A DNA stretch of 64,000 nt from Flavobacteriales bacterium (lineage in GTDB: Bacteria > Bacteroidota > Bacteroidia > Flavobacteriales > CAJXXR01), in the NCBI GenBank assembly GCA_049607525.1, contig JBMYWP010000011.1, positions 2,110 to 66,109 on the forward strand, in the 5' to 3' direction. Below, one piece after another: positions 1-64,000 of the stretch; position 1 is the stretch's first letter; each line of letters starts with the position of its first letter. The notes under the pieces were generated by a model, which worked only from the letters and a program-made list of their open reading frames with translations, ran no database searches and had not been told where the DNA came from. The translations under genes and the position numbers were made by a program.

Positions 1-413
1 AATTCGTTAATAAAGTCGGTATTTTCTTTAAACAGACTTTTTAGAGCCAATTCTCCAGCCTCCCATATTTTTTTAAATTCAGGCAATTTATTTATAGATT
101 TCTGAGTAAGTTTAATGGGTTTCCGCCTAGAATCGGTTTCGCTAACAGTACTTTCTACATAGCCTCTTTGTTTCAATTTTGATATTAGAGTGACCACTGT
201 TGGGTGAGAAAACTTTAAAAAATTGGCTATTTCTACGATGGTGAGCCCGCCTTTTTTTTCCAATAATCGGAATACCAAATACCAGTTGGGTTCAATATCT
301 ACATCTAATTCCTTATAAAGCACCCTACTTGAATGGGTTGTTTCTTCCACAATCCGTTTCATTCGTGCCGAAATACTTAAAAATCCGTGTTCTCTTAAAA
401 AATCTTCTTCCAT
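1..413 (-). CDS. MarR family transcriptional regulator (partial; C-terminus lies beyond the left edge)
   Basis: Hand translation from ATG at 413-411 (minus) stays open to position 1: MEEDFLREHGFLSISARMKRIVEE...GGLTIVEIANFLKFSHPTVVTLISKLKQRGYVESTVSETDSRRKPIKLTQK. This is a winged-HTH with a MarR-like recognition helix and DxRR wing. It is absent from the ORF track because no stop lies in the window. Confidence 0.7.
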   Translation of the reverse strand, partial: MEEDFLREHGFLSISARMKRIVEETTHSSRVLYKELDVDIEPNWYLVFRLLEKKGGLTIVEIANFLKFSHPTVVTLISKLKQRGYVESTVSETDSRRKPIKLTQKSINKLPEFKKIWEAGELALKSLFKENTDFINE

Positions 414-508
414 AATATGTAGTTGACTACGCAAATGTATGTAATTTTTATGTAGTGCACTACATTGTTTTTAATAAAATTATTATGATTGGATTTTAAT
501 AATAGCTT

Positions 509-886
509 TCAACGAGGTTTTATCCACTTATTTTCAACACCAAACCCAATCAAACCGCCTATCAAATAACTTACAATATCGCTCCAAAGAAATCCAAAAC
601 CTAATATCAATCCGCCTAATCGGGTATTTCTAATTTCTAAAATCCAAGGTTGTTGAATAAGCTGAGATAATTCGATAAGATAACAGGTTCCAACACTCAA
701 AACCAAAACAAACGAATTTGATTTCTTGGGCCAAATAAATCCAAAAATCCAATAAAACATTAACGTGTAAAGTATATCTCCTAAATATGGGTAAATGAGT
801 TGAGGAATAAATGGCTTTCGAGACATTAACCCGAGGAAAATGGTTACAATAATAAGAATAAAATATACGATTCGGTTTCTTTGCAT
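509..886 (-). CDS. small multi-pass membrane protein, DUF2809-like
   Basis: ORF 509..952. Hydrophobic helices plus a 'YLGDILYTLMFYW' motif recalled from DUF2809. I moved the start to the internal ATG (MQRNRIVYFILII...), which begins the first TM helix. Confidence 0.5.
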   Translation of the reverse strand: MQRNRIVYFILIIVTIFLGLMSRKPFIPQLIYPYLGDILYTLMFYWIFGFIWPKKSNSFVLVLSVGTCYLIELSQLIQQPWILEIRNTRLGGLILGFGFLWSDIVSYLIGGLIGFGVENKWIKPR

Positions 887-955
887 TTTTGATACATTTA
901 TTGAATTGGATGTTAAATATAATATTAATTGTGATGGTTTAATAAAAAGCAATAA

Positions 956-1585
956 TCAATCACCTAATTCCATAAGAACATCAACAATAATATTTTCCCA
1001 CTCTTTCTGATTAACCTCCACAAAGTCATTTTGGCCAAGCCCCACAACACAAAAAATAACATCTACCTTATATTGTCTCAATAATTGTAGACTATCAATT
1101 AAATCTTGTTTATTACCACCATCATTAGGCATTATTAAGGTGTTCCACTTTCCATGATTTAAAAAAATAGTATCGGCTACAAAAAGATAATTTTTATTAG
1201 TTTCTGATTTAATATAATAACATAAGTTGGTATTTGTGTGACCAGGTGTGTCTATTATTTCAATACCCATAAACGAAGTTGATTTTGGAATAAATTCAAA
1301 ATGATTATAAGTCGTATTCAAATGTTTTTTTGCTTTTTCGTGCAGAAAAACCAAAGGTTCAAAATCCTTTAAATTCTGATAAAATCCATTTTGTAATTCG
1401 TGATGGTGTCCAATCATCTGAAAATCTAATCCACCCAATTGAAGTATTTCCTCCGTTTCGGATAAACTATTGGTATAATACATTAAAAATCGTCCGTAAC
1501 TATTTTCATACACATAGGTTTTTAATCGCATTCCAAAATGATCTCCTTTTTCCGACTGCCATAAATCTGGAAAAATTTGTTTCAT
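956..1585 (-). CDS. MBL-fold metallo-hydrolase
   Basis: 209 aa. 'MIGHHHELQNG' and 'IIDTPGHTNTN' resemble the His-rich metal-binding motifs of the metallo-beta-lactamase fold, and the size is typical. Confidence 0.65.
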   Translation of the reverse strand: MKQIFPDLWQSEKGDHFGMRLKTYVYENSYGRFLMYYTNSLSETEEILQLGGLDFQMIGHHHELQNGFYQNLKDFEPLVFLHEKAKKHLNTTYNHFEFIPKSTSFMGIEIIDTPGHTNTNLCYYIKSETNKNYLFVADTIFLNHGKWNTLIMPNDGGNKQDLIDSLQLLRQYKVDVIFCVVGLGQNDFVEVNQKEWENIIVDVLMELGD

Positions 1586-1601
1586 AACTAATAAATTTAA
1601 A

Positions 1602-1622
1602 GAGCTGTGGCAACCACAGCTC
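1602..1622 (-). terminator. putative intrinsic terminator hairpin after the DUF1330 gene
   Basis: GAGCTGTGG-caa-CCACAGCTC inverted repeat. On the minus strand it is followed by TTTAAATTT. It sits 21 nt downstream of the stop at 1643. Confidence 0.4.
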
Positions 1623-1642
1623 CAATTGAAAATAAAAGGCCG

Positions 1643-1996
1643 TTATTCTAATTCGTAAGAAAAATCGGATGGATCATAGGCGTCTACAGCCATTGTAAAA
1701 TTTGGCGGTGTAACTTCATGTCGTAAATGCTTAATGGCAATATATTCAGGATCCTCCCAAAAACCTTTTAAATGCTCCATAGATGGAAACTTGAAAATTG
1801 TCAATTTGGATTCAGGCTTCCACTCTCCTTCCAATTTTTCCAAATTTTGATCGGTATGTCCAGCTACAATTAACTCACCTCCGTATTTTACCATTAATGG
1901 ATGAGCAGCCTCTCCATAAGGCATTAACGATCCATGTCCTTCTGGCATAAATGAACTTGCCACAAAATAAGCTGGTTTTTGCTTTGAATTACTCAT
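1643..1996 (-). CDS. DUF1330 domain-containing protein
   Basis: ORF 1643..2044. From the internal Met, 'MSNSKQKPAYFVASSF...YGGELIVAG...LTIFKFPSMEHLKGFWEDPEY' matches my memory of the small DUF1330 dimeric alpha/beta-barrel family. The upstream 16 codons look like noise. Confidence 0.55.
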   Translation of the reverse strand: MSNSKQKPAYFVASSFMPEGHGSLMPYGEAAHPLMVKYGGELIVAGHTDQNLEKLEGEWKPESKLTIFKFPSMEHLKGFWEDPEYIAIKHLRHEVTPPNFTMAVDAYDPSDFSYELE

Positions 1997-2083
1997 AACG
2001 TCATGTTTAAAATTAATGAATAGTGCAAAGTAAATCATTAACAAACATAATTTAGGTGACGTAATTAATGCAAAAAGGAACTT

Positions 2084-2965
2084 TTATTTGGTTTTAATAT
2101 ATTCACTTGGCGTAATTCCCGTCTGTTTTTTAAAAAATCGGCTAAAAGAATTTCTTTCAGAAAAACCGAGTTCATCAGAAATTAATTGAATGGAATTTTC
2201 TGGGTTTCTCAACATACCTTTAGCTTTTAATAAACTAAAATCGTCAATGATTTCTTTAAAGGTTTTCTGTGTTGATTTTTTAATACATTCGGCCAAATAA
2301 ACAGCACTTATATTTAGTAAATTTGAATAATATTGAACCGTTTTACGTGGGTTTAATTCTTTTAAAACCAAGTGTTCAAATTTTTGAGCAATTTGAGTAT
2401 GTCTGGAATATTTGACTCTTAAATTTTGATTAAAATCCAACTCCCTTTTTAGGTAAGTTAAGGTTATTTGTAACTGTGCAGATAATAGAACCTCACTATC
2501 TCCATCCATTCGATTGTATTCCAAAATCATGGTTTTGAACATAGCCGTAAGGGCTTCTATTTTTTCCTCGTTTAGGACATATAAAGAGTTGGTATACCGA
2601 TTAAAAAACGGAAACTTCACAAAAATACTATAGAAATCGGGGTGATTTAGAAAGTCTGGATGAAACAATATTAAATAAGATTTGGCATGGCTATATCTTT
2701 TATTTACCAACCAACTAATTTCCTGATTTGGCGAAACAAATATCAAATTATGATTCTCGATATTTCCTTTTTCATTATTCATCGAAATTTCAGCATCATA
2801 CCCTAATACAAAAGATATTTCGAAAAACTGATGTTTATACTTAAACTCCTCATAATTCAGATCTGTATTATAAGCCTCATATTCAACAATATAAAAAGAC
2901 TTTAATTTAGGATGAGGTAAATTAATGTCGTCTATATAGGATTGAATTTGTTTGTAGTTTTTCAC
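2084..2965 (-). CDS. AraC family transcriptional regulator
   Basis: 293 aa. The C-terminal double HTH is 'VQYYSNLLNISAVYLAECIKKSTQKTFKEIIDDFSLLKAKGMLRNPENSIQLISDELGFSERNSFSRFFKKQTGITPSEYI'. Confidence 0.85.
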   Translation of the reverse strand: MKNYKQIQSYIDDINLPHPKLKSFYIVEYEAYNTDLNYEEFKYKHQFFEISFVLGYDAEISMNNEKGNIENHNLIFVSPNQEISWLVNKRYSHAKSYLILFHPDFLNHPDFYSIFVKFPFFNRYTNSLYVLNEEKIEALTAMFKTMILEYNRMDGDSEVLLSAQLQITLTYLKRELDFNQNLRVKYSRHTQIAQKFEHLVLKELNPRKTVQYYSNLLNISAVYLAECIKKSTQKTFKEIIDDFSLLKAKGMLRNPENSIQLISDELGFSERNSFSRFFKKQTGITPSEYIKTK

Positions 2966-3133
2966 GATTTATTTCTTTTCAGTTTTCTTTTTGGTTTCCA
3001 GTGTTTTTGTGGTTTTCTTAAATCTTCTCCAAAATTACCCAAATCGAATCCGAAAGTTCCACCAACTTTCACAGATGTTCTAAATTGATCAATTCTTCTA
3101 ATACAAGTTGAAAATACAATCTACTACGGTTTC

Positions 3134-4159
3134 TTAGTTCAAAATTAATTGACAATTGAAAAGTTTATTTTCTTTCCATTGTTTCAATTCATATTTCCCA
3201 GGATAAAACACTTCTAATCTTTGAATAGCATTATTAATTCCTAAACCTCCATGACTAAACTGTTCCAAATATTTTAAATCAATACTATTAACAATATTGA
3301 ACTTTAATTTTTTATTTACATTCGATATTGATAAATAAATAGAGGCTTCCTTATTGGAATAAATATTACTATACTTCACTGCATTTTCAATGAAATTAAA
3401 AAAAATAAGTGGTGGAATTTGAATACTTTCTTTTTCATCAATTGATATATCCCAGTTAATCATTTCTTTATTGACCGCTTGATTATTAACTCGATTTAAG
3501 AATAATTCAATTTGATTAATTTCTTCCATAACCTCAATTTTATCCTTTTCAATTTTGTATAAGGAATAAATTAGCCAATCCGATAAATTTTCGATTCTAT
3601 TAATCATTTTGTCTGGATTTTTATGTCCTTCATAAATTATACTTGACAATTCATTTAAAATGTAATGCGGACTTACTTGATCTTTTAAATACTGAATATA
3701 ATGGTCTTTTTGCTTTAATTTAAGATTACTATTAAAATCAAAATAATAAAAACCGAAAGAGAGTAGAATAATAGCTAATGATTGATGTAAATACATAACA
3801 TAATAATGCCAAAAATATTCATAGAGTTTTACATCATCAGCCTCCATTAATTGATTACAATATTCTATTGGAATATTCATTTGAATATGAATGTATAAAT
3901 AGTTCAGTAAAAGCGCCCAAAAAAACATTAAGAAAAAAGAAAGTACATATTGTTTTTTGACAAAAACAAGTTTACAAAACCATACATAATTCATATAAAA
4001 AAATATTATATTTAATATCCAAATAGATATTATGTATGGAGAAATCCAAAGTAAATTACAGTTTAATGATGTTTCAATTATGGAATATAACATGAGTATA
4101 GTCCATAAAAAAAAATGTGCCTTTATATTAGGAGGATAAACAAGTATTTTGTTAAGCAT
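3134..4159 (-). CDS. sensor histidine kinase, LytS/YehU-type (His_kinase domain)
   Basis: Multi-TM N-terminal half. H-box-like 'VSPHYILNELSSI' (cf. PHFLFN) and C-terminal ATPase 'HGGLGINNAIQRLEVFYPG'. Overlaps the upstream response-regulator gene by 8 nt. Confidence 0.8.
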   Translation of the reverse strand: MLNKILVYPPNIKAHFFLWTILMLYSIIETSLNCNLLWISPYIISIWILNIIFFYMNYVWFCKLVFVKKQYVLSFFLMFFWALLLNYLYIHIQMNIPIEYCNQLMEADDVKLYEYFWHYYVMYLHQSLAIILLSFGFYYFDFNSNLKLKQKDHYIQYLKDQVSPHYILNELSSIIYEGHKNPDKMINRIENLSDWLIYSLYKIEKDKIEVMEEINQIELFLNRVNNQAVNKEMINWDISIDEKESIQIPPLIFFNFIENAVKYSNIYSNKEASIYLSISNVNKKLKFNIVNSIDLKYLEQFSHGGLGINNAIQRLEVFYPGKYELKQWKENKLFNCQLILN

Positions 4160-4883
4160 CTGTCTTTAATTTTGTGTTAAAATATTTTGTAATTTCATTC
4201 TTGAAAATAATTTTATAAGTCCTTCCCAAGGGAAGCATTCTACTATCTTCAGTTTTTAACCTTATATCACTTGACGTGAACTCTTTAATAAAATTTACAT
4301 TGACTGCATAAGATTTATGAATTTGAATTAATTGAATATTTTCAATTTGCAATACTTCTTTCATAGTGATTTTTTCTACAGCATAGCCAGTTGTGAAATA
4401 ATATTGCATATAATTTCCATTTGCTTTTACATAAATTAAATCACATTTTTTATAAACCTGAATTTTACTATAATTTTTAAATTGAATGTATTCTACATTG
4501 GTTGTAATTTCACTCTTTTGAATAATATCATATAGCTTTTCAAATTTGTTTAAACTTTTTGATAATCTTTGGTTTGTAACCGGTTTCACAAGAAAATCCA
4601 AAACTTGCTCTTCAAAAGCTGAAACTGCATAATTCGGAAAACCAGTATAGATAATTATCTGAACCTGTAATTTGTTAAATTTCAAAAAATCCATAGCATT
4701 TTCTTCTTGTAATTCGACATCAAGAAAAATCAAGTCAATGTTATTATTTTTTATATAATCTGGATCTATATTCCGAAGTGAGGTAAAAGTGTTAACACAA
4801 TAATACTCTGAAAAATTATTCATTTTCATTTTCAATAATTCACAAGCCTCATCATTATCCTCAACAATAACAAATTGATACAT
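4152..4883 (-). CDS. LytTR/AlgR family response regulator
   Basis: Receiver motifs 'FVIVEDN', 'IDLIFLDVELQ', 'FLVKPV'. C-terminal LytTR-like 'IHKSYAVNVNFIKEF...LPLGRTY'. Confidence 0.85.
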   Translation of the reverse strand: MYQFVIVEDNDEACELLKMKMNNFSEYYCVNTFTSLRNIDPDYIKNNNIDLIFLDVELQEENAMDFLKFNKLQVQIIIYTGFPNYAVSAFEEQVLDFLVKPVTNQRLSKSLNKFEKLYDIIQKSEITTNVEYIQFKNYSKIQVYKKCDLIYVKANGNYMQYYFTTGYAVEKITMKEVLQIENIQLIQIHKSYAVNVNFIKEFTSSDIRLKTEDSRMLPLGRTYKIIFKNEITKYFNTKLKTDA

Positions 4884-5047
4884 AGATGTTTTTTATTGCA
4901 AAAATATTAATTATTGCTTAATAATTAAACAAACAATATTTAGATTTTGGTTGTTTAAGTAATATGTTTGGTTGTTGGTCACTACTTTTATTTAACCTTA
5001 TTACAAATCCTAATGGAAAAAATACATTTGTCAAAATTTTAATAAAA

Positions 5048-6610
5048 ATGAAAACAACGATTTTATTACTTGTATTTGTATTGATTAATCCCTTACTTTC
5101 TTATTCACAAGTCGGTATAGGTACTACAAATCCACATTCATCATCAATTTTAGAAGTGTATTCTACCACAAAAGGTATGTTACTTCCACGCTTAACTAAT
5201 GAACAAATATCAGCTATTACTGATCCGGCCGAAGGTCTGCTTTTGTACAGTTTAGATGAGAATTGTTTGATTAATTACAGAAATTCTATTTGGTATAACC
5301 TATGTAATAATGAGCAATTAGTATTGTTACCTAGTTTTCAAAACCAAAATATTATTCATGCGAATGACCTACAAAGCGGAGACCAGTTCGGTAGATCAGT
5401 TTCAATAAGTAATGATGGAACAACAATTGCAGTTGGCTCATACAAAGAAGATATCGATCTAAATAAACCGATTAATAATGCAGGTTCTGTATATATATAT
5501 CGCTTAATAGCTGGTAATTGGTCTAGTCAAGAAGTAAAAATACAGGCTAGTGATAAGCAAGAAGAAGATTTTTTTGGTTTTGCAATTGCATTAAGTGGCG
5601 ATGGAAAAACATTAGTGGTAGGCGCCTTTAATGAAGATGGTGGAAACGGAGATATATCACCAAACTCAGGCTCAGCATATATTTTTAAATATGAAAATTC
5701 AATATGGCAACAAAAACAAAAAATACAAGCCAGTAATACGGGAAATGGCGATAAGTTTGGTAGATCCGTAGCAATAAATGGCGATGGTAAAACAATTGCA
5801 ATTGGTGCCTTTAGTCACGATTTTACTTTGAATGATGGAAGCAGTATTCCAGAAATTGGAGCAGCTTACATTTTTCAATATAACGGTTCTAACTGGCAAG
5901 AACAACAATTTATTCATGCGAGCGATAAATTTTATTCAGATTTCTTTGGATGGTCTATAAGTTTGAGTGATAATGGGAACACTTTAGTTGTAGGTGCCAT
6001 TTATACAAGAGATATTGTCAATAATATTCTGGGTACTGGAACTGCTTACATTTATAAACGAATTGGTAATTCTTGGAGTGAACAAGCCATATTAAAAGCA
6101 AGTAACGCAGGATATTCAGATCTTTTTGGAGAATATGTTACTATAAGTGGAGATGGAAATACTGTTGCAATAGGTACCATACGAGAAGATGGAGTGAGTT
6201 CAAATACCATTAGTAACGCTGGAGCAATTTATATTTTTAAATTTGATGGGGTTAACTGGAATGAAGAAATCATTATAAGAGCGAGTGACAAACAAACAAA
6301 TGATTATTTTGGTACCTCTTGTGCATTAAATTTTGATGGAACAATATTAATAGTTGGCGCAGAGGGTGAAGACGGAGGAATTGGAGATCCAAATAATAAC
6401 GCCGGTTCTGTTTATGTTTATCATAATAATGAATCCGTTTGGGATGAAATAAATATTATTCATGCAAATGACCAAGATGCTGCTGATGAATTTGGTATTG
6501 CCGTGGCAATTTCTTCAGACGGGAATACGATAGTCATTGGGGCTCATCTCGAAGACGGAGGCAATGGAAACCCTGAAATAGATGCGGGTGCAGTTTATAT
6601 ATACAAGTAG
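5048..6610 (+). CDS. secreted FG-GAP repeat (integrin-alpha-like beta-propeller) protein
   Basis: ORF 4964..6610. I prefer the ATG at 5048 (MKTTILLLVFVLINPLLSYSQ signal peptide). There are seven ~60-aa repeats of D.FG.S(V/I)..S.DG.T..VGA: DQFGRSVSISNDGTT, DFFGFAIALSGDGKT, DKFGRSVAINGDGKT, DFFGWSISLSDNGNT, DLFGEYVTISGDGNT, DYFGTSCALNFDGTI, DEFGIAVAISSDGNT. Confidence 0.8.
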   Translation: MKTTILLLVFVLINPLLSYSQVGIGTTNPHSSSILEVYSTTKGMLLPRLTNEQISAITDPAEGLLLYSLDENCLINYRNSIWYNLCNNEQLVLLPSFQNQNIIHANDLQSGDQFGRSVSISNDGTTIAVGSYKEDIDLNKPINNAGSVYIYRLIAGNWSSQEVKIQASDKQEEDFFGFAIALSGDGKTLVVGAFNEDGGNGDISPNSGSAYIFKYENSIWQQKQKIQASNTGNGDKFGRSVAINGDGKTIAIGAFSHDFTLNDGSSIPEIGAAYIFQYNGSNWQEQQFIHASDKFYSDFFGWSISLSDNGNTLVVGAIYTRDIVNNILGTGTAYIYKRIGNSWSEQAILKASNAGYSDLFGEYVTISGDGNTVAIGTIREDGVSSNTISNAGAIYIFKFDGVNWNEEIIIRASDKQTNDYFGTSCALNFDGTILIVGAEGEDGGIGDPNNNAGSVYVYHNNESVWDEINIIHANDQDAADEFGIAVAISSDGNTIVIGAHLEDGGNGNPEIDAGAVYIYK

Positions 6611-6856
6611 ATCAATCAAGAAAAGATATCTACAAATAGCTTTAACCTAATAATAACCTTCACGTAAAAAATACACTGACACAATTATAAATTCAGGATT
6701 CAGATTATTATTTGGATCCTGTTTTTCAATTATTATTAAAATTGGTTCTACATAAAGCCTAATTTTTAATTAAAAAAAGGCCATATGTAGTTGCCTCTGT
6801 AGAAGAAAGGAACAACGAGATTATCAAAGGATCATTAGAAGATAAAACAACTTATT

Positions 6857-7045
6857 TTAAGCTATTTTCATGGAAAAAGATTCATTTACAATTTCTCCAA
6901 CAACCTCTTCCGAGACCAAATCAATAATTCTAAAATCCGATGTAAATAACGTTTTTTTAATTCGAAATCGTTTTCTATTTCTGATATAAACGTTGTATCT
7001 CGCTCCAAAAATGGAACCAAAATCTTGTTCTAAAATAATTTTCAT
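6857..7045 (-). CDS. hypothetical small protein
   Basis: 62-aa ORF whose start overlaps the stop of the upstream co-directional ORF by 4 nt. No recognisable motif. Confidence 0.3.
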   Translation of the reverse strand: MKIILEQDFGSIFGARYNVYIRNRKRFRIKKTLFTSDFRIIDLVSEEVVGEIVNESFSMKIA

Positions 7046-7773
7046 TTGTACCTAGCGTTTCTATTCTTTAATCGTTGTTTTAAGTCTTTAAACCAAGTTC
7101 TTTTTTCTAAAATAATATTTTCTAATTCGATTCGGTTTCGTTTTCTATTTTTTATTTGGTAGGCTCTTTTCTTTCTATAAAAAAAATGATTTATAGGTTT
7201 TGAATAAACCAAATGGCTTGTAAATACAAAATTTTTATTTGCCTTAAATTCAGTTTCGCACTTTGCTTTTAAATCTAAAAACAAACCACTTTCCCCATTA
7301 ATAATAAGTTTGTAAATTTGCTCAGACTTTAAAAGTTTAATATGAAAAGATAAATCAAAATTAATTTGATTTAAAGAATATTTCTCATCAAAATCATTCA
7401 CATTAATGAGATCAATATCTCCCAATATATCGGGATCTTTACCATCAAAGAGTTTTATTTCAATGGAAATTGAATCTAATAGAGCTTCTGAAGAATCAGT
7501 AATATTAACCACACTCTTGTTAATAAACGGATCATCAAACATCAAAATTAATGAATCTGAAGAAAGGGTATAAACGCCCTCATCTTCATAACCTCCTAAA
7601 CAACCAAATGACTTAAATTTGAACTGATTATCTTTCCTAAAGTTAATTTCTTCGCTATAATATTCTTTAATACCAATATAACGCCCGCTAATATTAGTTT
7701 TACTTAAACAAGACACTATAAATAATGTGAATACCAAATAAAAATTATTTTTTATGATTCTCTTAATACACAT
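7042..7773 (-). CDS. hypothetical lipoprotein
   Basis: 243 aa. N-terminal 'FYLVFTLFIVSCLSK' is lipobox-like. Basic C-terminus. Overlaps both neighbours, which looks like an operon. Confidence 0.5.
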   Translation of the reverse strand: MCIKRIIKNNFYLVFTLFIVSCLSKTNISGRYIGIKEYYSEEINFRKDNQFKFKSFGCLGGYEDEGVYTLSSDSLILMFDDPFINKSVVNITDSSEALLDSISIEIKLFDGKDPDILGDIDLINVNDFDEKYSLNQINFDLSFHIKLLKSEQIYKLIINGESGLFLDLKAKCETEFKANKNFVFTSHLVYSKPINHFFYRKKRAYQIKNRKRNRIELENIILEKRTWFKDLKQRLKNRNARYK

Positions 7774-8236
7774 CTATAAGTTTTTTCGCATGTTCAACAA
7801 TCTCATCCGTTAGAACCTTTCGCATTCCCCTTGCGGTAAAAGTAGCCCTATAACGATAATCATCAAAAAAATAATGCGTTTCAAAAAATTCGGTTTCATC
7901 TAAACGACTTCCTTCTTTAATGGCCATCAATTCGGATTTTGAATACAAAACATAAATTTCGTAATTCTTATTTTCCTTAGTGAGTACTTCAAATAATCGA
8001 TAATCTTGACTTGTTTTGAGTTTTATATAATCAATTTCTTTGTCGCCCCAATTTTTTAGTACTGCAGGTTCAATGTTTTTGGAATCCTCAATAATACTGA
8101 ACTGACTTAGAAGCGAATCTACAATTTGAGTTCTATTGGTTCTATCTTCTTCACTTAAAAGAAATACCTTTTTAGTCGATTGAAAAACACCACAAGAAAA
8201 AATGGACAGCATAAATATTAAATAATACAATTTCAT
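7763..8236 (-). CDS. hypothetical lipoprotein
   Basis: 157 aa. 'MKLYYLIFMLSIFSCGVF' is a signal peptide with a lipobox Cys. Confidence 0.5.
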   Translation of the reverse strand: MKLYYLIFMLSIFSCGVFQSTKKVFLLSEEDRTNRTQIVDSLLSQFSIIEDSKNIEPAVLKNWGDKEIDYIKLKTSQDYRLFEVLTKENKNYEIYVLYSKSELMAIKEGSRLDETEFFETHYFFDDYRYRATFTARGMRKVLTDEIVEHAKKLIDVY

Positions 8237-8397
8237 ATAAAGGTAATTTTATTCATTCTAATGAAGGAAAGTTTATTGCAACAAAAAATAAACTCTCAAA
8301 TTTTCCGTAATCAAGTCTTATACCATCACCCCAATATAAAACTAAAAAGCGGTTATATGAAACCTTGGCACGAATATAAAGTGGATTCTTTATTCGA

Positions 8398-9027
8398 ATG
8401 ATTAAAACCTATTTTAGTATTCTAAACCCCGAATTAGTTGATTTATCCATTTCAATGAAAAATAAGAAAATAAAGAAAAAAAATATAGTACAATGTCCTT
8501 GTTGTAAAACTTATGTCGGTAAGAGAGATCAAAGCCATATTCATCAATCTTACCAAAAATTGGTTGCACAAAGAGGGGAACATTATATCTCCTATCAAAC
8601 TTTATTAAAACATAGAAATTGGGCTTGCGATGGATGTTTTCAATCGGGAAAAGCGGCCAAATCAAACTTTCACAAATTAAGTTATCGGGGTTATGATTTA
8701 CCACTTTTTGCATATTATTTAAAAGAAAGAACCTGTAGGGATTGTCATATAGATTTTGATTTTACTATTAAAGAACAAAAGTTTTGGTACGAAGAGCAAA
8801 AAATAGAAACGGATGTGATTCCCGTTCGTTGTGCAACTTGTAGAAAAGCAAGACGTAAAAAAATAGTCAGTAATAATCGGATTATGGAACTCACAGCAAT
8901 TCCAGACAAAACCATAGAACATTTAAAAGAGTTAACAGGACTCTATAGGATTATTGGCTCCGAAAGAAAAGCCGTTGAAACAGAGAATCAATGCAATAAT
9001 CTGCTTAAAAACTCGGAAAGAAATTAA
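8398..9027 (+). CDS. zinc-ribbon domain-containing protein
   Basis: Paired Cys motifs: 'CPCCKTYV', 'CDGCFQSG', 'CRDCHIDFDFTIKEQKFWYEE...RCATCRKARR'. The last matches the 'probable zinc-ribbon' family pattern C..C..F.F...EQ.F......P.RC..CR. An alternative start is at 8455 (MKNKKIKKK). Confidence 0.55.
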   Translation: MIKTYFSILNPELVDLSISMKNKKIKKKNIVQCPCCKTYVGKRDQSHIHQSYQKLVAQRGEHYISYQTLLKHRNWACDGCFQSGKAAKSNFHKLSYRGYDLPLFAYYLKERTCRDCHIDFDFTIKEQKFWYEEQKIETDVIPVRCATCRKARRKKIVSNNRIMELTAIPDKTIEHLKELTGLYRIIGSERKAVETENQCNNLLKNSERN

Positions 9028-9045
9028 GAATCGATACCATAAAGC

Positions 9046-9678
9046 ATGATTAATATTCAAGAAATAAAAAAAAAACTGGATCTACTAAAACAATTAGATT
9101 CTGATTTTACCATTTTCGGTTCTACAACACATCAGTATAAAATGAATCCAGTAATTTCTATGGCTAAATTGGAAAATTTTGAAAAAAAGTATGAAATAAA
9201 ACTGCCTGCAGATTATAGAAAGTTTTTAACCGAAATCGGGAATGGTGGTGCTGGACCATATTTTGGGATTTTACCTTTGCCAATGAATGTAGATCCTTTT
9301 GATATTGAATATAATTTGAAAGGATTAAAACAGTCATTCAAATATGATAAACCATGGAATTGGTCTGAGAAAGTTTTTGAAAAATTTTATGTTTTGTTTG
9401 AAGAAAAAGATGAGGAAATAGAAGACTTTTTTCAACACCTTTTTTCCGAGAATTATTACCATGAAAAACATATAGAAGGTTCTTTGTATATTGCTGATTA
9501 TGGCTGTGCTTTGCGTTATTATTTAGTAGTGTCTGGAAAAGAAAAAGGAAACATTTGGTTTGATCAAAGAGCCGATCATGATGGAATCACTCCTGTATTA
9601 AATCATAAAAAGAAACCTATTACTTTTACGGATTGGTATATTAATTGGTTGGATGTATCTCTAAATAATTTTAAATAA
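9046..9678 (+). CDS. SMI1/KNR4 (SUKH-1) family protein
   Basis: 'LENFEKKYEIKLPADYRKFLTEIGNGGAGPYFGILPL' and 'LYIADYGCALRYYLVVSGKEKGNIWFD' are the hallmark SUKH motifs. Confidence 0.8.
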   Translation: MINIQEIKKKLDLLKQLDSDFTIFGSTTHQYKMNPVISMAKLENFEKKYEIKLPADYRKFLTEIGNGGAGPYFGILPLPMNVDPFDIEYNLKGLKQSFKYDKPWNWSEKVFEKFYVLFEEKDEEIEDFFQHLFSENYYHEKHIEGSLYIADYGCALRYYLVVSGKEKGNIWFDQRADHDGITPVLNHKKKPITFTDWYINWLDVSLNNFK

Positions 9679-9685
9679 CTAAAAA

Positions 9686-11266
9686 TTGAATAACAAACAA
9701 CAAGCATACATTTATGGGGCTCCACATGAAGGAGAAAACTTTCGTTTAAGTAAAGCTGAAAATCGTTATCTACGAAAAAGAAATTGGATTCGTTTATTGC
9801 AATTAATAGGCCTGTTTTCTTGGGCTAGTTTTTTACTTCTGTTACCTCTTCTACTTTTCATTCCCTTATTAAAGGATTGGTATGATAACGGTATAAATGG
9901 ATTAGCTATTTTTCTAATAATCTTATGTCTGTTTGTATGGTTTATAGTATGGAAAGCTTGGGGCAAAACACTTAAACAGGCTTTTAAAACACCTTGGTGG
10001 CTATCTTTAGAAAATGCAAAAGGAATAACACTTACTGGTCATTTTGGGACACTTATTCATCCTACTGGGGAGATTGAAAATTTATGGACAATTAATAATA
10101 CGGTTGTAGATTTTCCGAAACATTGGACTCGCTCTTTAGACAAAATAATCTCTAATTTTGACAAACCTGAATTGGTTACATTTCGAGTCGCAAAAATACC
10201 TCAAGCTACGAATAAAGTCCTGCGTTTACCAATGACTTCTGGACAATATTTCCGACACAGAACAGATATTGTTGTCGCTGACCCAAAGTATGTTGTATTG
10301 CAAGCAGGATTACGAAGTATTGAAGAAGATTGCAGAATAAATATTCCAATTCATCGAAATAACCCATTTTTGGTTGGAATGGGTGTAATGAGTTTGGTTA
10401 TTAGTCTTTTTTTAGGCATAACCTGGCATACAACAATTGAAAAAGAGCAAAACGCTATTCAAACCGTAGAGAAGAGAATTCAGAATCAAATAAAGTCCAT
10501 TGGGTTTGAACGTTCTTTAGAAAAACAAGAATTAGTAAATAGAGACTTCCCTTTGTTATCCGCTCATAAAAAACATGAAAAACACCTATTGAAGACCGAC
10601 TCTATTTCCTTTGTTGTGGTAGGTCTAAAAGATGAGCCTACTAAAAATCCCTTTATACTTTCGTCTGAAGAATATAGACTTATTTACCGTTTATCTACCG
10701 TTTCACCCTCTTTCATATTGGGTTATAGAAATAAGGCTAATTCTAAAGAGATAGACACTTATCGCAATAAATTATTAACGATTATTGATAAGAGTAAAAA
10801 CACATCGAATAAATTACAAGAATTATGGAAAACAAAAGTCCAAAGCATGGATAATGCATTAATCGAAAATCAGATGCGTTCGTATGGCAACAGACTTTTG
10901 GCCTTTCCAAATTTTGTGAGCGAGCTTCTACCGTTACCCATAGTATATATTCCAAAAACACCAGTTTATACTCCTTTTTGCATTAACAAATCCGTTTTTT
11001 GTTCTATTAATTCAAATAAAATTCAACTCATTCATCAAAAAGATGCCTTTTTTACGGTAAAAAACAATGCTATTTTTCTAACCAAAGCCAATGAAATGGA
11101 ATATTTAGCAACGCTACAAACAAAGTTCAATAAACTACAAAACGTGTTTAAGCATTCAATATGGCTTGGTTGGTTGACATTAATCGGTTTTATTTCTGGT
11201 TTATTCATTATAATCCTGTTTATGACTGCCAGAATAAAAGCAAGTAGAGTCTATAAGAACTTTTAA
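9686..11266 (+). CDS. hypothetical membrane protein
   Basis: 526 aa with a TTG start in the ORF track. Two N-terminal TM helices, one central and one C-terminal TM helix. No recognised domain. Confidence 0.5.
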   Translation: MNNKQQAYIYGAPHEGENFRLSKAENRYLRKRNWIRLLQLIGLFSWASFLLLLPLLLFIPLLKDWYDNGINGLAIFLIILCLFVWFIVWKAWGKTLKQAFKTPWWLSLENAKGITLTGHFGTLIHPTGEIENLWTINNTVVDFPKHWTRSLDKIISNFDKPELVTFRVAKIPQATNKVLRLPMTSGQYFRHRTDIVVADPKYVVLQAGLRSIEEDCRINIPIHRNNPFLVGMGVMSLVISLFLGITWHTTIEKEQNAIQTVEKRIQNQIKSIGFERSLEKQELVNRDFPLLSAHKKHEKHLLKTDSISFVVVGLKDEPTKNPFILSSEEYRLIYRLSTVSPSFILGYRNKANSKEIDTYRNKLLTIIDKSKNTSNKLQELWKTKVQSMDNALIENQMRSYGNRLLAFPNFVSELLPLPIVYIPKTPVYTPFCINKSVFCSINSNKIQLIHQKDAFFTVKNNAIFLTKANEMEYLATLQTKFNKLQNVFKHSIWLGWLTLIGFISGLFIIILFMTARIKASRVYKNF

Positions 11267-11268
11267 AA

Positions 11269-12186
11269 ATGAAAGACGATTTTATGAACAAAATATTCAG
11301 CAACCCGCAATTTTGGAAAACTTACGAACGTCTTTTTTTAGAAGGCGAAGAAAAACGATTTAATTCAGAAGACGTTTTGGCTGAATTAAAAAAAGATTTT
11401 GAAATAGAGGTCAGAAAACATACTTATATTTCCAATGCCGAAGAACAACAGATCATTGATATTAGTAAAGCCATTGGAAATCAATTACCTTATTCTGAAG
11501 ATGAAAATTATTCAACAAAATTCTATCAACTTTATGATGATTTAAAACTATCCGATACATTTTCAATCTCCAAATATAAAGACAAAACCATCGTTTCGGA
11601 ATTGACTTTTGTCCAACTCAAATTTCCTTTGCCTTTGGATGCTGTTTTGATTTTAGAACTTGAAATTGATAAAAAACCGCATGCCATTCCTGAGCAGAGT
11701 TTGTTTTTGATGCATCAAAATGAAAAGCACCAATTAGGATTTTGGGATTCTGCCCATTGGCTACCCTTTTGTTTTCAATTACAAGAATTAGAAACGCTTT
11801 GTAATTATTGGGATAACTCAAAGAGTAATTGGCAAAACCAAGGCGATTTGGCTTTTACCTTATTAGCAAAATTTATAGGGATTTCTTCCAATGCAGAACA
11901 AAATTATATTGTAGAAAAATATCAAAACCTATTAGCTAAAAGAGGATTAACCACCGAAGAAACATTTCCTTCTCACACCGAATGTAAATGGATAAAAACC
12001 GAAAAAGGAGAAGAATTTGTTTCGGTAAGTTTACCTAAACACTTAAAACATTTAGATGTAAAAGGTATAGAAACAAGAGCATTGAGCTATTCCTTGAGAA
12101 AGCAAAATTACTGTAATATTGAAAACTTTGAAGAGTTTCCGTTTGAGTTATGGAATGAAGTGATGAAAACTTTAACAACCAATTGA
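11269..12186 (+). CDS. hypothetical protein
   Basis: 305-aa ORF starting 2 nt after the previous stop, with coding-like composition. No recognised domain. Confidence 0.5.
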   Translation: MKDDFMNKIFSNPQFWKTYERLFLEGEEKRFNSEDVLAELKKDFEIEVRKHTYISNAEEQQIIDISKAIGNQLPYSEDENYSTKFYQLYDDLKLSDTFSISKYKDKTIVSELTFVQLKFPLPLDAVLILELEIDKKPHAIPEQSLFLMHQNEKHQLGFWDSAHWLPFCFQLQELETLCNYWDNSKSNWQNQGDLAFTLLAKFIGISSNAEQNYIVEKYQNLLAKRGLTTEETFPSHTECKWIKTEKGEEFVSVSLPKHLKHLDVKGIETRALSYSLRKQNYCNIENFEEFPFELWNEVMKTLTTN

Positions 12187-12195
12187 ATTCATCCC

Positions 12196-12531
12196 ATGAA
12201 AAAATATGATTTAAGCATACCGCAATACTGGAAAATTAACAAACATGAGTTCTATGATATTAATTTAGAAACCTATTTTTCTATACCGTTTGAAGAAAGA
12301 AATCATTTTGTCCTGCTGGAAGACATTGCACAGTTTTCCTGTAAAACCTCAGATGGGAATTTAACAATGGATTTGGGTTGGTATCCCGAAGAAAATAAAG
12401 ATGGCGCCTACACCCTTTTATTGATTAAAGATTTTGATTGGGATAAACCTGTTGAAAAATTTCAAACTAGAAATGGAAATGAAATAGCAAAAACAATTCA
12501 GGTTTGGTTTGAAAAATACAATAATTTATAA
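12196..12531 (+). CDS. hypothetical small protein (immunity-like size)
   Basis: 111-aa ORF, tightly spaced in the same strand block. No motif recognised. Confidence 0.45.
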   Translation: MKKYDLSIPQYWKINKHEFYDINLETYFSIPFEERNHFVLLEDIAQFSCKTSDGNLTMDLGWYPEENKDGAYTLLLIKDFDWDKPVEKFQTRNGNEIAKTIQVWFEKYNNL

Positions 12532-12660
12532 TCTTAATTTGGGATTATAAATTATTAACAACACCATCAAACAACGCTTACAAAACAAATCCTTTCAAAT
12601 ATTATTTGATTTCCATAATCCAAATATTTTCCATTTACTTCGTGGTAAATAGGTAGAAAA

Positions 12661-13710
12661 ATGGAACAGAAAATCACTTTATATTTTAATCAAGGTTCAA
12701 GCGATAAAGTTTACAAAGCGGCTTTAGAGGAGAAAGACGGATTGTATTTTGTAAACTTCGCTTACGGAAGACGAGGAAATACGCTTAAAACAGGAACAAA
12801 AACCCAAGTCGGTGTGGAGTTAGAAAAGGCTCAGAAAATATTCGACAAATTAGTAAATGGTAAAATGGCCAAAGGATACGAGAAATCAGAATCGGAGTCC
12901 AATGCCCATTATGTTTATGAATCGGATAAAATACAAACTGGAATACATTGTCAATTGCTTAATCCGATTGAGGAAAATACCCTGCAAGAAAAACTGAAAG
13001 ATGATCGATGGGTTTTACAAGCAAAAATGGATGGAAAACGTCTTTTAATCCAGAAAAAAGGAACAGAAGTTACTTTTATTAACCGAAAAGGGTTTTCGGT
13101 TGGTGCTCCAGATCAATTTCTAAATTGGGCGAATTCTATTTCCATTGATTTTTTAATAGATGGTGAAGCCATTGGTGAAGAATTTTATGCTTTTGATTTG
13201 TGGCAATACGATTCAAACGATTTAAAGGCTTTATCTTATGCCGAACGATTACCTTTTTTACAGAAAATGGACTGGAATAATAATATACACCTTGTCTCTA
13301 CAGCTTTTAGTTCATCGGAAAAAGAAAATCTTTATCAGCAATTAAAAGAAAAACATGCCGAAGGTATAGTTCTAAAACATTTGGACGCCCCTATTACTCC
13401 TGGTAGACCAAATTCTGGTGGACACCAACTTAAATTTAAATTTTACGAAACAGCCTCTTTCGTTGTCCATAAAATTAACGACAAACGAAGTGTGGGAATT
13501 CAGGTTTTTGAAAACGGCAAACCGATTGATGTTGGAAATGTTACCATTCCTCCCAACAAAAAAATACCGGCAGTACTTGACATTATCGAGATACGGTATT
13601 TGTATGCGTTTAAAGGCGGAAGCGTGTATCAACCCACTTTTTTAAATGCTAGAGATGATCTAAATCCGGAAGAATGTAGCTTAGAACAATTAAAATTTAA
13701 GCCAGAATAA
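12661..13710 (+). CDS. WGR domain-containing ATP-dependent DNA ligase
   Basis: N-terminal WGR: 'LYFNQGSSDKVYKAALEEKDGLYFVNFAYGRRGNTLKTGTKT...KAQKIFDKLVNGKMAKGY'. Nucleotidyltransferase motifs follow in order: I 'AKMDGKR' (Lys at 13024-13026), III 'FLIDGEAI', IIIa 'FYAFDLW', IV 'EGIVLK', V 'QLKFKF'. An OB-like tail comes last. Confidence 0.85.
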   Translation: MEQKITLYFNQGSSDKVYKAALEEKDGLYFVNFAYGRRGNTLKTGTKTQVGVELEKAQKIFDKLVNGKMAKGYEKSESESNAHYVYESDKIQTGIHCQLLNPIEENTLQEKLKDDRWVLQAKMDGKRLLIQKKGTEVTFINRKGFSVGAPDQFLNWANSISIDFLIDGEAIGEEFYAFDLWQYDSNDLKALSYAERLPFLQKMDWNNNIHLVSTAFSSSEKENLYQQLKEKHAEGIVLKHLDAPITPGRPNSGGHQLKFKFYETASFVVHKINDKRSVGIQVFENGKPIDVGNVTIPPNKKIPAVLDIIEIRYLYAFKGGSVYQPTFLNARDDLNPEECSLEQLKFKPE

Positions 13711-13729
13711 TACAAATAAAAAAAATCCA

Positions 13730-14491
13730 ATGAAACATTTTTTTCAAAAACCGAACAGAGCATACTCACTTTGCTTTATCCTATTTTTTGTGATTTCCTG
13801 CGGAAACCTAGGAAAACCAAGTAAAGAAGAGCTTGTCCAAAACGTTAATCAAGAGAACCAAATGATTTATGTTTGGTCATTAAATGCCATCTTGAATATA
13901 GAAAACACAGCCAATAATTTTATTTATGGAGGTGAAAAAGAAAATCACACCTATCAAAATGATTATCAAAAAGCACTTAAAGAATGGTGGGATATTTCGA
14001 ATCGATTTGATTGTAAAAAAACTGTTGAGCAATTAATTGCTAGAAAAATGCATAACGATCAATTTAAAATGGAATTTGAGAACTTCTTCACCATGACAGA
14101 AACAGAATTTGAACAAACCATTAAGAATGAAACAAAATATAAAGCCTTGTATCAACAATTAAAAGATAACAAAGAAACTCTGCAAAAAAATGGAATTATT
14201 GCTTGGGATTTGGTGAGAGCCTCTAGCATTATTGCATGGGGTTACAATGCGAGGTATTTCAATAAACAACAAGCATATCAGTATAGTTTGGAGGTTGGTA
14301 AAGCCATTCAAGAAAACTTTAACTCCTATTCTGAAATGTCAGAAAATTACTTATTGGGGTATTTTTATTGGTCAAATGATGAAAATCAATTCAATAAACG
14401 AATGAAAATACGACAAGAATTATTAGATAACTCCAGTTCGGTTTGGAATCTTTTCCCGTTCATATATGATATGAGTGCGAAGGATAAATAA
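13730..14491 (+). CDS. DUF1266 domain-containing lipoprotein
   Basis: Lipobox 'FFVISCGN'. 'AWDLVRASSIIAWGYNARYFNKQQAYQY' and 'FNSYSEMSENYLLGYFYW' match the DUF1266 pattern (AWDl.R...l.R.gy.agyi ... f.SW.e....yl.G..fW). Confidence 0.7.
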   Translation: MKHFFQKPNRAYSLCFILFFVISCGNLGKPSKEELVQNVNQENQMIYVWSLNAILNIENTANNFIYGGEKENHTYQNDYQKALKEWWDISNRFDCKKTVEQLIARKMHNDQFKMEFENFFTMTETEFEQTIKNETKYKALYQQLKDNKETLQKNGIIAWDLVRASSIIAWGYNARYFNKQQAYQYSLEVGKAIQENFNSYSEMSENYLLGYFYWSNDENQFNKRMKIRQELLDNSSSVWNLFPFIYDMSAKDK

Positions 14492-14605
14492 ACCCGATTT
14501 CAACTTTTAATTACGGATATAAACTAAATGGTTTCGGATAATAATTGGTTTATGCTTTAGGGAAAAAGCATTCTATTTTTGAATCAAAATCTAAAAACAA
14601 TCAGA

Positions 14606-15205
14606 ATGAAAACATTAAAAATGTGGGCATCTGCTCTAATTATCGGACTTACATTAAATTCTTGCGATTTATTTAAAGCTAAAGATTTAACCCAAAAAGA
14701 TGGTGTTGAGTTAATCAAAAAAGAAACAGCTAAATTCATCGATAATGTAGAGGATTATAAAGTATATGATGTAAAATTTACAGGAAAAACTTTAGAAAAT
14801 GATATTGTGAGCATTGGGATAGTTCATGACAAGAATGGAAAACCAATGAACAAACAAATGTATCTGGAAAATACGGGAAGAGGAAACGAAACGCCTGCCC
14901 GAAATGCCGAAAAATATGTTGGCGTTAAAACCAAATTGTTTAAAGACATTGACTTCTCTGGTATTCAAGCTAATATTCTTAAAGCGGTAGAAATGACTGA
15001 GAAAAATGACGCCAATTTAGAGTTTAAATCGACTTTTACTTATACGGTGAGTATGAATCCTAACGGAGGTGCTGACATCCATAATTTTACTTTAAATTTT
15101 ACCGACAAAACAGAATCCACTAAAGTAAAAGGAAAGAAAATTACCACAAATTATTACTCGGTTTCCTTTACAACAATAAATGGATCGGTTGAAGTTAAGG
15201 CATAA
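14606..15205 (+). CDS. hypothetical lipoprotein
   Basis: ORF 14579..15205. I prefer the ATG at 14606 (MKTLKMWASALIIGLTLNSC, lipobox). Confidence 0.55.
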   Translation: MKTLKMWASALIIGLTLNSCDLFKAKDLTQKDGVELIKKETAKFIDNVEDYKVYDVKFTGKTLENDIVSIGIVHDKNGKPMNKQMYLENTGRGNETPARNAEKYVGVKTKLFKDIDFSGIQANILKAVEMTEKNDANLEFKSTFTYTVSMNPNGGADIHNFTLNFTDKTESTKVKGKKITTNYYSVSFTTINGSVEVKA

Positions 15206-15298
15206 TATTATTCTATTTTCAAAATAGCAAAGTGTATTGTTTTATGGATTTAATTTCATGAAATAATGCACTTTTTTGTTTCATTAAAAAGAGAGAAC

Positions 15299-15778
15299 AT
15301 GAATAAGCAACAAATTCCTTGGAGCAGATTAAGTGGTTGGTATAATAGAGGAAATGTTATTTTAGAAAAGGTACAATTATTAGAATCTGGGGATAAAGAA
15401 AGTCAACTAAAACATTTTCAATCCATTTATAATGATATTGAACATCAAAACGGAATAATTTACGTTACCCCTTTTATTGTAAACGAACTAATTCTTCTTT
15501 TAAACAGGAAACAAACGCGTATTTCGGAGGAAATTAATCAAGGTTTAAAACAAATAAAAGAAATTGTAGATTTTCACATGGAAAATATTCCAAAAGAAGA
15601 TCTGTTGGCTCTAAAAGAAGAACATATTAACTTTGTTTTTCTTTGTCAAGAACAGTTTTTATTTCCACCCTTTATCAACCCAGATGAGGAAGAAACCCTT
15701 TGGTTAGATTTGGAAGAAGATCAAGAACATTGGCTTGTAACGTATCTTATGACGAGGATGATTTTAGCACATTTGTAA
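15299..15778 (+). CDS. hypothetical protein
   Basis: ORF 15266..15778. The ATG at 15299 (MNKQQIPW...) is likelier. Acidic C-terminal half, no motif. Confidence 0.4.
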   Translation: MNKQQIPWSRLSGWYNRGNVILEKVQLLESGDKESQLKHFQSIYNDIEHQNGIIYVTPFIVNELILLLNRKQTRISEEINQGLKQIKEIVDFHMENIPKEDLLALKEEHINFVFLCQEQFLFPPFINPDEEETLWLDLEEDQEHWLVTYLMTRMILAHL

Positions 15779-15830
15779 ATAACACAAAATGATTATACGC
15801 CTGTTTCCTCCAAATATTAACAGGTAGATA

Positions 15831-16073
15831 AATTGTCTTTTTTGTTCGTATAGAATTTGATTTTCGTTAAGAAATTGGGAAACCTTGGACCAATTTTAGA
15901 AAATCAAATGCGGTTTTTGGTCTTGTACCAAAAAATACCTTCAAAAAAGTGTCTTTTTCTTTGTTTCGTTTCTTTTGGACAAGCAAAAGAAATGAAAATC
16001 CTAGTGATAACGTCGCGGTTTTGAATTGCATTTTAATTAGGGGAAACATCCAGATAAACATATAACACCAATT
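15831..16073. repeat. duplicated intergenic leader element, copy A (partner at 45689..45933)
   Basis: Hand alignment of 15856-16047 against 45714-45905 gives 192 nt with 13 mismatches and no indels. Weaker similarity continues to each downstream ATG. Two hairpins are conserved: TTTTTGGT-5nt-ACCAAAAA (15914-15934) and TTTCTTTTG-gacaag-CAAAAGAAA (15969-15992). Confidence 0.85.
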
Positions 16074-18608
16074 ATGAAATTACCCGAAATATTACACATA
16101 CAACTACCAAAAGAATATATTATTTCGAAATCAAGTCATACTTCTTTTCGGGCTGAAAATCAAAACATAGTACATGAGGTTCAGATGCCTTATTTTGATT
16201 TTACACTAAGGAAAATTTCCGATATAAAAGTGGGTAATGACTTGGATTTTATGGCTCATTTTACCCATTGGTCTCGAGGATTTAAGACCGAAGTGGTAAG
16301 GACAGAAGAAATTATTTTCAAAGGATTTAAAACTTATATCATTCATGCCAAAACGGATGCTGTTTTTGGTAAACAAACCTATAAGCTCACTTATTTTAGT
16401 GCTTGTATTTTGTTGGATGAAACCTATTGCCTCGATTTTCAATTTACTTACGAAACGCATCTAAAACCCATTTATCAAAATCTGGTTCAAGAGGTTTTTC
16501 TATCCATTGAGAAAAAAGGAACAGCTGAAGAATGGAACAATGCTCTATTGAAAGATACCCAAGAACTTGAGGCTCAAATGAAGTTCAATGCGAGCCAAAT
16601 GGACGTCAAAGAGGAAACCAATCGATTCGAGACTTTGGAAATTCAATATCCTTTGGGAGAAAATAAAATGAATCTCTCCAATTTACCCATTGAAATAAAA
16701 GAGGCGGAATGGAAAACTCAAAGAGATGCTTTACAAATTGATTTTACCCTAAAAACATCCAATTTTGAAAAGTTAATCGAACAGGAAATTGTTTCCGATT
16801 GGAAAACCAAAGAAAGTGTTTTAGAGATTAATATCCGTGTAAAAGGCATTTATAAAAATGGGATACCAAAAGGAGAATTTATTTTAGAAGAAGGAAGAAA
16901 TAATGAGCGTGGAGCTTATGTTTCCTTTAAAAACGTTCAGACTGGATTAAATTTCTCGGGAAAACTATATTTATTCAACAACTGGGTAGTTTTGGAAGGT
17001 TGGCTTGAAAGGAGTTATGATAAAGAAAATGGTTTCCCGATTTCTCTTTATCATCAATTAGATGCCAAAACCATTGATTGGTCGAACTACGAGTTTTCAA
17101 CCTCAGAATTTGAACAAGCTCCGCCTGAAATCGTTGGAATATTAAACTACCAAGACCCGGAATTGAGTGAATTTCCAGATAAAATTCTCGCTTGTTCAAA
17201 TCTAAAAACCCTTACTATTCAAGGAGGTAAAACCAAGTGGGTAACCAATAAATATGTGAGCACCTATGCTCCAATGAATTTAATACCAAGAGAGATTGGA
17301 CAACTAAAGTCTTTAGAAAGTATTAGTCTTTTAAACTTAAGTTTAACTGAATTACCAGAAGAAATCGGGAATTTTAAAAATTTAATTAGACTGCATATTC
17401 ATGCATGTACCTTAGAAAAAATACCAGCATCTGTTTTTCAATTGCCAAAACTAAAATGGCTAAGCATTAATAGAACTTCTTTAAAAAGTATTCCCGAAAA
17501 CATCCATCTAAAAGAGTTGCAAAGTTTAAGTCTTAAAGAAAATATGCTGAGTAATCTTCCAGATTCTGTTGCCTTACAACCTCAATTAACCACTTTAAAA
17601 TTAGAAAAAAATAAGTGGGAAAGTTTGCCTCAAAATATATTAAACATAGAAGATTTGGCTTTAGAGCAGGATATAAGAAATGCTTTGTTGGATAATTCTT
17701 ATCCTGGAGCAGATGGCAGCGGAACCATTGAATGGAAAGATGATCTTTTTTGGGTGCAAAAGGATGAAGAATTTACAGAGGTAAAGAAAAAGATCGCACA
17801 GTATAAATTGGAATCTTTCACTCCATTTATTAACCGTGTTCTAAAAAAAGGAGTTGGTATTATTTTGGAAGAAAAAGACGATTATGCACAAATTGGAAAT
17901 TCTAGGATTGGTGGACACCCTGATTTACCAAAGAATATACCCTATCCAACCTTTGGTATTAAAAATGAAGATCCAAAAGAGGCATATGTTTATGAATTTA
18001 TTGGGCAAATAGATTGTGCAGAGATTTCAAATGTTCAAGATTATTTACCACGTGAAGGGATGTTGTATTTCTTTTTATCGACTATACATGACGTTTATGA
18101 AAACGAACATTCTGGAAAAGTCATTTACTATAACGGAAACGAAACATTAGTTTCGGGAAAGGAAATTCAGTTTAAAGAATCCGATTATTTTGAGGTCCTC
18201 TCAAGTCCACCCTATACACCTCAAAAGATAAACACTTCTGCCATTCAATCCCTACCACATTTGTATGCTGCAAATCAAAATAAACATTGGTTTAAAAATG
18301 AGGCTGAAATGGAAAACGTAAGAGAAGCTTATGATACTAACGATGATTTACTCTCCTTAACAGAAGATTTAGATCCCGAATTTGATTTGGGTATAAACAC
18401 ATATATGTTTACGCAACATGAAAGTCCAGAATTACAAGCTGCCATAAAACACCGTGGAAATCCAGAAGATTGGATAATTCTATTGCAGGTAACCTCTTGT
18501 GGTGATTTCCAATGGGGAGATGCGGGAGATTTAGCTTTTGTGATTCATAAATCGGATTTAGCAAAAAAAGATTTCTCGAAGATTTTTGTAACCATGGAAA
18601 GTAGTTAG
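16074..18608 (+). CDS. LRR + DUF1963 (YwqG-like) domain protein
   Basis: 844 aa. Central leucine-rich repeats 'LKSLESISLLNLSLTELPEEIGNFKNLIRLHIHACTLEKIPASVFQLPKLKWLSINRTSLKSIP'. C-terminal DUF1963 hallmarks 'NSRIGGHPDLPKNIPYP', 'LPREGMLYFFL', 'ILLQVTSCGDFQWGDAGDLAFVIHKSDL'. Confidence 0.8.
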   Translation: MKLPEILHIQLPKEYIISKSSHTSFRAENQNIVHEVQMPYFDFTLRKISDIKVGNDLDFMAHFTHWSRGFKTEVVRTEEIIFKGFKTYIIHAKTDAVFGKQTYKLTYFSACILLDETYCLDFQFTYETHLKPIYQNLVQEVFLSIEKKGTAEEWNNALLKDTQELEAQMKFNASQMDVKEETNRFETLEIQYPLGENKMNLSNLPIEIKEAEWKTQRDALQIDFTLKTSNFEKLIEQEIVSDWKTKESVLEINIRVKGIYKNGIPKGEFILEEGRNNERGAYVSFKNVQTGLNFSGKLYLFNNWVVLEGWLERSYDKENGFPISLYHQLDAKTIDWSNYEFSTSEFEQAPPEIVGILNYQDPELSEFPDKILACSNLKTLTIQGGKTKWVTNKYVSTYAPMNLIPREIGQLKSLESISLLNLSLTELPEEIGNFKNLIRLHIHACTLEKIPASVFQLPKLKWLSINRTSLKSIPENIHLKELQSLSLKENMLSNLPDSVALQPQLTTLKLEKNKWESLPQNILNIEDLALEQDIRNALLDNSYPGADGSGTIEWKDDLFWVQKDEEFTEVKKKIAQYKLESFTPFINRVLKKGVGIILEEKDDYAQIGNSRIGGHPDLPKNIPYPTFGIKNEDPKEAYVYEFIGQIDCAEISNVQDYLPREGMLYFFLSTIHDVYENEHSGKVIYYNGNETLVSGKEIQFKESDYFEVLSSPPYTPQKINTSAIQSLPHLYAANQNKHWFKNEAEMENVREAYDTNDDLLSLTEDLDPEFDLGINTYMFTQHESPELQAAIKHRGNPEDWIILLQVTSCGDFQWGDAGDLAFVIHKSDLAKKDFSKIFVTMESS

Positions 18609-18683
18609 GATGTGTAATTTTTTTTTATGATTCTTTGGGCTGGACGATGCGATTTAAATAGATTTTTTTTCGGGAATAATGGA

Positions 18684-18712
18684 ATGTAGATATTGGAAAA
18701 CAATATCTACAT
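18684..18712. terminator. 12-bp perfect hairpin between convergent genes
   Basis: ATGTAGATATTG-gaaaa-CAATATCTACAT lies between the stops at 18608 (+) and 18719 (-). T8/T9 runs occur just upstream, but there is no clean U-tract immediately after the stem. Confidence 0.45.
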
Positions 18713-18718
18713 CAAACA

Positions 18719-19489
18719 TCATTTTTTCTCTTTATGCACATCTTTAAACTTTATCATATCCAATAACCTTTGCTCTTTGTCGTTATCAAAACCACAAGAT
18801 GTTTTGAATTCTTTTGGGTTTTCGTAGGTTCCGAATAACATATCCCACCAAACAATATCACCATAATTATTCGTGTGTTTATTGTATTCGTGATGGATTC
18901 TGTGCATTTCTGGTCGTTGAAATATATATCCAATCCATTGTGGTGTTTTTACATTAGTATGATAAAAAAACTCGCCCAAAGCAGTACATAACGTATAAAT
19001 TGCACCGGCCTCTACGCTTAAACCTAAAAATGTGTAAACCAACAAACTTCCAATTATTGAATTAACCGTCATTTCTAAAGGATGTTTGTAAAAAGACGTG
19101 ATCACCTCAAGCCGTTGTGGACTGTGGTGAATTTGATGAAATCTTGTCCATAAAAAATCATAGGTATGTCTCCATCTATGCCACCAATAGAAAATAAAAG
19201 TCGCAATAAAATAAGCAATTATACCACCCCAATATGGATTTGTATAATTGGATAAATGAAATAAAGAAACAGAAGAAAGCCATTTCTCCCAAGAAACACC
19301 AGCGAGCATAACTACCCCAAGCTGAATAAAATTAACGCCTAAAACTCGAATTGTCCAAGTAGGAACTTCTGGTAATTTCCACCCCGGAATAATTCTTTCG
19401 AGGATGAAGCAGAAACCAAATACTAAAAAAATTGTAACTAACATATTTTGTGAATTATTGATTAATACCTCACAAATGTAATGGTCCAA
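18719..19489 (-). CDS. fatty acid hydroxylase / sterol desaturase family protein
   Basis: Three histidine boxes, 'HRWRH', 'HQIHH' and 'HRIHHEYNKHTNNYG', within a multi-TM protein. The start may instead be the ATG at 19444. Confidence 0.8.
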   Translation of the reverse strand: MDHYICEVLINNSQNMLVTIFLVFGFCFILERIIPGWKLPEVPTWTIRVLGVNFIQLGVVMLAGVSWEKWLSSVSLFHLSNYTNPYWGGIIAYFIATFIFYWWHRWRHTYDFLWTRFHQIHHSPQRLEVITSFYKHPLEMTVNSIIGSLLVYTFLGLSVEAGAIYTLCTALGEFFYHTNVKTPQWIGYIFQRPEMHRIHHEYNKHTNNYGDIVWWDMLFGTYENPKEFKTSCGFDNDKEQRLLDMIKFKDVHKEKK

Positions 19490-19523
19490 TTTTCAAAACT
19501 CATTAACCCAAGTTAAGAACAGA

Positions 19524-20099
19524 TTATGGTTTAAAAATTCTTTTTCTGATTCTACTTAAGGATGGTGGTTGCACACCAACATAAGAGGCTATTAAATATT
19601 GTGGAATTCGTTGGGTTAAATCGGTGTAGTCGTTTAAGAACTTTGTATACCTCTGTTCGCTATTTTGCATATAAACCGCCAACAACTGACTGACCATTAT
19701 ATGAAATCTGTGCTCAATAATAAGTCGCCCTAGAAGGTTACCATCGGGAATGGTTTGAAAAATATGTTGTAATTTCTGGAAATCAATCACCAAGAGTTCA
19801 CAATCTTCAATGGCTTCAATATTTTGATTTGAAACACCACCGCCATTAAAACTCGAATAATCAGAAATAAACTCCCCTTCTTTTGTGAATTCAAAAGTAG
19901 ATTCTTCATCGTTTTTCAACACAAAATAACGAACCAATCCTGTATTAATAAAGCCAACAAATTTACAGGTATTTCCAGCTCTCAAAAAGAAATCTCCTTT
20001 TGATAATTTCATGGAAACAAAACTGCTGGCAATCAATTGCTCATCTTCTTTATTAAGATCTACTAGTTGATTTAATTGAGTTAGTAATTTTGTGTGCAT
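19524..20099 (-). CDS. Crp/Fnr family transcriptional regulator
   Basis: ORF 19524..20189. From the Met at 20099: cNMP-binding-like 'KGDFFLRAGNTCKFVGFINTGLVRYFV' and C-terminal HTH 'IPQYLIASYVGVQPPSLSRIRKR'. Confidence 0.75.
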   Translation of the reverse strand: MHTKLLTQLNQLVDLNKEDEQLIASSFVSMKLSKGDFFLRAGNTCKFVGFINTGLVRYFVLKNDEESTFEFTKEGEFISDYSSFNGGGVSNQNIEAIEDCELLVIDFQKLQHIFQTIPDGNLLGRLIIEHRFHIMVSQLLAVYMQNSEQRYTKFLNDYTDLTQRIPQYLIASYVGVQPPSLSRIRKRIFKP

Positions 20100-20140
20100 T
20101 TGGCTTATTTTGTTTAAGTAATTAATGATCTTATAACATT

Positions 20141-20740
20141 CTAAGTTTGAAATCTTTGATAAGAATAAGTACTTCCGTTTAATATCCATTCTGGAAATTT
20201 ATTGACATCCAAACCTTCTCCTTTTTTTAGTCTTAACTCTATTTTTAAACTAAAATCTCCTAAGAAATCATCTCTATAATAATTGATATTTATTTCTTTA
20301 GCACCTAAAGGAACCTCAGGTAACCACTTACTTTTGGAATTAATAAAATCATATTCCGTTTTATCCAAATTTAAATAGATCAACATCATACCGTCGTCAG
20401 ATGATTTGTTGCAAATTTGTTGTTTAATGGCTCTATCTTTTTCTGGGTCTCTATGAACTACTTCACTAATGTTTTGATACAGTGAAATAATTGTTAAGAG
20501 CGGAAAATAGATTAATAAATATATCTTTTTTTTCTTTTTGATGCTATAATAAAGGATAAAACCTATTATCCAAATTCCAAAAGCAACTCCAATTCCAAAC
20601 ATAGAAGCATACGAAGAACTCTTATTAAACACCTCTAAACCACTACAAGAAATATAGTGGCTTTTCGTTACTATTAAAATTATAATTCCCATTACAATAG
20701 AAATGGTCATTATTTTTAATATTTCTATAAATCGTTTCAT
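20141..20740 (-). CDS. hypothetical membrane protein
   Basis: 199 aa with three TM helices followed by a soluble C-terminal domain. No motif. Confidence 0.45.
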   Translation of the reverse strand: MKRFIEILKIMTISIVMGIIILIVTKSHYISCSGLEVFNKSSSYASMFGIGVAFGIWIIGFILYYSIKKKKKIYLLIYFPLLTIISLYQNISEVVHRDPEKDRAIKQQICNKSSDDGMMLIYLNLDKTEYDFINSKSKWLPEVPLGAKEININYYRDDFLGDFSLKIELRLKKGEGLDVNKFPEWILNGSTYSYQRFQT

Positions 20741-20863
20741 TTTAATATATTTTCAATTCGCATTGGTATGCTTGATTTATATTTAAAAAAGTAAAAACGA
20801 TCAAGATTATTTTTATTATTTGACCCATAGTATTATAATAGATGTGTATATTTTAAGGTTTAA

Positions 20864-21190
20864 TTATTCATAAAAATGCTCATAAATATAAATCGAATCT
20901 TTCAGTATATACCCAATTATGAAGAACGTAAATATACTAATTGTTGAAATAATATATTTTTTTCTTATTCTAAGAAATATGGCAGCAATACTACCACCTA
21001 ATGTAAAAGAAAGTAGATTAATTAGCTTTCCATTTGTATATATAGCTAGGTGTTTTGGAAGTAGTGGATTTATTAACAATTTTGAATCGTGGTGGACTTT
21101 AATTATCAAAAATAAAAGTGCAAAAAAAAGGATACTGAGAGAAATGTCATTAATCCACTTATATCGTTTTTGAGTATGTTTTAATGCCAT
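20864..21190 (-). CDS. hypothetical membrane protein
   Basis: 108 aa with three hydrophobic helices. An antisense ORF (20919..21173) is less plausible. Confidence 0.4.
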   Translation of the reverse strand: MALKHTQKRYKWINDISLSILFFALLFLIIKVHHDSKLLINPLLPKHLAIYTNGKLINLLSFTLGGSIAAIFLRIRKKYIISTISIFTFFIIGYILKDSIYIYEHFYE

Positions 21191-21476
21191 TGCTATGTAT
21201 TTTTAGAGTCCATATTCTTTCGTGAAATATTCAATTTAAATCCACATGACATATACTTTTATCTTTTCTTTTATTCGATTCACAAGATACGCATTTTTAA
21301 AAAATAATTCCTTTGCTGTTTTTTTACTTCTTTTAAATAATTACATTTTTTTTCTTTGTTCCAATGTCATAATGGTAAGTTCTAAATTTATTTCAAAATC
21401 AGACTTCATTTTATCAACATAATTTCCTAGCAATAATAGCGTTGTATTATTATAACCCAAATAAATAATATATTTT

Positions 21477-22403
21477 ATGTTGATTTACAAACCATATTTC
21501 TTAATCCTTCAAGGATTAATAGTTTTATTATTCATCATCCTGGGAGTTTTGAAAAAAGAAAAGAAATACTTTCTTTTTTCCTCAAAATTACATTTTGCAC
21601 TCTATTTTATTTGTGCGGTAGTTGTTGGATATTTTTTCAATGAAGATTATCAATTATTTTGTATTCCAGTAATGTGGACCAAAATATTATTGCTTGTTTA
21701 TTCTGCTTATTTAGTTTTTCAGTGGATATTTAAAAATGTATTAAGCGAAGCCATTAATCAGATAATTTTAGGAGCTGGATTGTACATAACACTATATATT
21801 ATTCTATTTGGAAGCATTGAATATTTGATTTGGGCTGGAGTACAACTTTTATTTATTATTCCCATTTTTTTCATCTCAAAATTCTTAAATAAAAAATACA
21901 AAACGCGTATTTTTGATGTATTAAATTTCTATGGAGCAACCATCCTATTACCATATATAATAATGATTTGGACTATTTGGCAAGGTCTTGGTAAAAAAAG
22001 GATTCAAAAGTTTTCTTTACTAATTTTACCTTTTCTTTTTATCTTAATTGGATTGTCACTAACCTTCCGAATGAATATGTTAATAAGCGAAATAAATAAA
22101 GAAGAGAATAAGGTATTAAAAATTGAGACGCTTATAAAAAATCCAACTGATAAATACCTGATCGAATTAATACTTGGAGCTCATTGGAAGTACCATACAG
22201 TGTTGTGCCTTTATGATGGATGGCGTCCTCCTTTTCACGACCCAATTTTGAGTATTCCTCAACTACTTATTCCCTTTCCAAAACATTTTTATTATGATAA
22301 AATTAGTCTTCCAGAAAGGGTAAAACTATATAAAAAGGCCTTTCCGGAAAATAAAAGAAACTTTGACTGTAAATGTGCTAAAAATGAAAGGTTGGATCTT
22401 TAG
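21477..22403 (+). CDS. hypothetical polytopic membrane protein
   Basis: 308 aa with at least 6 TM helices and a Cys-containing soluble tail. Confidence 0.5.
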   Translation: MLIYKPYFLILQGLIVLLFIILGVLKKEKKYFLFSSKLHFALYFICAVVVGYFFNEDYQLFCIPVMWTKILLLVYSAYLVFQWIFKNVLSEAINQIILGAGLYITLYIILFGSIEYLIWAGVQLLFIIPIFFISKFLNKKYKTRIFDVLNFYGATILLPYIIMIWTIWQGLGKKRIQKFSLLILPFLFILIGLSLTFRMNMLISEINKEENKVLKIETLIKNPTDKYLIELILGAHWKYHTVLCLYDGWRPPFHDPILSIPQLLIPFPKHFYYDKISLPERVKLYKKAFPENKRNFDCKCAKNERLDL

Positions 22404-22662
22404 TCTATTTCAATTCTTCCATTTATTAGAATTAAAAACAAAAAAAGGTCTGTACTCCAAATGGAATACAAAAGCTTATTTCAATATCCTTATAAATGGT
22501 ATCCGTATCTTCAATGCCATCCTATAAAATAGCAAATGGAATAGCTATATTTATGTCAAAATTTGGTCCTATATTTTTGTTTAAAAAACGAATAAAAATT
22601 AAACCCTATCATTTATCAATTCTAGATTCTTTATTCATCATGCATTTAATACATTCGGATAT

Positions 22663-23082
22663 ATGGAAAAGAATTTTTCAATTACACTAAAACGCTTAGG
22701 CAAAAAGAAAGTATATCGACAAGAATATAATTTCCAAAATGAGATAAAAACTTTAAAGGATTTAATTGAAGTCTGTGTAGAACAGGAAGTCGAAAAATAT
22801 AATGAAAAGGTAGATAATACATCCATATTACAATTTCTTTCTCCTACTGACATTTCAAAGCAAGCCGAAAGTGGCAAAATAGGTTTTGGAGAACAATACA
22901 ATACAAATAAAGCCGATTTAGAAAAGAGTATCGAAAACGCACTACTAGCGTTTAAAGATGGACTTTATGTTGTGTTTATAAACGATGTTGAGGTAACAGA
23001 CATGCAAGAAAAAATAGATCTCAACGGAGGTGAAGAAATTGTATTTATTCGATTAACATTTTTAACAGGAACATATTGGTAA
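22663..23082 (+). CDS. ThiS/MoaD-like beta-grasp small protein (no terminal Gly-Gly), paralog of 48418..48801
   Basis: 139 aa. The tail 'LYVVFINDVEVTDMQEKIDLNGGEEIVFIRLTFLTGTYW' aligns with the ThiS C-terminal half (...vNgeiv......l.dGD.veiv..v.GG) and with 'ILLIDDEQVEDLQQKYLVDETAKVSFIKLTPLVGG' of the paralog. Its stop is 4 nt from the start of the giant downstream gene. Confidence 0.5.
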   Translation: MEKNFSITLKRLGKKKVYRQEYNFQNEIKTLKDLIEVCVEQEVEKYNEKVDNTSILQFLSPTDISKQAESGKIGFGEQYNTNKADLEKSIENALLAFKDGLYVVFINDVEVTDMQEKIDLNGGEEIVFIRLTFLTGTYW

Positions 23083-23086
23083 TAGT

Positions 23087-26000
23087 ATGATTAATAAAGA
23101 AGAAGCAAAACAATTTATTGAGAAAAAAACAGCTCAAGATATAACTGTACAAGATTTTAAAGGATTATCAACTGATTATCAAAAATTTGGCGAATTGATC
23201 ATCAATAGTGATTATAGAACGCCTTTTTTAAAAAATTATCTTGATATTTTTGGAGAGGATCCAGCTTTTAATCCTTGGGATTGTAAAGAAGGTTTGGCAC
23301 TTGCAAAAATTTTGGTTGGAGATGTATTGGCTGTTGCTTTTAAAGATGCTTGGGATTTAGCATTAACGCATTCCTATCAATGGTCTTATTATAGACGATC
23401 GTTTCGTTCCATACCCTCGGCTCAGTATACAGAGAAGAGATTAATTGCTTTGCGAAGTATCCAATATTATTGCAAATTTTATAAAAACTTAAGTTTTAAA
23501 GAAATTTTGCAGTACGATGTTTATTCAAATTATTTATATAATTCAGAAACTATTCTAGCCGCTTTTATTAACCAATCGGAAGGTAAATATCTAAATTTAT
23601 TGGAAGATATTATTAATAATGAAGATGATATTGCAGGGATTACCAGACCAATATTAAAAGCTTTACTGCAAACCAATGATAAACAAAATTGGGAATTGGT
23701 TGGTAAATTGCTTTTGGCAGCTCAAAGACAAGAGGGCTTAAGACAAACAATTTTAGAGTGTTTAGATGATACACATGTAGGAGCTCTAGAATATATGATT
23801 GATCTAATATTAGAACATGATTTGGCTCGTTTTAGTAGTGTAGTACGAGCAATTGATACTTGGTTTGGATTTAATTGGGAAGCAGAAAAAAAGAAAACAG
23901 TACAACGGGTTTTAGAACTTGTTTCTAATTTATTTAAAAATCCAAACCTTGTTGAGAACACTTTAGAAAGCAAAGATAATCTAGAAGTTTATTCTGCTTT
24001 ATGGTTTATTGCTTTACAAGATGTGGATACTGCAAATAAAGAAGCATTTAAATTAATAAAGACACAAAATAAACAAAAAACGATCGTTTCTTGTTATTTT
24101 ATTTCTCAAACAGGAAGAACCAATACCTTATTTTATAGCTGGATAAAAGATAATTTACATCACAACGATTTAGAATTAAATTATTGGCTTATTAATACAT
24201 TATTAAATAAAGAAAATTTTGATCAAAATATATTTAATCGTGTTTTAGAAATTGCACAATCCATTCCAAAATCTGGACATAAAATAGTAGGTGGTGTTTT
24301 CCTTTGGATGAATTACGATATTCAACAAAGTTTCTTTTACCAAAAACTTATTTATTATTCATCGGAAGAACAAAAAATGATTCTTGCTGAAAAAATCAGT
24401 GACCTTCCTTTAGATAATAGATACCAATTTGTTACTAATATTATTCCTGGATATGATCGCTGGAAAAATAATAAAGAATTCAAATTTATTGATTTAAGAA
24501 AAATTCCTTGGAAAAGAAATTTAGTACATCAATGTATTACCGATCGGGATCAATCTGTAATGCAATTTGGAATAAATGTCTTTAAAAATATGCCACTGGA
24601 GGAAGAAGAGTTTTTGCTGATAGAAGATTTATTAGGTCGAAAAAACAAATCGCTACGAAAAGAATTAATTAGCACACTATTAGTCCAAAAACCTACTCAA
24701 ATTCAGACCACGGTTTCTTCTTTATTAGATGCCAAAAAAATAGACCAACGATTGGCAGGATTAGAAATTCTATCCATTTTATTTGAGAAAGAAGAAGGAT
24801 TAGATTTTATTGAGAATAAAATTAGTACTTACAAAACTCGCGCAAAATTCACTAAAAATGAAGAGGTCTTTTTAGATAAATTTCAGAAGAATAAAGCAGG
24901 TTTTGGTTTCGAAAATGGATTTGGTATCATTGATTATTCTACCTTATGCCCTGTTGAACCTTTAGAAGAGAAAATTGTATTTAAAAAAAGATCTATTCTC
25001 AATAAGCTCACCAATAAAAAACAAGCCCATTTTAGTCATTTAATTGATGAAAATAAAATAGAAAATGCCAATCAGCAACTTCAAATTTTATTAAAAGAAA
25101 AAGCCAATGAGGAATACAATATTGTTTATGGAGACGACTATACTTTCACTGAAATTTTCAGTAATAAAATAGAGTTTGTAAAACAAACATACACCGTTGC
25201 CGAAAAAGAAAAAGTTCATTATTTGCCTTTTGCGGATACATGGATTAATTGGTACAAAAATGCCGATTTAAATGATTATGAATTGGCTCAACTCATTCAT
25301 CAATTATACCCTAGTAAGGAATATATTCAATCAGAAATTGTTCGAAAATCGATCGATGCATATTTTCCTTCCATCACTTTAGCAAATGCGGTTAAAGAAA
25401 AAGAAGTTTCTTATTTAATTATTCTTCAGTCCTTATTTCATGCTTTTGCAGATATTCAAGCTTTCTGTGCTTTTAAGCAAGATGTTATTGAGGATATGAT
25501 CGCAAAAAGAGATCGAACAACCTTATTGCAAAAAATAGAATATATAGATCATTGGGATTATAAACGTTCTTTTACTTTACTACAAGGGCTGAGAAATGCA
25601 TATCCTTTTTATTTATCCAATATTTTTTCAGTAAATAACATTCTATTTTTTAAGCGAGAATATCAATTGATCATGAATATGAATTTAATTATTCTTGATA
25701 AAAGTTCATTAATGGAACTTGCTCGTGATTATAACAAGGTAGATCGTAATCTAATCTATTCTGTTGGGAGCCCCTTAACCATTAAATTGTATAATGAAGA
25801 GGTCTTTAAGAAGAATGATATGAATTTCCATGCTTTATGGAATACAGATTTAATTGGATTAACAGAAGGAAGAAAAATAAATTATATCGATAAGAATTTC
25901 CCAATAAAAGACACAGATTACTTTAAGGATGTAAAAACAAATCTTTTAGAGCTGGAATTGGAAAGAGGAGAAATGGCTACCGAAGCTTCTGTGTATATGC

Positions 26001-28024
26001 AATATATTATCCGAGTAGAAGGATATGGATATTTTTTAAGGTTAATTGAGCGTCTAGGAAAAGAAACCTTGGAAAGAGGATGTAGATGGGGGAACGAAAA
26101 AAATAGAAAAATTATTTTTAGTAGTTTAATTAAAAAAACACATCCAAAGCCAGAAGAAAAAAAGGCCGATTTTATTGCAGAAGCTTTGCAATTAAACATC
26201 ACAAAAAAACGATGGATTGAATTAGCACTTTATGCTCCTCAATGGGCAAATTGGATTTCCGAAATTGTAGAAATTAAATCTTTTGAAAGCTCGGTTTGGT
26301 TTTTCCATGCCCATGCATCCGATTATCGAAGTGCAGAAAAAGAAACGATCATTGCGCGTTATTCCCAGGTGAATAAAACACATTTAGATAATGGAGCTAT
26401 AGATATTTCTTGGTTTAATTCCATATACCCTGAAGTTGGTAAATCCAATTGGAAATTACTTACTGATGCTTGTAAATATATAAGTTATGGAAATGGGCAT
26501 CGACAAATAAAAATGTATTCAGAGGTCATCTTAGGCGAAGTGAAAATTAGAGAAACTCTCAATAAAATTAAAGACAAAAGAGATAAAGTTTCGGTAAAAG
26601 CCCTTGGATTAATTCCATTAAGTAAAACAATTCCTGAAAAAGATTTACTCACACGTTATAATTTATTACAGGAATTTTTAAAGGAAAGTAAACAGTTTGG
26701 TGCCCAAAGACAAGAATCTGAGAAATTGGCTGTAGAAATTGGTTTAGAAAACTTATCTCGTAATGCTGGTTTTGAAGACAGCATTCGTTTTTCTTGGTCT
26801 ATGGAAGCTAAGGCAACAGAAGCGATTATGGAAAACGCTCTATTCGAAGATGGAAATGTACGAATAGAACTGATGATTAATGAACATGGTGAGGCTGATA
26901 TACTTGTAGAAAAAGCAGGAAAAAAACAAAAATCGATACCTGCAAAATACAAAAAAGAAAAAAGTATCCTTCAATTAAAAGAAGGTAAAACATATCTGAA
27001 AAAACAATATTCCAGAACACGAGTATCCTTAGAGAATGCCATGTTAAAAGAAGATGTTTTCACGATGGATGAACTGAATAAGATAATGGTTCATCCCATT
27101 GTAAAGGTTATGTTGTCTAAGTTAGTATTATTTAATAAAACAACTCAAAAGGCTGGTTTTTGGAAAAATAATAGTGTTTTTGATATTCAAGGAAATGAAA
27201 TAAACATTGATTCTTCCGATTCTTTTATTATTGCACATCCATCTTATTTACACCAAACGAACCTTTGGGATGTATTGCAGAAATATTTATTTGAGCAAAA
27301 AATAGTGCAGCCATTTAAACAAGTTTTCAGAGAATTGTATGTGATAACAGATGATGAAATAGAAAAAGGTCATCGTTCTGTTCGATATCAAGGACATCAA
27401 ATTCAGGTAAAGAAAACAGTAGCTTTACTACGTTCTAGAGGTTGGACCTTAAATTATGAAACTGGACTTCAAAAAGTTTTTCACAAAAAAGAAATTGGTG
27501 CCCAGATTTATGCCGAAGCCGACTGGTATTCTTCTGCAGATGTAGAAGCACCAACCATTGAGCATGTTAGTTTTTATTCGCTAAAAACGTATAGAGAAAT
27601 ACCTTTAAAAGATATTGATCCCGTTACTTTTAGTGAAATAATGCGTGATGTAGATTTAGTTGTAAGTGTTGCTCATGTTGGTGATGTAGATCCTGAGGCT
27701 AGTCATTCTACAATGGAAATGAGAAGTTTCTTAGCAAAAGAATCTGCTCGATTATTTAAATTAAATAATGTGGAGGTAAAAGCCAGAACAATAATTATTA
27801 AAGGCGCTATGAGTGAGTATTCTATCCATCTGGGAAGTGGAATGGTGCAAAGTAAAGGTATGCAACTATCGATTATTGCCGTGCAAAGTCAACACCGTGG
27901 GCGAGTTTTTCTTCCTTTTATAGATAGTGATCCAAAATCGGCAGAAATTATCTCTAAGATGAAATTGTTAGCCGAAGATTCTAAAATTAAAGACCCAACT
28001 ATTTTATCTCAAATAATGCAATAG
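23087..28024 (+). CDS. giant (1645 aa) helical-repeat protein with C-terminal DUF4132-type region (MolR/YehI family)
   Basis: It shares with 48812..51724: 'QPFKQVFRELYVITDDE'/'QPIKQAFRELYILTDAE', 'FSEIMRDVDLVVSVAHVG'/'FTEIMRDVDLFVGVASVG', 'YSIHLGSGMV'/'YKIHIGSGNI', 'LLAEDSKIKDPTILSQI'/'LLAEDTKITDSTITSQI'. I recall the '...HP......W......QPF.Q..RE.Y' pattern as DUF4132. Confidence 0.7.
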   Translation: MINKEEAKQFIEKKTAQDITVQDFKGLSTDYQKFGELIINSDYRTPFLKNYLDIFGEDPAFNPWDCKEGLALAKILVGDVLAVAFKDAWDLALTHSYQWSYYRRSFRSIPSAQYTEKRLIALRSIQYYCKFYKNLSFKEILQYDVYSNYLYNSETILAAFINQSEGKYLNLLEDIINNEDDIAGITRPILKALLQTNDKQNWELVGKLLLAAQRQEGLRQTILECLDDTHVGALEYMIDLILEHDLARFSSVVRAIDTWFGFNWEAEKKKTVQRVLELVSNLFKNPNLVENTLESKDNLEVYSALWFIALQDVDTANKEAFKLIKTQNKQKTIVSCYFISQTGRTNTLFYSWIKDNLHHNDLELNYWLINTLLNKENFDQNIFNRVLEIAQSIPKSGHKIVGGVFLWMNYDIQQSFFYQKLIYYSSEEQKMILAEKISDLPLDNRYQFVTNIIPGYDRWKNNKEFKFIDLRKIPWKRNLVHQCITDRDQSVMQFGINVFKNMPLEEEEFLLIEDLLGRKNKSLRKELISTLLVQKPTQIQTTVSSLLDAKKIDQRLAGLEILSILFEKEEGLDFIENKISTYKTRAKFTKNEEVFLDKFQKNKAGFGFENGFGIIDYSTLCPVEPLEEKIVFKKRSILNKLTNKKQAHFSHLIDENKIENANQQLQILLKEKANEEYNIVYGDDYTFTEIFSNKIEFVKQTYTVAEKEKVHYLPFADTWINWYKNADLNDYELAQLIHQLYPSKEYIQSEIVRKSIDAYFPSITLANAVKEKEVSYLIILQSLFHAFADIQAFCAFKQDVIEDMIAKRDRTTLLQKIEYIDHWDYKRSFTLLQGLRNAYPFYLSNIFSVNNILFFKREYQLIMNMNLIILDKSSLMELARDYNKVDRNLIYSVGSPLTIKLYNEEVFKKNDMNFHALWNTDLIGLTEGRKINYIDKNFPIKDTDYFKDVKTNLLELELERGEMATEASVYMQYIIRVEGYGYFLRLIERLGKETLERGCRWGNEKNRKIIFSSLIKKTHPKPEEKKADFIAEALQLNITKKRWIELALYAPQWANWISEIVEIKSFESSVWFFHAHASDYRSAEKETIIARYSQVNKTHLDNGAIDISWFNSIYPEVGKSNWKLLTDACKYISYGNGHRQIKMYSEVILGEVKIRETLNKIKDKRDKVSVKALGLIPLSKTIPEKDLLTRYNLLQEFLKESKQFGAQRQESEKLAVEIGLENLSRNAGFEDSIRFSWSMEAKATEAIMENALFEDGNVRIELMINEHGEADILVEKAGKKQKSIPAKYKKEKSILQLKEGKTYLKKQYSRTRVSLENAMLKEDVFTMDELNKIMVHPIVKVMLSKLVLFNKTTQKAGFWKNNSVFDIQGNEINIDSSDSFIIAHPSYLHQTNLWDVLQKYLFEQKIVQPFKQVFRELYVITDDEIEKGHRSVRYQGHQIQVKKTVALLRSRGWTLNYETGLQKVFHKKEIGAQIYAEADWYSSADVEAPTIEHVSFYSLKTYREIPLKDIDPVTFSEIMRDVDLVVSVAHVGDVDPEASHSTMEMRSFLAKESARLFKLNNVEVKARTIIIKGAMSEYSIHLGSGMVQSKGMQLSIIAVQSQHRGRVFLPFIDSDPKSAEIISKMKLLAEDSKIKDPTILSQIMQ

Positions 28025-28069
28025 ACCGTATTGGTGTTCTTAGGAATGCCAATACCATTTTATTTTTTT

Positions 28070-30589
28070 ATGAAAACAAAAATATATTTCCTTTTTTTAA
28101 TCATCAGCTTTAATAGCCTGAATTTAATTGGACAATCCGATACAACTTGGTACTCTAAATCCTACCAAAACTGCGTAAAAGAAAAAGCTACTTATTATCG
28201 TTTGCAATTTCCAGAATCGAATGGTTATTATAGAATAAAACAATATTTTTTAAATGGTGAATTGCACTTTACTGGAGTTTCAAAAGATAAACATAAAGAG
28301 GCATATGATGGTGAATTGAATATTTACAACTCAAAAGGAAAACATATAAAGACATTGTTCTATGAAAACAATAAACTACTGTGGCAAAAATCTTTTGATG
28401 GCAAACGTGTGTATGAAACAACTTATAAAGAGGATAAGCCCTATTCTGGTAAAATTTTTCAAGGAATAAATCAAATCTATTCTGTAGAATATAAAGAAGG
28501 TAAAATAATCAATGAAATCCGTTATTATTTAAAAAGTAAAAAGAAACGAGAAGTTTCTAATTATGAAAATGGTGTAATCAAATCTAGAGTTTATTACAAT
28601 CAAAAAGGTGAAAAAATAGGGCAATCCAATTTTTATAACAATCTAGTAAAAGAGGGTGAAGTTATTTATTTCCACGATGGAAAAGATGAACATGTTTTTC
28701 AAATTCATCACTATAAAAATTTTGATAATCTATATACAGATTACTATTATCATAATGGAAAACCTAAAAGTATTCTGACCAAAAATCCACTTACTCAAAG
28801 TTTCTTTTCTACAAGTGGTGCATTACTTGGGCGTTTAACATTTAAAGGAAGTTTAAACAATAAAATAAAAAACGATGGTACTTGGATTGTTTTTGGGACT
28901 ACAAAACAGAAAAGAGATCATATTGTAAGTAAAGAAGAATATAAAAATGGTAAAATTCAGAAATACCAAAGCTTTCATGATAATGGAAAACTACAATTAG
29001 AGAAATTGCACAATCCTTCAGGTTATGGATTATTAAAAGAAATTTCCTTTGATAAACAAGGAGATACGATTGCTGAATTAAATTATAAAAATCAGGAGCC
29101 ATGGAATGGTTTTCGAATCAAAAAAGGAAAAGAAACTTGGTATGAAAATGGTGCTTTGGTAAAAGAATATCAATATTTCCCTAAATCGGATACTATTTTT
29201 AGTAAACGAGACAAAAGAACAGTAAGCTATTATAATAAACAAAATGAGCTAATTGGACAACTGACCTTAAAAAACGACAAGGCCTACTATAGTCCACTCT
29301 CTGGTGTTAAAGTGACTTATTATAACAAACTTTTTTCCTTTTATCATTATAAAAATGGAAGTCTTTTAAAATCCAAAACTTTTACTCAAAACTATACAAC
29401 AAAAAAGGTTTTTAAAGAATTGAATGAATATGACCCTAAAAATCATTACACATTAAATAAATCCACTAAATATTATTCCAATGGAAAAATAAAAAGTGAA
29501 ACGTGGCATGAATCGACTTATACGAAGTTGAAATCTATTTTTTATGATATGGAAGGAAATAATATTGGAGAATATGATTATAAACAAAAAACAGGAACTT
29601 TAATTACTTTCTTTTCTACATCTGATCAAATCAAAAAAATAGAGAAAAAAGAAAATGATGTAAATTATTATATCAAAAAATATCTTCGAAACACATCGTT
29701 TACTGAGGACAAAAAGGAGGCCTTTTATTTATTTTATGAAATAGATAAAAACAAGGAAGCAATCTATTATTCTAAGCAAGGGAGTCCCCTTTTTAAGGTA
29801 AAATTTAAAGATAAACTTCCGTTTGAAGGTGCGTTTTTTGATGTTGAAAATTATACTGTAACAAATTATAAAAATGGTAAAAAAGACGGGGTTTTTACAA
29901 AATATTTAAATTATGATTTTCCAGAAATCATCCTAGAAACTGGTCAGTATGTGAACAACCTAAAAGAAGGAGAATTCAAACAATTTAAGGATGGTTTTCT
30001 AATCAAAACGACTTCTTATAAAAATGGACAATTCCACGGGAAATCAAAATTTTATAATAAAAATGGAGAAGTAGTTTCAGAACTTTCTTATCAAAATAAT
30101 AAACCATATGATGGAGTAGACGAAAGTACGAATAAGAAATCTTTTTATGAAAAAGGAAAACTTCTAAGACTTTTGTCTATAGATGATTATAAGGGAAATC
30201 TTGAAGAGATTTATATGACAGACTCTACACGTTATATCCAATACTATCCAGAAAAATCAACAAAGAAACTAGTGTATGTCATAAACAAAAACAAAGAGCT
30301 AAACGGATTGGTTACTCGATATGACAAGAACGGAAAAATCACGAATAAGGCTTGGTTTAAAAATGGTTATTTTTCTTCAGGTTCCATTTATTTGAAGAAT
30401 AAACAAAATTATTATAAAAAAGACTATGTTATTTTATATAAGGATGGGAATGAAATAAAAATTGAAATATATCAAAAAGATGGAGAGAAAACGTTTGAAG
30501 CAAAAGAATATGATGTTGATAATACCAGCTATTTAAAAAAGCGCTTTAAATACGATCCTTTAAATATTTCTTATAAAGATTTACTTTAG
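28070..30589 (+). CDS. secreted MORN-variant repeat protein (YwqK antitoxin-like repeats)
   Basis: ORF 28031..30589. I prefer the ATG at 28070 (MKTKIYFLFLIISFNSLNLIGQ signal peptide). Dozens of degenerate Y.NGk..G....Y..nG repeats, e.g. 'YKNGKKDGVFTKY', 'YVNNLKEGEFKQF', 'YKNGQFHGKSKFYNKNGEVVSELSYQNNKPYDG'. Confidence 0.7.
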   Translation: MKTKIYFLFLIISFNSLNLIGQSDTTWYSKSYQNCVKEKATYYRLQFPESNGYYRIKQYFLNGELHFTGVSKDKHKEAYDGELNIYNSKGKHIKTLFYENNKLLWQKSFDGKRVYETTYKEDKPYSGKIFQGINQIYSVEYKEGKIINEIRYYLKSKKKREVSNYENGVIKSRVYYNQKGEKIGQSNFYNNLVKEGEVIYFHDGKDEHVFQIHHYKNFDNLYTDYYYHNGKPKSILTKNPLTQSFFSTSGALLGRLTFKGSLNNKIKNDGTWIVFGTTKQKRDHIVSKEEYKNGKIQKYQSFHDNGKLQLEKLHNPSGYGLLKEISFDKQGDTIAELNYKNQEPWNGFRIKKGKETWYENGALVKEYQYFPKSDTIFSKRDKRTVSYYNKQNELIGQLTLKNDKAYYSPLSGVKVTYYNKLFSFYHYKNGSLLKSKTFTQNYTTKKVFKELNEYDPKNHYTLNKSTKYYSNGKIKSETWHESTYTKLKSIFYDMEGNNIGEYDYKQKTGTLITFFSTSDQIKKIEKKENDVNYYIKKYLRNTSFTEDKKEAFYLFYEIDKNKEAIYYSKQGSPLFKVKFKDKLPFEGAFFDVENYTVTNYKNGKKDGVFTKYLNYDFPEIILETGQYVNNLKEGEFKQFKDGFLIKTTSYKNGQFHGKSKFYNKNGEVVSELSYQNNKPYDGVDESTNKKSFYEKGKLLRLLSIDDYKGNLEEIYMTDSTRYIQYYPEKSTKKLVYVINKNKELNGLVTRYDKNGKITNKAWFKNGYFSSGSIYLKNKQNYYKKDYVILYKDGNEIKIEIYQKDGEKTFEAKEYDVDNTSYLKKRFKYDPLNISYKDLL

Positions 30590-30685
30590 ATAAGCAAGAA
30601 ATCAAATATCAATTGAATCAAATCAAATACAATCTCAATTTTATTTCATCACTCGGACTTACTATATTTAGTAAAAACAAACATT

Positions 30686-31315
30686 ATGAATTATACGATA
30701 CCCGTTATTGTCCTAGTAGTTTTTGCGATTTACTATTTGGTTGTTATTCCAAAATTAAAAGGAATGGGAAAATCAAAATATGAAGATTTTGAAAAAGCGA
30801 ATCAACAAAATAAAACGATATTTAAAGAAGAAATTCTAAAAGACTATTTTGGCTTTATTCAAGCGTTAGAGACAGAAACCATACAAAGCATGGTGCAATG
30901 TGAAAACGATCGTTCTTTAGGGGAAAAATCAACCGAACTATTAAAATCTGCAGGAAGAAGTGTGCTAAAACGTTCTATGGGCGGATCTTCTCGTGATGTG
31001 AACAAAACCTATTACCAAAGCTATTTGTTTTTTACGGATACTACATTAGTGTATAGAGAATTCTCGGAAGATGATTTTTCGCTAACCAAAGAAATGAGAT
31101 TTGACTTAAATGCCATTTCTGATGTTTATACAAAAGACAAAACAGCCCATAAAGAATTAGGATTTACATACAATAATGAAACAGTACAGTTTGATTTACA
31201 CCCTTATAGTTTTCCTTCTTTAAGTGGCGGATTTGGTAAAAAGTCCATCGAAATTGCAAACAAGACGCGTTTAGGGTTGGTCGATCCATTTATGGAGAAA
31301 ATTAAATCGCTCTAA
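30686..31315 (+). CDS. hypothetical N-terminally membrane-anchored protein
   Basis: 209 aa with a single N-terminal TM helix (IPVIVLVVFAIYYLVVI). No motif. Confidence 0.45.
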   Translation: MNYTIPVIVLVVFAIYYLVVIPKLKGMGKSKYEDFEKANQQNKTIFKEEILKDYFGFIQALETETIQSMVQCENDRSLGEKSTELLKSAGRSVLKRSMGGSSRDVNKTYYQSYLFFTDTTLVYREFSEDDFSLTKEMRFDLNAISDVYTKDKTAHKELGFTYNNETVQFDLHPYSFPSLSGGFGKKSIEIANKTRLGLVDPFMEKIKSL

Positions 31316-31371
31316 TGAATTTGTCACGAATTGTAGAAGTATTTTATCTCAACCTAATTTATTCTAAAAAG

Positions 31372-32619
31372 ATGAAAGAAGAATTACAGCAATTACAAGA
31401 CTATATCATATACTTACAAACCCGTGATTTGTACAATGAAATTGAAGAAACATTCGAAAAACAAGAGATACAATATTACGATTATATTGAAAAAATCACC
31501 TTTTTAGAAATCGATGGGTTATTTGATATTACCTGGTGGGCATCTGATTATGGAACTCGCTCGGACACGGAATCAGAAACTTATATACATGGAGATAAAA
31601 ACCAACATTGCCAATGTGGAAGTCCGGATAAATGCCTCTGCTATTATGAAGGAGAAGGATTGAATTGGTTGATTGATGTTTTGACAAAATATCCAGAAAA
31701 AGTGCGTAGTTTAAACTTTTCTGGTCCAAACTGTGGTGCAAACGGATTAAGAGATTGGGATTTAAGTCGATTGGTAAAAGCCAATAAAACATTTCCAAAT
31801 GTATCCTCATTTAAAGTTCAATTACAAGAAGTTGGTCATCATAATGCCACCAGATTGACCGATATAGATGTTGAAAACCCGGCTTTTGTAACCAGCATTC
31901 TCAAGCTATTTCCTAATGTTCAAGATATAGAAATTCCTTGTGTGCCCTGTGCCGATTTTTTCAAATTATCCTTTCCAAATCTATATCACCTACGTGTTCA
32001 AGCCAATGCTGAGAACGGGCATTTTATCAAAAATTTGGCTGTCTCTCCTCTTTTGAGTCAAATTAGCTTGGACTATACCGATAATCTTTACATTGAAGAA
32101 GAAGAAATTACAGATTATGGAAAGAAAATAAAAGCGGAAGAAGACTATATTAAGAATGCTGAAAACCCTGAAGAAGCCAGAAAAGAAATTCAAAAAAAAC
32201 GATTAAAAGAGTCTGGTTATTCTGATGAAGAAATTCGTTTTGAAATTGATCGCCCCAACCGAGAAGAATCTATTCCATTAATCCAATCTTTTTCTGACGA
32301 TGAACAAGAATTTAAAGATACCCTTGCCTTTTATGATGGCTTTCGTTGGGATGAAAACGGTGAAACCTTACCCGAAGAAGACTTTGAAATGGATGAATTT
32401 GAGATTAGCGAAACCTATGGTAAGCCAACGCCTTATGAGGATTATAAAACCTTTTTCAAATCCCCTTATTTAAAAGAACGAATGCATTTTACCCTTCGTG
32501 AAAGTCAGCTTACAAAAGAACAATTGTTTGAATTACAAAAATTAAAAGACATTCAGTTTTTATACGTTCCTACCTTTTCCGAATATTATGTAAGGCATAA
32601 AATGAAAGCATCAGAATAA
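31372..32619 (+). CDS. hypothetical protein with LRR-like core and a strongly acidic segment
   Basis: ORF 31315..32619. The ATG at 31372 (MKEELQQLQDY) is likelier. LRR-like 'VRSLNFSGPNCGANGLRDWDLSRLVKANKTFPNVSSFKV...FPNVQDIEIP...FPNLYHLRV'. A D/E-rich stretch lies at about 32090-32420. Confidence 0.45.
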   Translation: MKEELQQLQDYIIYLQTRDLYNEIEETFEKQEIQYYDYIEKITFLEIDGLFDITWWASDYGTRSDTESETYIHGDKNQHCQCGSPDKCLCYYEGEGLNWLIDVLTKYPEKVRSLNFSGPNCGANGLRDWDLSRLVKANKTFPNVSSFKVQLQEVGHHNATRLTDIDVENPAFVTSILKLFPNVQDIEIPCVPCADFFKLSFPNLYHLRVQANAENGHFIKNLAVSPLLSQISLDYTDNLYIEEEEITDYGKKIKAEEDYIKNAENPEEARKEIQKKRLKESGYSDEEIRFEIDRPNREESIPLIQSFSDDEQEFKDTLAFYDGFRWDENGETLPEEDFEMDEFEISETYGKPTPYEDYKTFFKSPYLKERMHFTLRESQLTKEQLFELQKLKDIQFLYVPTFSEYYVRHKMKASE

Positions 32620-32627
32620 CAGCCTAT

Positions 32628-34850
32628 ATGATAGAATTCTTTAAAATAAACGGTACAGATGTTGGTTTTGAAAATCACCCTACCAAAGGAACACATTTTT
32701 TACCAGGTGCTTTGGATAGTTTGGTTGAAATTAGAAAAGGGAAAATAAAAATCAATCTATTAACTCCCAATTTAGAATTAACGGATCAATTACATAATGG
32801 TTTATTGTCGGATGATTATTATGCCGATAAAAAGCAAATCGATTATTTAAGATTCTGTACCTATTCAGATATGGAAGTTCCCAATGCTGAATATGGTTCG
32901 GTAATACATTGTACTAAGTCGAAAACTGCTAACTCTGGCATTCAGGTTTATGAATTTCCTCGTGAAGTTTATTTTGAAGGGAACATTTTAGTTCAAAAAG
33001 GTTGGATAAAAATAGAGGGCCATTTGGTGTCTCATGATGATGAAGAACAAACCCTACCAATAGAGATTGTAAAGTGTTTTGAACCAAAAACATTATTACC
33101 CAATAGAAAGTCATTTTCTTTAGATGAAGCCAAAAAACAAGATCCATTAACTGTATATAATTTAGTCATAAAAAAAGGTGTTTTTAATGAATTTCCTAAA
33201 GAGATTTTAGGGTTTAAGAATTTAGAATCTTTAAGTTTTTATCAAGTTGCCCAAATCAATTTTCAAGCATTTCCAGATGAATTAGTCGATTTAACATCTT
33301 TGCATACTTTTAAAGTGAATACGCATTCCAACATAACAGAACTTCCTAAAAGCATCGGCAATTGGGAAAATATGGAAGATTTCACCTTATGGGGAAAACT
33401 AACCGCAATACCTAAAAGCATAAAAGATTGGAAAAACATTAGAAGTATTGATTTAGCGTATAATGAATTAAAAAGCATTCCAGAATGGTTATGCCAATTG
33501 CCAACTTTAAAAAGTTTAGATATTACCCAAAACAGCTTCGAAACATTACCAGAAGCTTTAAAGGGAATCCAAAATTTAAAATTAGAATTTTCAAAAAGAA
33601 GATTGTTTGAAGACTTCACCTATCTCTCAAAAAACACAAAAGAAGTTGATGAAAGTCTCTTTGATTTCACCGATTATGAGGAACTAAAATCTATTTTATC
33701 GGAAGAAATAGATGCAATCGAAGAACTAAAACTATTTAAAGACTTCTTCATTAAGGAATCTAGACCATCCATACAAGTTAATGCAAAAATTGTTCCTAAT
33801 CTGCCGATTGGTTCTTCTAAATTTGGAGGTTTACCTGATTTACCTTCATCAATAAATTACCCTACCGAAAAAGGAAAATATTATATTTTTCATGCCCAAA
33901 TAAATCTAAAGGACATTGCACATTTACAAGCCTATTTACCGGAAAAAGGGATGTTGTATTTCTTTGTAAACACCGAAGAATATGCCGAAAAACCTAAGAT
34001 ATTTTATCATCCAAATACAGATGATTTACAACCTTTTGTATTACCCCAAGAAGCCTGTTTTATAGATGATAATTACGAAATGCGAAAAGAATATGCTTTA
34101 AACTATTCCCAAAATATTGCTCTCCCCGATACATTTGACATTTGGAAAAAATTGGATGGCAAATGGTCTACATACAAAAACCTTCTCGAGTCGGATGAAT
34201 CAACTGAAATTTTAAATGATTTCGGACATATTTTAAGTGAAAACATTAACGCTCATTTTTTACCAAAGGTTAAGAAATCCTTTATTCTTAAAGATCAATT
34301 CCCAAAAGGAGAACATTTGGATAAAGCCCTTACTTCGGAATATGAATTAGAATTTGGCAAGAATAAAATCCATTTTAAAACCATACTAAATCAACAAGTT
34401 TCTGAATATGATTTTGCTATTATTGAGAAATCAGAATATCAAACCATTGCACAGCATCAGAGTTTTGGTTTAGTCCAAACCATGGTAATCAATAATCCAG
34501 TAACTTCCTTTGATAAAAAGTCTTTCACCATCGCCTATCAAGATGCTTATCATATAACCTCTCGTATATTCGAAGAAGTTTTTGTGGATACCCCTCTTGA
34601 AGAAAAAACCTTTCACAATGCTTTGGCTATGGGTAACTATCCTTTTTCTCAACAAGAAGGAATTGAAAGTTTTGCTGTTACCCAACACCGAGGCGAAGAA
34701 AAAGATTGGTTTACCTTACTTTCTGTAGACAGTTTTAATGTTCCGGATGTTTGCATTTGGGATGCAGGAACTCTAAGTTATGCTATCCACAAAAAAGACC
34801 TAGAAATATTAGATTTTTCTAAAGTGGTTAGTAGAATAGAGAGTTGTTAG
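32628..34850 (+). CDS. LRR + DUF1963 (YwqG-like) domain protein, paralog of 16074..18608
   Basis: 740 aa. LRRs 'FKNLESLSFYQ...LTSLHTFKVNTHSNITELPKSIGNWENMEDFTLWGKLTAIPKSIKDWKNIRSIDLAYNELKSIPEWLCQLPTLKSLDITQNSFETLP'. DUF1963 motifs 'GSSKFGGLPDLPSSINYP', 'LPEKGMLYFFV', 'TLLSVDSFNVPDVCIWDAGTLSYAIHKKDL'. Confidence 0.8.
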   Translation: MIEFFKINGTDVGFENHPTKGTHFLPGALDSLVEIRKGKIKINLLTPNLELTDQLHNGLLSDDYYADKKQIDYLRFCTYSDMEVPNAEYGSVIHCTKSKTANSGIQVYEFPREVYFEGNILVQKGWIKIEGHLVSHDDEEQTLPIEIVKCFEPKTLLPNRKSFSLDEAKKQDPLTVYNLVIKKGVFNEFPKEILGFKNLESLSFYQVAQINFQAFPDELVDLTSLHTFKVNTHSNITELPKSIGNWENMEDFTLWGKLTAIPKSIKDWKNIRSIDLAYNELKSIPEWLCQLPTLKSLDITQNSFETLPEALKGIQNLKLEFSKRRLFEDFTYLSKNTKEVDESLFDFTDYEELKSILSEEIDAIEELKLFKDFFIKESRPSIQVNAKIVPNLPIGSSKFGGLPDLPSSINYPTEKGKYYIFHAQINLKDIAHLQAYLPEKGMLYFFVNTEEYAEKPKIFYHPNTDDLQPFVLPQEACFIDDNYEMRKEYALNYSQNIALPDTFDIWKKLDGKWSTYKNLLESDESTEILNDFGHILSENINAHFLPKVKKSFILKDQFPKGEHLDKALTSEYELEFGKNKIHFKTILNQQVSEYDFAIIEKSEYQTIAQHQSFGLVQTMVINNPVTSFDKKSFTIAYQDAYHITSRIFEEVFVDTPLEEKTFHNALAMGNYPFSQQEGIESFAVTQHRGEEKDWFTLLSVDSFNVPDVCIWDAGTLSYAIHKKDLEILDFSKVVSRIESC

Positions 34851-34858
34851 AATAAAAA

Positions 34859-34883
34859 AAGAGGTTTCGTAATGAAACCTCTT
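34859..34883. terminator. bidirectional intrinsic terminator between convergent genes
   Basis: AAGAGGTTTC-gtaat-GAAACCTCTT is preceded by an A7 run and followed by ATTATTT. It lies between the stop at 34850 (+) and the stop at 34905 (-). Confidence 0.7.
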
Positions 34884-34904
34884 ATTATTTATTGTAATTT
34901 AATT

Positions 34905-36704
34905 CTATTGACCAATCGTTGTTCCTGATAAATCAAATTCATCGTCATCTACCTTAAACATAAATTGTGGGTCTCTACAACTTGTGAGTTTTCCAAAGTT
35001 ATATCGAAGATTTAAATCATTCATATGATGTGTTTCAGGAACATTTAAATTATAATTTATCCCAAATACCTCATTAGTATGAATTCCTGCAAAGGTTCCA
35101 TTACCAAGAAATACTCTTTTAACACCAGTTGTATATTTAATATTTATCTTCTCCTCTGGAATATTTGTATACATTGGATTATTTCCGAGTTTGAGATCAT
35201 CAATTAATACTGGGACTACATTTAAATTAGTTGCCGAAGAAGTCACTACCCAAGTAGGGAAAAAGGCATTTGCAAAATTCCCACCTTGTCCACCAATTGC
35301 TCCATTGTCCAGAACAGATTTTAATTGATTGTTGGTCGTAAAATAACTGATAACATTTCTTTGAGGTAAGTAACTATTAGGAGAGGTAAAATAAGCTACA
35401 TCTTTTGTATTGCTTACCAGTCTAGGTACTAATGGATGAAAACCTATTACGCAATGTAAACCAAAATCATTTTTTCGATAAAAAACAACTCCACCATGAT
35501 AACCATCAGCTACAATTAATTCTTCTACATCTGTATCTATTAAAGTTGGACTAGAAGAAAATTGATCGAAAGGCATTCCATAAAAATTCCCATTACTATA
35601 CAAAAAGTAAATATGATTTCTTTGATTAATTGAATGCGCTCTAATAATACCAATTTGTATGACTTTGTGTCCCGCAATTGTTGGTAAATTGGAATATAAA
35701 TTAATATTTTGATATCGATGAAGAACTCTTCCATCATCTAAAAGATAAAAAACACCATTATTATTTGTCATCCCAATTCCATAAATGTTAACGACTTTTG
35801 TTGGCGTATTTGTGGCAGAGTTAGTTGGCGTTACCAAACGTACCCAAGAATATTTTTCAGATCTTTCTGAAATAGGCACAGCCATCGAATTTATTTGTGT
35901 ATTGGATAAGCTTGTACAGTTTAAATCATCACCACAAAGTAGAGGTGCATTCCATGCTGTTCCATTAATTCCTGAAGTAGTTGAGGAAGTATTCACTAAT
36001 GCATTGGCTTCACTGTTTTGCCCTCTATTATTACAATACCACCATTGCTCACCGTTTGTAAATTCTACCAAAAAATAGACTGTACCAGGTAAGACCGATG
36101 TATTTACCCATGCTTCTTCTGAATTTTGAGCTGCAATAATTTTTGAAGGGATTAAAGAATTATTCCGAGGAGTGGATATTTTATGAGCGATACCATCATT
36201 ATAAAAAGAAGGAAAAAATATGGATTGAGGACCACTATATCCAGCAGGAAATTGAAAACTTCGATTAGAAATATTCAAATTATCTCTTCCAAAAACCCAT
36301 AATTCATCATTACTCGTAATTGCTATTGCATGTTCTAAACCATTATAGTGAGCACTTTCAACTTGTTTAGGATTTATTAAACCTGCATCCTCACAATTAA
36401 CAAAAGAAGCTGATGAAGTAGAGCCACCTCCTCCACCTGTTCCAGATGTATTACAAATATTTATCCATTCAGAATCATTATATACATTTATACAATTATC
36501 ACTTTCGTCATAAACCATTAGCCCCTCAGCTGGATCGTCAATTAGATCGGTTGAGGCCACACGAGGTGGTAAAAAACCTTTTTGAGTGGATTCTATATCC
36601 AATATTGATGACGAATGTGGATTTATAGTACCTATCCCTACTTGTGCATTTGAGCGAATAAAAGTAACTAAAACAATCATTAACAAGAGTATAATTCTAA
36701 ACAT
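34905..36704 (-). CDS. secreted hypothetical protein sharing its N-terminal module with 5048..6610
   Basis: ORF 34905..36779. I prefer the ATG at 36704 (MFRIILLLMIVLVTFIRSNAQ). 'QVGIGTINPHSSSILDIESTQKGFLPPRVASTDLIDDPAEGLMVYDESDNCINVYNDSEWINICN' parallels the N-terminus of the FG-GAP protein. A poly-Gly linker (GTGGGGGST) follows, then a large Asn/Ser/Thr-rich domain. Confidence 0.6.
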   Translation of the reverse strand: MFRIILLLMIVLVTFIRSNAQVGIGTINPHSSSILDIESTQKGFLPPRVASTDLIDDPAEGLMVYDESDNCINVYNDSEWINICNTSGTGGGGGSTSSASFVNCEDAGLINPKQVESAHYNGLEHAIAITSNDELWVFGRDNLNISNRSFQFPAGYSGPQSIFFPSFYNDGIAHKISTPRNNSLIPSKIIAAQNSEEAWVNTSVLPGTVYFLVEFTNGEQWWYCNNRGQNSEANALVNTSSTTSGINGTAWNAPLLCGDDLNCTSLSNTQINSMAVPISERSEKYSWVRLVTPTNSATNTPTKVVNIYGIGMTNNNGVFYLLDDGRVLHRYQNINLYSNLPTIAGHKVIQIGIIRAHSINQRNHIYFLYSNGNFYGMPFDQFSSSPTLIDTDVEELIVADGYHGGVVFYRKNDFGLHCVIGFHPLVPRLVSNTKDVAYFTSPNSYLPQRNVISYFTTNNQLKSVLDNGAIGGQGGNFANAFFPTWVVTSSATNLNVVPVLIDDLKLGNNPMYTNIPEEKINIKYTTGVKRVFLGNGTFAGIHTNEVFGINYNLNVPETHHMNDLNLRYNFGKLTSCRDPQFMFKVDDDEFDLSGTTIGQ

Positions 36705-37080
36705 AAATTGAAATTTTAAACAAAAAAAATCATAAATTGAACTGATATAGCAATAAGAATTTCGATGAAGCATTATCATAACCCTATCAATAGTATGTTT
36801 TTCGCGACAAGAAAATGAATAAGATCTAGACTTGAAAAATCAACATAAAAACGCTTTATTTATCTTGTAATATCACACCTTATTTAATCAATAATATTGA
36901 TTTTATTATATGTTTGTCATGATAAAACACGAAAACCTCTACATAAATATTTGATGATTCATTTATTATTTAAATAGACGCTTATATATTATTTCAGGAC
37001 ATTTAAAAATTATTTTCTGATTTTAAAATTATAACACATATATTCATTGTATTAAAAGTCCTTATGGAAACAATACAACA

Positions 37081-37632
37081 ATGAATACAGAAAAAACATT
37101 AGATTCAATCTATTCTTATTACCGAGAGAGAAATAAGATAAAAGAGGAAATGAGGAAGGACATCCAAGAACATTTTGGAGATGTGAATTCGGAATCCTTA
37201 AAGAAACTCAGTGAGGATGCCATTTCTGAAAAAGATGCAGAAAAAGTCAATTGTCTTGTGGAGCTCAGTCATGCATTTCATTATTCAAAGTATATTTTAC
37301 CCTGTTGGAATCAATTGTTATTGGAATCATGGCATCAAAAATACGAAGACATCATTCATATTATTCAAAGTATTGCTAGTCCAGAATCCATTCCATTTAT
37401 TGAAAAAGCCATGCAACAGAAATATGATTTTTTAGAATCTTATGGAACTGGAACCGGACAATTTATTAGTCAGTGTGGTCATGCTTTATGGTCCATTAAT
37501 ACTGAGGAAGCTATAGACGTTGTTAAAAAAATGAGTGAGTCCGAAGATCCTCTTATCAAAGACATCATGTTGTATCGATTAAGTAGAATTGAAGCTTGGG
37601 AAACGCCTCATCACCGAAATTTTGACCTATAA
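37081..37632 (+). CDS. hypothetical helical (HEAT-like) protein
   Basis: 183 aa, predicted all-helical. No specific motif. First gene after a ~375-bp AT-rich divergent intergenic region. Confidence 0.45.
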   Translation: MNTEKTLDSIYSYYRERNKIKEEMRKDIQEHFGDVNSESLKKLSEDAISEKDAEKVNCLVELSHAFHYSKYILPCWNQLLLESWHQKYEDIIHIIQSIASPESIPFIEKAMQQKYDFLESYGTGTGQFISQCGHALWSINTEEAIDVVKKMSESEDPLIKDIMLYRLSRIEAWETPHHRNFDL

Positions 37633-37644
37633 AAAAGAAGAGTT

Positions 37645-39177
37645 ATGGCAATGCACGAAATAGAAAGTTTAGTAGAAGACAGCATCTTAATGTTTGATGA
37701 AATGGCCATTTCTACTCAAGAAAAAAGGAATGCGATCTATCATATTTATAAGTGGCAGAATCAATTTGATGTAGGTTACACCCATTTTAGAAACCAAGCT
37801 ATTTTAGAGAAAAATCATTATTTATTTTCGGTTCCTTTAAAAGAATATCCAAACATTACCATGGATGAATCTATAAGGGAGAATTTACCTTGGATTGATG
37901 GATTGGAAGAAGAATCCTTATACTGTACAGAAGAAAACGGAGAATTAATAGCTTATTTTGATTATGGATATCCTTCATGGGAATATTTTTCTGATAAAAA
38001 ATTAATAAAAGGTGGCACAGAGAAACCTTCCGAAGTGGATGACTTTGATTTGTTGTTTTCCATGATGGAAAAGGCCATTCAACAAAACCATCAGGACCTT
38101 TTTTGTCGTTGGTTTTTAGCTTTGATTTATTGTATTAATGATGCTTATCTTACGCTTGATTTCATCACTTTTATGGAAGATCCTCGATCTGCCAAAATAA
38201 AGGAAATGCTATTGGATTCTGAGTTTAAAACATTCACCAATAATTGGGGTGTTCTTACAAAAAGAAGTTGGAGCGGGACCAAAATCTTACTGGACACAGA
38301 GAAAGATGAATTCTTTATTTCTCGTTTTTTATTGGACTATAAGGTAAAAAATGAAACCCTTGAAAAAGCATATAAAAGACATAAAGACACGCCCAAACAG
38401 GATGAATCTATGCTTTTAAACCAAATAAGGGCCTATTTTTCGGATGATTATCAATTCGCGGAACATGAAGACGAAACAGGAAAAATAAATTGGTACTGGT
38501 ATAAAAAAGCAAATGATGCGCATGAACACGACAACGATTTTCAGTTGCAAGTGTATATCATTTCTTATTACGAAAGAGATGGCTCGTTGTTTTGTACACC
38601 TGCGGTACAACAAGGTGTTTTTTTACGATGGCAAAATAAAACTCCGAGTTATTTAGGAACGGATGTACACTTTTACAGCAGTTTAGTAGAAAACATGCCA
38701 GAGAATGACCTTGAAAACAATAAGTACATCAATGCCTTTGGTGCTTGGGAAATTAAATTAAAACAAAAGCCCAAGAAAATACTAAAACAATTGGATGATT
38801 TCTGTAAGTATTTACATTATGCTGAAAAGTATTTTGAACTTTGTAAGAATAACTTTGGAGGAGAAATAGCTTATTTTAAAAACGACTTAAAACAATTGAA
38901 TCATCTTTTAATAAATGGAGATGAAAATCATACCATTCCTAAACATATTTTATTCTCAACACCAATGAGTCAATTTTTGGCTTTTATGTATTACAATTTT
39001 GAGCAAAACCAAGAAACCCAAAAAAGCACTGACCTTTTTAGAGCCTATTTAGAAGAAAAACCTTCCCGAATACAAAACAAAATGTTACCCTTTATAGAAG
39101 CTATGGAAGAAGGCAAACCACTGACTTTTCCAATAGTTTTTACTTTTTATAATATAAACCAATATTTTTCTGAATAG
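37645..39177 (+). CDS. hypothetical protein
   Basis: 510-aa ORF, tightly spaced. No recognised domain. Confidence 0.5.
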   Translation: MAMHEIESLVEDSILMFDEMAISTQEKRNAIYHIYKWQNQFDVGYTHFRNQAILEKNHYLFSVPLKEYPNITMDESIRENLPWIDGLEEESLYCTEENGELIAYFDYGYPSWEYFSDKKLIKGGTEKPSEVDDFDLLFSMMEKAIQQNHQDLFCRWFLALIYCINDAYLTLDFITFMEDPRSAKIKEMLLDSEFKTFTNNWGVLTKRSWSGTKILLDTEKDEFFISRFLLDYKVKNETLEKAYKRHKDTPKQDESMLLNQIRAYFSDDYQFAEHEDETGKINWYWYKKANDAHEHDNDFQLQVYIISYYERDGSLFCTPAVQQGVFLRWQNKTPSYLGTDVHFYSSLVENMPENDLENNKYINAFGAWEIKLKQKPKKILKQLDDFCKYLHYAEKYFELCKNNFGGEIAYFKNDLKQLNHLLINGDENHTIPKHILFSTPMSQFLAFMYYNFEQNQETQKSTDLFRAYLEEKPSRIQNKMLPFIEAMEEGKPLTFPIVFTFYNINQYFSE

Positions 39178-39247
39178 AATGCTACGCAAAATTATACACC
39201 ATATAGCCTTGCCCATATGTTTGGTTGTTTCTTAAAAAAGTAAAATA

Positions 39248-39724
39248 ATGAATAGCATTGATTTTAAAACATTCGTGAAAACGGGGAAGTTATTAGGCTT
39301 GGACTTTGGCAAATCTACAGTACAAGAGTTGTTTACCGTTATGGGTTCAACAGATGATAAGGCCGATTTTCAGGATACCGTGATTTATCATTATGGCTGG
39401 TATGAATTTTACGTTTGGAAATCCTCTGGAATATTATATGCTTTTCAAAACGATCATTTAATAAGCGATTGCAGAAATCATAATGAATTGATTGCTTTTA
39501 AAAATCATAAAGTACATTTAGAACCATGGTTTGTTCAAAAGGATCAAAATGTATCTTTCCATCAATTAAAACAGTTGTTACAAGAACAAGAGATAGATTA
39601 TAAAGCCTATCAAAACAAATATCAAACCCAGATTATAGAACTCAATACAAATATCACATTTGACTTTGATACCTTCCAAGGTCAACTTGTGGTAAATGCC
39701 ATAAGATTATTTACCTATGAATAA
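39248..39724 (+). CDS. hypothetical protein
   Basis: 158-aa ORF that overlaps the next gene by 8 nt (ATGAATAA). Confidence 0.45.
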   Translation: MNSIDFKTFVKTGKLLGLDFGKSTVQELFTVMGSTDDKADFQDTVIYHYGWYEFYVWKSSGILYAFQNDHLISDCRNHNELIAFKNHKVHLEPWFVQKDQNVSFHQLKQLLQEQEIDYKAYQNKYQTQIIELNTNITFDFDTFQGQLVVNAIRLFTYE

Positions 39725-40580
39725 CCCAAAATTTAGTCATATCCATTCGGTTGAAAAACCAACATTAAACGATTTTTATAAGCAATACCAAAAAGCTGAC
39801 TCAAAAAACCTAGATATTTTGGAAACCTTGGAAGTATTAAAAAATCTTTTTGAAAAAGAGTATTTCCCAAAGCAAATGAGCGGTATTTTAGATGGTTTAG
39901 AACAGGAATGGAATGTCAAAGATTATTACGCTGCAATGGATCGGGTAAAATATCAACTTTTGAAGAATAAACTCATCAAAAACAAGCCAGAGATACTTTC
40001 TGTGGTTCAAGACATAGCAAAAATCGTGGCTAAAAAGAAAGAGGAAATCTACAAAATGACCGCAGAGGAATTAGCCTTAATGGATGTTTCTGAATATTTT
40101 ATTGTAAAAGAAAAGGCTTACCATAATTTGGAGGAATTAAAAGATAAAATTGCTCCTGAAATTTTTAACCTTTTTGTTGTATTTCAAGTTGATGGTATTG
40201 TTCAAGCCGATGGTTGGGGCATTGGTTTGTTTGGGAATACACCACAATTTGTTCCTTATGTTTTTCAAGCGTTTCAGGCTGTGGGTTTAGACGATTTAGC
40301 TAATGATATTCAATCTGCCATCCATGCCTTCCCTCCAAATACAACTTTTAACAACCAAGAAGATGCTTATATAGATGTATTAAATTTCATGGAAAATCCT
40401 AAGCGAAAAATCACTAATATTGAACTTTTGAACTATTTAAAAGAGGAACGGGAAAAATACCATTTAGCCTATAATCATGCTTTGTATGATTTGGAAGAAA
40501 CCTTTCAATTACAAGCTGATTTTTGGGATATCGTTAAAACCTATTTTCATCAAAACATAAACCAAGTTGTTTATGTGTAA
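39717..40580 (+). CDS. DUF4375 / DMP19-like protein (tentative)
   Basis: 'FNLFVVFQVDGIVQADGWGIGLFGNTPQFVPYVFQAFQAVGLDDLANDIQSAI' resembles the DMP19 C-terminal domain core (..v.NGGf.q.f.N........a..al..iG....a..l..a). This call rests on memory only. Confidence 0.4.
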   Translation: MNNPKFSHIHSVEKPTLNDFYKQYQKADSKNLDILETLEVLKNLFEKEYFPKQMSGILDGLEQEWNVKDYYAAMDRVKYQLLKNKLIKNKPEILSVVQDIAKIVAKKKEEIYKMTAEELALMDVSEYFIVKEKAYHNLEELKDKIAPEIFNLFVVFQVDGIVQADGWGIGLFGNTPQFVPYVFQAFQAVGLDDLANDIQSAIHAFPPNTTFNNQEDAYIDVLNFMENPKRKITNIELLNYLKEEREKYHLAYNHALYDLEETFQLQADFWDIVKTYFHQNINQVVYV

Positions 40581-40599
40581 ACCAATTAAATAATAAATT

Positions 40600-41172
40600 A
40601 TGTGTCGATATGCCATGGTAAAATATAAAGAGCATTATGCTTGTTTTGAATGTCAAAAAACATTTAAACGAAAACTACTTTCGGATGTAAAAGAAGGAAT
40701 TTCTATGCATGAAACTGAAAATCCAGCCAAATGTCCAGAATGTGGTGATTGGTTGGCAAGTATGGGCAAAGATTTTAAAAGTCCAAAAAAAACGGATTCG
40801 AAAGCTTGGAAGCATCTTAAAAGTTTATATACCGTGGGCATTACTTTTCATTCTTGTGGATGTTCTGGTCCTGGGAAAGTTCCAATAAATACGGAGGACA
40901 CGATTACACATTTTCAGAAAACAAAATCATGTTACGAGGAACACCGTGCTTTCTGGTTAAATAGAAAACAGATCCCTCAAACCCAAAGTGAAAAAGATAG
41001 AGAAAAATCAAAAAAAGGCTATTTTTTATTCGCTACACCATTGGAAGTAAGAGAAGGAAGTAAACGAAATGTAAAATACAACAATCATAAAGCGCAATTG
41101 TATTGGGCCGAAAAAATTGCAGACATAGATTCTAAAATTGACTTCTTAATAAAGAATAATTCAACTCGTTAA
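40600..41172 (+). CDS. zinc-ribbon protein (conserved hypothetical)
   Basis: 'CRYAMVKYKEHYACFECQKTFKRK', 'KCPECGDWLASMGKDFKSPKKTDSKAWKHL' and 'FHSCGCSGPG' form two CxxC pairs plus a CGC motif. Confidence 0.5.
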   Translation: MCRYAMVKYKEHYACFECQKTFKRKLLSDVKEGISMHETENPAKCPECGDWLASMGKDFKSPKKTDSKAWKHLKSLYTVGITFHSCGCSGPGKVPINTEDTITHFQKTKSCYEEHRAFWLNRKQIPQTQSEKDREKSKKGYFLFATPLEVREGSKRNVKYNNHKAQLYWAEKIADIDSKIDFLIKNNSTR

Positions 41173-41259
41173 ACAGACAAAATTCACGAATATCTACCAA
41201 CGGACTACGAATACAAACTAATTTTTAATTGCTCTACAACTTAGTTTAATTTAGAATTC

Positions 41260-43449
41260 ATGGAAGAGAAAATTTCTACATTTATTCTAGATTTTAAAGA
41301 ATCAAACTGTCAAGAAAACAGTTTCGAATTGATGTGTTCGGATTTGTTTTTTGATGTACCAAGCGATGAAATTGAAAAAGTTTGGAATAGCTATGTTGAA
41401 AAATACGAGCAGGTTAAATCCATCCTTCAAAAATTGGGCGATTCGATTGTTGAAGACAAAACCCATCAACATCTTCTCAATTTTGAACTTTCTGAAGAAG
41501 AAAAATATGCCGATTTACTATCCTTATATCGTATTAAAGATTTTCGTTTTGGGGTTTTGCTGCGACAAGAAGACAAAGAATTACCCATTGAATTGGTTGT
41601 AACTGGTTTTAACGAAACGATAAAATCATCAAACAAACCAAATCAAAAAACAAAAGCCCAAAAGAAAGCAAAAGTTGGGTCTATTGAGTTTTTAAATGAA
41701 ACCATTCTTCTGGAAGAAGATCATTTTAAGTATTCGAAGATTTCATTGGATAGAAATTCTTTTGGCTTTCACTTCGATTTCAATACGCCAATTTTTTGTT
41801 TATCCTTGGACTCCAATTCCACTTTTTTTGGAGGATTTAGAGATGATTTATTAGAAAATGCTATAAAAAAGGCATTAGCCAAAATAAAAATCAGACTATA
41901 CCCTTCCGAAAATCACTTTGATTCTCAGGAGAATTTCCATGCCTATTTAGAAGAAACCAATCATCAAGAGGGTGAGGTTATTCAAGGTAGCGCTTACGAT
42001 AATTGGTTGGAAGAGAAATTTAGAGCAAAATACCCAAACAAAAATTTTAATTACAAAAGGTTAATTGATTTTTCATTAAAGATAGAATCCAAAACCGAAC
42101 GAGAAAATCTGAATAGAAATGAAACCGTTTATCAACTCCATTTGGCTTTTAAAATGGAAGTCGAATCAGAAAATAATGGCTTAGAGATTCTAAAATTTGA
42201 TTCAAAAGTACCTTTTGTTTATGAGCATCCTTTTTCAACAAAAATAGAAGAAAACAAAGGAAAATCTGTTCCAATTATTGAAAGTATCATTCAATTAAAA
42301 GCACATAAATTAGACGATAAAATTGAAGCCATTCAAGAATATCTGAAAGCAGGAAATTCGATTCCAATTACTTTTTCGGATGGACGGTTTACCATTTTTC
42401 ATTTGGTGGAAAGCATCAATTATATTTCGACAGAATTAAGAGAGGAAGATAAACGTTATCTCGATTTGGTTTTAAATGAAATCTCCGAAACTCCTAAAGA
42501 TTGTTTGGATACAATAACAGGATTTTCGCCTTTACTTTTGGCTTATAACAAGCGTTTAAAAGGCTTTATTCCCTATTTAGAAAGCAAGGGTTGGAAGATG
42601 CAAACAAAGCTGCCAAAGGATATTGGCATAGAACTTATTTTAAAATCCTTGCCAATTTCAATTCATTATAGAGACACTTATTCGGTCAATACTATCTTGA
42701 ATTTTGTTCCAGAAAATCATTTAAAACAACAAGAACAATTGCTGTTTTCTAAACTTTTAAAAGGTGGAACTTATGGTTCGGGGAAGGAAATATTTAAAGC
42801 ATTAATCAAAAAAGGATTAAACCCACATGTTCCATTGGAATCTGGTTTTAGTTTGTATGCCTATGCTCTAGTTCAAGGCGAGGAAGATTTGATAGATGTT
42901 TACCAGACCGTTTTACATGAAAATCCAATTGGGAGTCAAACCGATTTTTCTGGGAACAACCTGTTGCATTTATTTTTTATGCATCCACTTAACAACGATT
43001 TTATTCGTTTTGGTATCGATCGTCTTAAAGGGTTATTAAAACTTGAAGGAATTAACATCAAACAAACCAACAACAATGGATCGAATGCTTTGCATCTTTT
43101 GGCTTTAAAAGAAATTGATTCCTATAATTCCAAAGAAAACAAAAAAGAAGAAGCGAAAGTTTTGTGGGAATGTTATCAGCTATTAAAAGAACATTTCAAC
43201 TTAAATGACACCGATAATTTCGGACATAGTTTTTTGCATTATATAGCAGGATTGGGTTTTTTGAGAAATAAAAATGGCGTTATTTCTTCAAGAAAATTCA
43301 CCAAAACTTACGAACAGCCTTGGCGGTTAAAAATTGTAAAAGATCTTCTAAAACAAAATATAGATTTAACTCTAAAAAACAATGTTGGATTAACTGCCAA
43401 AGATATAGCCGGAATCTGTAAACTCGAAAAAATAGAAAAAAACCTTTAA
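41260..43449 (+). CDS. ankyrin repeat-containing protein
   Basis: 729 aa. C-terminal ANK repeats 'GNNLLHLFFMHP', 'NNNGSNALHLLALKE', 'DNFGHSFLHYIAGLG', 'NNVGLTAKDIA'. The N-terminal ~450 aa are unassigned. Confidence 0.7.
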   Translation: MEEKISTFILDFKESNCQENSFELMCSDLFFDVPSDEIEKVWNSYVEKYEQVKSILQKLGDSIVEDKTHQHLLNFELSEEEKYADLLSLYRIKDFRFGVLLRQEDKELPIELVVTGFNETIKSSNKPNQKTKAQKKAKVGSIEFLNETILLEEDHFKYSKISLDRNSFGFHFDFNTPIFCLSLDSNSTFFGGFRDDLLENAIKKALAKIKIRLYPSENHFDSQENFHAYLEETNHQEGEVIQGSAYDNWLEEKFRAKYPNKNFNYKRLIDFSLKIESKTERENLNRNETVYQLHLAFKMEVESENNGLEILKFDSKVPFVYEHPFSTKIEENKGKSVPIIESIIQLKAHKLDDKIEAIQEYLKAGNSIPITFSDGRFTIFHLVESINYISTELREEDKRYLDLVLNEISETPKDCLDTITGFSPLLLAYNKRLKGFIPYLESKGWKMQTKLPKDIGIELILKSLPISIHYRDTYSVNTILNFVPENHLKQQEQLLFSKLLKGGTYGSGKEIFKALIKKGLNPHVPLESGFSLYAYALVQGEEDLIDVYQTVLHENPIGSQTDFSGNNLLHLFFMHPLNNDFIRFGIDRLKGLLKLEGINIKQTNNNGSNALHLLALKEIDSYNSKENKKEEAKVLWECYQLLKEHFNLNDTDNFGHSFLHYIAGLGFLRNKNGVISSRKFTKTYEQPWRLKIVKDLLKQNIDLTLKNNVGLTAKDIAGICKLEKIEKNL

Positions 43450-43462
43450 TACATATCAAATT

Positions 43463-44167
43463 ATGATCATCATTAACGTAAAAAGAACCTTTGAACCTGT
43501 TCATCAAGAAATTTTGAAAGGTTGCGCTTGTCCAAAATGTAAAGACAACAATAATTTAGATTTAACACTCTATCAATTGCATGTAGATACTGGATGGATA
43601 TATTCAGTTACCAAAAAAATATCGGGAAGTGTGTTTTGTACTGCCTGTCAGTCGGAAATTGAAAATGTACTTTGGACAGACGAAATAGAACATGCTTTTG
43701 AACAAGCAAAAGGTAGAGCTTCCATCATAAAACCCTACAAGAAATTCTCCATATTTTACAAACTTCTTTTAGCTTTTATAGCCATTCTTTTTAGTGCAGC
43801 TTTCTATTTTGGACTTACAGCATATTTGAATAATCAAACCAAATTAAAGGTTTTACACCAAACAGAAGTCGGAAATAAATTTTTGGTTAGTCATAGTTTA
43901 AGAGATGCTAATTATAAAACAGAAGATAAAGGAATTAGTTGGGCAACCGTACGTAAAATAGATGGAGATACAATTTTTATCCAATTTAATACCGAAGTAT
44001 TGGATATTAAAGATGTAAATGGAGCTTCGGCACCGAGTGATGGTTATTCTGGAAACACTTATAAAGTGAGTAAAGCCATTTTAATTCAAAAAGAACATTT
44101 TACAGAATTAACCGATAATAAAACACGATTAAAATCTGCATATATCTGGGATTATGAAAAAGAATAA
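43463..44167 (+). CDS. hypothetical membrane protein with N-terminal zinc ribbon
   Basis: 'CACPKCKD...VFCTACQSE', then one TM helix (LLLAFIAILFSAAFYFGLTAY). Confidence 0.45.
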   Translation: MIIINVKRTFEPVHQEILKGCACPKCKDNNNLDLTLYQLHVDTGWIYSVTKKISGSVFCTACQSEIENVLWTDEIEHAFEQAKGRASIIKPYKKFSIFYKLLLAFIAILFSAAFYFGLTAYLNNQTKLKVLHQTEVGNKFLVSHSLRDANYKTEDKGISWATVRKIDGDTIFIQFNTEVLDIKDVNGASAPSDGYSGNTYKVSKAILIQKEHFTELTDNKTRLKSAYIWDYEKE

Positions 44168-44483
44168 ACAAGACAATACCTTTATTGAGAAAAATTTATA
44201 CACCGGAAAATCATCTCGAAGTGTTTATAAATTCCTAAAACAAAGCTTGTGGGTTAACCTTATTTTCTTGGCTTTCGGATTAATGGTAGGTTATGAAATA
44301 TCCAATTTTGAAGCTGGAAAAGAATACAGTTTGCCCTTTTTTGTTGCTGATTTATACAATCTTGTGGGAAAATTTTGGATGATCATCCTTTGGATTTCCA
44401 TTATGGTACTTGTCTTTATCCATGGTATTTATAAAACCAAAGAATTAAAAAATATTAAAAAACAAAACAACAATGACTTTTAA
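44154..44483 (+). CDS. hypothetical small membrane protein
   Basis: 109 aa with two TM helices. Overlaps both neighbours (14 nt and 11 nt). Confidence 0.4.
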   Translation: MKKNKQDNTFIEKNLYTGKSSRSVYKFLKQSLWVNLIFLAFGLMVGYEISNFEAGKEYSLPFFVADLYNLVGKFWMIILWISIMVLVFIHGIYKTKELKNIKKQNNNDF

Positions 44484-45648
44484 AGAAGCAATAGACCAAA
44501 GAAATTTTGAACATGCCATAAATATGATAACCAATGGCGAAGATATTCTAAAAAGTCAATGGCAATTCAAATTATCAGATGCTTTTGCCAATATTATCCG
44601 ACATAAGGCTTTTGATGTTTTGGAAGCATTACTGGACAATGATCATATAGAATTGGATTTATTTGAATACGATAGCTTTAACAATACCATTTTCTTGGAA
44701 TTGGCAAAAGAAGGAAAACAAGCAGAAACTCTAGATTTCTTACAGAATAACATCAGTAAATTTGAAAATTTAGACGAATCTTTAGAAGACAAAACTTGGA
44801 TTCACCTTGCCATAGAACATGGCGCTTCTGTGGAATTTATAGATTGCCTAGCGAACAACGATGTCGAAATTAATTATAGAAACAAAGCCGAATCAACTTA
44901 CATTCATAGTATACTTTCGAACAATAATTTTCTGATGAAACCCGAGTTGAAATTGGAATACCTACCATATTTTATTGATCAAGGCATAGACATTAATGCC
45001 TTAGATATTGTTGGAAATACGGCTTTGCATATTGCTGTAGAAAAATCGGAAGAATGTTGTGATTTCCTTATGGAACAAGGAGCCGACCCAAATATTCCCA
45101 ATAAAAAAGGAGAAACACCTTATTTTCTAGCCTTAATTAATCAGGGAAACACCAATTTAGTTCTAAAAATGAACCAACAGTATCCGATAGACTTTGAGGT
45201 AGAAACAGGTAGAAAAACCAGTTTATTGTTTGATTATTTACAAACTATTTTTTCGGATTTAAATGAAGATTCTAAAAATGTAATTCAGTTGTTTGCCGAC
45301 AATGGTTTTGATGTATTTGCGCCAGAGATTTCTATGTATGGAGACGAAACCAGTGTTATGGAATTTGTGATGACCAAAAATGCCGACTGGCTTCAAACCT
45401 TCCTGGATTTATTTGATGTGGATGTGAATACAACCGATAATTTAGGGAATTCATTATTGCATAAAGTCTGTGGAATTGGATTAAATTTTGATCAGGCGAA
45501 AGCCAAAGATCTTTACCGAAAAGTAAAATTATTAATCAAATCTGGTGCAAATGTTCATTTAACCAATACCCAAGACAAAAAAGCGGTGGATTTGGCCACA
45601 GACGATAACCTGAAAGAAAAAACAGTTGCCTTACTTTTAAAACAATAA
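44473..45648 (+). CDS. ankyrin repeat protein
   Basis: 'DIVGNTALHIAVEKSEECCDFLMEQGADPNIPNKKGETPYFLA', 'DNLGNSLLHKVCG' and 'LIKSGANVHLTNTQDKKAVDLA'. Confidence 0.8.
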   Translation: MTFKEAIDQRNFEHAINMITNGEDILKSQWQFKLSDAFANIIRHKAFDVLEALLDNDHIELDLFEYDSFNNTIFLELAKEGKQAETLDFLQNNISKFENLDESLEDKTWIHLAIEHGASVEFIDCLANNDVEINYRNKAESTYIHSILSNNNFLMKPELKLEYLPYFIDQGIDINALDIVGNTALHIAVEKSEECCDFLMEQGADPNIPNKKGETPYFLALINQGNTNLVLKMNQQYPIDFEVETGRKTSLLFDYLQTIFSDLNEDSKNVIQLFADNGFDVFAPEISMYGDETSVMEFVMTKNADWLQTFLDLFDVDVNTTDNLGNSLLHKVCGIGLNFDQAKAKDLYRKVKLLIKSGANVHLTNTQDKKAVDLATDDNLKEKTVALLLKQ

Positions 45649-45688
45649 ATAATTAACAGCTTGTTTAACTCAAAACTGCAGTTAAGGA

Positions 45689-45933
45689 AATAGTCTTTTT
45701 TGTCAGTGTAGTATTTGATTTTCGTTAAGAAATTGGGAAACCTTGGACCAATTTTAGAAAAACAAATACGGTTTTTGGTCTTGAACCAAAAAACACCTTC
45801 AAAAAAGTGTCCTTTTCTTTGTTTCGTTTCTTTTGGACAAGCAAAAGAAATGAAAATCCTAGTGATAACGTCACGATGTTAAATTACATCTTAGTTAGAG
45901 GAAACTCTCAGAAAAACTTAAAACAATAATTCC
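45689..45933. repeat. duplicated intergenic leader element, copy B (partner at 15831..16073)
   Basis: See copy A. The 192-nt core 45714-45905 differs from copy A at 13 positions with no indels. Both hairpin stems are identical to copy A. Confidence 0.85.
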
Positions 45934-47280
45934 ATGTCTCAATCTTTTATAATAGCCTGCGAAGGTGGAAAACGAAAAATAGCCGAACTCCTTTTAGAAC
46001 AAGAAGTAGAAAATGTAAACTATACCGATGAAAAAGGACGAACGGCCTTGCATTATGCCGCTCATCGTGGTTATGTCGAAATTTGTAAAAAACTCTTAGA
46101 AAAAGGAGCCGATATTAACTACGAAGAACACAATGGAGAGACGCCTTTGTTTTTTGCGGCTTTACAAAATCAAATTCCTGTTATTAAATTACTGATTGAA
46201 AATGGCGCCAATACCGAAATTAAGGATAATCAGGGTAATAATTTGCTATTGATTGCGACTTCAAAAGGTCAAAAACCACTTTGCGAATATTATTTGGAGC
46301 AAGGTATGGACATTGAAATCACCAACAACGAAGGATTAACACCATTAATGTTGGCTGTTTTTTGTAAAAAAGTGCCTTTGGTAAAATTCTTTATCGAACA
46401 AGGATCCGATACGAGTATTACGACCAAATCGGGAAATAATTTATTGCATTTAGCTGTTGCTGGAAACAATATGCCCATCCTCAAACAAATTATTGAAACG
46501 GGAGCAAATATCAACGAGCCAAACTCCAACGGAGACACACCATTGCTTTCTGCGTGTACGTCCAATAATGTGATGTTGGTAAAATTGTTATTGGAAAAAG
46601 GTGCAGATGTTTACACCACCAATTCAGAAGGTATCTCCCCTATTTATCACGCTTGTGGACACAATCAAAAACAATTGGTACAAACTTTTTTGGACAATGG
46701 TTTAGATACCAATTATCAGTTGCCAGAATCGGGAACGGCGTTGGGTTCTTACCTCGATTTTGTAGAAACCCATCAAGATTTATCTTTAGGAAACATGTTT
46801 CAGTTTAATAATTCCTATACCAGTGGTGGAGAAAGTTTATTGCATTTGGCTGTAAAAAATGGGCATAAATTTATGGTGGAGCTTTTATTAAAAAACGAAG
46901 CAAACGTCAACATCCAAGACGAATCCGAAAATACGGCTTTGCATTATGCAGCATCCAATGGTAAAAAAGATATTGTAAAAATATTACTCGATCATGGTGG
47001 AGATGCCAACTTAACCAACGTTCGGGAACAAAAACCGATTGATTATTCTAATATTCGAGGGTTTAATGAAATTACCGAAATGATTTTAGAAGCAAATCCA
47101 TCGGCTACAAGCGTAAAAGAAGTGAAAAATGATGCTCCTACTCCAACTGTAACCGATATAAAATTAAGTCGTGAAGAAGCTCTAAAACAATTGAAAGAAA
47201 TTAAGGAGTTAAAGGATTTAGAGATATTATCGGAAGAAGAATTCAATGCTAAAAAAGCAGAATTAATGGCATTTATTTAG
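45934..47280 (+). CDS. ankyrin repeat protein with C-terminal SHOCT domain
   Basis: At least 10 canonical ANK repeats ('GRTALHYAAHRGYVEICKKLLEKGADINYEEHNGETPLFFAA...'). The tail 'LSREEALKQLKEIKELKDLEILSEEEFNAKKAELMAFI' matches SHOCT. Confidence 0.85.
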   Translation: MSQSFIIACEGGKRKIAELLLEQEVENVNYTDEKGRTALHYAAHRGYVEICKKLLEKGADINYEEHNGETPLFFAALQNQIPVIKLLIENGANTEIKDNQGNNLLLIATSKGQKPLCEYYLEQGMDIEITNNEGLTPLMLAVFCKKVPLVKFFIEQGSDTSITTKSGNNLLHLAVAGNNMPILKQIIETGANINEPNSNGDTPLLSACTSNNVMLVKLLLEKGADVYTTNSEGISPIYHACGHNQKQLVQTFLDNGLDTNYQLPESGTALGSYLDFVETHQDLSLGNMFQFNNSYTSGGESLLHLAVKNGHKFMVELLLKNEANVNIQDESENTALHYAASNGKKDIVKILLDHGGDANLTNVREQKPIDYSNIRGFNEITEMILEANPSATSVKEVKNDAPTPTVTDIKLSREEALKQLKEIKELKDLEILSEEEFNAKKAELMAFI

Positions 47281-47320
47281 AAAAACAGTAGCTTTTACCA
47301 TTTTGTACTATTAAAAGAAT

Positions 47321-47686
47321 ATGCTTAATAAAGAACTAGAATATAATTTTCATGATTCGGTGGTTGTTAATTGTTTTTCTGAAAAACCCGATAGACTAAA
47401 CATAGCCGTTCAACTTTATGAAATATTTTACCCATCAAAAGATTTGATTCACCTCACTTTTTCTGGAATTTACAACACAGAAAAAACATTTAGGCTAATT
47501 AACCAGCTGAATGAGGATAATTTAGAATTGGACTGGAATGGAACTAGAGTAAATTCGATAGCCTACGACAAGAAGAAAATATCGAGTTCCTCAAATCTCT
47601 ATTTTTTTATTGATTTTGATGGCTATGAATCAATAAGAATACATTGTAAGGATTTACAAATTGAAAAAACTGCTAACATTTTATAA
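47321..47686 (+). CDS. hypothetical small protein
   Basis: 121-aa ORF with no motif. Confidence 0.4.
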   Translation: MLNKELEYNFHDSVVVNCFSEKPDRLNIAVQLYEIFYPSKDLIHLTFSGIYNTEKTFRLINQLNEDNLELDWNGTRVNSIAYDKKKISSSSNLYFFIDFDGYESIRIHCKDLQIEKTANIL

Positions 47687-47695
47687 AAATGAACC

Positions 47696-48352
47696 ATGGA
47701 AAAAGAAATTTATAAGAAAACTTATACAGAAGAAAACACTCCAGGATGGCAAGCCATAGATGATGCCTTAGAAAAGGTTTATGCCGAAAAAGAACCAAAA
47801 CACTATGGACCACTTTGTGGTATTCATTACGCTGCTGGGGGAACAGATCCGATTGATGGCATAAGTATTTACGAATCTCAAAAACACATGCCTCACAAAC
47901 ATATTGTAAGTTATGGCATGTCAGAATTGTATTATAACGAAGAGGCTGCTGGAGGAGAATTTAGCAAATGGGGATTTGAATTTACCTTTCGTTTAAAACC
48001 TTATAAAGAAGACAATGGAGAACCAGGTTGGGCTTTGCATTTGATGAATAATTTGGCTCGCTATGTAAACAACAAAGAACGTTGGTTCGAAGAAAACCAA
48101 TTCATACCAGGAAATGGTCCTATTCGTTTAAATACCGATACCGAAATCATTGGATTACTCTGTGTATTGGATCCCGAATTAGGAAAAATAAACACGGTTC
48201 ATGGTGAAGTATCCTTCATACAATTGGTCGGAATTACAGCTCGTGAATTAGAAGAATTACAAAAAAATCCAACAACCGCAGCTGTTGAACAATTGGTGAA
48301 CGAACTTAAAAAAGATAATCCTTTGCTCATTACAGACTTGGAAAGAAAATGA
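47696..48352 (+). CDS. suppressor-of-fused (SUFU)-like domain protein
   Basis: 'TPGWQAIDDALEKVYAEKEPKHYG', 'DPIDGISIYES', 'HIVSYGMSELY', 'WGFEFTFRLK', 'PGWALHLMNNLARYV' and 'LDPELGKINTVHGEVSFIQLVGITARELE' follow the bacterial SUFU family pattern closely. Confidence 0.8.
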   Translation: MEKEIYKKTYTEENTPGWQAIDDALEKVYAEKEPKHYGPLCGIHYAAGGTDPIDGISIYESQKHMPHKHIVSYGMSELYYNEEAAGGEFSKWGFEFTFRLKPYKEDNGEPGWALHLMNNLARYVNNKERWFEENQFIPGNGPIRLNTDTEIIGLLCVLDPELGKINTVHGEVSFIQLVGITARELEELQKNPTTAAVEQLVNELKKDNPLLITDLERK

Positions 48353-48417
48353 TGTTGGTTTGGAGATGAAAATATATTTTATAATTAAACTGTTTAACTT
48401 TAGTAAAAATAAAAAGC

Positions 48418-48801
48418 ATGAAAACATTAACAATAATAGACGAATCTGCTGCTGGTGATATTCTTCACCAAATGTCATTACAGTTTGAAAAGGAGTATAT
48501 CACGGCTAAAGAATTAATAGAAAAACGGATTGAGGAAGAAATTAACAATTATAAAAACCAAGTGAATGATTACAAAAATGGCTTGGTGTTGCCTACCAAT
48601 TTAGAAAAGCGTTTAAACAATAAAAAAACACCCAAAATAGATCTAGAAAAGCAAAAACTAATTGCATTTGATGCTTTTCAAAACAACCATTTCATCTTAC
48701 TCATAGATGATGAACAAGTAGAAGATCTTCAGCAAAAATATTTGGTGGATGAAACGGCTAAAGTTTCCTTTATAAAATTAACGCCCTTAGTTGGCGGATA
48801 A
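48418..48801 (+). CDS. ThiS/MoaD-like beta-grasp (ubiquitin-like) small protein ending in Gly-Gly
   Basis: 127 aa. The N-terminal 'KTLTIIDES..ILHQMSLQF..ITAKELIEKRIEEEI' fits strand-strand-helix. The C-terminal 'HFILLIDDEQVEDLQQKYLVDETAKVSFIKLTPLVGG' aligns with E. coli ThiS 'ALAINQQIVPREQWAQHIVQDGDQILLFQVIAGG'. GGC GGA at 48793-48798 is followed directly by TAA. Confidence 0.55.
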   Translation: MKTLTIIDESAAGDILHQMSLQFEKEYITAKELIEKRIEEEINNYKNQVNDYKNGLVLPTNLEKRLNNKKTPKIDLEKQKLIAFDAFQNNHFILLIDDEQVEDLQQKYLVDETAKVSFIKLTPLVGG

Positions 48802-48811
48802 AAAACAGAAC

Positions 48812-51724
48812 ATGATTTTAGAAAAATTAGAAGCATTATATCAGAATTATAATCATTACGCTATTGTTGATACAATAAAGCAAATCCCTGAAAATGAATG
48901 GGATTTAGAAATCGTTTTACATTATGCAAGAGCTTTAAACAATACAATTGAATACCAAGAAGCTATAGATGTATTAAACAAATATAAGGAAGGTAATACT
49001 CGTGTAGAATGGCATTATATTCAAGCCTCTGCCTACCATTCATTAGCTGATGATGCATTTCGACATTCAGGGAAATTGAGCGTTTTGAAAGAATCTCAAG
49101 AATATTTAAATACTGGATTAAAACTTGTCTTGAGTGGACTTAAAATAGATGGTGGATTTCAAAAATTAAAATCATTATTTCAGGAATATAATGCTTTAAA
49201 AATAATACTTAAGAAAGCCATTGAAGAAAGCTTAAAATTTAATGATATTGATTTTTCCACCTTAACCCCAAAACAAAAAGCTGCTTTATTACTTAACAAA
49301 CTCAATGAAACAAGGCGCTACTATATGGCAAACGATCTTTTAAAGGTTGAAGTCTTTGATAAAATCAAAAATGAATCTAATGGTGTAAAAAAAGAAATTA
49401 TTATTGAGCTTATTCATTTAATTGATTCAAAATCCCATAAAAACACCAATACAAATAATATAACAACCTCAATTGGAGGTTTAATAAGAAGTAATCTGGA
49501 CTATTCCGAAAAGGAATGGATTTTTCTTTTTTCTAAGTTTTTAGAATCTATAGGGAAAGGAAAATACCCAATTGTTATTTCTAATTTCCCGATAAATTAT
49601 AGCATTCAACAATTAGAACGCTATTTAAAGAAAAACGAAGCTTCTAAAGAATTACTAGTTTTTATCAATCAAATTTTGGAAGATCCTTCATTTTCGGAAG
49701 ACAATAACCAATACTGGGGAAGCGATTTAAAAAAATCCAAAAAGAAACTCTTAGACATTTTGAGTAAAAATGGTGTCCATACTGCCTTTAAATTAGGAAA
49801 CTCCGATATTGGACCAGTAGTAAATAATATTATTGATACGATAAGTGCTCAATTTGAACAATTTAATACCATTTTCATTCAGGCAAGTGAGGCTAGTCAA
49901 TCGAAACCCACTGCCAAGTTTCAAAAATTGATTAAAGAAAATATCGAGCAAATTGGAGCAGATACTTATCGAAAAATAGCCCAGAAAATTTTAGAAACAA
50001 CTTTTGATATAGGAATCCGACAAGAAACCTCTTATTACAAGGTTTTTCTTTCATCTTCAAACCAGCAATTTATCAAAGGAATTATTTGGACCATGGAACG
50101 TTTTTCGGATAAGGAAACCATTACTATTTTAAGTAAATTATTTCAAAAAGGATATGAAAAAATTCCTGGTCAAGGTCCCGCAGCCGCTTCATTAGGAAAC
50201 GCCTGTGCTTATACCCTCGGAAATATGCGAGGAAAAGAAGGTTTAGGTGCACTTTCTCGAATTAAGCTAAAATTGAAGCAAAATAACATCAAAAAAATAA
50301 TTGATAAATATTTAGTTGAAGGTGCAAAAAAATACAATGTTTCTGTGGAAGAATTAAAGGAAATGGCTGTGCCTGATTTTAAACTCGAAAAAGGTATAAA
50401 ATCCATTTCTTTCGATGATTATCAATTAAACCTAAATATTCAGGGCAATAAAGTAGAACAACAATGGATAAAACCAGATGGTTCTCCTATGAAAAGTGTG
50501 CCTTCGGCAGTTAAAAACAGTACAACTTTAGCGAATCAATTAAAGGTTGTTCGCAAAGAAATTAAGGAAATTCAAAAAGTATATTCTGCCCAAAAACAGA
50601 GAATCGATAATCAGTTTATCCTTGATAGAACTTGGGATTTTAGCAATTTTAATAAATATTATATACATCATGGTTTGGTTTATACCGTTGCTCAAAAATT
50701 AATTTGGACGTTCACCAGAGAAAATCAATCTGTAAATGCTATTTTATTGAAGGATAAATGGTATTCTGTAGAGCATGATTTAATTGATTGGTTAGACGAT
50801 TCTACCACTGTAAAATTATGGCATCCAGTACGTGCAAAAGAATCAGAAATTATTGCTTGGCGCGAAAAAATGATGGATTTAGAGTGGAGTCAACCTATAA
50901 AACAAGCGTTTAGAGAATTGTATATTCTGACCGATGCCGAATTGAATACAAAAAACTACTCCAATAGAATGGCAGCTCATATTTTAAAACAACATCAGTT
51001 TTATATGTTGGCTGGACTGCGTGGTTGGAAATATTCTTTAATGGGTTCTTATGACGATGGAATTTATAACGAAGTCTGCAGTAAATACCTTCCTGAACAC
51101 AAAATAACCGCTGAGTTTTGGATTGACGAATTAAACGATTACGATGCCTTTAATGATGCTGGAATTTGGTTGTATATTTCTACCGATCAGGTGAAATTCA
51201 AAAATGAAGAAGGACAAGCGATGGACTTGGTAAATGTGCCAAAAATGGTGTTTACAGAAATCATGAGAGATGTCGATTTATTTGTAGGTGTTGCAAGTGT
51301 TGGAAACGATCCTCAATGGATGGATAACAATGGGGAAAGACAAGAAAGTAGAAACTATTGGGAGTCTTATTCTTTTGGAAATTTAACCGAAATTGCTAAA
51401 ACACGAAAAACCATTTTAGAACGACTGTTACCACGACTTAAAAAGATCCGTGATAAGGCACATATTGATGGGAAATTCTTGATTGTTAAAGGTGAAATAA
51501 GAACCTATAAAATCCATATTGGATCAGGAAATATTTTAATGGAACCAAACGACCAATATTTATGTATTGTTCCTTCAAGATCACCCGAAACAGCTACTAA
51601 TAAAATATTTATTCCTTTTGAAGGCGACAAAGGCTTGTCTATAGTTTTAAGTAAGGCTTTTTTATTGGCAGAAGACACTAAAATTACAGATTCTACTATT
51701 ACGAGTCAGATAAACCATAAATAA
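48812..51724 (+). CDS. large (about 970 aa) DUF4132-type protein (MolR/YehI family), paralog of 23087..28024
   Basis: ORF 48791..51724 has a TTG start. I prefer the ATG at 48812 (MILEKLEALYQ). The C-terminal motifs shared with the 1645-aa paralog are listed under that feature. Confidence 0.7.
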   Translation: MILEKLEALYQNYNHYAIVDTIKQIPENEWDLEIVLHYARALNNTIEYQEAIDVLNKYKEGNTRVEWHYIQASAYHSLADDAFRHSGKLSVLKESQEYLNTGLKLVLSGLKIDGGFQKLKSLFQEYNALKIILKKAIEESLKFNDIDFSTLTPKQKAALLLNKLNETRRYYMANDLLKVEVFDKIKNESNGVKKEIIIELIHLIDSKSHKNTNTNNITTSIGGLIRSNLDYSEKEWIFLFSKFLESIGKGKYPIVISNFPINYSIQQLERYLKKNEASKELLVFINQILEDPSFSEDNNQYWGSDLKKSKKKLLDILSKNGVHTAFKLGNSDIGPVVNNIIDTISAQFEQFNTIFIQASEASQSKPTAKFQKLIKENIEQIGADTYRKIAQKILETTFDIGIRQETSYYKVFLSSSNQQFIKGIIWTMERFSDKETITILSKLFQKGYEKIPGQGPAAASLGNACAYTLGNMRGKEGLGALSRIKLKLKQNNIKKIIDKYLVEGAKKYNVSVEELKEMAVPDFKLEKGIKSISFDDYQLNLNIQGNKVEQQWIKPDGSPMKSVPSAVKNSTTLANQLKVVRKEIKEIQKVYSAQKQRIDNQFILDRTWDFSNFNKYYIHHGLVYTVAQKLIWTFTRENQSVNAILLKDKWYSVEHDLIDWLDDSTTVKLWHPVRAKESEIIAWREKMMDLEWSQPIKQAFRELYILTDAELNTKNYSNRMAAHILKQHQFYMLAGLRGWKYSLMGSYDDGIYNEVCSKYLPEHKITAEFWIDELNDYDAFNDAGIWLYISTDQVKFKNEEGQAMDLVNVPKMVFTEIMRDVDLFVGVASVGNDPQWMDNNGERQESRNYWESYSFGNLTEIAKTRKTILERLLPRLKKIRDKAHIDGKFLIVKGEIRTYKIHIGSGNILMEPNDQYLCIVPSRSPETATNKIFIPFEGDKGLSIVLSKAFLLAEDTKITDSTITSQINHK

Positions 51725-52432
51725 ATGGGACTTTTTGATGTGCATCATAAAATCATTGGAAAAGAGATTCAAAATCAAATTGAAAACACCACCATCGCTA
51801 TTATTGGCCTTGGTGGTTTGGGTTGTCATGTTGCACAGATTTTATACAGAACCGGATTTAAAAATCTGATATTAATTGATGATGATCTGGTACAAGAATC
51901 CAATTTACCGAGACAAATTTTATTTCATCAAAGCGATATAGGAAAATCAAAAGTAACAGTTGCAAAAGCAGAATTAGAACGTTTTTGTAAAGGAAACATT
52001 CAATGTTTTCAAAAACGATTGACTTCTAAAAATGCCATTCAATTACTTAAAAACACTGCAATAACAGTAGATTGTACCGATAATTTTACTGCTCGTTATG
52101 CCATTAGCGAAAGCTGTAAACAATTAGATATTCCTATGATTTATGGAGGTGTAAATCGGTTTGACATTCAGGTGGCTACCTTTGGTTTTCAAAATGGGAT
52201 GTATTTTCACGAAGCTTTTCCCAATAAAAAGCTTTTATTTCAATCGGAAGATTGCAATGCTTCTGGTGTTTTACCTCATATGATTGCACTCGCAGCAAAT
52301 TATCAAGTGAATGAAATAATAAAAATGTTTTGCTCAGAAAATATTAAGACTAATCAGTTGTTTTGTTTTAATGCAAATACGGGGAAACAGCGATGGATTA
52401 ATCTTAGAAAACCTTTCAAGGAAAATAATTAA
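51725..52432 (+). CDS. ThiF/MoeB/HesA-family E1-like adenylyltransferase
   Basis: 'IAIIGLGGLGCHVAQIL' (GxGGxG, 51806-51823), 'LILIDDDLVQESNLPRQ', 'DIGKSKV', 'VDCTDNFTARY' and 'EDCNASGVLPHMIALAANYQVNEIIK' (conserved Cys + GVL). The ATG directly follows the TAA of the upstream DUF4132 gene. No rhodanese domain or CxxC zinc motifs. Confidence 0.85.
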   Translation: MGLFDVHHKIIGKEIQNQIENTTIAIIGLGGLGCHVAQILYRTGFKNLILIDDDLVQESNLPRQILFHQSDIGKSKVTVAKAELERFCKGNIQCFQKRLTSKNAIQLLKNTAITVDCTDNFTARYAISESCKQLDIPMIYGGVNRFDIQVATFGFQNGMYFHEAFPNKKLLFQSEDCNASGVLPHMIALAANYQVNEIIKMFCSENIKTNQLFCFNANTGKQRWINLRKPFKENN

Positions 52433-52622
52433 ATCTTGATGAATTACTACTTCCTGAATTTTCAAAAACACTTCACAAATAACATCATTCAATTGTATGA
52501 TTTAATAATTCAAATTCATTTATTGCTTGCTTATATAAATTTCCTTCCCCCTAATATAAAATAGATATATCTGATAAATAATCTTTTCTTACATTGAATA
52601 ATAGATTAAATAAAGTCCAAAA

Positions 52623-55259
52623 ATGACCATCATCCAACAATTCAAAAACCTAGAGCAACTAACCCATGTCACCGAATTTCTAATCGGTTTAACTCCAGCG
52701 GAACAAGAGGAATTAAAAAATCACCTCATTGCTTCTGATAAAACTGAAAATGAATTTCGTCGTTATGATGAAGAACATCTAGCTGTGTTGGCAGTCGTTC
52801 CTTACAGCATTTGGAAAAAGTTTAATTATTACCATCCCGGATATTTTTTAACCAGAAGTTATAAAGCGTATCAAGCATTCACCAATCCCATTTTTGAAAA
52901 ATTTCCACCGAGTTGGATGAATGCTTATTTTGCTTCTGAAGATCGATATGCTAATTTTGATAATTACCATCAATATCGTTATTACCAGGATAAAAATTGG
53001 ATAACTAAAATTGAAGATAGCAAGGTTGTCTTTGCCATTTTACAATACAGTTCTCGCGATGAAATACCACAATGTTGGCAGTTTTTTAACGACTTCCCAA
53101 AAGAAGATGAATTTTGGAAAAAGTATGTTCCACTATTTTTTGAAATAGAAACCCATATCGGACATTCTATTCGAAGAAAAGGAAAGAAAATTGATGATTT
53201 TGGTGGTTTTTACAGCTTGTTTTTACGTGCTGTTAAAGAAGGTATTTATAGCAAAAAACAAGTCTTAGGTTGGTGTTTAAAAGCCATGAGACGCCCGGAC
53301 AATAAATATTACGTAACATTTTTTAGAGATGTTTATCTTGGATTAGAACCTACCGTGGAAGAACGCATTTATTTCCAGAAAGAAATCATGGGTTTATACG
53401 ATTCGGAATATATTCTAAACTTTGTTTTAGAGGAAGTAAAAACGATGGCAAAAAGTCCAGAATTTGATGCCAATACCTTTCATCCTATTGCAGAGTTTTC
53501 AATAACAGTCAACACAAAATCTGTCTATACAAAAACACTGCAAATCATAAAATTATTACTAAAAACTAATCCCGATTTGTGGAATTCAGTTCTTATTCAA
53601 GGATTGATACAAACGGATGTAAAATTCCAAGAAAATATATTGACGCTTTTAGGGAAACAAAAGTTAAATGCCGAACATCAAGAGATGGCAGAAATGATGG
53701 CTGAGCAAATTCAAGTTTCTCTACAAAATCGGTTTCAGGAAGTTTTTAATATTCAGGGAGAGTCAACACAAATGGTTTCAACAGAAATCTACCAAAAACA
53801 AACACCTACTTTTGATGTATTGGCTTTAGAAAGTGTGAAACCAATTGAACAATGGGAAGACTTTGTAGCCCTTTTAAACAGTTTTTCTTCTTCTGAAAAT
53901 GTGGTAGATTATGAGCAAATTTTACAAGGACTTATTCATTTTCATTCTTTGGTAAGTCCTGAAGATTTCACGGCTTTAAAGCCAATTATTAAGCGAGTAT
54001 CTAAAACCAATTTTCTGTCTGATGAGAGAACTTCTGGCACGTTCAATAAACTTGTTTTCAAACATATTGAACGATGGACAAAAGAATGGTTTTTAGATGA
54101 AAATTTATTCATAGAATACCGAGGAACGCATAAACTGTTCAAAAAACGCATGGAAAGTATCGAATTTTATATTCATCAAAAATCGACTTTGCCTTTATTG
54201 AGTTTTCCTACCCATGCGCCTTATTGGGTTTCTGCAACCAGGCTAATTAATCGATTAGAAGAGTATCAAAACTCAGGCATTAAAATTGCTCCTTTCGATT
54301 TTGCAGTTGCCCTTGCAAGATGTGTTGTTCCATCAGATTTTGACAAGAAATCTATCGATAAACTTCAGGGTTTACCCAAAGATTTGCTCACTTATTTTTG
54401 TACAGAAGCATGTTTAGATCAATTTGATACCTCTGATCCATTATGGGCAGTTACAGCAAGAACCAAAGAACCTTATGCAATTCATGAAGCATTAAAAAAG
54501 CATGCTTATGCCAATTTTGAAGCCGTGGTATATCCTTTTAAACCTGAATTAATGGTTAAAGAATTTGAGGATTATGATGGAAAAGAAATAAAATATGACA
54601 CAAAAGCCAATAAGAACACCAATTTATTAGATGCAAAAGAAGAAACTTTATTGTATTCTGTAGAAAGATGTTATATAGAAGCTGTTTCAGACACACCATA
54701 TCTGCAATCTTTTATGCCCAACCACGAAATAGTGACTCCTTTGGATTTTTATGATATAGTTCCTGGTGTAAATTATGCTTATGAAGGTTATGCTTTGGAG
54801 CGCTATCTTCATTGTTTTTATATTTATGGAAAACCTGTAAATACCCAAAAAAATTATTTTTTAGCCGCTGCATTATTGTTCGACAAAACCAATTACAGAC
54901 AATTGGCTTTTGAAACTTTTAATGAAGGAATCGATTTAAAAGTGTTGGATTTAAAGGAAATGGCGCAAGCTTTTGTGCATTTTACGCAAGAAAATAAAAC
55001 ACCTGTAAAGCGTTTTACCATTTTACAAGATTATCTCTTCCAAAATGTAAATCACGACCAAGCCTTTATCCAATTATTAGAAGAAATAATTCAACTTATA
55101 GAAACAGTGCCAAAAGGTTTTAAATCTGTATTGGAAATATATCTACAGCTGAAACTAAAATACAATCAAAATACATCTCATATTTCATCAGCATTAGAGA
55201 AATTTAAAACAGTGACTTCCTGTAAAAAGGTTTGTAATCAACTAATAAACTTAAAATGA
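52623..55259 (+). CDS. large helical hypothetical protein (878 aa), paralog of 57194..60235
   Basis: Shared blocks with the 1013-aa protein include 'LSFPTHAPYWVSATRLINRLEEYQNSGIKIAPFDFAVALARC' / 'LSIPTNEGLWIKPEVLVERLEVYQSQNSEPNIHDFSLAIQRL' and C-terminal 'LFDKTNYRQLAFETFNEGIDLKVLDLKEM' / 'LFNEKKESRHLALECFIQLIELKLLSKDI'. It may correspond to the SWIM-associated DUF6493 family, but I am unsure. Confidence 0.55.
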   Translation: MTIIQQFKNLEQLTHVTEFLIGLTPAEQEELKNHLIASDKTENEFRRYDEEHLAVLAVVPYSIWKKFNYYHPGYFLTRSYKAYQAFTNPIFEKFPPSWMNAYFASEDRYANFDNYHQYRYYQDKNWITKIEDSKVVFAILQYSSRDEIPQCWQFFNDFPKEDEFWKKYVPLFFEIETHIGHSIRRKGKKIDDFGGFYSLFLRAVKEGIYSKKQVLGWCLKAMRRPDNKYYVTFFRDVYLGLEPTVEERIYFQKEIMGLYDSEYILNFVLEEVKTMAKSPEFDANTFHPIAEFSITVNTKSVYTKTLQIIKLLLKTNPDLWNSVLIQGLIQTDVKFQENILTLLGKQKLNAEHQEMAEMMAEQIQVSLQNRFQEVFNIQGESTQMVSTEIYQKQTPTFDVLALESVKPIEQWEDFVALLNSFSSSENVVDYEQILQGLIHFHSLVSPEDFTALKPIIKRVSKTNFLSDERTSGTFNKLVFKHIERWTKEWFLDENLFIEYRGTHKLFKKRMESIEFYIHQKSTLPLLSFPTHAPYWVSATRLINRLEEYQNSGIKIAPFDFAVALARCVVPSDFDKKSIDKLQGLPKDLLTYFCTEACLDQFDTSDPLWAVTARTKEPYAIHEALKKHAYANFEAVVYPFKPELMVKEFEDYDGKEIKYDTKANKNTNLLDAKEETLLYSVERCYIEAVSDTPYLQSFMPNHEIVTPLDFYDIVPGVNYAYEGYALERYLHCFYIYGKPVNTQKNYFLAAALLFDKTNYRQLAFETFNEGIDLKVLDLKEMAQAFVHFTQENKTPVKRFTILQDYLFQNVNHDQAFIQLLEEIIQLIETVPKGFKSVLEIYLQLKLKYNQNTSHISSALEKFKTVTSCKKVCNQLINLK

Positions 55260-55825
55260 TACACAAATCCATAGAAATAGAATACGCTGATAAAAAATTA
55301 TCAAAAACGGAATTTGAACAAAAAATCACTGCTTTTGAAACACAATTTAGTTGTAAGCTTCCTGCAGTTTTTAAAGATTTTTTGCATCAATATGGCAATG
55401 CGAGTTTAGAAGTTGTTGTTCCTATTTTAGAAACGAATCCCCTTTGTGATGAAGTTCCTTTGGATTTATTTTTTGGATTTGAAGCAGATGAAAACATCAT
55501 AGAAAACACAAAAATTGCAGACGGATTTCCCGTGGCGATTCCCTTTGCAGAAGATTTGTCTGGAAATTGGTATTATTTGTATTTAGGCCATCATCAGAAG
55601 GAAAGTAAAGTGTACTTTCATGACAGACAAGGACGTTATCATTGGACCGACAAACAATTTTACGACATGTTTGAAAATTTGGCTCCAGAAATTCAAACGT
55701 ATTTAGAACTCCGACAAAACAACCAACTTCCAGCAAAAGATGAAGCTTTTCATGACTTTTATTTGGTCGGAAATACCTTTGAAGAATTTATCAGCAATCT
55801 AAAACCAATTACATACGAAGATTAA
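55256..55825 (+). CDS. SMI1/KNR4 (SUKH) family protein
   Basis: 'ITAFETQFSCKLPAVFKDFLHQYGNASL' and 'IPFAEDLSGNWYYLYLG...KVYFHD'. 4-nt ATGA overlap with the upstream gene. Confidence 0.75.
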   Translation: MIHKSIEIEYADKKLSKTEFEQKITAFETQFSCKLPAVFKDFLHQYGNASLEVVVPILETNPLCDEVPLDLFFGFEADENIIENTKIADGFPVAIPFAEDLSGNWYYLYLGHHQKESKVYFHDRQGRYHWTDKQFYDMFENLAPEIQTYLELRQNNQLPAKDEAFHDFYLVGNTFEEFISNLKPITYED

Positions 55826-57190
55826 ATGAACACAACCTATACCTACAATTCACAAAGCGAAATAACTACCAAAGAAAATGGAAAAGAAATCTTTCTTTCT
55901 CATTTTAACGAATCCTATGCTATTGAAGAAAAACCATGTTTTTTCTGGGGAAAACTACAGCAACCCTACGTAATTGCTCGCTCGTTATTGATGCTGTCCA
56001 AAATTGTGTCCAGCAATTTTATGCCCACTTCTTCTGCCATGCGCGATCCGGTTATTACTTCTGGCGGAAATAAATTGCGTTTTGAAGCCTTTTCTGGTTG
56101 TTGTTCTATCTATGGAAAAGTAGATGTTTTACCAAAGGCGATGGATGGCGAATTTTTAGAACAAGGCACCACTAATGTCGATTTTAATCCAGATATGATT
56201 TCGGCTTTGAGCCAGATTGGTAGAGATGAAAAAGTGTTTTTTTCTGTAGGTAAAAAAGATTTTGTGTTGCAAAAATCCAACAAAAAAGTGGTGGAGAAAA
56301 AAGTCTCTTTACCCACCCGTTGGATAAAAGGAATGGCAAATGTTCAGCAAATTTCGGCTGAAATGAACAAGGTATTTACTTTTAATAAATTACAAACCCA
56401 ACTCTTTTTTAGAGCCATTCCCAAAGGCACTTTAAAAAACGATTATTACCTCAAGCAATTAGGAACAAAACCCATGCTTTCACCTGTAAAATCTAAAGGT
56501 GCCATTTGTATTGGTGGTTTGCACCGTTTGCGTGTAGTTGAAGGTATTTTGCCTTTAACCAAAGAGCTTCATGTATTTGATAATTATGAAAAAGGCGTTG
56601 CTTTTCAGTTTATTTTAGAGGATGTTCGTTTTACGGTAACCCTTTCTCGTAGCCATTGGCGTGGCTTTTCTGGCGAAGGAAGTACCTTGGAAAATCTTTT
56701 GGAAGACATTCCTGAGGCTTGGATTCAGAAATTAGATGAGTTTGCTCAAATAAAAGAAGAATTTTCAGAGAAAAATGAGGTCTTTCAAGAATTAGAACAA
56801 GCCAATTTTAAACATGTTTGTGCTCGTTTGGCTTCTATAGGATTATTAGGATTCGATTTGCATGACCAACAGTATTATTATCGCAAATTACCATTTAAAC
56901 TCGAACGAATAGAAAGTTTAAATCCACGCTATAAAAATGCTTTAAAAATATTGGCAAAAAACAAATACGAAATCACAGATATTACCGATCAAGGCATCAA
57001 AGTTTTGGTTGAGGGAAGCGGATTAAAACACCGCATTGTTTTGGATGATAAAACGGCAAAATGTACCTGTACATGGTATGCCGAACATCAAGGCAAACGT
57101 GGCGACTGCAAACATATTTTAGTTGCTAAAACCTTAAAAAACAATTCCGAAAAACAAATAGCAGATTTACTTAAAGAATTTGAATTATAA
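55826..57190 (+). CDS. SWIM zinc finger family protein
   Basis: C-terminal 'KCTCTWYAEHQGKRGDCKHILVAKTL' is CxCx(n)CxH (about 57062-57120). The start immediately follows the upstream stop. Confidence 0.8.
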   Translation: MNTTYTYNSQSEITTKENGKEIFLSHFNESYAIEEKPCFFWGKLQQPYVIARSLLMLSKIVSSNFMPTSSAMRDPVITSGGNKLRFEAFSGCCSIYGKVDVLPKAMDGEFLEQGTTNVDFNPDMISALSQIGRDEKVFFSVGKKDFVLQKSNKKVVEKKVSLPTRWIKGMANVQQISAEMNKVFTFNKLQTQLFFRAIPKGTLKNDYYLKQLGTKPMLSPVKSKGAICIGGLHRLRVVEGILPLTKELHVFDNYEKGVAFQFILEDVRFTVTLSRSHWRGFSGEGSTLENLLEDIPEAWIQKLDEFAQIKEEFSEKNEVFQELEQANFKHVCARLASIGLLGFDLHDQQYYYRKLPFKLERIESLNPRYKNALKILAKNKYEITDITDQGIKVLVEGSGLKHRIVLDDKTAKCTCTWYAEHQGKRGDCKHILVAKTLKNNSEKQIADLLKEFEL

Positions 57191-57193
57191 GCC

Positions 57194-60100
57194 ATGATCA
57201 ACACATTAATCAAACTATACGAGAATAGAGATCTGTTAGGATTAGAGCAGTTTTTAACCGATAAATCGGAAGAAAAAAGAAAAGCTGTTGGCGAGTTTTT
57301 AGATCAAACAGAAGATTTAAGTATTGAAATTGATCCAGAGATAAAACGTTACGTTCCACATTATGATACCACAGAAGATTATAGAATAAAAGAGGCCGAA
57401 AGACGTAGGATAGCTTGTGAAAAACATTTTTGCTATCAAATTCTTTGCGCTTATTATTATAGTTTTCAAGACTATCAAAAAAAATATCCTAAATACGCCA
57501 CACGGTACCATCCTTTTGTGCATGTGCCCTCTGTGTATAACGATATCATTACCAGAATTCTTTTCTTCCAGGATAAAAAAGAATATTTCACTGCCTTTTA
57601 CAAAGTGAATGTTCGAGAAAAACCTCAAGCTTTTATCGCAGATATTCATAAAAGAAATGCGAGTCCAGAATCGTTTGCAACTCGTATTCGATGGGAAACC
57701 ATGCGCGTTTTTTATACTTACGGATTAATGCCTTATGATAAAATGACTTTCTTGGGCTGTTTATTACATCCGTTTTGGGGAAAGTTAAATTCCTATGAAC
57801 CCGATTGGAAAGAGGGTTTAGACGATACTATTTTGAAGTGTTTTTTACCAACAGATGAACTTGCTTTAGAAGTTTTGTATGGTATTTTTGAAATGGAAAT
57901 CACCATATCTGGTGTGCTCTGGCAACAAGGCTATTCATTGGAATCCGTATTTCTGAGAATGGTACAAAAAGGACAATTGGATAGAGCTATTATTCAAGAA
58001 AAGTTGATTCAAGCCATGGGGAATCCAACCTTTAAAAAGTCTTCTTTTTCTTGGTTTACCAATATGTATAAAAACATTAAATTTTCTAATGAAGAAAATT
58101 TAAAGGAATTGCATAATCTCATGGGATTATTGACTTCTGATGTAGGTGGAATTCGAAAACTAGCTCTTGATGTTTGTAAAAAACAACATAAAAATAAGGC
58201 ATTTGACTGGCAGATGTTTGAAAGTCAGATTGCTTCTTTTGTGAATTTTGAAGGAAAAGGTAATTTAAAAACGTTTATTAAAATAATTGAGTTTCGCTTG
58301 AGTCAAAATCCAAAATCTAAGTCAAGGATATTAGAGGATTTAGCTGGTATCTATATCAATCAAGATGCTGATATCCAGAAACTGGCAACCGCTATTTTCT
58401 TATCAGAAACACTTTCAGAAAACATAAAAAGCGCCTTAGAAATCTATAAAGATAATATGATTACGGAGGTGCAACAGCAGTTGTTTGGTGATTATGAAAA
58501 GGCTTTGGCTCCACTAGAAAAATATGCTTGCACTAAAAATTATATTCCTAAGTTACCAGCAGCATTAGATATTTCAACCACAGAAGAAGATTATATTTAT
58601 TTGCTTTCACAAACCATAAAAAGTGAAAACAAAGAAGATAAAAATAAGATTTTGGCTCGTTTTGCAGATTTTCAGTATTTATCCACCGAAAAACCTGAAT
58701 TATTAAAACCTATTAAACGACAAGTTGACAATAAAATAAAGCGTTTTGCGTATACTGATTTTGACATTTTCTTGCATTATTGGATTTATAGTAAAGAAAA
58801 ATTTTCATCAATTTGGTCTTCTTGGATTCCGCTTACTAAACGTCTTAAAAAAGTAAAAAAATTTACTCAATTAAGGTATTATGATTTCAAACCAGAAAGT
58901 ATTCAAGGTGAATTAAAGAAAAAAGGATTACCACTATTGAGTGACCAATCTAAATCTTTGAATTATCAAATATTATTTAACCGATTAAAAGAATATTTCG
59001 CTAAAGAAGAAAAGCCAAATCTTGATGATTTCATGACAGCCTACAATAGCGTGAGTTGGTCAGATAGAGACACCGGAGTAAAGGAAATTAAACAAGAAAT
59101 AGGTACCTTTTTAGACGTTGATTGCTTTTTGTTTTTAGCCTATCGAATTGGTTTCCAAACAAAGTGGCATGATTATGAACGCTATATCGAAGTCATTTTT
59201 AAAGGTTCCTTTTATCATTCAATTATAGAAAATTTAGGAAAAGCCCCTATTCTTTCTATTCCAACAAATGAAGGTTTGTGGATTAAACCAGAAGTTTTAG
59301 TGGAACGATTAGAAGTTTATCAATCACAAAATAGTGAACCGAACATTCATGATTTTTCTTTGGCCATTCAGCGTTTATACTTGTATAATAAATTACCGAA
59401 TATAGATTCAGAATTGGAATACTTTCAGATTTTAGATTTTCTATTTACAGATAAAGATATTCCAAAAAAGAGAACAGAATATTGGGAAAAAGCGTGGGTA
59501 TTTGCTACACAGCGTAAATTTCCATTACAAACAAGTATTCTTTACAAATATGATAAGAAACAAGACTGGGCAGTCTTTAGTGATTTTAAACTAAAGGTAT
59601 TTTACGATGGCGAATTTACAAGGATTAATACAGAGCTTGCTCCTAATCTTCATGGTTGGACAATATATCCATATACTTTAACTTATGAAAAGCCATTTTT
59701 CACTGAGAATGATTTTATGCAAAACATTAATTACACTTTTTCTTATGATAGTAATTTGTATTTGTTAAATAAATTAATGGCTAAGCCACAATTTTTAGAT
59801 TATCACGGTCAATTATTTTTAATTGAACAACTTTTTAATGAGAAAAAAGAATCTCGTCATTTGGCTTTAGAATGTTTTATTCAATTGATTGAGTTAAAAC
59901 TATTGTCAAAAGATATTTTTAATATCATTACCGATATAATGACTTGCCATAGCAAGGCCGTTCCAGTTGGTAGAGTTTTAGAATTTTTAACTGCTTTAAA
60001 AGACATGCAAGGCGTTTATTACGATATCTGTATCCAGATTTTTGAACAACTTTTTGCTAAACTTCAATTGGATCAAATTCCACGTAGTTCTGCCAAGTTA

Positions 60101-60235
60101 TTTCAATTGTATGGCGAAATTTTAAAGGAAACAGATCATGAAATATCAGAACAGGCACAAAATGATTTAACAAGATTACAAACCGTAAAATCCTTGAAAA
60201 AAGCAATTGCTCCTTTGTTGAAAATGAGTGAATGA
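57194..60235 (+). CDS. large helical hypothetical protein (1013 aa), paralog of 52623..55259
   Basis: See 52623..55259. The start is 3 nt after the SWIM gene stop. Confidence 0.55.
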   Translation: MINTLIKLYENRDLLGLEQFLTDKSEEKRKAVGEFLDQTEDLSIEIDPEIKRYVPHYDTTEDYRIKEAERRRIACEKHFCYQILCAYYYSFQDYQKKYPKYATRYHPFVHVPSVYNDIITRILFFQDKKEYFTAFYKVNVREKPQAFIADIHKRNASPESFATRIRWETMRVFYTYGLMPYDKMTFLGCLLHPFWGKLNSYEPDWKEGLDDTILKCFLPTDELALEVLYGIFEMEITISGVLWQQGYSLESVFLRMVQKGQLDRAIIQEKLIQAMGNPTFKKSSFSWFTNMYKNIKFSNEENLKELHNLMGLLTSDVGGIRKLALDVCKKQHKNKAFDWQMFESQIASFVNFEGKGNLKTFIKIIEFRLSQNPKSKSRILEDLAGIYINQDADIQKLATAIFLSETLSENIKSALEIYKDNMITEVQQQLFGDYEKALAPLEKYACTKNYIPKLPAALDISTTEEDYIYLLSQTIKSENKEDKNKILARFADFQYLSTEKPELLKPIKRQVDNKIKRFAYTDFDIFLHYWIYSKEKFSSIWSSWIPLTKRLKKVKKFTQLRYYDFKPESIQGELKKKGLPLLSDQSKSLNYQILFNRLKEYFAKEEKPNLDDFMTAYNSVSWSDRDTGVKEIKQEIGTFLDVDCFLFLAYRIGFQTKWHDYERYIEVIFKGSFYHSIIENLGKAPILSIPTNEGLWIKPEVLVERLEVYQSQNSEPNIHDFSLAIQRLYLYNKLPNIDSELEYFQILDFLFTDKDIPKKRTEYWEKAWVFATQRKFPLQTSILYKYDKKQDWAVFSDFKLKVFYDGEFTRINTELAPNLHGWTIYPYTLTYEKPFFTENDFMQNINYTFSYDSNLYLLNKLMAKPQFLDYHGQLFLIEQLFNEKKESRHLALECFIQLIELKLLSKDIFNIITDIMTCHSKAVPVGRVLEFLTALKDMQGVYYDICIQIFEQLFAKLQLDQIPRSSAKLFQLYGEILKETDHEISEQAQNDLTRLQTVKSLKKAIAPLLKMSE

Positions 60236-60292
60236 AACAGGAATGGTAATATTTATTTCTAAAAAACCAATTTCTAATCCTTTTTTGAATCT

Positions 60293-61390
60293 ATGATAGA
60301 AATCACTTTAACAGAAAATAGTTCTTGTCAAATTTCACCAAACCAACCAAGTTTCACCATTGGTAAATTGGGTATGAATTCTGATGATTTTGACGTGCTA
60401 ATTGATGAAAACACTCCAATTAACTGGGAAGTATTTGAGGATATTGATTCGATTAAATGGTTTGTTTATCATGGAAATGATCTTGGCTTTATTTCTCTTT
60501 CAGAAAAAAGAAAAATAAGCCATTTTACTTGGTATCCAACGAAGCATTTAACTGTCAATTTTAATAAAAGTCAAATTCGTGGTTTAACTATAGAATCGAA
60601 AAAGCTTTTAACCTTAGTACTTGGGCAAAATATTTTTGAATTATCCTTGTTTGGAGAGTTAAATAATTACGCCATCAGTGGAATTCCTTTTCGGCAACAT
60701 TTGACTTTAGGACCAAATACAACAAACACTTTAGAGTCCTATCAAATCCCCCATTTTTCTGGTTTACAAGGTTGCTGTAGTCTAACCATTCTAAACCAAG
60801 CCGACAAACAAGCCATCGATTTAGACTTTTTAAACCGTTATAAAGAGATTAGTAGCCTAAATATTCATGGAAATTGTACAAACTGGAAGGTGTTAAAAAA
60901 AATTGGTAATTTGAATACTTTAGGCTTACGTTTTATTCCAGATTTATCCGATTTCCCTGCGCTATCCAATTTTCCAAATTTAATAACTTGTATTGGTTAT
61001 AAAATAGAAGAAAATTCAGGCAATAAACTGTTGGAAGAAACAGAGTATATTTCTCAGATTAACCCAGATGGATTTTATAAGATTTCAGATTTAAGAAAAT
61101 CGGAATGGTTAATACATCATGCTCAATCGCCTTTCCTTTGGTGGAAATCAGGAATGGAGGAATTTGCCTTAAATAAGTATCAAATTGCCCTTAAATCATT
61201 GAAAATTTCCAAAACAGAAAACGAAGTTGTAAACGCTTTAAGAGCATTTTTAAATCCATTTAAAGGGTTGGATTATATAAAAAAATCACAACAAGATGAT
61301 CTGTTTTATGCAATCGAAAAATTACTGAAAGAAACAACAATTCACATACCTAAAAGTCGATTAAAAGAACTTTTTGAGGCTGTTTTTTAA
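60293..61390 (+). CDS. hypothetical protein with LRR-like segment
   Basis: 365 aa. 'ISSLNIHGNCTNWKVLKKIGNLNTLGLRFIPDLSDFPALSNFPNLITC' looks LRR-like. Confidence 0.4.
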   Translation: MIEITLTENSSCQISPNQPSFTIGKLGMNSDDFDVLIDENTPINWEVFEDIDSIKWFVYHGNDLGFISLSEKRKISHFTWYPTKHLTVNFNKSQIRGLTIESKKLLTLVLGQNIFELSLFGELNNYAISGIPFRQHLTLGPNTTNTLESYQIPHFSGLQGCCSLTILNQADKQAIDLDFLNRYKEISSLNIHGNCTNWKVLKKIGNLNTLGLRFIPDLSDFPALSNFPNLITCIGYKIEENSGNKLLEETEYISQINPDGFYKISDLRKSEWLIHHAQSPFLWWKSGMEEFALNKYQIALKSLKISKTENEVVNALRAFLNPFKGLDYIKKSQQDDLFYAIEKLLKETTIHIPKSRLKELFEAVF

Positions 61391-62094
61391 TGGATAAACT
61401 TATGAAAGCACCTATTATTCTTGAAAATAAAACATTTTATGACAAACAAAAACATTTTGCTCAATATGGATCTGTTGTGGATTTAGCGCAGTTTTATTTT
61501 AGTGAAAATCTAGCATCAGATAAAGATTTTTCTTTGTTTGTGGTTAAAGAAGCCTTTCGAACTTTTAGGCAAAGAAATATGGATATTTTTGAAGAAATGG
61601 ATAAACAGAATAATAGTACTTATTATTTAGATTTAAAATTCTATGGTGAATTTGCTGATGTCAATCAAGGATTAGATGAGGTTACTATTAAAGGAGAAGA
61701 AATTTCATTAAATACCTTTTTAGGAGATGCTTATGATATGGCGAAAAAAGAAATAATAGCTCCACCAACTAATGGATTAAGTTATGCCTTATTAAATCCT
61801 CCTTATCATTTAAGTCTTCAAGAATTTATACGGAAAGAAGCTAGAGAATATGTGAAATACGATTTAAAATTACAGCTAAATAAGAACGTGATTCAAACTA
61901 AAATTTTCAACCAATTTATCCAAACCATGGGTATAAACACAGAAAAAGAAAATGCAAACATCATTTATCAATGGACAAATAACTGGGAAGAAGATTTAGA
62001 TCCTGGTAAAGAATGGTGGGGATCGTTTTTATGGACTATTTTAAACAAAGAAAAAGGCGAAATATTAGTTATTTCCGCCTCAACTACAGATTAA
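61390..62094 (+). CDS. hypothetical protein
   Basis: 234-aa ORF. Its ATG overlaps the upstream TAA (TAATG). Ends '...GKEWWGSFLWTILNKEKGEILVISASTTD'. Family not recognised. Confidence 0.45.
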   Translation: MDKLMKAPIILENKTFYDKQKHFAQYGSVVDLAQFYFSENLASDKDFSLFVVKEAFRTFRQRNMDIFEEMDKQNNSTYYLDLKFYGEFADVNQGLDEVTIKGEEISLNTFLGDAYDMAKKEIIAPPTNGLSYALLNPPYHLSLQEFIRKEAREYVKYDLKLQLNKNVIQTKIFNQFIQTMGINTEKENANIIYQWTNNWEEDLDPGKEWWGSFLWTILNKEKGEILVISASTTD

Positions 62095-62105
62095 TATGAT
62101 ATACT

Positions 62106-62294
62106 ATGCTATTGAAATTTTCTGAAAACATCTATTTTATTTGCTCAATAATTGTGTTTGTTCTCTTTTGTGCTTTTCTTTTGTATCAAGTAAAAAAGAT
62201 GTCAAAATTATTAAAAGAAGAATACGAAGAATTCTATAATCCTAATAAAAAAACGAATTCAAATACGGACAAAAGATCTAAATCGCAAGATTAG
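62106..62294 (+). CDS. hypothetical small membrane protein
   Basis: 62 aa with one TM helix (IYFICSIIVFVLFCAFLLY) and a basic tail. Confidence 0.3.
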   Translation: MLLKFSENIYFICSIIVFVLFCAFLLYQVKKMSKLLKEEYEEFYNPNKKTNSNTDKRSKSQD

Positions 62295-62410
62295 CAAAGT
62301 GGATATGAAAAATCAGAAAGCAATCCTTTTGAAATCTACTATAACGACTACCGAGAACATCCAGAACAAAAATTCATATTAGATATATGTATACCAATCA
62401 AATAAATAAT

Positions 62411-62442
62411 AAAGGCTTTTCAAAATCGAAAAGCCTTTTTTG
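62411..62442 (+). terminator. rho-independent terminator closing the + strand operon
   Basis: AAAGGCTTTTC-aaaatc-GAAAAGCCTTT is an 11-bp perfect stem (62411-62438) followed by TTTTG. Confidence 0.8.
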
Positions 62443-62610
62443 TTTCTATGACTTTAAAATATTGTCTAGTTCTTAAGTTTGGATTTACATTGCCACGATT
62501 ATAAATAGATTGGATACAGTCATCAATTAATTTTCCCATTGTCGGCAGCGGTTTCTATATTGTATATGTTTTAATTAAAAACCAATTATTCTGCATATAA
62601 ATACATTGTA

Positions 62611-64000
62611 ATGAAAAAAAATCTCATATTTATTGGCCTTCCTTTCTTATTAATTGGAGCCTTCCTATTTAGTCAAAATGAAGAAAGTTTTGTTGGTTTA
62701 GGCCTGGCTGTTTTAGGTATTTTATTAATTGTCATTTCCACATTTTTTAAAAATAAATCAAAGGAAACAGATGATTTAAATATGAATGCCAAAGGGAAAG
62801 TAAAACAATTGGATGATGTATTATACAAAAACAAAACATTTTACACCTTCTCTAAACCGAAAGGAAATACCATGGAATTTTATTTCCCTAGTTGGCATTT
62901 ACCTAAAGATCAACAGAAAGTCATATTTGATTTTGATACCAAAACAATAGAAAATCAAGGGAAAACAATTCGTTTTGAAGATGAAAATCCATTAGTTCGC
63001 TTACCCAGAATGGATAAAAGTGCCAATAATATGTATTTGGCTGTGGTATTTCCACATGGAATCATTCCTATTGGCGAATCCAAAAACAAAGAGGAAAAAC
63101 AACAAAAAGTATTGAAGAAGTTTTCGCTTTTATTAAACCCTAATTTCACAGAAAAACATCCATCAAAATCAGAAATTTTAGAACAAGCAAAGACGAATCC
63201 ATTAACCATTTGGCATGTAGAGGAAAAAAAACAGCTCAATTATGCTCAAGCTTGGCTCATTAGTATTCATGAAATTTATAACGAAAATGTGATTCAAGAT
63301 TTTTGTGGAAATTACACCACCAAAGTTTCAGAAAAACTAGATAAAAACAATCTTAAAAATGCATGGAATATTGTTGATCGAGAAAGTTTACTCGCGCAAC
63401 TTTATTGGTTAGAAACCGAAGGACACAGCAAAGGTTTTGACCGAACAAAAAATGAAATTACAGCATTTGATGAAGACAAAATAAATCACCTAAAACATTT
63501 ATTAAAAGATTTAGATCAAGATATTAAACGTTCAGAAAAAGGTGAGTTACCTTATGAAATTGTTGAGCAGAAAGCCAAAGAATATTTTAAAGAACGCTTT
63601 GGATATGGAGCAGATATTATGTTTCATAATTTAATAAAAGCATTTCAAGGAAATGGATATGAAAGTTTTGAAAGTACCTACAATAAAATTGATAATAAAT
63701 CTTTAAAAGAAACCTTTGATAATTTAATTTCTGATAAAGACTTTTTATTAGAAGAATCTAAACGATTAGAACATTTAAAAAACGACCAAGGAACCAATTT
63801 TTTAATTTGGGATATGGCAAGATTGTTTATGCTTGCTATTATGGGCCACGACTTAAAATGGTTAAATGACAATGAATTATGGAGTGTGTTGTACCGAAAT
63901 GGAAAACGAATTCAAGAGAACTATAGTTCATGGAAAGAAATGACAGATGATTTTCTAGAAGCCAGAAAAGTTTGGTCGGGAACTGAAAATAAAAATCAGT
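62611..64000 (+). CDS. DUF1266 domain-containing protein (partial; runs off the right edge)
   Basis: Hand translation from the ATG at 62611 (MKKNLIFIGLPFLLIGAFLF...) stays open to the window end. 'NFLIWDMARLFMLAIMGHDLKWLNDNELWSVLYRNGKRIQENYSSWKEMTDDFLEARKVW' fits the DUF1266 pattern. It is absent from the ORF track because no stop lies in the window. Confidence 0.65.
   Translation, partial: MKKNLIFIGLPFLLIGAFLFSQNEESFVGLGLAVLGILLIVISTFFKNKSKETDDLNMNAKGKVKQLDDVLYKNKTFYTFSKPKGNTMEFYFPSWHLPKDQQKVIFDFDTKTIENQGKTIRFEDENPLVRLPRMDKSANNMYLAVVFPHGIIPIGESKNKEEKQQKVLKKFSLLLNPNFTEKHPSKSEILEQAKTNPLTIWHVEEKKQLNYAQAWLISIHEIYNENVIQDFCGNYTTKVSEKLDKNNLKNAWNIVDRESLLAQLYWLETEGHSKGFDRTKNEITAFDEDKINHLKHLLKDLDQDIKRSEKGELPYEIVEQKAKEYFKERFGYGADIMFHNLIKAFQGNGYESFESTYNKIDNKSLKETFDNLISDKDFLLEESKRLEHLKNDQGTNFLIWDMARLFMLAIMGHDLKWLNDNELWSVLYRNGKRIQENYSSWKEMTDDFLEARKVWSGTENKNQ

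Follow-up and report, generated by a model that had tools for sequence, protein, structure and literature searches.

A conserved gene trio encoding a Gly-Gly-tailed beta-grasp protein, a giant DUF4132/DUF7737 protein and a ThiF-type E1: a candidate ubiquitin-like activation module in bacteria

The window analysed here is a 64,000-nucleotide stretch of a Flavobacteriales genome (assembly GCA_049607525.1, contig JBMYWP010000011.1), within which three closely packed genes on the plus strand encode a 127-aa small protein, a 970-aa DUF4132/DUF7737 protein (the giant) and a 235-aa ThiF-type E1 (Table 1). Re-reading of the locus bore out the layout reported in the first-pass annotation: the 127-aa ORF closes with two glycine codons and a stop, the giant, with its DUF4132-type C-terminal region, starts at an ATG (48812) 10 nt after that stop, and the ATG of the E1 (51725) abuts the TAA of the giant with no gap. 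The longest ORF of the giant begins earlier, at a TTG (48791). The same window holds a paralogous pair of small protein and giant.

Table 1. Coordinates of the module and its paralogue within the window.
Feature	Position	Strand	Description
Small protein gene	48418..48801	+	127 aa, C-terminal end ...KLTPLVGG
Gly-Gly codons	48793..48798	+	GGCGGATAA, read directly; TAA next; presumed adenylation site
Giant gene	48812..51724	+	970 aa; helical-repeat N-terminal half, DUF4132, DUF7737
DUF4132 domain (alpha/beta)	50480..51028	+	Pfam; residues 564-746 of the TTG-start ORF
DUF7737 domain	51395..51712	+	Pfam; AF2 secondary structure
Giant Cys918 codon (TGT)	51563..51565	+	Motif NILMEPNDQYLCIVP; candidate thiol receiving or reacting with activated Ubl
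E1 gene	51725..52432	+	235-aa ThiF/MoeB-type E1-like adenylyltransferase, zinc-less
E1 Cys177 codon	52253-52255	+	Conserved Cys
Paralogous pair	22663..28024	+	139-aa non-GG small protein and 1645-aa DUF5724/DUF4132/DUF7737 giant

Searches of Pfam, NCBIfam and the PDB returned no sequence match to the 127-aa protein, and its alignment to E. coli MoaD and ThiS by hhalign had a probability below 1%; no ThiS, MoaD or ubiquitin sequence signal was found by Pfam, hhalign or PDB sequence search. The earlier claim that its C-terminal half aligns with ThiS/MoaD therefore fails at the sequence level but survives as a likeness of fold, which spans the whole protein. The AF2 model (pLDDT 77.7) has the order b1-b2-long helix-helical insert-b3-b4-b5-flexible tail, and all 50 Foldseek matches listed were beta-grasp proteins (MoaD, SAMP1, ubiquitin and SUMO), headed by MOCS2A (5mpo_B; E 0.014, prob 0.99) and SAMP1 (4hro_B; TM 0.66), with E-values that were weak and in no case significant (0.014 or worse). 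The family comprises 2,350 clusters at 50% identity, with relatives in the genomes of at least 404 species. Gly-Gly forms the C-terminal end in 120/120 close homologues and in 145 of 150 family representatives; G126 and G127 are invariant in the small-protein alignment (A1), and the tail KLTPLVGG is family-invariant. On the evidence of its predicted structure, the 127-aa protein is a beta-grasp ubiquitin-like protein (Ubl) with a ready-made C-terminal Gly-Gly.

In 72 of 76 loci the small gene is followed by a DUF4132/DUF7737 gene, and a ThiF-like E1 comes directly after the giant in 26 of 65 (~40%), plus two further loci; about 60% of loci lack a neighbouring E1. This order recurs in dozens of genera, and no gene family other than Ubl, giant and E1 is conserved from locus to locus. 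At one locus (L037) the order is giant-giant-Ubl-E1, and Ubl and E1 therefore stay together under reordering. Given the recurrence of the gene order and the near-universal Gly-Gly end in homologues and family representatives, the three-gene arrangement is far beyond chance. The first-pass annotation had noted no thiamine or molybdopterin gene nearby and no E2 or JAB; indeed, there is no thi or moa gene in the window, and our neighbourhood survey found no conserved E2, JAB or other deconjugating peptidase near the module, and likewise no conserved rhodanese, sulfurtransferase, cysteine desulfurase, thiamine, molybdopterin or other cofactor-biosynthesis gene.

The E1 matches ThiF (PF00899, 5.8e-53), and the signature motifs attributed to it were all located: GLGGLG at 51806-51823, DDDLVQESNLPRQ at 51878-51916, VDCTDNF at 52067-52087 and DCNASGVL at 52250-52273. 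The nearest solved structures are those of E. coli ThiF (1zud) and MoeB (1jw9), at ~1e-22 and with an identity of ~30%, and the E1 keeps GxGGLG, NLxRQ, DCTDN and a cysteine aligned with ThiF Cys184. All linked E1s conserve the adenylation motifs and one cysteine, lack both CxxC zinc motifs and form clades of their own. The clade of the window's E1 is small, with at least 7 of 8 members adjoining, or sharing a contig with, a DUF4132 gene; relatives outside it are at most 39% identical, and the nearest outsider, the one that was checked, is a MoeB inside a textbook molybdopterin cluster. Two E1 clades hold the same position in the module, yet they are mutually no closer than either is to generic MoeB/ThiF. 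The best NCBIfam matches of the E1 are ThiF and MoeB models, which might suggest that it is merely the ThiF or MoeB of this genome, lying beside DUF4132 by accident and next to an unrelated small ORF. However, it scores far below these and every other NCBIfam equivalog cut-off (157 vs 275; 132 vs 266), no thi or moa gene lies within 10 kb in the window, a single moaC occurs in 81 loci, the adjacency is kept across families and orders, and the enzyme belongs to a separate clade without zinc motifs. A housekeeping identity is already contradicted by these results, and we regard it as extremely improbable.

The giant matches DUF4132 (4e-37) and DUF7737 (1e-38) in Pfam. In its AF2 model (pLDDT 80.5) residues 1-520 are entirely helical, and Foldseek returned only ARM/HEAT/TPR proteins. 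Orthologues are 38-69% identical, and numerous polar positions of their C-terminal half are invariant; the DUF4132 motifs WHP and QPxKQxxRE..T..E..S are invariant in the giant, E. coli YehI and the window paralogue, and DUF4132 has no sequence relative in the PDB. DUF7737 is modelled by AF2 as a helix, a short beta-meander, a loop bearing an invariant cysteine and two helices. It had no match in the PDB, Pfam or PADLOC, nor to an E2 alignment, so that no likeness to E2/UBC or to any known fold is detectable by sequence or profile. No effector-type domain (nuclease, protease, pore or NADase) was recognised in the giant by Pfam or Foldseek.

The DUF7737 cysteine, Cys918, is invariant across 51 giant orthologues, and its equivalent is kept in all ~97 readable DUF7737 giants paired with GG proteins, whereas it is replaced by Ser or His in both pairs whose small protein lacks GG. 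These two pairs differ in giant architecture (1645 aa with DUF5724 versus 841 aa). In the paralogous pair of the window, the small protein (31% identical to the 127-aa protein, E 9e-14) ends in LTFLTGTYW, and the giant, whose three domains were assigned by Pfam, carries the motif HLGSG-MVQSKGMQLSIIA, with Ser in place of Cys. The covariation of the cysteine with the GG tail is a new observation (Fisher test ~2e-4, uncorrected); it includes only two negative cases and no phylogenetic correction. Loss of GG goes with loss of both the cysteine and the adjacent PN residues, a pattern that speaks for a reactive centre more than for a docking surface.

This joint loss bears on a non-covalent arrangement in which the small beta-grasp protein would be a structural or regulatory subunit of DUF7737 giants, LVGG a docking peptide and the E1 a later, optional add-on, perhaps capping or regulating the tail by adenylation. 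The universal pair is indeed small protein plus giant, with the E1 missing from ~60% of loci, and non-GG small proteins persist beside intact giants; pairing itself is therefore independent of GG. Against such a subunit stand the joint loss itself, the extreme C-terminal GG across thousands of clusters, which is a hallmark of carboxylate activation, and the presence of ThiF-type genes from two separate clades in the same position, and we consider it rather unlikely.

The GG-Cys covariation would equally fit sulfur-relay or acyl-disulfide chemistry. For Urm1, an acyl-disulfide/persulfide step and conjugation coupled to target cysteines have been described (PMC9574740). A sulfur carrier would be adenylated by the E1 and converted to a thiocarboxylate by a persulfide donor; the giant would then use it in the manner of MoaE, with the tail inserted, to deliver sulfur to a small molecule or RNA, or, in the manner of Urm1-Ahp1, thiocarboxylate and partner cysteine would give persulfidation and E2-independent conjugation. 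The nearest relatives of the E1 (ThiF and MoeB) and the top fold matches of the small protein (MOCS2A/MoaD and SAMP1) accord with this chemistry, and a small subunit always found with its large partner and only sometimes with an E1 resembles MoaD-MoaE with MoeB encoded elsewhere. Nevertheless, the E1 has no rhodanese domain, the sulfur and cofactor genes listed above are not conserved nearby, the small protein falls outside the ThiS/MoaD family by sequence, and a 500-residue helical-repeat scaffold, together with the company that DUF4132 relatives keep with MoxR/VWA/SWIM proteins, resembles machinery for protein assembly more than an enzyme of biosynthesis. Sulfur transfer thus remains possible, although we think it unlikely.

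The reading that we put forward tentatively, with confidence just short of even, is that the three genes form one operon encoding a self-contained Ubl activation and transfer module in which the Ubl becomes covalently coupled to the giant. The Ubl would be produced with a mature, flexible Gly-Gly end, and the E1 would bind ATP and adenylate its C-terminal carboxylate. The activated acyl group may then be transferred to a thiol, perhaps initially that of E1 Cys177 and next that of Cys918 of the giant, leaving the Ubl covalently linked to the giant, which might act as a built-in E2-like carrier handing the Ubl on or might itself be the modified target; its helical-repeat half and DUF4132 could provide a binding platform for the regulated or tagged partner. 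In the ~60% of genomes without a module E1, a ThiF/MoeB-type enzyme encoded elsewhere may activate the Ubl, just as the E. coli gene for MoeB, the enzyme that activates MoaD, lies outside the moa operon. That the E1 adenylates this Ubl is an inference, as are any thioester, the biological target and the role, and there is no biochemical evidence for them.

The core of this reading, a module dedicated to Ubl activation, functionally linked to DUF4132 and distinct from housekeeping ThiF/MoeB, is supported by the tight packing of the genes and by what the analysis establishes directly: the conserved gene order, the beta-grasp model, GG invariance, the motifs and clade of the E1 and the GG-Cys covariation. 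The first-pass annotation had proposed such a module and would have been refuted by a small protein that did not model as a beta-grasp, by a housekeeping E1 or by an adjacency absent from relatives; none of these was the case. Points against the full reading with covalent transfer are the ~60% of loci without E1, the lack of E2 likeness in DUF7737, the weak Foldseek E-values, the missing ThiS/MoaD/ubiquitin sequence signal, the small number of negative cases behind the covariation and the absence of a deconjugating peptidase. No description of a Ubl-E1-DUF4132 system was found in the literature searched, in agreement with the earlier note. Hundreds of bacterial species keep the module, which points towards a protein-tagging (or sulfur-transfer) system not yet described in bacteria.

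A role in anti-phage or inter-bacterial conflict similar to that of Bil, Bub or CBASS-Cap2, in which the giant would serve as the sensor or the effector, would be compatible with every chemistry proposed for the module. The module had been placed in a conflict island, and within the window this is accurate: its neighbours include SUKH, SUFU, ankyrin, LRR-DUF1963 and DMP19-like genes, and an adjoining SWIM protein matches a retron-type-XIII partner. The genes beside the module also vary between genomes; a toxin-antitoxin-like pair is inserted within it at one locus (L054) and an AbiH gene adjoins it at another (L086). The description does not extend to other genomes, however, where 141 flanking genes at ~60 loci belong to ordinary metabolic and housekeeping families without defence enrichment. 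In addition, no PADLOC model matches Ubl or giant, no relative was found among IMG/VR viral contigs, and the giant has no recognised effector-type domain. Because the island setting is peculiar to this window, a conflict role is not supported by conserved context, and we consider it doubtful.

Among known systems, Bil types I/II, Bub types I/II and type II CBASS Cap2/Cap3 likewise combine a dedicated Ubl (or C-terminal Gly substrate) with an E1 in a small bacterial operon, and the module E1 matches PADLOC Cap2 'E1-E2' models, though across the E1 part only. A UBC-type E2 is present in every one of these operons and a JAB or DUF6527 peptidase in most of them (PMC11601603), whereas the module has no conserved E2 or peptidase, its E1 is a minimal MoeB-like protein, and DUF4132 and DUF7737 are absent from Bil, Bub and CBASS operons. 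The E. coli yeh cluster (YehI, MolR/YehH, WGR YehF, MoxR YehL, VWA YehP and SWIM YehQ), for which no function is known in the literature searched, shares DUF4132 with common invariant motifs, and the window also has a SWIM protein and large helical DUF6493 proteins just downstream of the module, but no MoxR or VWA family member was found among the window ORFs scanned. Unlike the giant, YehI lacks DUF7737 and a GG beta-grasp neighbour; YehK is unrelated.

ThiS-ThiF and MoaD-MoeB(-MoaE) similarly combine a GG-ended small beta-grasp protein with a compact adenylyltransferase of the ThiF/MoeB type that has the Cys184-aligned cysteine; the small protein goes with a larger partner gene, and the gene for the E1 often lies elsewhere. 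In contrast to ThiS/MoaD, the small protein of the module falls outside PF02597 and contains a ~45-residue helical insert; its E1 differs from ThiF/MoeB in the zinc motifs and equivalog scores described above, and in place of a thi, moa or sulfur gene context it has the 970-aa DUF4132/DUF7737 partner. Archaeal SAMP-UbaA, Thermus TtuB-TtuC and eukaryotic Urm1-Uba4 also consist of a Ubl and an E1, with neither an E2 or E3 nor a dedicated peptidase recognisable in the operon. Ubls of this type act in tRNA thiolation or cofactor synthesis, with a multitude of targets, whereas the module Ubl has just one obligate neighbour, whose function is unknown. The module E1 also differs in lacking the rhodanese domain and in its score against the UbaA model (116 bits, cut-off 450). 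Nevertheless, SAMP1 is among the best fold matches of the small protein, and the partner cysteine accompanying the GG tail recalls the conjugation of Urm1 coupled to target cysteines (PMC9574740).

The module consists of three plus-strand ORFs arranged head to tail, which encode a small ubiquitin-like protein (Ubl), a giant DUF4132/DUF7737 protein and a ThiF-type adenylyltransferase (E1), and the coordinates, Gly-Gly codons and spacing claimed for them in the first-pass annotation could all be read directly (see table). The longest ORF of the giant would start at a TTG codon (48791) and thus run across the Ubl stop codon. At 31-32% GC, the three genes match the window. Rfam and tRNA scans of the window gave no matches, and a promoter/terminator scan, which is ill-suited to Bacteroidota promoters, returned only background-level signal. 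The giant carries an N-terminus approximately 110 residues longer than that of most orthologues (970 versus ~860 aa), which cover 77-86% of its length; this extra part (48812-49300) is predicted to be helical and has a TPR-like look.

Features of the window (positions count along the window)
Feature	Position	Strand	Description
Paralogous pair	22663-28024	+	139-aa small protein, then 5 nt on, 1645-aa giant
LRR-DUF1963	32628-34850		Immunity-type family
DMP19-like	39717-40580		Immunity-type family
Ankyrin-repeat proteins, two	44473-47280		Immunity-type family
SUFU	47696-48352		Immunity-type family
Ubl gene	48418-48801	+	127 aa; C-terminus ...KLTPLVGG; GGC GGA TAA = 48793-48801
Giant gene	48812-51724	+	970 aa counted from first ATG; DUF4132 + DUF7737
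E1 gene	51725-52432	+	235 aa; ATG abuts giant TAA, zero spacer
SUKH	55256-55825		189 aa; immunity-type family

The 127-aa protein had been described as a beta-grasp protein with a C-terminal half that aligns with ThiS/MoaD; the first part of this description holds at fold level and the second found no support in sequence comparisons. There were no matches in Pfam, NCBIfam, PADLOC or PDB sequences (including a PDB profile search), a Pfam scan of 49 family members at E<=10 returned no ThiS (PF02597) match and a single weak Urm1 match (E 0.03), and the hhalign probabilities for E. coli MoaD and ThiS were <1% each. An AlphaFold2 model built with 49 homologues (mean pLDDT 77.7) begins with two strands and a long helix, continues through a helical insert (~45-88) to three further strands, and finishes in a flexible tail modelled at low confidence (125-127). 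All 50 matches listed by Foldseek for this model in the PDB were beta-grasp proteins, among them MOCS2A (5mpo_B; E 0.014, probability 0.99, target TM 0.60), SAMP1 (4hro_B; target TM 0.66), E. coli MoaD, ubiquitin, SUMO, NEDD8 and ISG15; the best E value of these 50 was 0.014 and none reached 0.001. The predicted structure is that of a beta-grasp protein with a C-terminal Gly-Gly.

The C-terminus is the strongest signal in the small protein: all 120 listed homologues end in Gly-Gly (118 LVGG, 2 LIGG), and F118, K120, L121, T122, P123, L124, V125, G126 and G127 are invariant in the alignment. A family profile search of 1.84 billion representatives (clusters at 50% identity) recovered 2,350 clusters at E<=0.001, 1,117 of them also at E<=1e-10, and 145 of the best 150 of the 2,350 cluster representatives retain the Gly-Gly end. 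A genome scan of species representatives located relatives in 404 stretches, corresponding to at least 404 species genomes; most belong to Bacteroidota, alongside some cyanobacteria, one verrucomicrobium and a MAG of the Methylococcales (Proteobacteria). No relatives were found in IMG/VR viral contigs, and a phage origin was rejected on this basis. E. coli YehK, considered as a hidden family member, proved unrelated to the GG protein. One protein from the representative search (P0385, 969 aa, from a high-GC organism) is an apparent fusion of a DUF4132 protein with a GG beta-grasp C-terminus, and the middle stretch between the two parts looks out of frame; it is probably a frameshifted gene call, and it shows both the giant-then-Ubl order and the Ubl family outside Bacteroidota.

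The arrangement recurs in other genomes. Across 81 loci, mostly examined with 10-kb flanks, the small gene is followed by a DUF4132/DUF7737 gene in 72 of the 76 with enough room and is an orphan in four; of 65 evaluable loci, 26 have a ThiF-like gene after the giant (gap 15-208 nt). L038 also carries one, and a further locus, L037, has the order giant-giant-Ubl-E1. All-against-all clustering of ~1,100 locus ORFs identified only three widely shared families, namely the Ubl (79 loci), the giant (76) and the E1 (27). All 29 further metagenome loci encode a GG protein with an adjacent giant, and four also have an adjacent E1. Among 141 flanking genes taken from ~60 non-redundant loci, Pfam identified scattered hydrolases, oxidoreductases, cupins and glyoxalases with no enrichment of E2, JAB, rhodanese or defence families. 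The first-pass annotation had noted neither an E2 or JAB protein nor thiamine or molybdopterin genes nearby. Neither the module of the window nor its conserved neighbours include a recognisable E2, JAB/JAMM and DUF6527 peptidases were neither among the conserved families nor in the top 25 neighbour Pfam families listed, and tblastn searches with the E. coli proteins ThiC/E/G/H/S and MoaA/B/C/D/E had no match in the window and just one, to moaC, over the 81 loci. In L048 (Rapidithrix thailandica, 3273-17847) five tandem DUF4132/DUF7737 paralogues surround one GG small gene mid-array. In L054, a 70-aa and a 131-aa gene that resemble a toxin-antitoxin pair sit between the GG gene and its giant (10430-11034), the 131-aa protein having a PIN-like N-terminal sequence.

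The E1 matched the ThiF domain only (PF00899, 5.8e-53), with no rhodanese (PF00581) detected by Pfam, and all four of the nucleotide-binding and catalytic motifs attributed to it are present (51806-51823, 51878-51916, 52067-52087 and 52250-52273). Its GLGGLG, NLPRQ and DCTDN motifs align with E. coli ThiF and MoeB, the cysteine of DCNASGVL aligns with ThiF Cys184, and among solved structures E. coli ThiF (1zud) and MoeB (1jw9) come closest, at ~1e-22. The best NCBIfam matches were the ThiF and MoeB equivalogs, all far under cut-off (TIGR02356, 157 versus 275; NF004281, 131.6 versus 266; TIGR02355, 120.6 versus 376.6), and the model for SAMP-activating E1 scored 115.7 against a cut-off of 450. 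GxGGLG, NLxRQ, DCTDN and the cysteine are kept in all linked E1s, whereas two CxxC zinc motifs are missing from the window E1 and from 15/15 linked E1s aligned; the CxxC (CYRC) zinc motif is present in E. coli ThiF and MoeB. Eight proteins in a large protein database were 42-100% identical to the window E1 (at least 169 bits), and beyond a clear gap there followed generic MoeB/MoeZ/ThiF proteins (<=39% identity, <=132 bits). At least seven of the eight adjoin, or share a contig with, a DUF4132 gene; the best outsider, P0184, lies between ThiS/MoaD, MoaA, MobA and MoeA genes and was taken to be a housekeeping MoeB because of these Moco-cluster neighbours.

In a neighbour-joining tree the linked E1s formed two exclusive clades apart from generic MoeB/ThiF proteins, in keeping with the earlier proposal of a dedicated module: clade A contained Flavobacteriia and the window, and clade B Pedobacter, Saprospiraceae and others. 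The two clades score a mean of 110 bits against each other and 117 and 140 bits against generic relatives, so that they are no nearer to one another than to the latter; an E1 may therefore have been recruited to this position twice. The comparison set was biased towards clade A, and the tree was built without bootstrap. A housekeeping ThiF/MoeB identity was rejected on the sub-cut-off scores, the separate clades, the lack of CxxC motifs and the absence of thi/moa context, and the chance placement of a housekeeping ThiF beside the giant was likewise excluded. Sulfur-carrier or Urm1-like chemistry, with an inferred thiocarboxylate on the small protein, remains as a rival explanation; the affinity to ThiF/MoeB and a gene pattern that resembles MoaD-MoaE fit it, and Urm1 conjugation is itself tied to cysteines of its targets (PMC9574740); however, there is no sulfur-transfer gene in the module context.

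The giant matched DUF4132 (PF13569; 4e-37, 128.2 bits against a gathering score of 27) and DUF7737 (1e-38). Its AlphaFold2 model (mean pLDDT 80.5) has helical repeats (1-520), an alpha/beta region corresponding to DUF4132 and a C-terminal DUF7737 made up of a helix (859-875), five short strands (883-917) and two helices (940-953 and 961-968), with a loop (920-938) of low confidence. When the full-length model was compared with PDB and BFVD by Foldseek, the matches returned were all helical-repeat proteins of ARM/HEAT/TPR type, and profiles of DUF4132 and DUF7737 had no matches in PDB, Pfam or PADLOC. Many polar residues in the C-terminal half are invariant over 51 orthologues, and a WHP, QPxKQxxRE..T..E..S core is common to the giant, E. 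coli YehI and the window paralogue. No functional literature was found on DUF4132, DUF7737, DUF6493 or the yeh genes.

The motif YKIH(I/L)GS.NILMEPNDQYLC(I/V)V, which includes the DUF7737 cysteine Cys918 (codon 51563-51565), is invariant in the 51 orthologues, and the cysteine motif was found in every readable DUF7737 that accompanies a GG protein (78 genes in genome loci, 17 in metagenome loci, plus that of L119). All five tandem paralogues of L048 keep NILMEPNDQYLC (5/5), and the cysteine is also present in both L037 giants. Two pairs lack both features. In the paralogous pair of the window, the 139-aa protein is 31% identical to the Ubl and ends in LTFLTGTYW, and its DUF5724/DUF4132/DUF7737 giant reads HLGSG-MVQSKGMQLSIIA with Ser in place of Cys; in the metagenome locus L086, the small protein P0429 ends in KLTPLYGQD and its 841-aa partner reads HIGTTNVLMGSYDQALHLFPG with His in place of Cys. 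There were thus no discordant pairs among ~97 positive and 2 negative pairs (exact test ~2e-4, uncorrected). The two losses look like independent events because the giant architectures differ, although there are only two cases. Further non-GG variants were sought without success: a metagenome scan with the 139-aa protein was empty, a scan with a mixed alignment returned GG types only, and two candidate proteins (P0397 and P0423) were uninformative. That the GG tail covaries with the DUF7737 cysteine is a new finding, made at the level of sequence and with two negative cases only. A purely non-covalent subunit role for the small protein remains possible, and would account for the missing E1s, but it leaves unexplained both the invariance of Gly-Gly and its joint loss with the cysteine.

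The best-supported reading is that of a dedicated Ubl module, with adenylation and thiol capture being inferred. The E1 would adenylate the GG carboxylate of the Ubl, after which a thiol would take up the acyl group, the covariation pointing to Cys918 of the giant, and the giant would act as a built-in carrier or else be the target itself. For loci without an adjacent E1, the simplest assumption would be that an enzyme of ThiF/MoeB type is encoded in trans. The order of elements in DUF7737 (helix, beta-meander, Cys-bearing loop, helices) is that of the UBC fold, and a PN sits five residues upstream of the cysteine; hhalign of DUF7737 against an alignment of four eukaryotic E2s gave a probability of 0.1%. 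Since this profile comparison gave no support, an E2-like DUF7737 is kept as a hypothesis only. We regard as speculative, and on balance rather unlikely, the fuller proposal of a widespread unrecognised Ubl pathway in which a zinc-less E1 would pass the Ubl to a thioester-forming DUF7737 acting as an E2-like protein or E2/E3 hybrid, and thence to the giant itself or to scaffold-held clients, with the non-GG/non-Cys pairs, including the second pair of the window, as inactive UEV-like forms.

A conflict-type neighbourhood had also been proposed. This was upheld within the window, which abounds in families characteristic of polymorphic-toxin immunity loci (SUKH, SUFU, ankyrin, DUF1963), and was not upheld elsewhere by the census of 141 flanking genes. 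Because the immunity-type setting is not conserved around the module in other genomes, a conflict or anti-phage role, with phage protection merely inferred, is open rather than supported. No PADLOC models match the Ubl or the giant. Many ORFs near 32628-48352 and 55256-55825 have no Pfam match. Four consecutive genes occupy 52623-60235. The first encodes a DUF6493/DUF7824/DUF7825 protein of 878 aa and the last a second DUF6493-type protein, of 1013 aa; between them lie the genes for the SUKH protein and for a 454-aa SWIM zinc-finger protein. The latter matches the PADLOC model SWIM_XIII (1.5e-51), which represents the SWIM protein that accompanies retron type XIII alongside HEAT/ARM-repeat proteins; none of the window ORFs scanned matched a reverse transcriptase family. 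After the non-GG/non-Cys pair of L086 (4451-6503) come genes for AbiH, NADAR and a 2OG-Fe(II) oxygenase, a defence-like setting.

Ubl conjugation in bacteria has been demonstrated only recently, in CBASS Cap2, Bil and Bub systems, and to our knowledge a recognisable E2 is present in every case. The present family is large, unannotated and locked to DUF4132/DUF7737, a domain family without a known function even in E. coli. Should a covalent relay exist between the GG tail and the cysteine that covaries with it, this would represent a new kind of Ubl acceptor, offer a first way into the function of DUF4132 proteins and add one more bacterial case intermediate between sulfur-carrier systems and ubiquitin-type tagging.

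The DUF4132 proteins of E. coli K-12 offer one comparison. The yeh cluster (L083, 2196474-2210944) encodes WGR YehF, the DUF4132 pseudogene YehH, DUF4132 YehI, YehK, MoxR YehL, YehM, VWA YehP and SWIM YehQ. The window has SWIM and DUF6493 proteins downstream, whereas no MoxR or VWA protein was found in the ORFs scanned there, and AAA_5 occurs in 2/141 neighbour genes of other loci. Since YehI lacks DUF7737 and the yeh cluster lacks a GG beta-grasp gene, the partnership of the small protein may be with DUF7737 rather than with DUF4132 as such.

Compared with ThiS/MoaD (PF02597), the Ubl is alike in its beta-grasp fold and C-terminal GG and unlike in sequence; compared with ThiF/MoeB, the E1 shares the fold and adenylation motifs but not the CxxC zinc motifs. 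Unlike the SAMP-UbaA, TtuB-TtuC and Urm1-Uba4 systems, the window E1 has no rhodanese and falls far below the SAMP E1 cut-off, although the gene content of the module is compatible with E2/E3-free conjugation, itself an inference. The demonstrated conjugation operons (type II CBASS Cap2, Bil types I/II and Bub types I/II) contain an E2 in all cases, a JAB or DUF6527 peptidase in most and DUF4132 in none (PMC11601603); the module resembles them in having an E1 and a Ubl with C-terminal Gly, and differs in having no recognisable E2 and no JAB/DUF6527 peptidase. A term search of Iyer et al. 2006, who catalogued many ThiS/MoaD-E1 neighbourhoods, gave no mention of a DUF4132-type partner (PMC1779556), so that, within these sources and the literature found on DUF4132, the initial impression that no Ubl-E1-DUF4132 system has been described still stands. 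From the comparison with Cap2/Bil/Bub and the ThiS/MoaD-E1 neighbourhoods, we therefore consider the module to be a variant of the Ubl-E1 theme in which the obligate partner is new and the acceptor domain may be as well.

Follow-up and report, generated by a model that had tools for sequence, protein, structure and literature searches.

Type XIII retrons (Mx162, Mx65, Ne144, Sa163) carry as accessory genes a "DEDE-winged helix-SWIM" protein, designated cluster 114_1, and a HEAT/ARM-like protein that is often fused to a WGR domain (Mestre et al., 2020; PMC7736814). A transposase-like nuclease was inferred for the former from its motif alone, a DprA-type winged helix was predicted within it, and these retrons, the proteins of which have no assigned function, were found to follow the 16S phylogeny and are possibly domesticated (Mestre et al., 2020; PMC7736814). 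Gene pairs annotated by NCBI as "SWIM zinc finger family protein" and "DUF6493 family protein" are in turn found in Streptomyces, Asticcacaulis, Diaphorobacter, Chondrinema and many Bacteroidota. Such pairs have been named, but without a described function, and no paper mentioning DUF6493 was found in the literature searched. The window analysed here, a 64,000-nucleotide stretch of a Flavobacteriales contig (JBMYWP010000011.1), has the following features:

12661-13710, + strand, WGR and ATP-dependent ligase protein (Pfam WGR and DNA_ligase_A_M)
48354-55253, + strand, 6.9-kb block holding the Ubl, DUF4132, ThiF and 878-aa DUF6493 genes, absent from sister strain L091 (blastn, junctions)
48418-48801, + strand, Ubl gene, product ending in VGG*
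48791-51724, + strand, DUF4132/DUF7737 gene (Pfam)
51725-52432, + strand, ThiF E1 gene (Pfam)
52623-55259, + strand, gene of the 878-aa protein, DUF6493/DUF7824/DUF7825 (Pfam)
55256-55825, + strand, gene of the 189-aa protein, SUKH-1, i.e. SMI1_KNR4 (Pfam)
55826-57190, + strand, gene of the 454-aa SWIM protein (PADLOC SWIM_XIII, 1.5e-51; Pfam SWIM near cut-off)
55937-56665, + strand, predicted two-domain PCNA-like (DNA-clamp) fold, residues ~38-280 (AF2 model, Foldseek)
56708-56890, + strand, winged-helix-like segment, residues ~295-355 (AF2 secondary structure)
57062-57115, + strand, SWIM zinc finger ligands (invariant in alignments; Pfam SWIM, 18.2 bits)
57194-60235, + strand, gene of the 1013-aa protein, DUF6493/DUF7824/DUF7825 (Pfam)
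60293-61390, 61390-62094 and 62106-62294, + strand, three ORFs of 365, 234 and 62 aa
62411-62438, + strand, hairpin terminator with an 11-12 bp stem followed by a T run, closing the co-directional array

The four-gene layout proposed in the preliminary description is borne out in its coordinates, spacing (successive gaps of -4, 0 and +3 nt), paralogy, SUKH and SWIM assignments and strong terminator, and the same holds for the neighbouring Ubl, DUF4132 and E1 genes and for the WGR domain on the ligase. The three tightly linked ORFs (60293-62294) that follow the 1013-aa gene are likewise present, with no family match found for any of them.

The 454-aa protein is a clear sequence relative of the type XIII retron accessory, with homologs from other phyla matching SWIM_XIII at about 1e-50. 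It matches the published cluster 114_1 signature Dx7[D]x4Ex30-32Dx37E residue for residue, and likewise its winged helix and CxCx12CxH finger. The finger occupies the C-terminus (C413-x-C415-x12-C428-x-H430) and scores just under the Pfam cut-off (18.2 against 19.6), but its four zinc ligands are invariant among homologs from three phyla, which upholds the original assignment, and the acidic tetrad D74, E87, D119 and E157 is invariant across three phyla as well. The family comprises more than 2,200 homologs (1,398 representatives at 50% identity). Comparison with the ortholog from sister strain L091, which shares ~94% DNA identity with the window, yields a dN of 0.007 and a dN/dS of 0.02, and the SWIM protein is under strong purifying constraint. 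The 454-aa gene is the conserved anchor of the module.

A profile search returned no sequence-level PDB match for the SWIM protein. Its AF2 model (pTM 0.72; pLDDT about 80-95 over the clamp region) yields 490 Foldseek matches in the PDB at E<=1e-3, the top 50 of which are all PCNA or 9-1-1 proteins (E down to 4.8e-9; TM per target 0.54-0.68). The DEDE region is thus predicted to form a two-domain PCNA-like clamp (beta-alpha-beta-beta-beta x2 in each domain), a new fold assignment that depends on a model built on 13 sequences and the residue range of which follows from the secondary-structure pattern. A segment with three helices and two strands lies beyond it, at the position matching the winged helix predicted in the retron homologs. 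The likeness to PCNA and 9-1-1 clamps is one of predicted fold alone, since the SWIM protein lacks sequence similarity to them, carries an invariant acidic tetrad as well as a fused winged helix and SWIM finger, and is encoded by a gene without links to replication genes. The DEDE residues would be carried by a clamp fold, a type not known as a catalytic scaffold, and this speaks against a catalytic reading.

The resemblance to type XIII retrons extends to the pairing of the SWIM protein with a large all-helical protein and to the presence of a WGR protein in the same island. The WGR-ligase, 42 kb upstream of the SWIM module, matches PADLOC WGR_XIII (3.2e-27) and, over nearly its full length, PDLC02920 (6.4e-11), and constitutes a second family linked to these retrons; its ortholog in another Bacteroidota locus (L011) lies 1.9 kb upstream of SWIM. 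Unlike type XIII retrons, however, the window has no reverse transcriptase detectable by Pfam among the scanned ORFs of at least 100 aa (three short ones left out) and no Rfam match to a retron RNA, hence neither RT nor msr/msd, while it has an additional DUF6493 paralog and a SUKH gene. Furthermore, the DUF6493 partners match neither HEAT-ARM_XIII nor WGR_XIII in PADLOC, and the helical partners of the two systems may therefore be analogues and not homologs.

Across 87 sampled Bacteroidota loci, with flanks of 10 kb where the contig allowed, SWIM is present in all 87 and a DUF6493-type gene in 83, and no third conserved gene family surrounds the pair. One to three DUF6493 copies in tandem are common, with at least two in 18 of the 87 loci. 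The pair is also found, there with a 4-nt overlap, in Actinomycetota, Alphaproteobacteria and Betaproteobacteria (Streptomyces, Asticcacaulis, Diaphorobacter), where it stands alone. The conserved unit is hence a widespread, uncharacterised two-gene module of SWIM and DUF6493/DUF7824/DUF7825, and the 454-aa and 1013-aa genes form a typical example of the NCBI-annotated pairs, sharing their families, their order (SWIM, then DUF6493) and their overlapping stop and start; the window adds a SUKH gene and, upstream, another DUF6493 paralog. No viral homologs were found in 50,697 phage records or IMG/VR contigs, and no effector domain, such as a nuclease, a protease or TIR, was recognised.

The two large proteins each contain DUF6493, DUF7824 and DUF7825 above the Pfam cut-offs and align colinearly (24% identity; BLASTP E 2e-10), in agreement with the paralogy and the DUF6493 type originally surmised; the AF2 model of the 878-aa protein is all-helical, at low confidence. 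In the closest loci, SWIM is followed directly by an ortholog of the 1013-aa protein (E 1e-50 to 1e-63), which marks this protein as SWIM's cognate partner within the clade. The 878-aa paralog is closest to proteins that accompany another clade of SWIM genes (L016; 7e-48) and is outside the conserved core. Between sister strains the 1013-aa protein retains 78.6% identity (dN 0.136, dN/dS 0.27) and changes about 20 times faster than the SWIM protein. With a dN/dS of 0.27, not above 1, such rapid divergence of an alpha-solenoid may stem from relaxed constraint and not from an arms race.

In the preliminary description, it was suggested that the SWIM operon belongs to one system with the Ubl-DUF4132-E1 cassette, equivalent to molR/yehI with yehLMPQ of E. 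coli, in which Ubl and E1 have replaced MoxR and VWA. In such a system the helical giants and the SWIM protein might, for example, be targets of Ubl conjugation or regulators of the Ubl. The operon and the cassette do adjoin in the window, and comparison by blastn and junction sequences reveals that L091 lacks exactly the Ubl, DUF4132, ThiF and 878-aa genes, as a single block with the microhomology AAATGAT at its edges. In L011, moreover, the SWIM-DUF6493 pair is flanked without interruption by a WGR-ligase on one side and a Ubl-like + DUF4132 giant on the other; WGR and HEAT/ARM proteins are coupled to the SWIM family in type XIII retrons (PMC7736814); and the E. coli K-12 cluster, the layout of which (yehF-yehH(molR)-yehI-yehL-yehM-yehP-yehQ) is as given in that description, places WGR, DUF4132 and SWIM proteins side by side. 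The recurrence of SWIM, helical-giant and WGR families, and the absence of the 878-aa paralog together with the cassette, hence stand. The likeness to E. coli is nevertheless limited to the domain level. YehQ was rejected as a SWIM protein homolog, its finger being N-terminal and the similarity limited to the finger (hhalign probability 0.09), as were YehM (DUF5682; 0.09) and the DUF4132 giants (0.07) as relatives of DUF6493. Nor are MoxR and VWA found in the window or in any sampled locus, and a module swap is not supported. With flanks of up to 10 kb, DUF4132 occurs near the pair in only one of the 87 Bacteroidota loci, ThiF, MoxR, VWA and YehM (DUF5682) occur in none, and the pairs of other phyla stand alone. 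ThiF, SWIM and DUF6493 are all missing beside a Ubl-DUF4132 pair homologous to this one in TARA data, 190 nt lie between ThiF and the 878-aa gene in the window, and L091 retains SUKH, SWIM and the 1013-aa partner without the cassette, with SWIM still under strong purifying selection. The Ubl cassette is a separable neighbour of the SWIM pair, and a single system appears quite improbable.

Two further explanations concern the setting and the nature of the pair. The four genes could be no more than neighbouring cassettes within a 25-kb co-directional array whose genes resemble those for immunity proteins (SUKH, SUFU, ankyrin, DMP19-like), with SUKH an orphan immunity gene and the 878-aa gene a stray copy, neither working with the SWIM pair. 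The array (37081-62294) comprises 22 co-directional genes with gaps of -14 to +87 nt, bar two of 190 and 285 nt, and spacing alone therefore cannot define a four-gene operon. SUFU, ankyrin, DUF1266, LRR-DUF1963 and DMP19-like genes lie near the four genes, a second SUKH gene is found at 9046-9678 and further ones in L091, and the two strains differ by insertions or deletions of entire genes, with breaks at gene boundaries (the 6.9-kb block, one more SUKH, a further 189-aa gene that separates SWIM from its partner, and other genes in place of the 365-aa ORF). SUKH adjoins SWIM, and DUF6493 genes bracket it, in none of the 87 other loci. Yet the 0-nt junction with SUKH directly 5' of SWIM is kept in both strains, several DUF6493 copies per SWIM are regular elsewhere, so that a second one is not odd in itself, and the window shows no toxin gene that a SUKH immunity protein would be needed to counter. 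The 189-aa protein (48.9 bits against a Pfam cut-off of 25.4) resembles the SUKH immunity proteins of polymorphic toxin systems in having a single SUKH-1 domain and in its setting among many immunity-type families, but differs in having no toxin gene found adjacent to it; its gene is a lineage-specific accessory abutting SWIM and, since it does so in two strains, the protein may have an accessory role in binding and not act as an antitoxin. Mere island neighbourhood is possible, though on the unlikely side. Alternatively, the pair could encode a vertically inherited DNA-metabolism factor, such as a clamp-like adaptor for repair or recombination or a domesticated transposase derivative, and no conflict system at all. 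SWIM fingers occur in Shu/Sws1 recombination mediators and MuDR-type transposases, and a predicted PCNA-like fold, winged helix and SWIM finger combined in one protein would suit such a role, as would the very strong purifying selection. The pair is in conserved synteny across many Chryseobacterium species, which looks like vertical inheritance and not like a mobile defence island, and type XIII retrons also track the 16S phylogeny and may be domesticated (Mestre et al., 2020; PMC7736814). Against this, neighbours vary widely between genera (361 non-redundant neighbour ORFs, mostly singletons), the pair occurs in mobile or conflict-flavoured contexts (an OLD/UvrD pair with IS110, an integrase with VapC/Phd, SLATT, HEPN, a plasmid rep/par region), and the partner varies in copy number and diverges fast, making a housekeeping role unlikely.

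The explanation favoured here, to which about an even chance is given, is that the region is an RT-less relative of the type XIII retron accessory module, acting as a DNA-directed two-component conflict module. Its core would be the translationally coupled pair at 55826-57190 and 57194-60235, in which the SWIM protein would engage DNA as a possibly metal-dependent catalytic core. The helical DUF6493 protein may bind it and act as a variable sensor or regulator, a role akin to that of the RT, msDNA and WGR-HEAT/ARM protein in the retron versions, and the two together could constitute a defence-type system. SUKH would be an added component that probably assists by binding or inhibition, and the 878-aa paralog a second, alternative helical partner carried in a removable block with the Ubl-DUF4132-E1 genes. 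The two most informative points, the kinship with type XIII retrons and the predicted clamp fold, are both absent from the preliminary description.

Four consecutive genes of the window encode two large DUF6493-type proteins, a SUKH protein and a SWIM zinc-finger protein, and they occupy the same ORFs, with the same 4-nt overlap and 0-nt and 3-nt spacings, that the preliminary description had assigned to them:

52623-55259, + strand, ORF: gene for the 878-aa DUF6493-type protein
55256-55825, + strand, ORF: gene for the 189-aa SUKH protein
55826-57190, + strand, ORF: gene for the 454-aa SWIM protein
57194-60235, + strand, ORF: gene for the 1013-aa DUF6493-type protein

The neighbours reported there are likewise present, with three ORFs and a hairpin terminator (62411-62438) downstream and, upstream, a Ubl gene with a VGG* end followed by genes for a DUF4132+DUF7737 protein and a ThiF-type E1. 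These genes belong to a 22-gene co-directional array (37081-62294); since spacing is tight throughout this array and a 190-nt gap directly precedes the 878-aa gene, spacing alone leaves a four-gene operon undefined. The gap contains no TAnnTTTG promoter motif, which is not enriched in the window either, and a scan for sigma-70 promoters stayed below shuffle expectation. Rfam at gathering thresholds gave 0 matches in the 64-kb window (1-64000, ~31% GC), with no tRNA, rRNA or riboswitch. Several large ORFs of the window (434-852 aa) match neither Pfam nor PADLOC (28031-30589, 9686-11266, 37645-39177, 31315-32619 and, on the reverse strand, 34905-36779), the 852-aa one lying 6 nt after a DUF5724-DUF4132 giant.

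Mx162 and Mx65 were the first retrons to be discovered. Both are type XIII retrons, in which a protein termed 'cluster 114_1' carries a Dx7[D]x4Ex30-32Dx37E motif, a DprA-like winged helix and a C-terminal SWIM finger (CxCx12CxH), and in which a HEAT/ARM-like protein, often with a WGR-like fusion, is usually encoded just before the cluster 114_1 gene (Mestre et al., 2020; PMC7736814). The window SWIM protein fits this motif and finger residue for residue, with an acidic motif D74-x7-N82-x4-E87-x31-D119-x37-E157 and a C-terminal finger C413-x-C415-x12-C428-x-H430, and its predicted winged-helix-like segment adds a further likeness. The PADLOC-DB model SWIM_XIII, itself derived from type XIII retrons, matches it at 1.5e-51 and its homologs of other phyla at about 1e-50, one of them in a single match across nearly the whole model. 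The zinc ligands are invariant in homologs of three phyla, and the SWIM proteins of Bacteroidota, Actinomycetota and Pseudomonadota share, without variation, the four acidic residues, a GTTNVD motif and RGFSGEG. The SWIM assignment made earlier from the CxCxnCxH ligand set is thus borne out, with a marginal Pfam score just below the cut-off (PF04434, 18.2 against 19.6) and a precomputed PF04434 match in many homologs.

The SWIM gene and the 1013-aa gene form a pair with a broad distribution, the family assignment of which can be made with high confidence. A word-indexed search returned more than 2,200 SWIM homologs, the best 120 of which are 46-62% identical and, where named, belong to the Bacteroidota, and a full HMMER scan yielded 1,398 representatives at 50% identity, with few exceptions 430-480 aa in length. 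In a sample of 87 Bacteroidota loci, taken with 10-kb flanks where the contig allowed, six-frame ORFs were searched with every window protein and all ORFs were clustered all-vs-all. Only two conserved families emerged, SWIM (87/87) and DUF6493-type (83/87, in 112 copies), and the clustering revealed no third among these loci, the 361 non-redundant neighbour ORFs being highly variable and mostly singletons. In most genera the DUF6493 gene follows the SWIM gene directly, the stop and start codons usually overlapping; in Chryseobacterium and a few Bacteroidales (Parabacteroides, Dysgonomonas, Tannerella) it lies upstream instead. Tandem DUF6493 copies (two or three) are found at 18 of the 87 loci, and copies flanking the SWIM gene on both sides at none. 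NCBI annotations place a SWIM gene followed by DUF6493 also in Streptomyces, Asticcacaulis, Diaphorobacter (with two DUF6493 copies) and a Chondrinema plasmid, their SWIM proteins being 30-48% identical over the full length. Mobile or conflict genes are often, not always, found near the pair, and no homologs of the module were detected among phage records or in IMG/VR. In two Chryseobacterium loci (L002 and L003, 100-21300) the DUF6493-SWIM pair shows conserved synteny next to genes for an Rnl2-type RNA ligase, RNase T, a PIF1 helicase, a Ro60/TROVE protein and TerD/TelA, surroundings that may represent an RNA/DNA-stress neighbourhood.

As to the other components of type XIII retrons, Pfam detected no reverse transcriptase (RVT) in the scanned window ORFs of at least 100 aa, three short ones remaining unscanned, and the Rfam collection, which may lack a model of the type XIII ncRNA, gave 0 msr/msd matches in the window. 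Together with the absence of a third conserved gene, these results identify the pair as an RT-less version. Among PADLOC-DB v2 models, SWIM_XIII alone matches the module, with no match for the DUF6493 proteins, the SUKH proteins or the downstream ORFs. The large helical DUF6493 proteins encoded next to SWIM match no PADLOC *_XIII model for HEAT/ARM or WGR proteins, and are therefore no more than putative homologs of the retron partners. The only other *_XIII match in the window is the WGR-ligase, found 42 kb away where it had been described (12661-13710), which matches WGR_XIII at 3.2e-27 and the 370-position model HEAT-ARM_XIII (PDLC02920) at 6.4e-11. Because this second match covers nearly the full length of the model, PDLC02920 seems to describe a WGR-ligase-like protein and not a HEAT/ARM repeat protein. 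In the sampled locus L011, an ortholog of the WGR-ligase (7071-8120), with a score of 3.2e-18, is encoded 1.9 kb upstream of the SWIM gene; the WGR proteins of a sister-strain locus (L091) gave weak PADLOC matches to the WGR domain only. The literature searched yielded no mechanistic study of the effectors of type XIII retrons (SWIM with helical accessory proteins).

Modelled with AF2 from 13 sequences (pLDDT 75.8, pTM 0.72), the SWIM protein shows a disordered N-terminus, a beta-rich region, the winged-helix-like segment and the SWIM finger. The beta-rich region consists of two domains of beta-alpha-beta-beta-beta x2 topology (residues ~38-280, pLDDT mostly 80-95). A Foldseek search of the model against the PDB returned 490 matches at E<=1e-3, and the best 50 of these consist entirely of PCNA, viral PCNA-like clamps and 9-1-1 subunits (lowest E 4.8e-9; TM per target 0.54-0.68). 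Residues ~38-280 are hence predicted to adopt a two-domain PCNA-like clamp fold, the acidic tetrad falling in the first clamp domain of the model. As a prediction, this fold conflicts with the idea of a transposase-derived nuclease put forward by Mestre et al. on the basis of the motif only. A profile search of the SWIM family against PDB sequences gave 0 matches, no sequence signal of an internal repeat was seen between the two clamp domains, and no clamp-loader gene adjoins the SWIM gene.

Both large proteins carry PF20103 (DUF6493), PF25148 (DUF7824) and PF25149 (DUF7825) in order and above gathering score, at 79.4, 140.1 and 83.3 bits in the 878-aa protein and 67.3, 89.8 and 64.4 bits in the 1013-aa protein. 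They align colinearly by BLASTP (24% identity, E 2e-10) and are therefore paralogs, as had been proposed; of the families suggested for them, DUF6493 was matched, and E. coli YehM (DUF5682) proved unrelated to DUF6493 (hhalign probability 0.09). The 1013-aa protein is the ordinary orthologous partner in the closest SWIM clade (E 1e-50 to 1e-63), and the 878-aa paralog resembles the partners of a different SWIM clade (best match at the sampled locus L016, 7e-48). Its AF2 model, built from five sequences only, is all-helical but unreliable (pLDDT 39.9). Word-index homolog searches with both DUF6493 proteins returned only the queries and near-identical sequences, the family profile gave one meaningless match only against PDB sequences, and no paper in the literature searched mentions DUF6493, DUF7824 or DUF7825. 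A distant paralogy of DUF6493 proteins and DUF4132 giants was rejected (hhalign probability 0.07). One 832-aa protein (P0274) joins a SWIM-family N-terminus to the DUF6493 N-terminal region (hhalign probability 96%); because the 'CKH' of the SWIM finger is lost at the junction, it was rejected as a Rosetta-stone fusion, and a frameshift in this high-GC organism has probably led to read-through from one overlapping gene into the next.

The sister strain, located through the closest homolog of the 1013-aa protein and sharing ~94% DNA identity with the window, provides a natural dissection of genes that belong together and genes that are separable. Comparison of window positions 45918-61411 with L091 positions 3678-14359 gives the L091 order as SUFU, SUKH, SWIM, an extra 189-aa gene and the DUF6493 partner. 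A 6.9-kb block (48354-55253), comprising the Ubl, DUF4132 and ThiF genes and the 878-aa DUF6493 gene, is missing from L091; the junction lies at a microhomology, AAATGAT, which forms the overlapping stop and start in both arrangements, and the absence is most simply explained by a deletion on the L091 side. Furthermore, the 365-aa ORF at 60293-61390 is replaced by unrelated genes in L091, which also has an additional SUKH gene (330 aa) upstream. These whole-gene differences at gene boundaries indicate that the array is a mosaic of removable cassettes, within which the SUKH, SWIM and 1013-aa DUF6493 genes persist in L091 without the Ubl cassette and without the 878-aa paralog. The three persisting genes differ sharply in their rates of change.

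Divergence between the window and the sister strain L091
SWIM: aa identity 98.5%, dN 0.007, dN/dS 0.02
SUKH: aa identity 89.9%, dN 0.050, dN/dS 0.22
1013-aa partner: aa identity 78.6%, dN 0.136, dN/dS 0.27

The 1013-aa gene (57194-60235) is 83% identical to L091 in DNA, its flanks 92-94%, and its dS is also raised (0.51 vs 0.15-0.32), a pattern that points either to recombination with a more distant allele as the source or to accelerated evolution.

The 189-aa protein belongs to SUKH-1/SMI1_KNR4 (PF09346, 48.9 bits against a cut-off of 25.4), as first described. Unlike SUKH immunity genes of polymorphic toxin systems, its gene adjoins no recognised toxin gene; Pfam found no toxin domain in the ORFs near it, several of which have no family match and might encode a novel toxin. 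Families characteristic of the immunity loci of polymorphic toxins abound in the long co-directional array 37081-62294, and likewise in 8398-18608, again with no toxin gene recognised. These and similar genes of the window are:

9046-9678 and 55256-55825: two SUKH genes
47696-48352: SUFU
44473-47280: ankyrin proteins
39717-40580: DMP19-like protein
13730-14491: DUF1266
16074-18608 and 32628-34850: two LRR+DUF1963 proteins

Literature searches on SUKH with SWIM gave nothing useful.

The preliminary description had read the SWIM genes and the adjoining Ubl cassette as a module swap relative to E. coli yehLMPQ. Its account of the K-12 gene content is correct, and the equivalence itself is not supported. 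The SWIM finger of YehQ occupies residues 56-88, and YehQ was rejected as a homolog, with BLASTP aligning the finger only and an hhalign probability of 0.09. Unlike the MoxR-VWA-SWIM system of the YehLMPQ type, the window and the 87 loci lack MoxR, VWA and DUF5682 genes, ThiF being equally absent from the 87, and literature searches on yehLMPQ returned nothing useful. The broader proposal of a single integrated system of SWIM genes and Ubl/DUF4132/E1 draws on L011, where the WGR-ligase, SWIM-DUF6493 and a Ubl-like gene with a DUF5724/DUF4132 giant share one co-directional stretch, on the loss of the 878-aa paralog together with the Ubl cassette in L091, and on the biology of type XIII retrons, which ties WGR proteins to the SWIM family. 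Against it, L011 is the only one of the 87 loci with DUF4132, so that the SWIM-DUF4132 neighbourhood recurs there and is absent from the other 86; L091 shows the modules to be separable, and in the surroundings of a TARA homolog of the Ubl-DUF4132 pair (61% identity) both ThiF and SWIM/DUF6493 are missing. An integrated system is quite improbable, and we conclude that the genes are linked as island neighbours within a restricted clade, where facultative cross-talk is possible, and not by a module swap in one obligate system. A small Ubl-like ORF directly precedes a DUF4132 giant in four places (window 48418-52432 and 22663-28024, L011 14497-20261, L089 9515-12508), and Ubl + DUF4132 looks like a conserved pairing by itself. 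An exposed VGG* terminates both the first window copy and its TARA homolog, the second window copy and the L011 ortholog of that copy end in LTGTYW*, and among the four places a ThiF-type E1 follows only the first window copy.

The pair itself, two apparently translationally coupled genes conserved across phyla, sets a highly constrained SWIM protein against a large, helical, fast-evolving DUF6493 protein of varying copy number. A housekeeping role in DNA metabolism would accord with the stable synteny of the pair in Chryseobacterium and with the report that type XIII retrons are inherited almost vertically (PMC7736814), and is nonetheless unlikely; that the SUKH gene and the extra paralog are mere neighbours in an immunity-gene array is somewhat more probable, if still less likely than not. 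Tentatively, and with prospects close to even at best, the pair may be read as a DNA-engaging, free-standing conflict module of the kind used by type XIII retrons as effector. In such a module the SWIM protein would engage DNA and may catalyse a metal-dependent reaction, and the DUF6493 protein would bind the SWIM protein and supply variable recognition or regulation; the SUKH protein would act as a lineage-specific accessory in binding, and the 878-aa paralog would be an alternative partner. A more elaborate combination is, taken jointly, highly doubtful: the SWIM protein would be an enzyme built on the clamp fold (a ring or half-ring resembling PCNA, with the invariant tetrad performing metal-dependent DNA chemistry) gated by a rapidly diversifying DUF6493 sensor, the RT-independent pair would be the ancestral effector later captured by type XIII retrons (Mx162, Mx65), and the extra DUF6493 paralog would wire the module to the Ubl-DUF4132-E1 conjugation cassette in this clade.

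The finding is not categorically new, because the pair is already annotated by name in many genomes and PADLOC models its SWIM protein as a retron accessory. Relative to the literature searched, three elements appear to be new: the recognition that the accessory module of type XIII retrons has, in this pair, a widespread relative lacking an RT, the predicted PCNA-like fold of the 'DEDE' region, and the window variant in which a SUKH gene and a second, bracketing paralog are tied to a Ubl-DUF4132-E1 block. A pair currently annotated only as 'SWIM zinc finger family protein / DUF6493 family protein' constitutes an RT-less two-gene module present in at least three phyla (~1,400 representatives at 50% identity), and thereby a simpler system in which to address the retron XIII accessory question. 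A predicted clamp rather than a transposase-type fold directs experiments toward DNA encirclement or end binding, in place of simple nuclease action.
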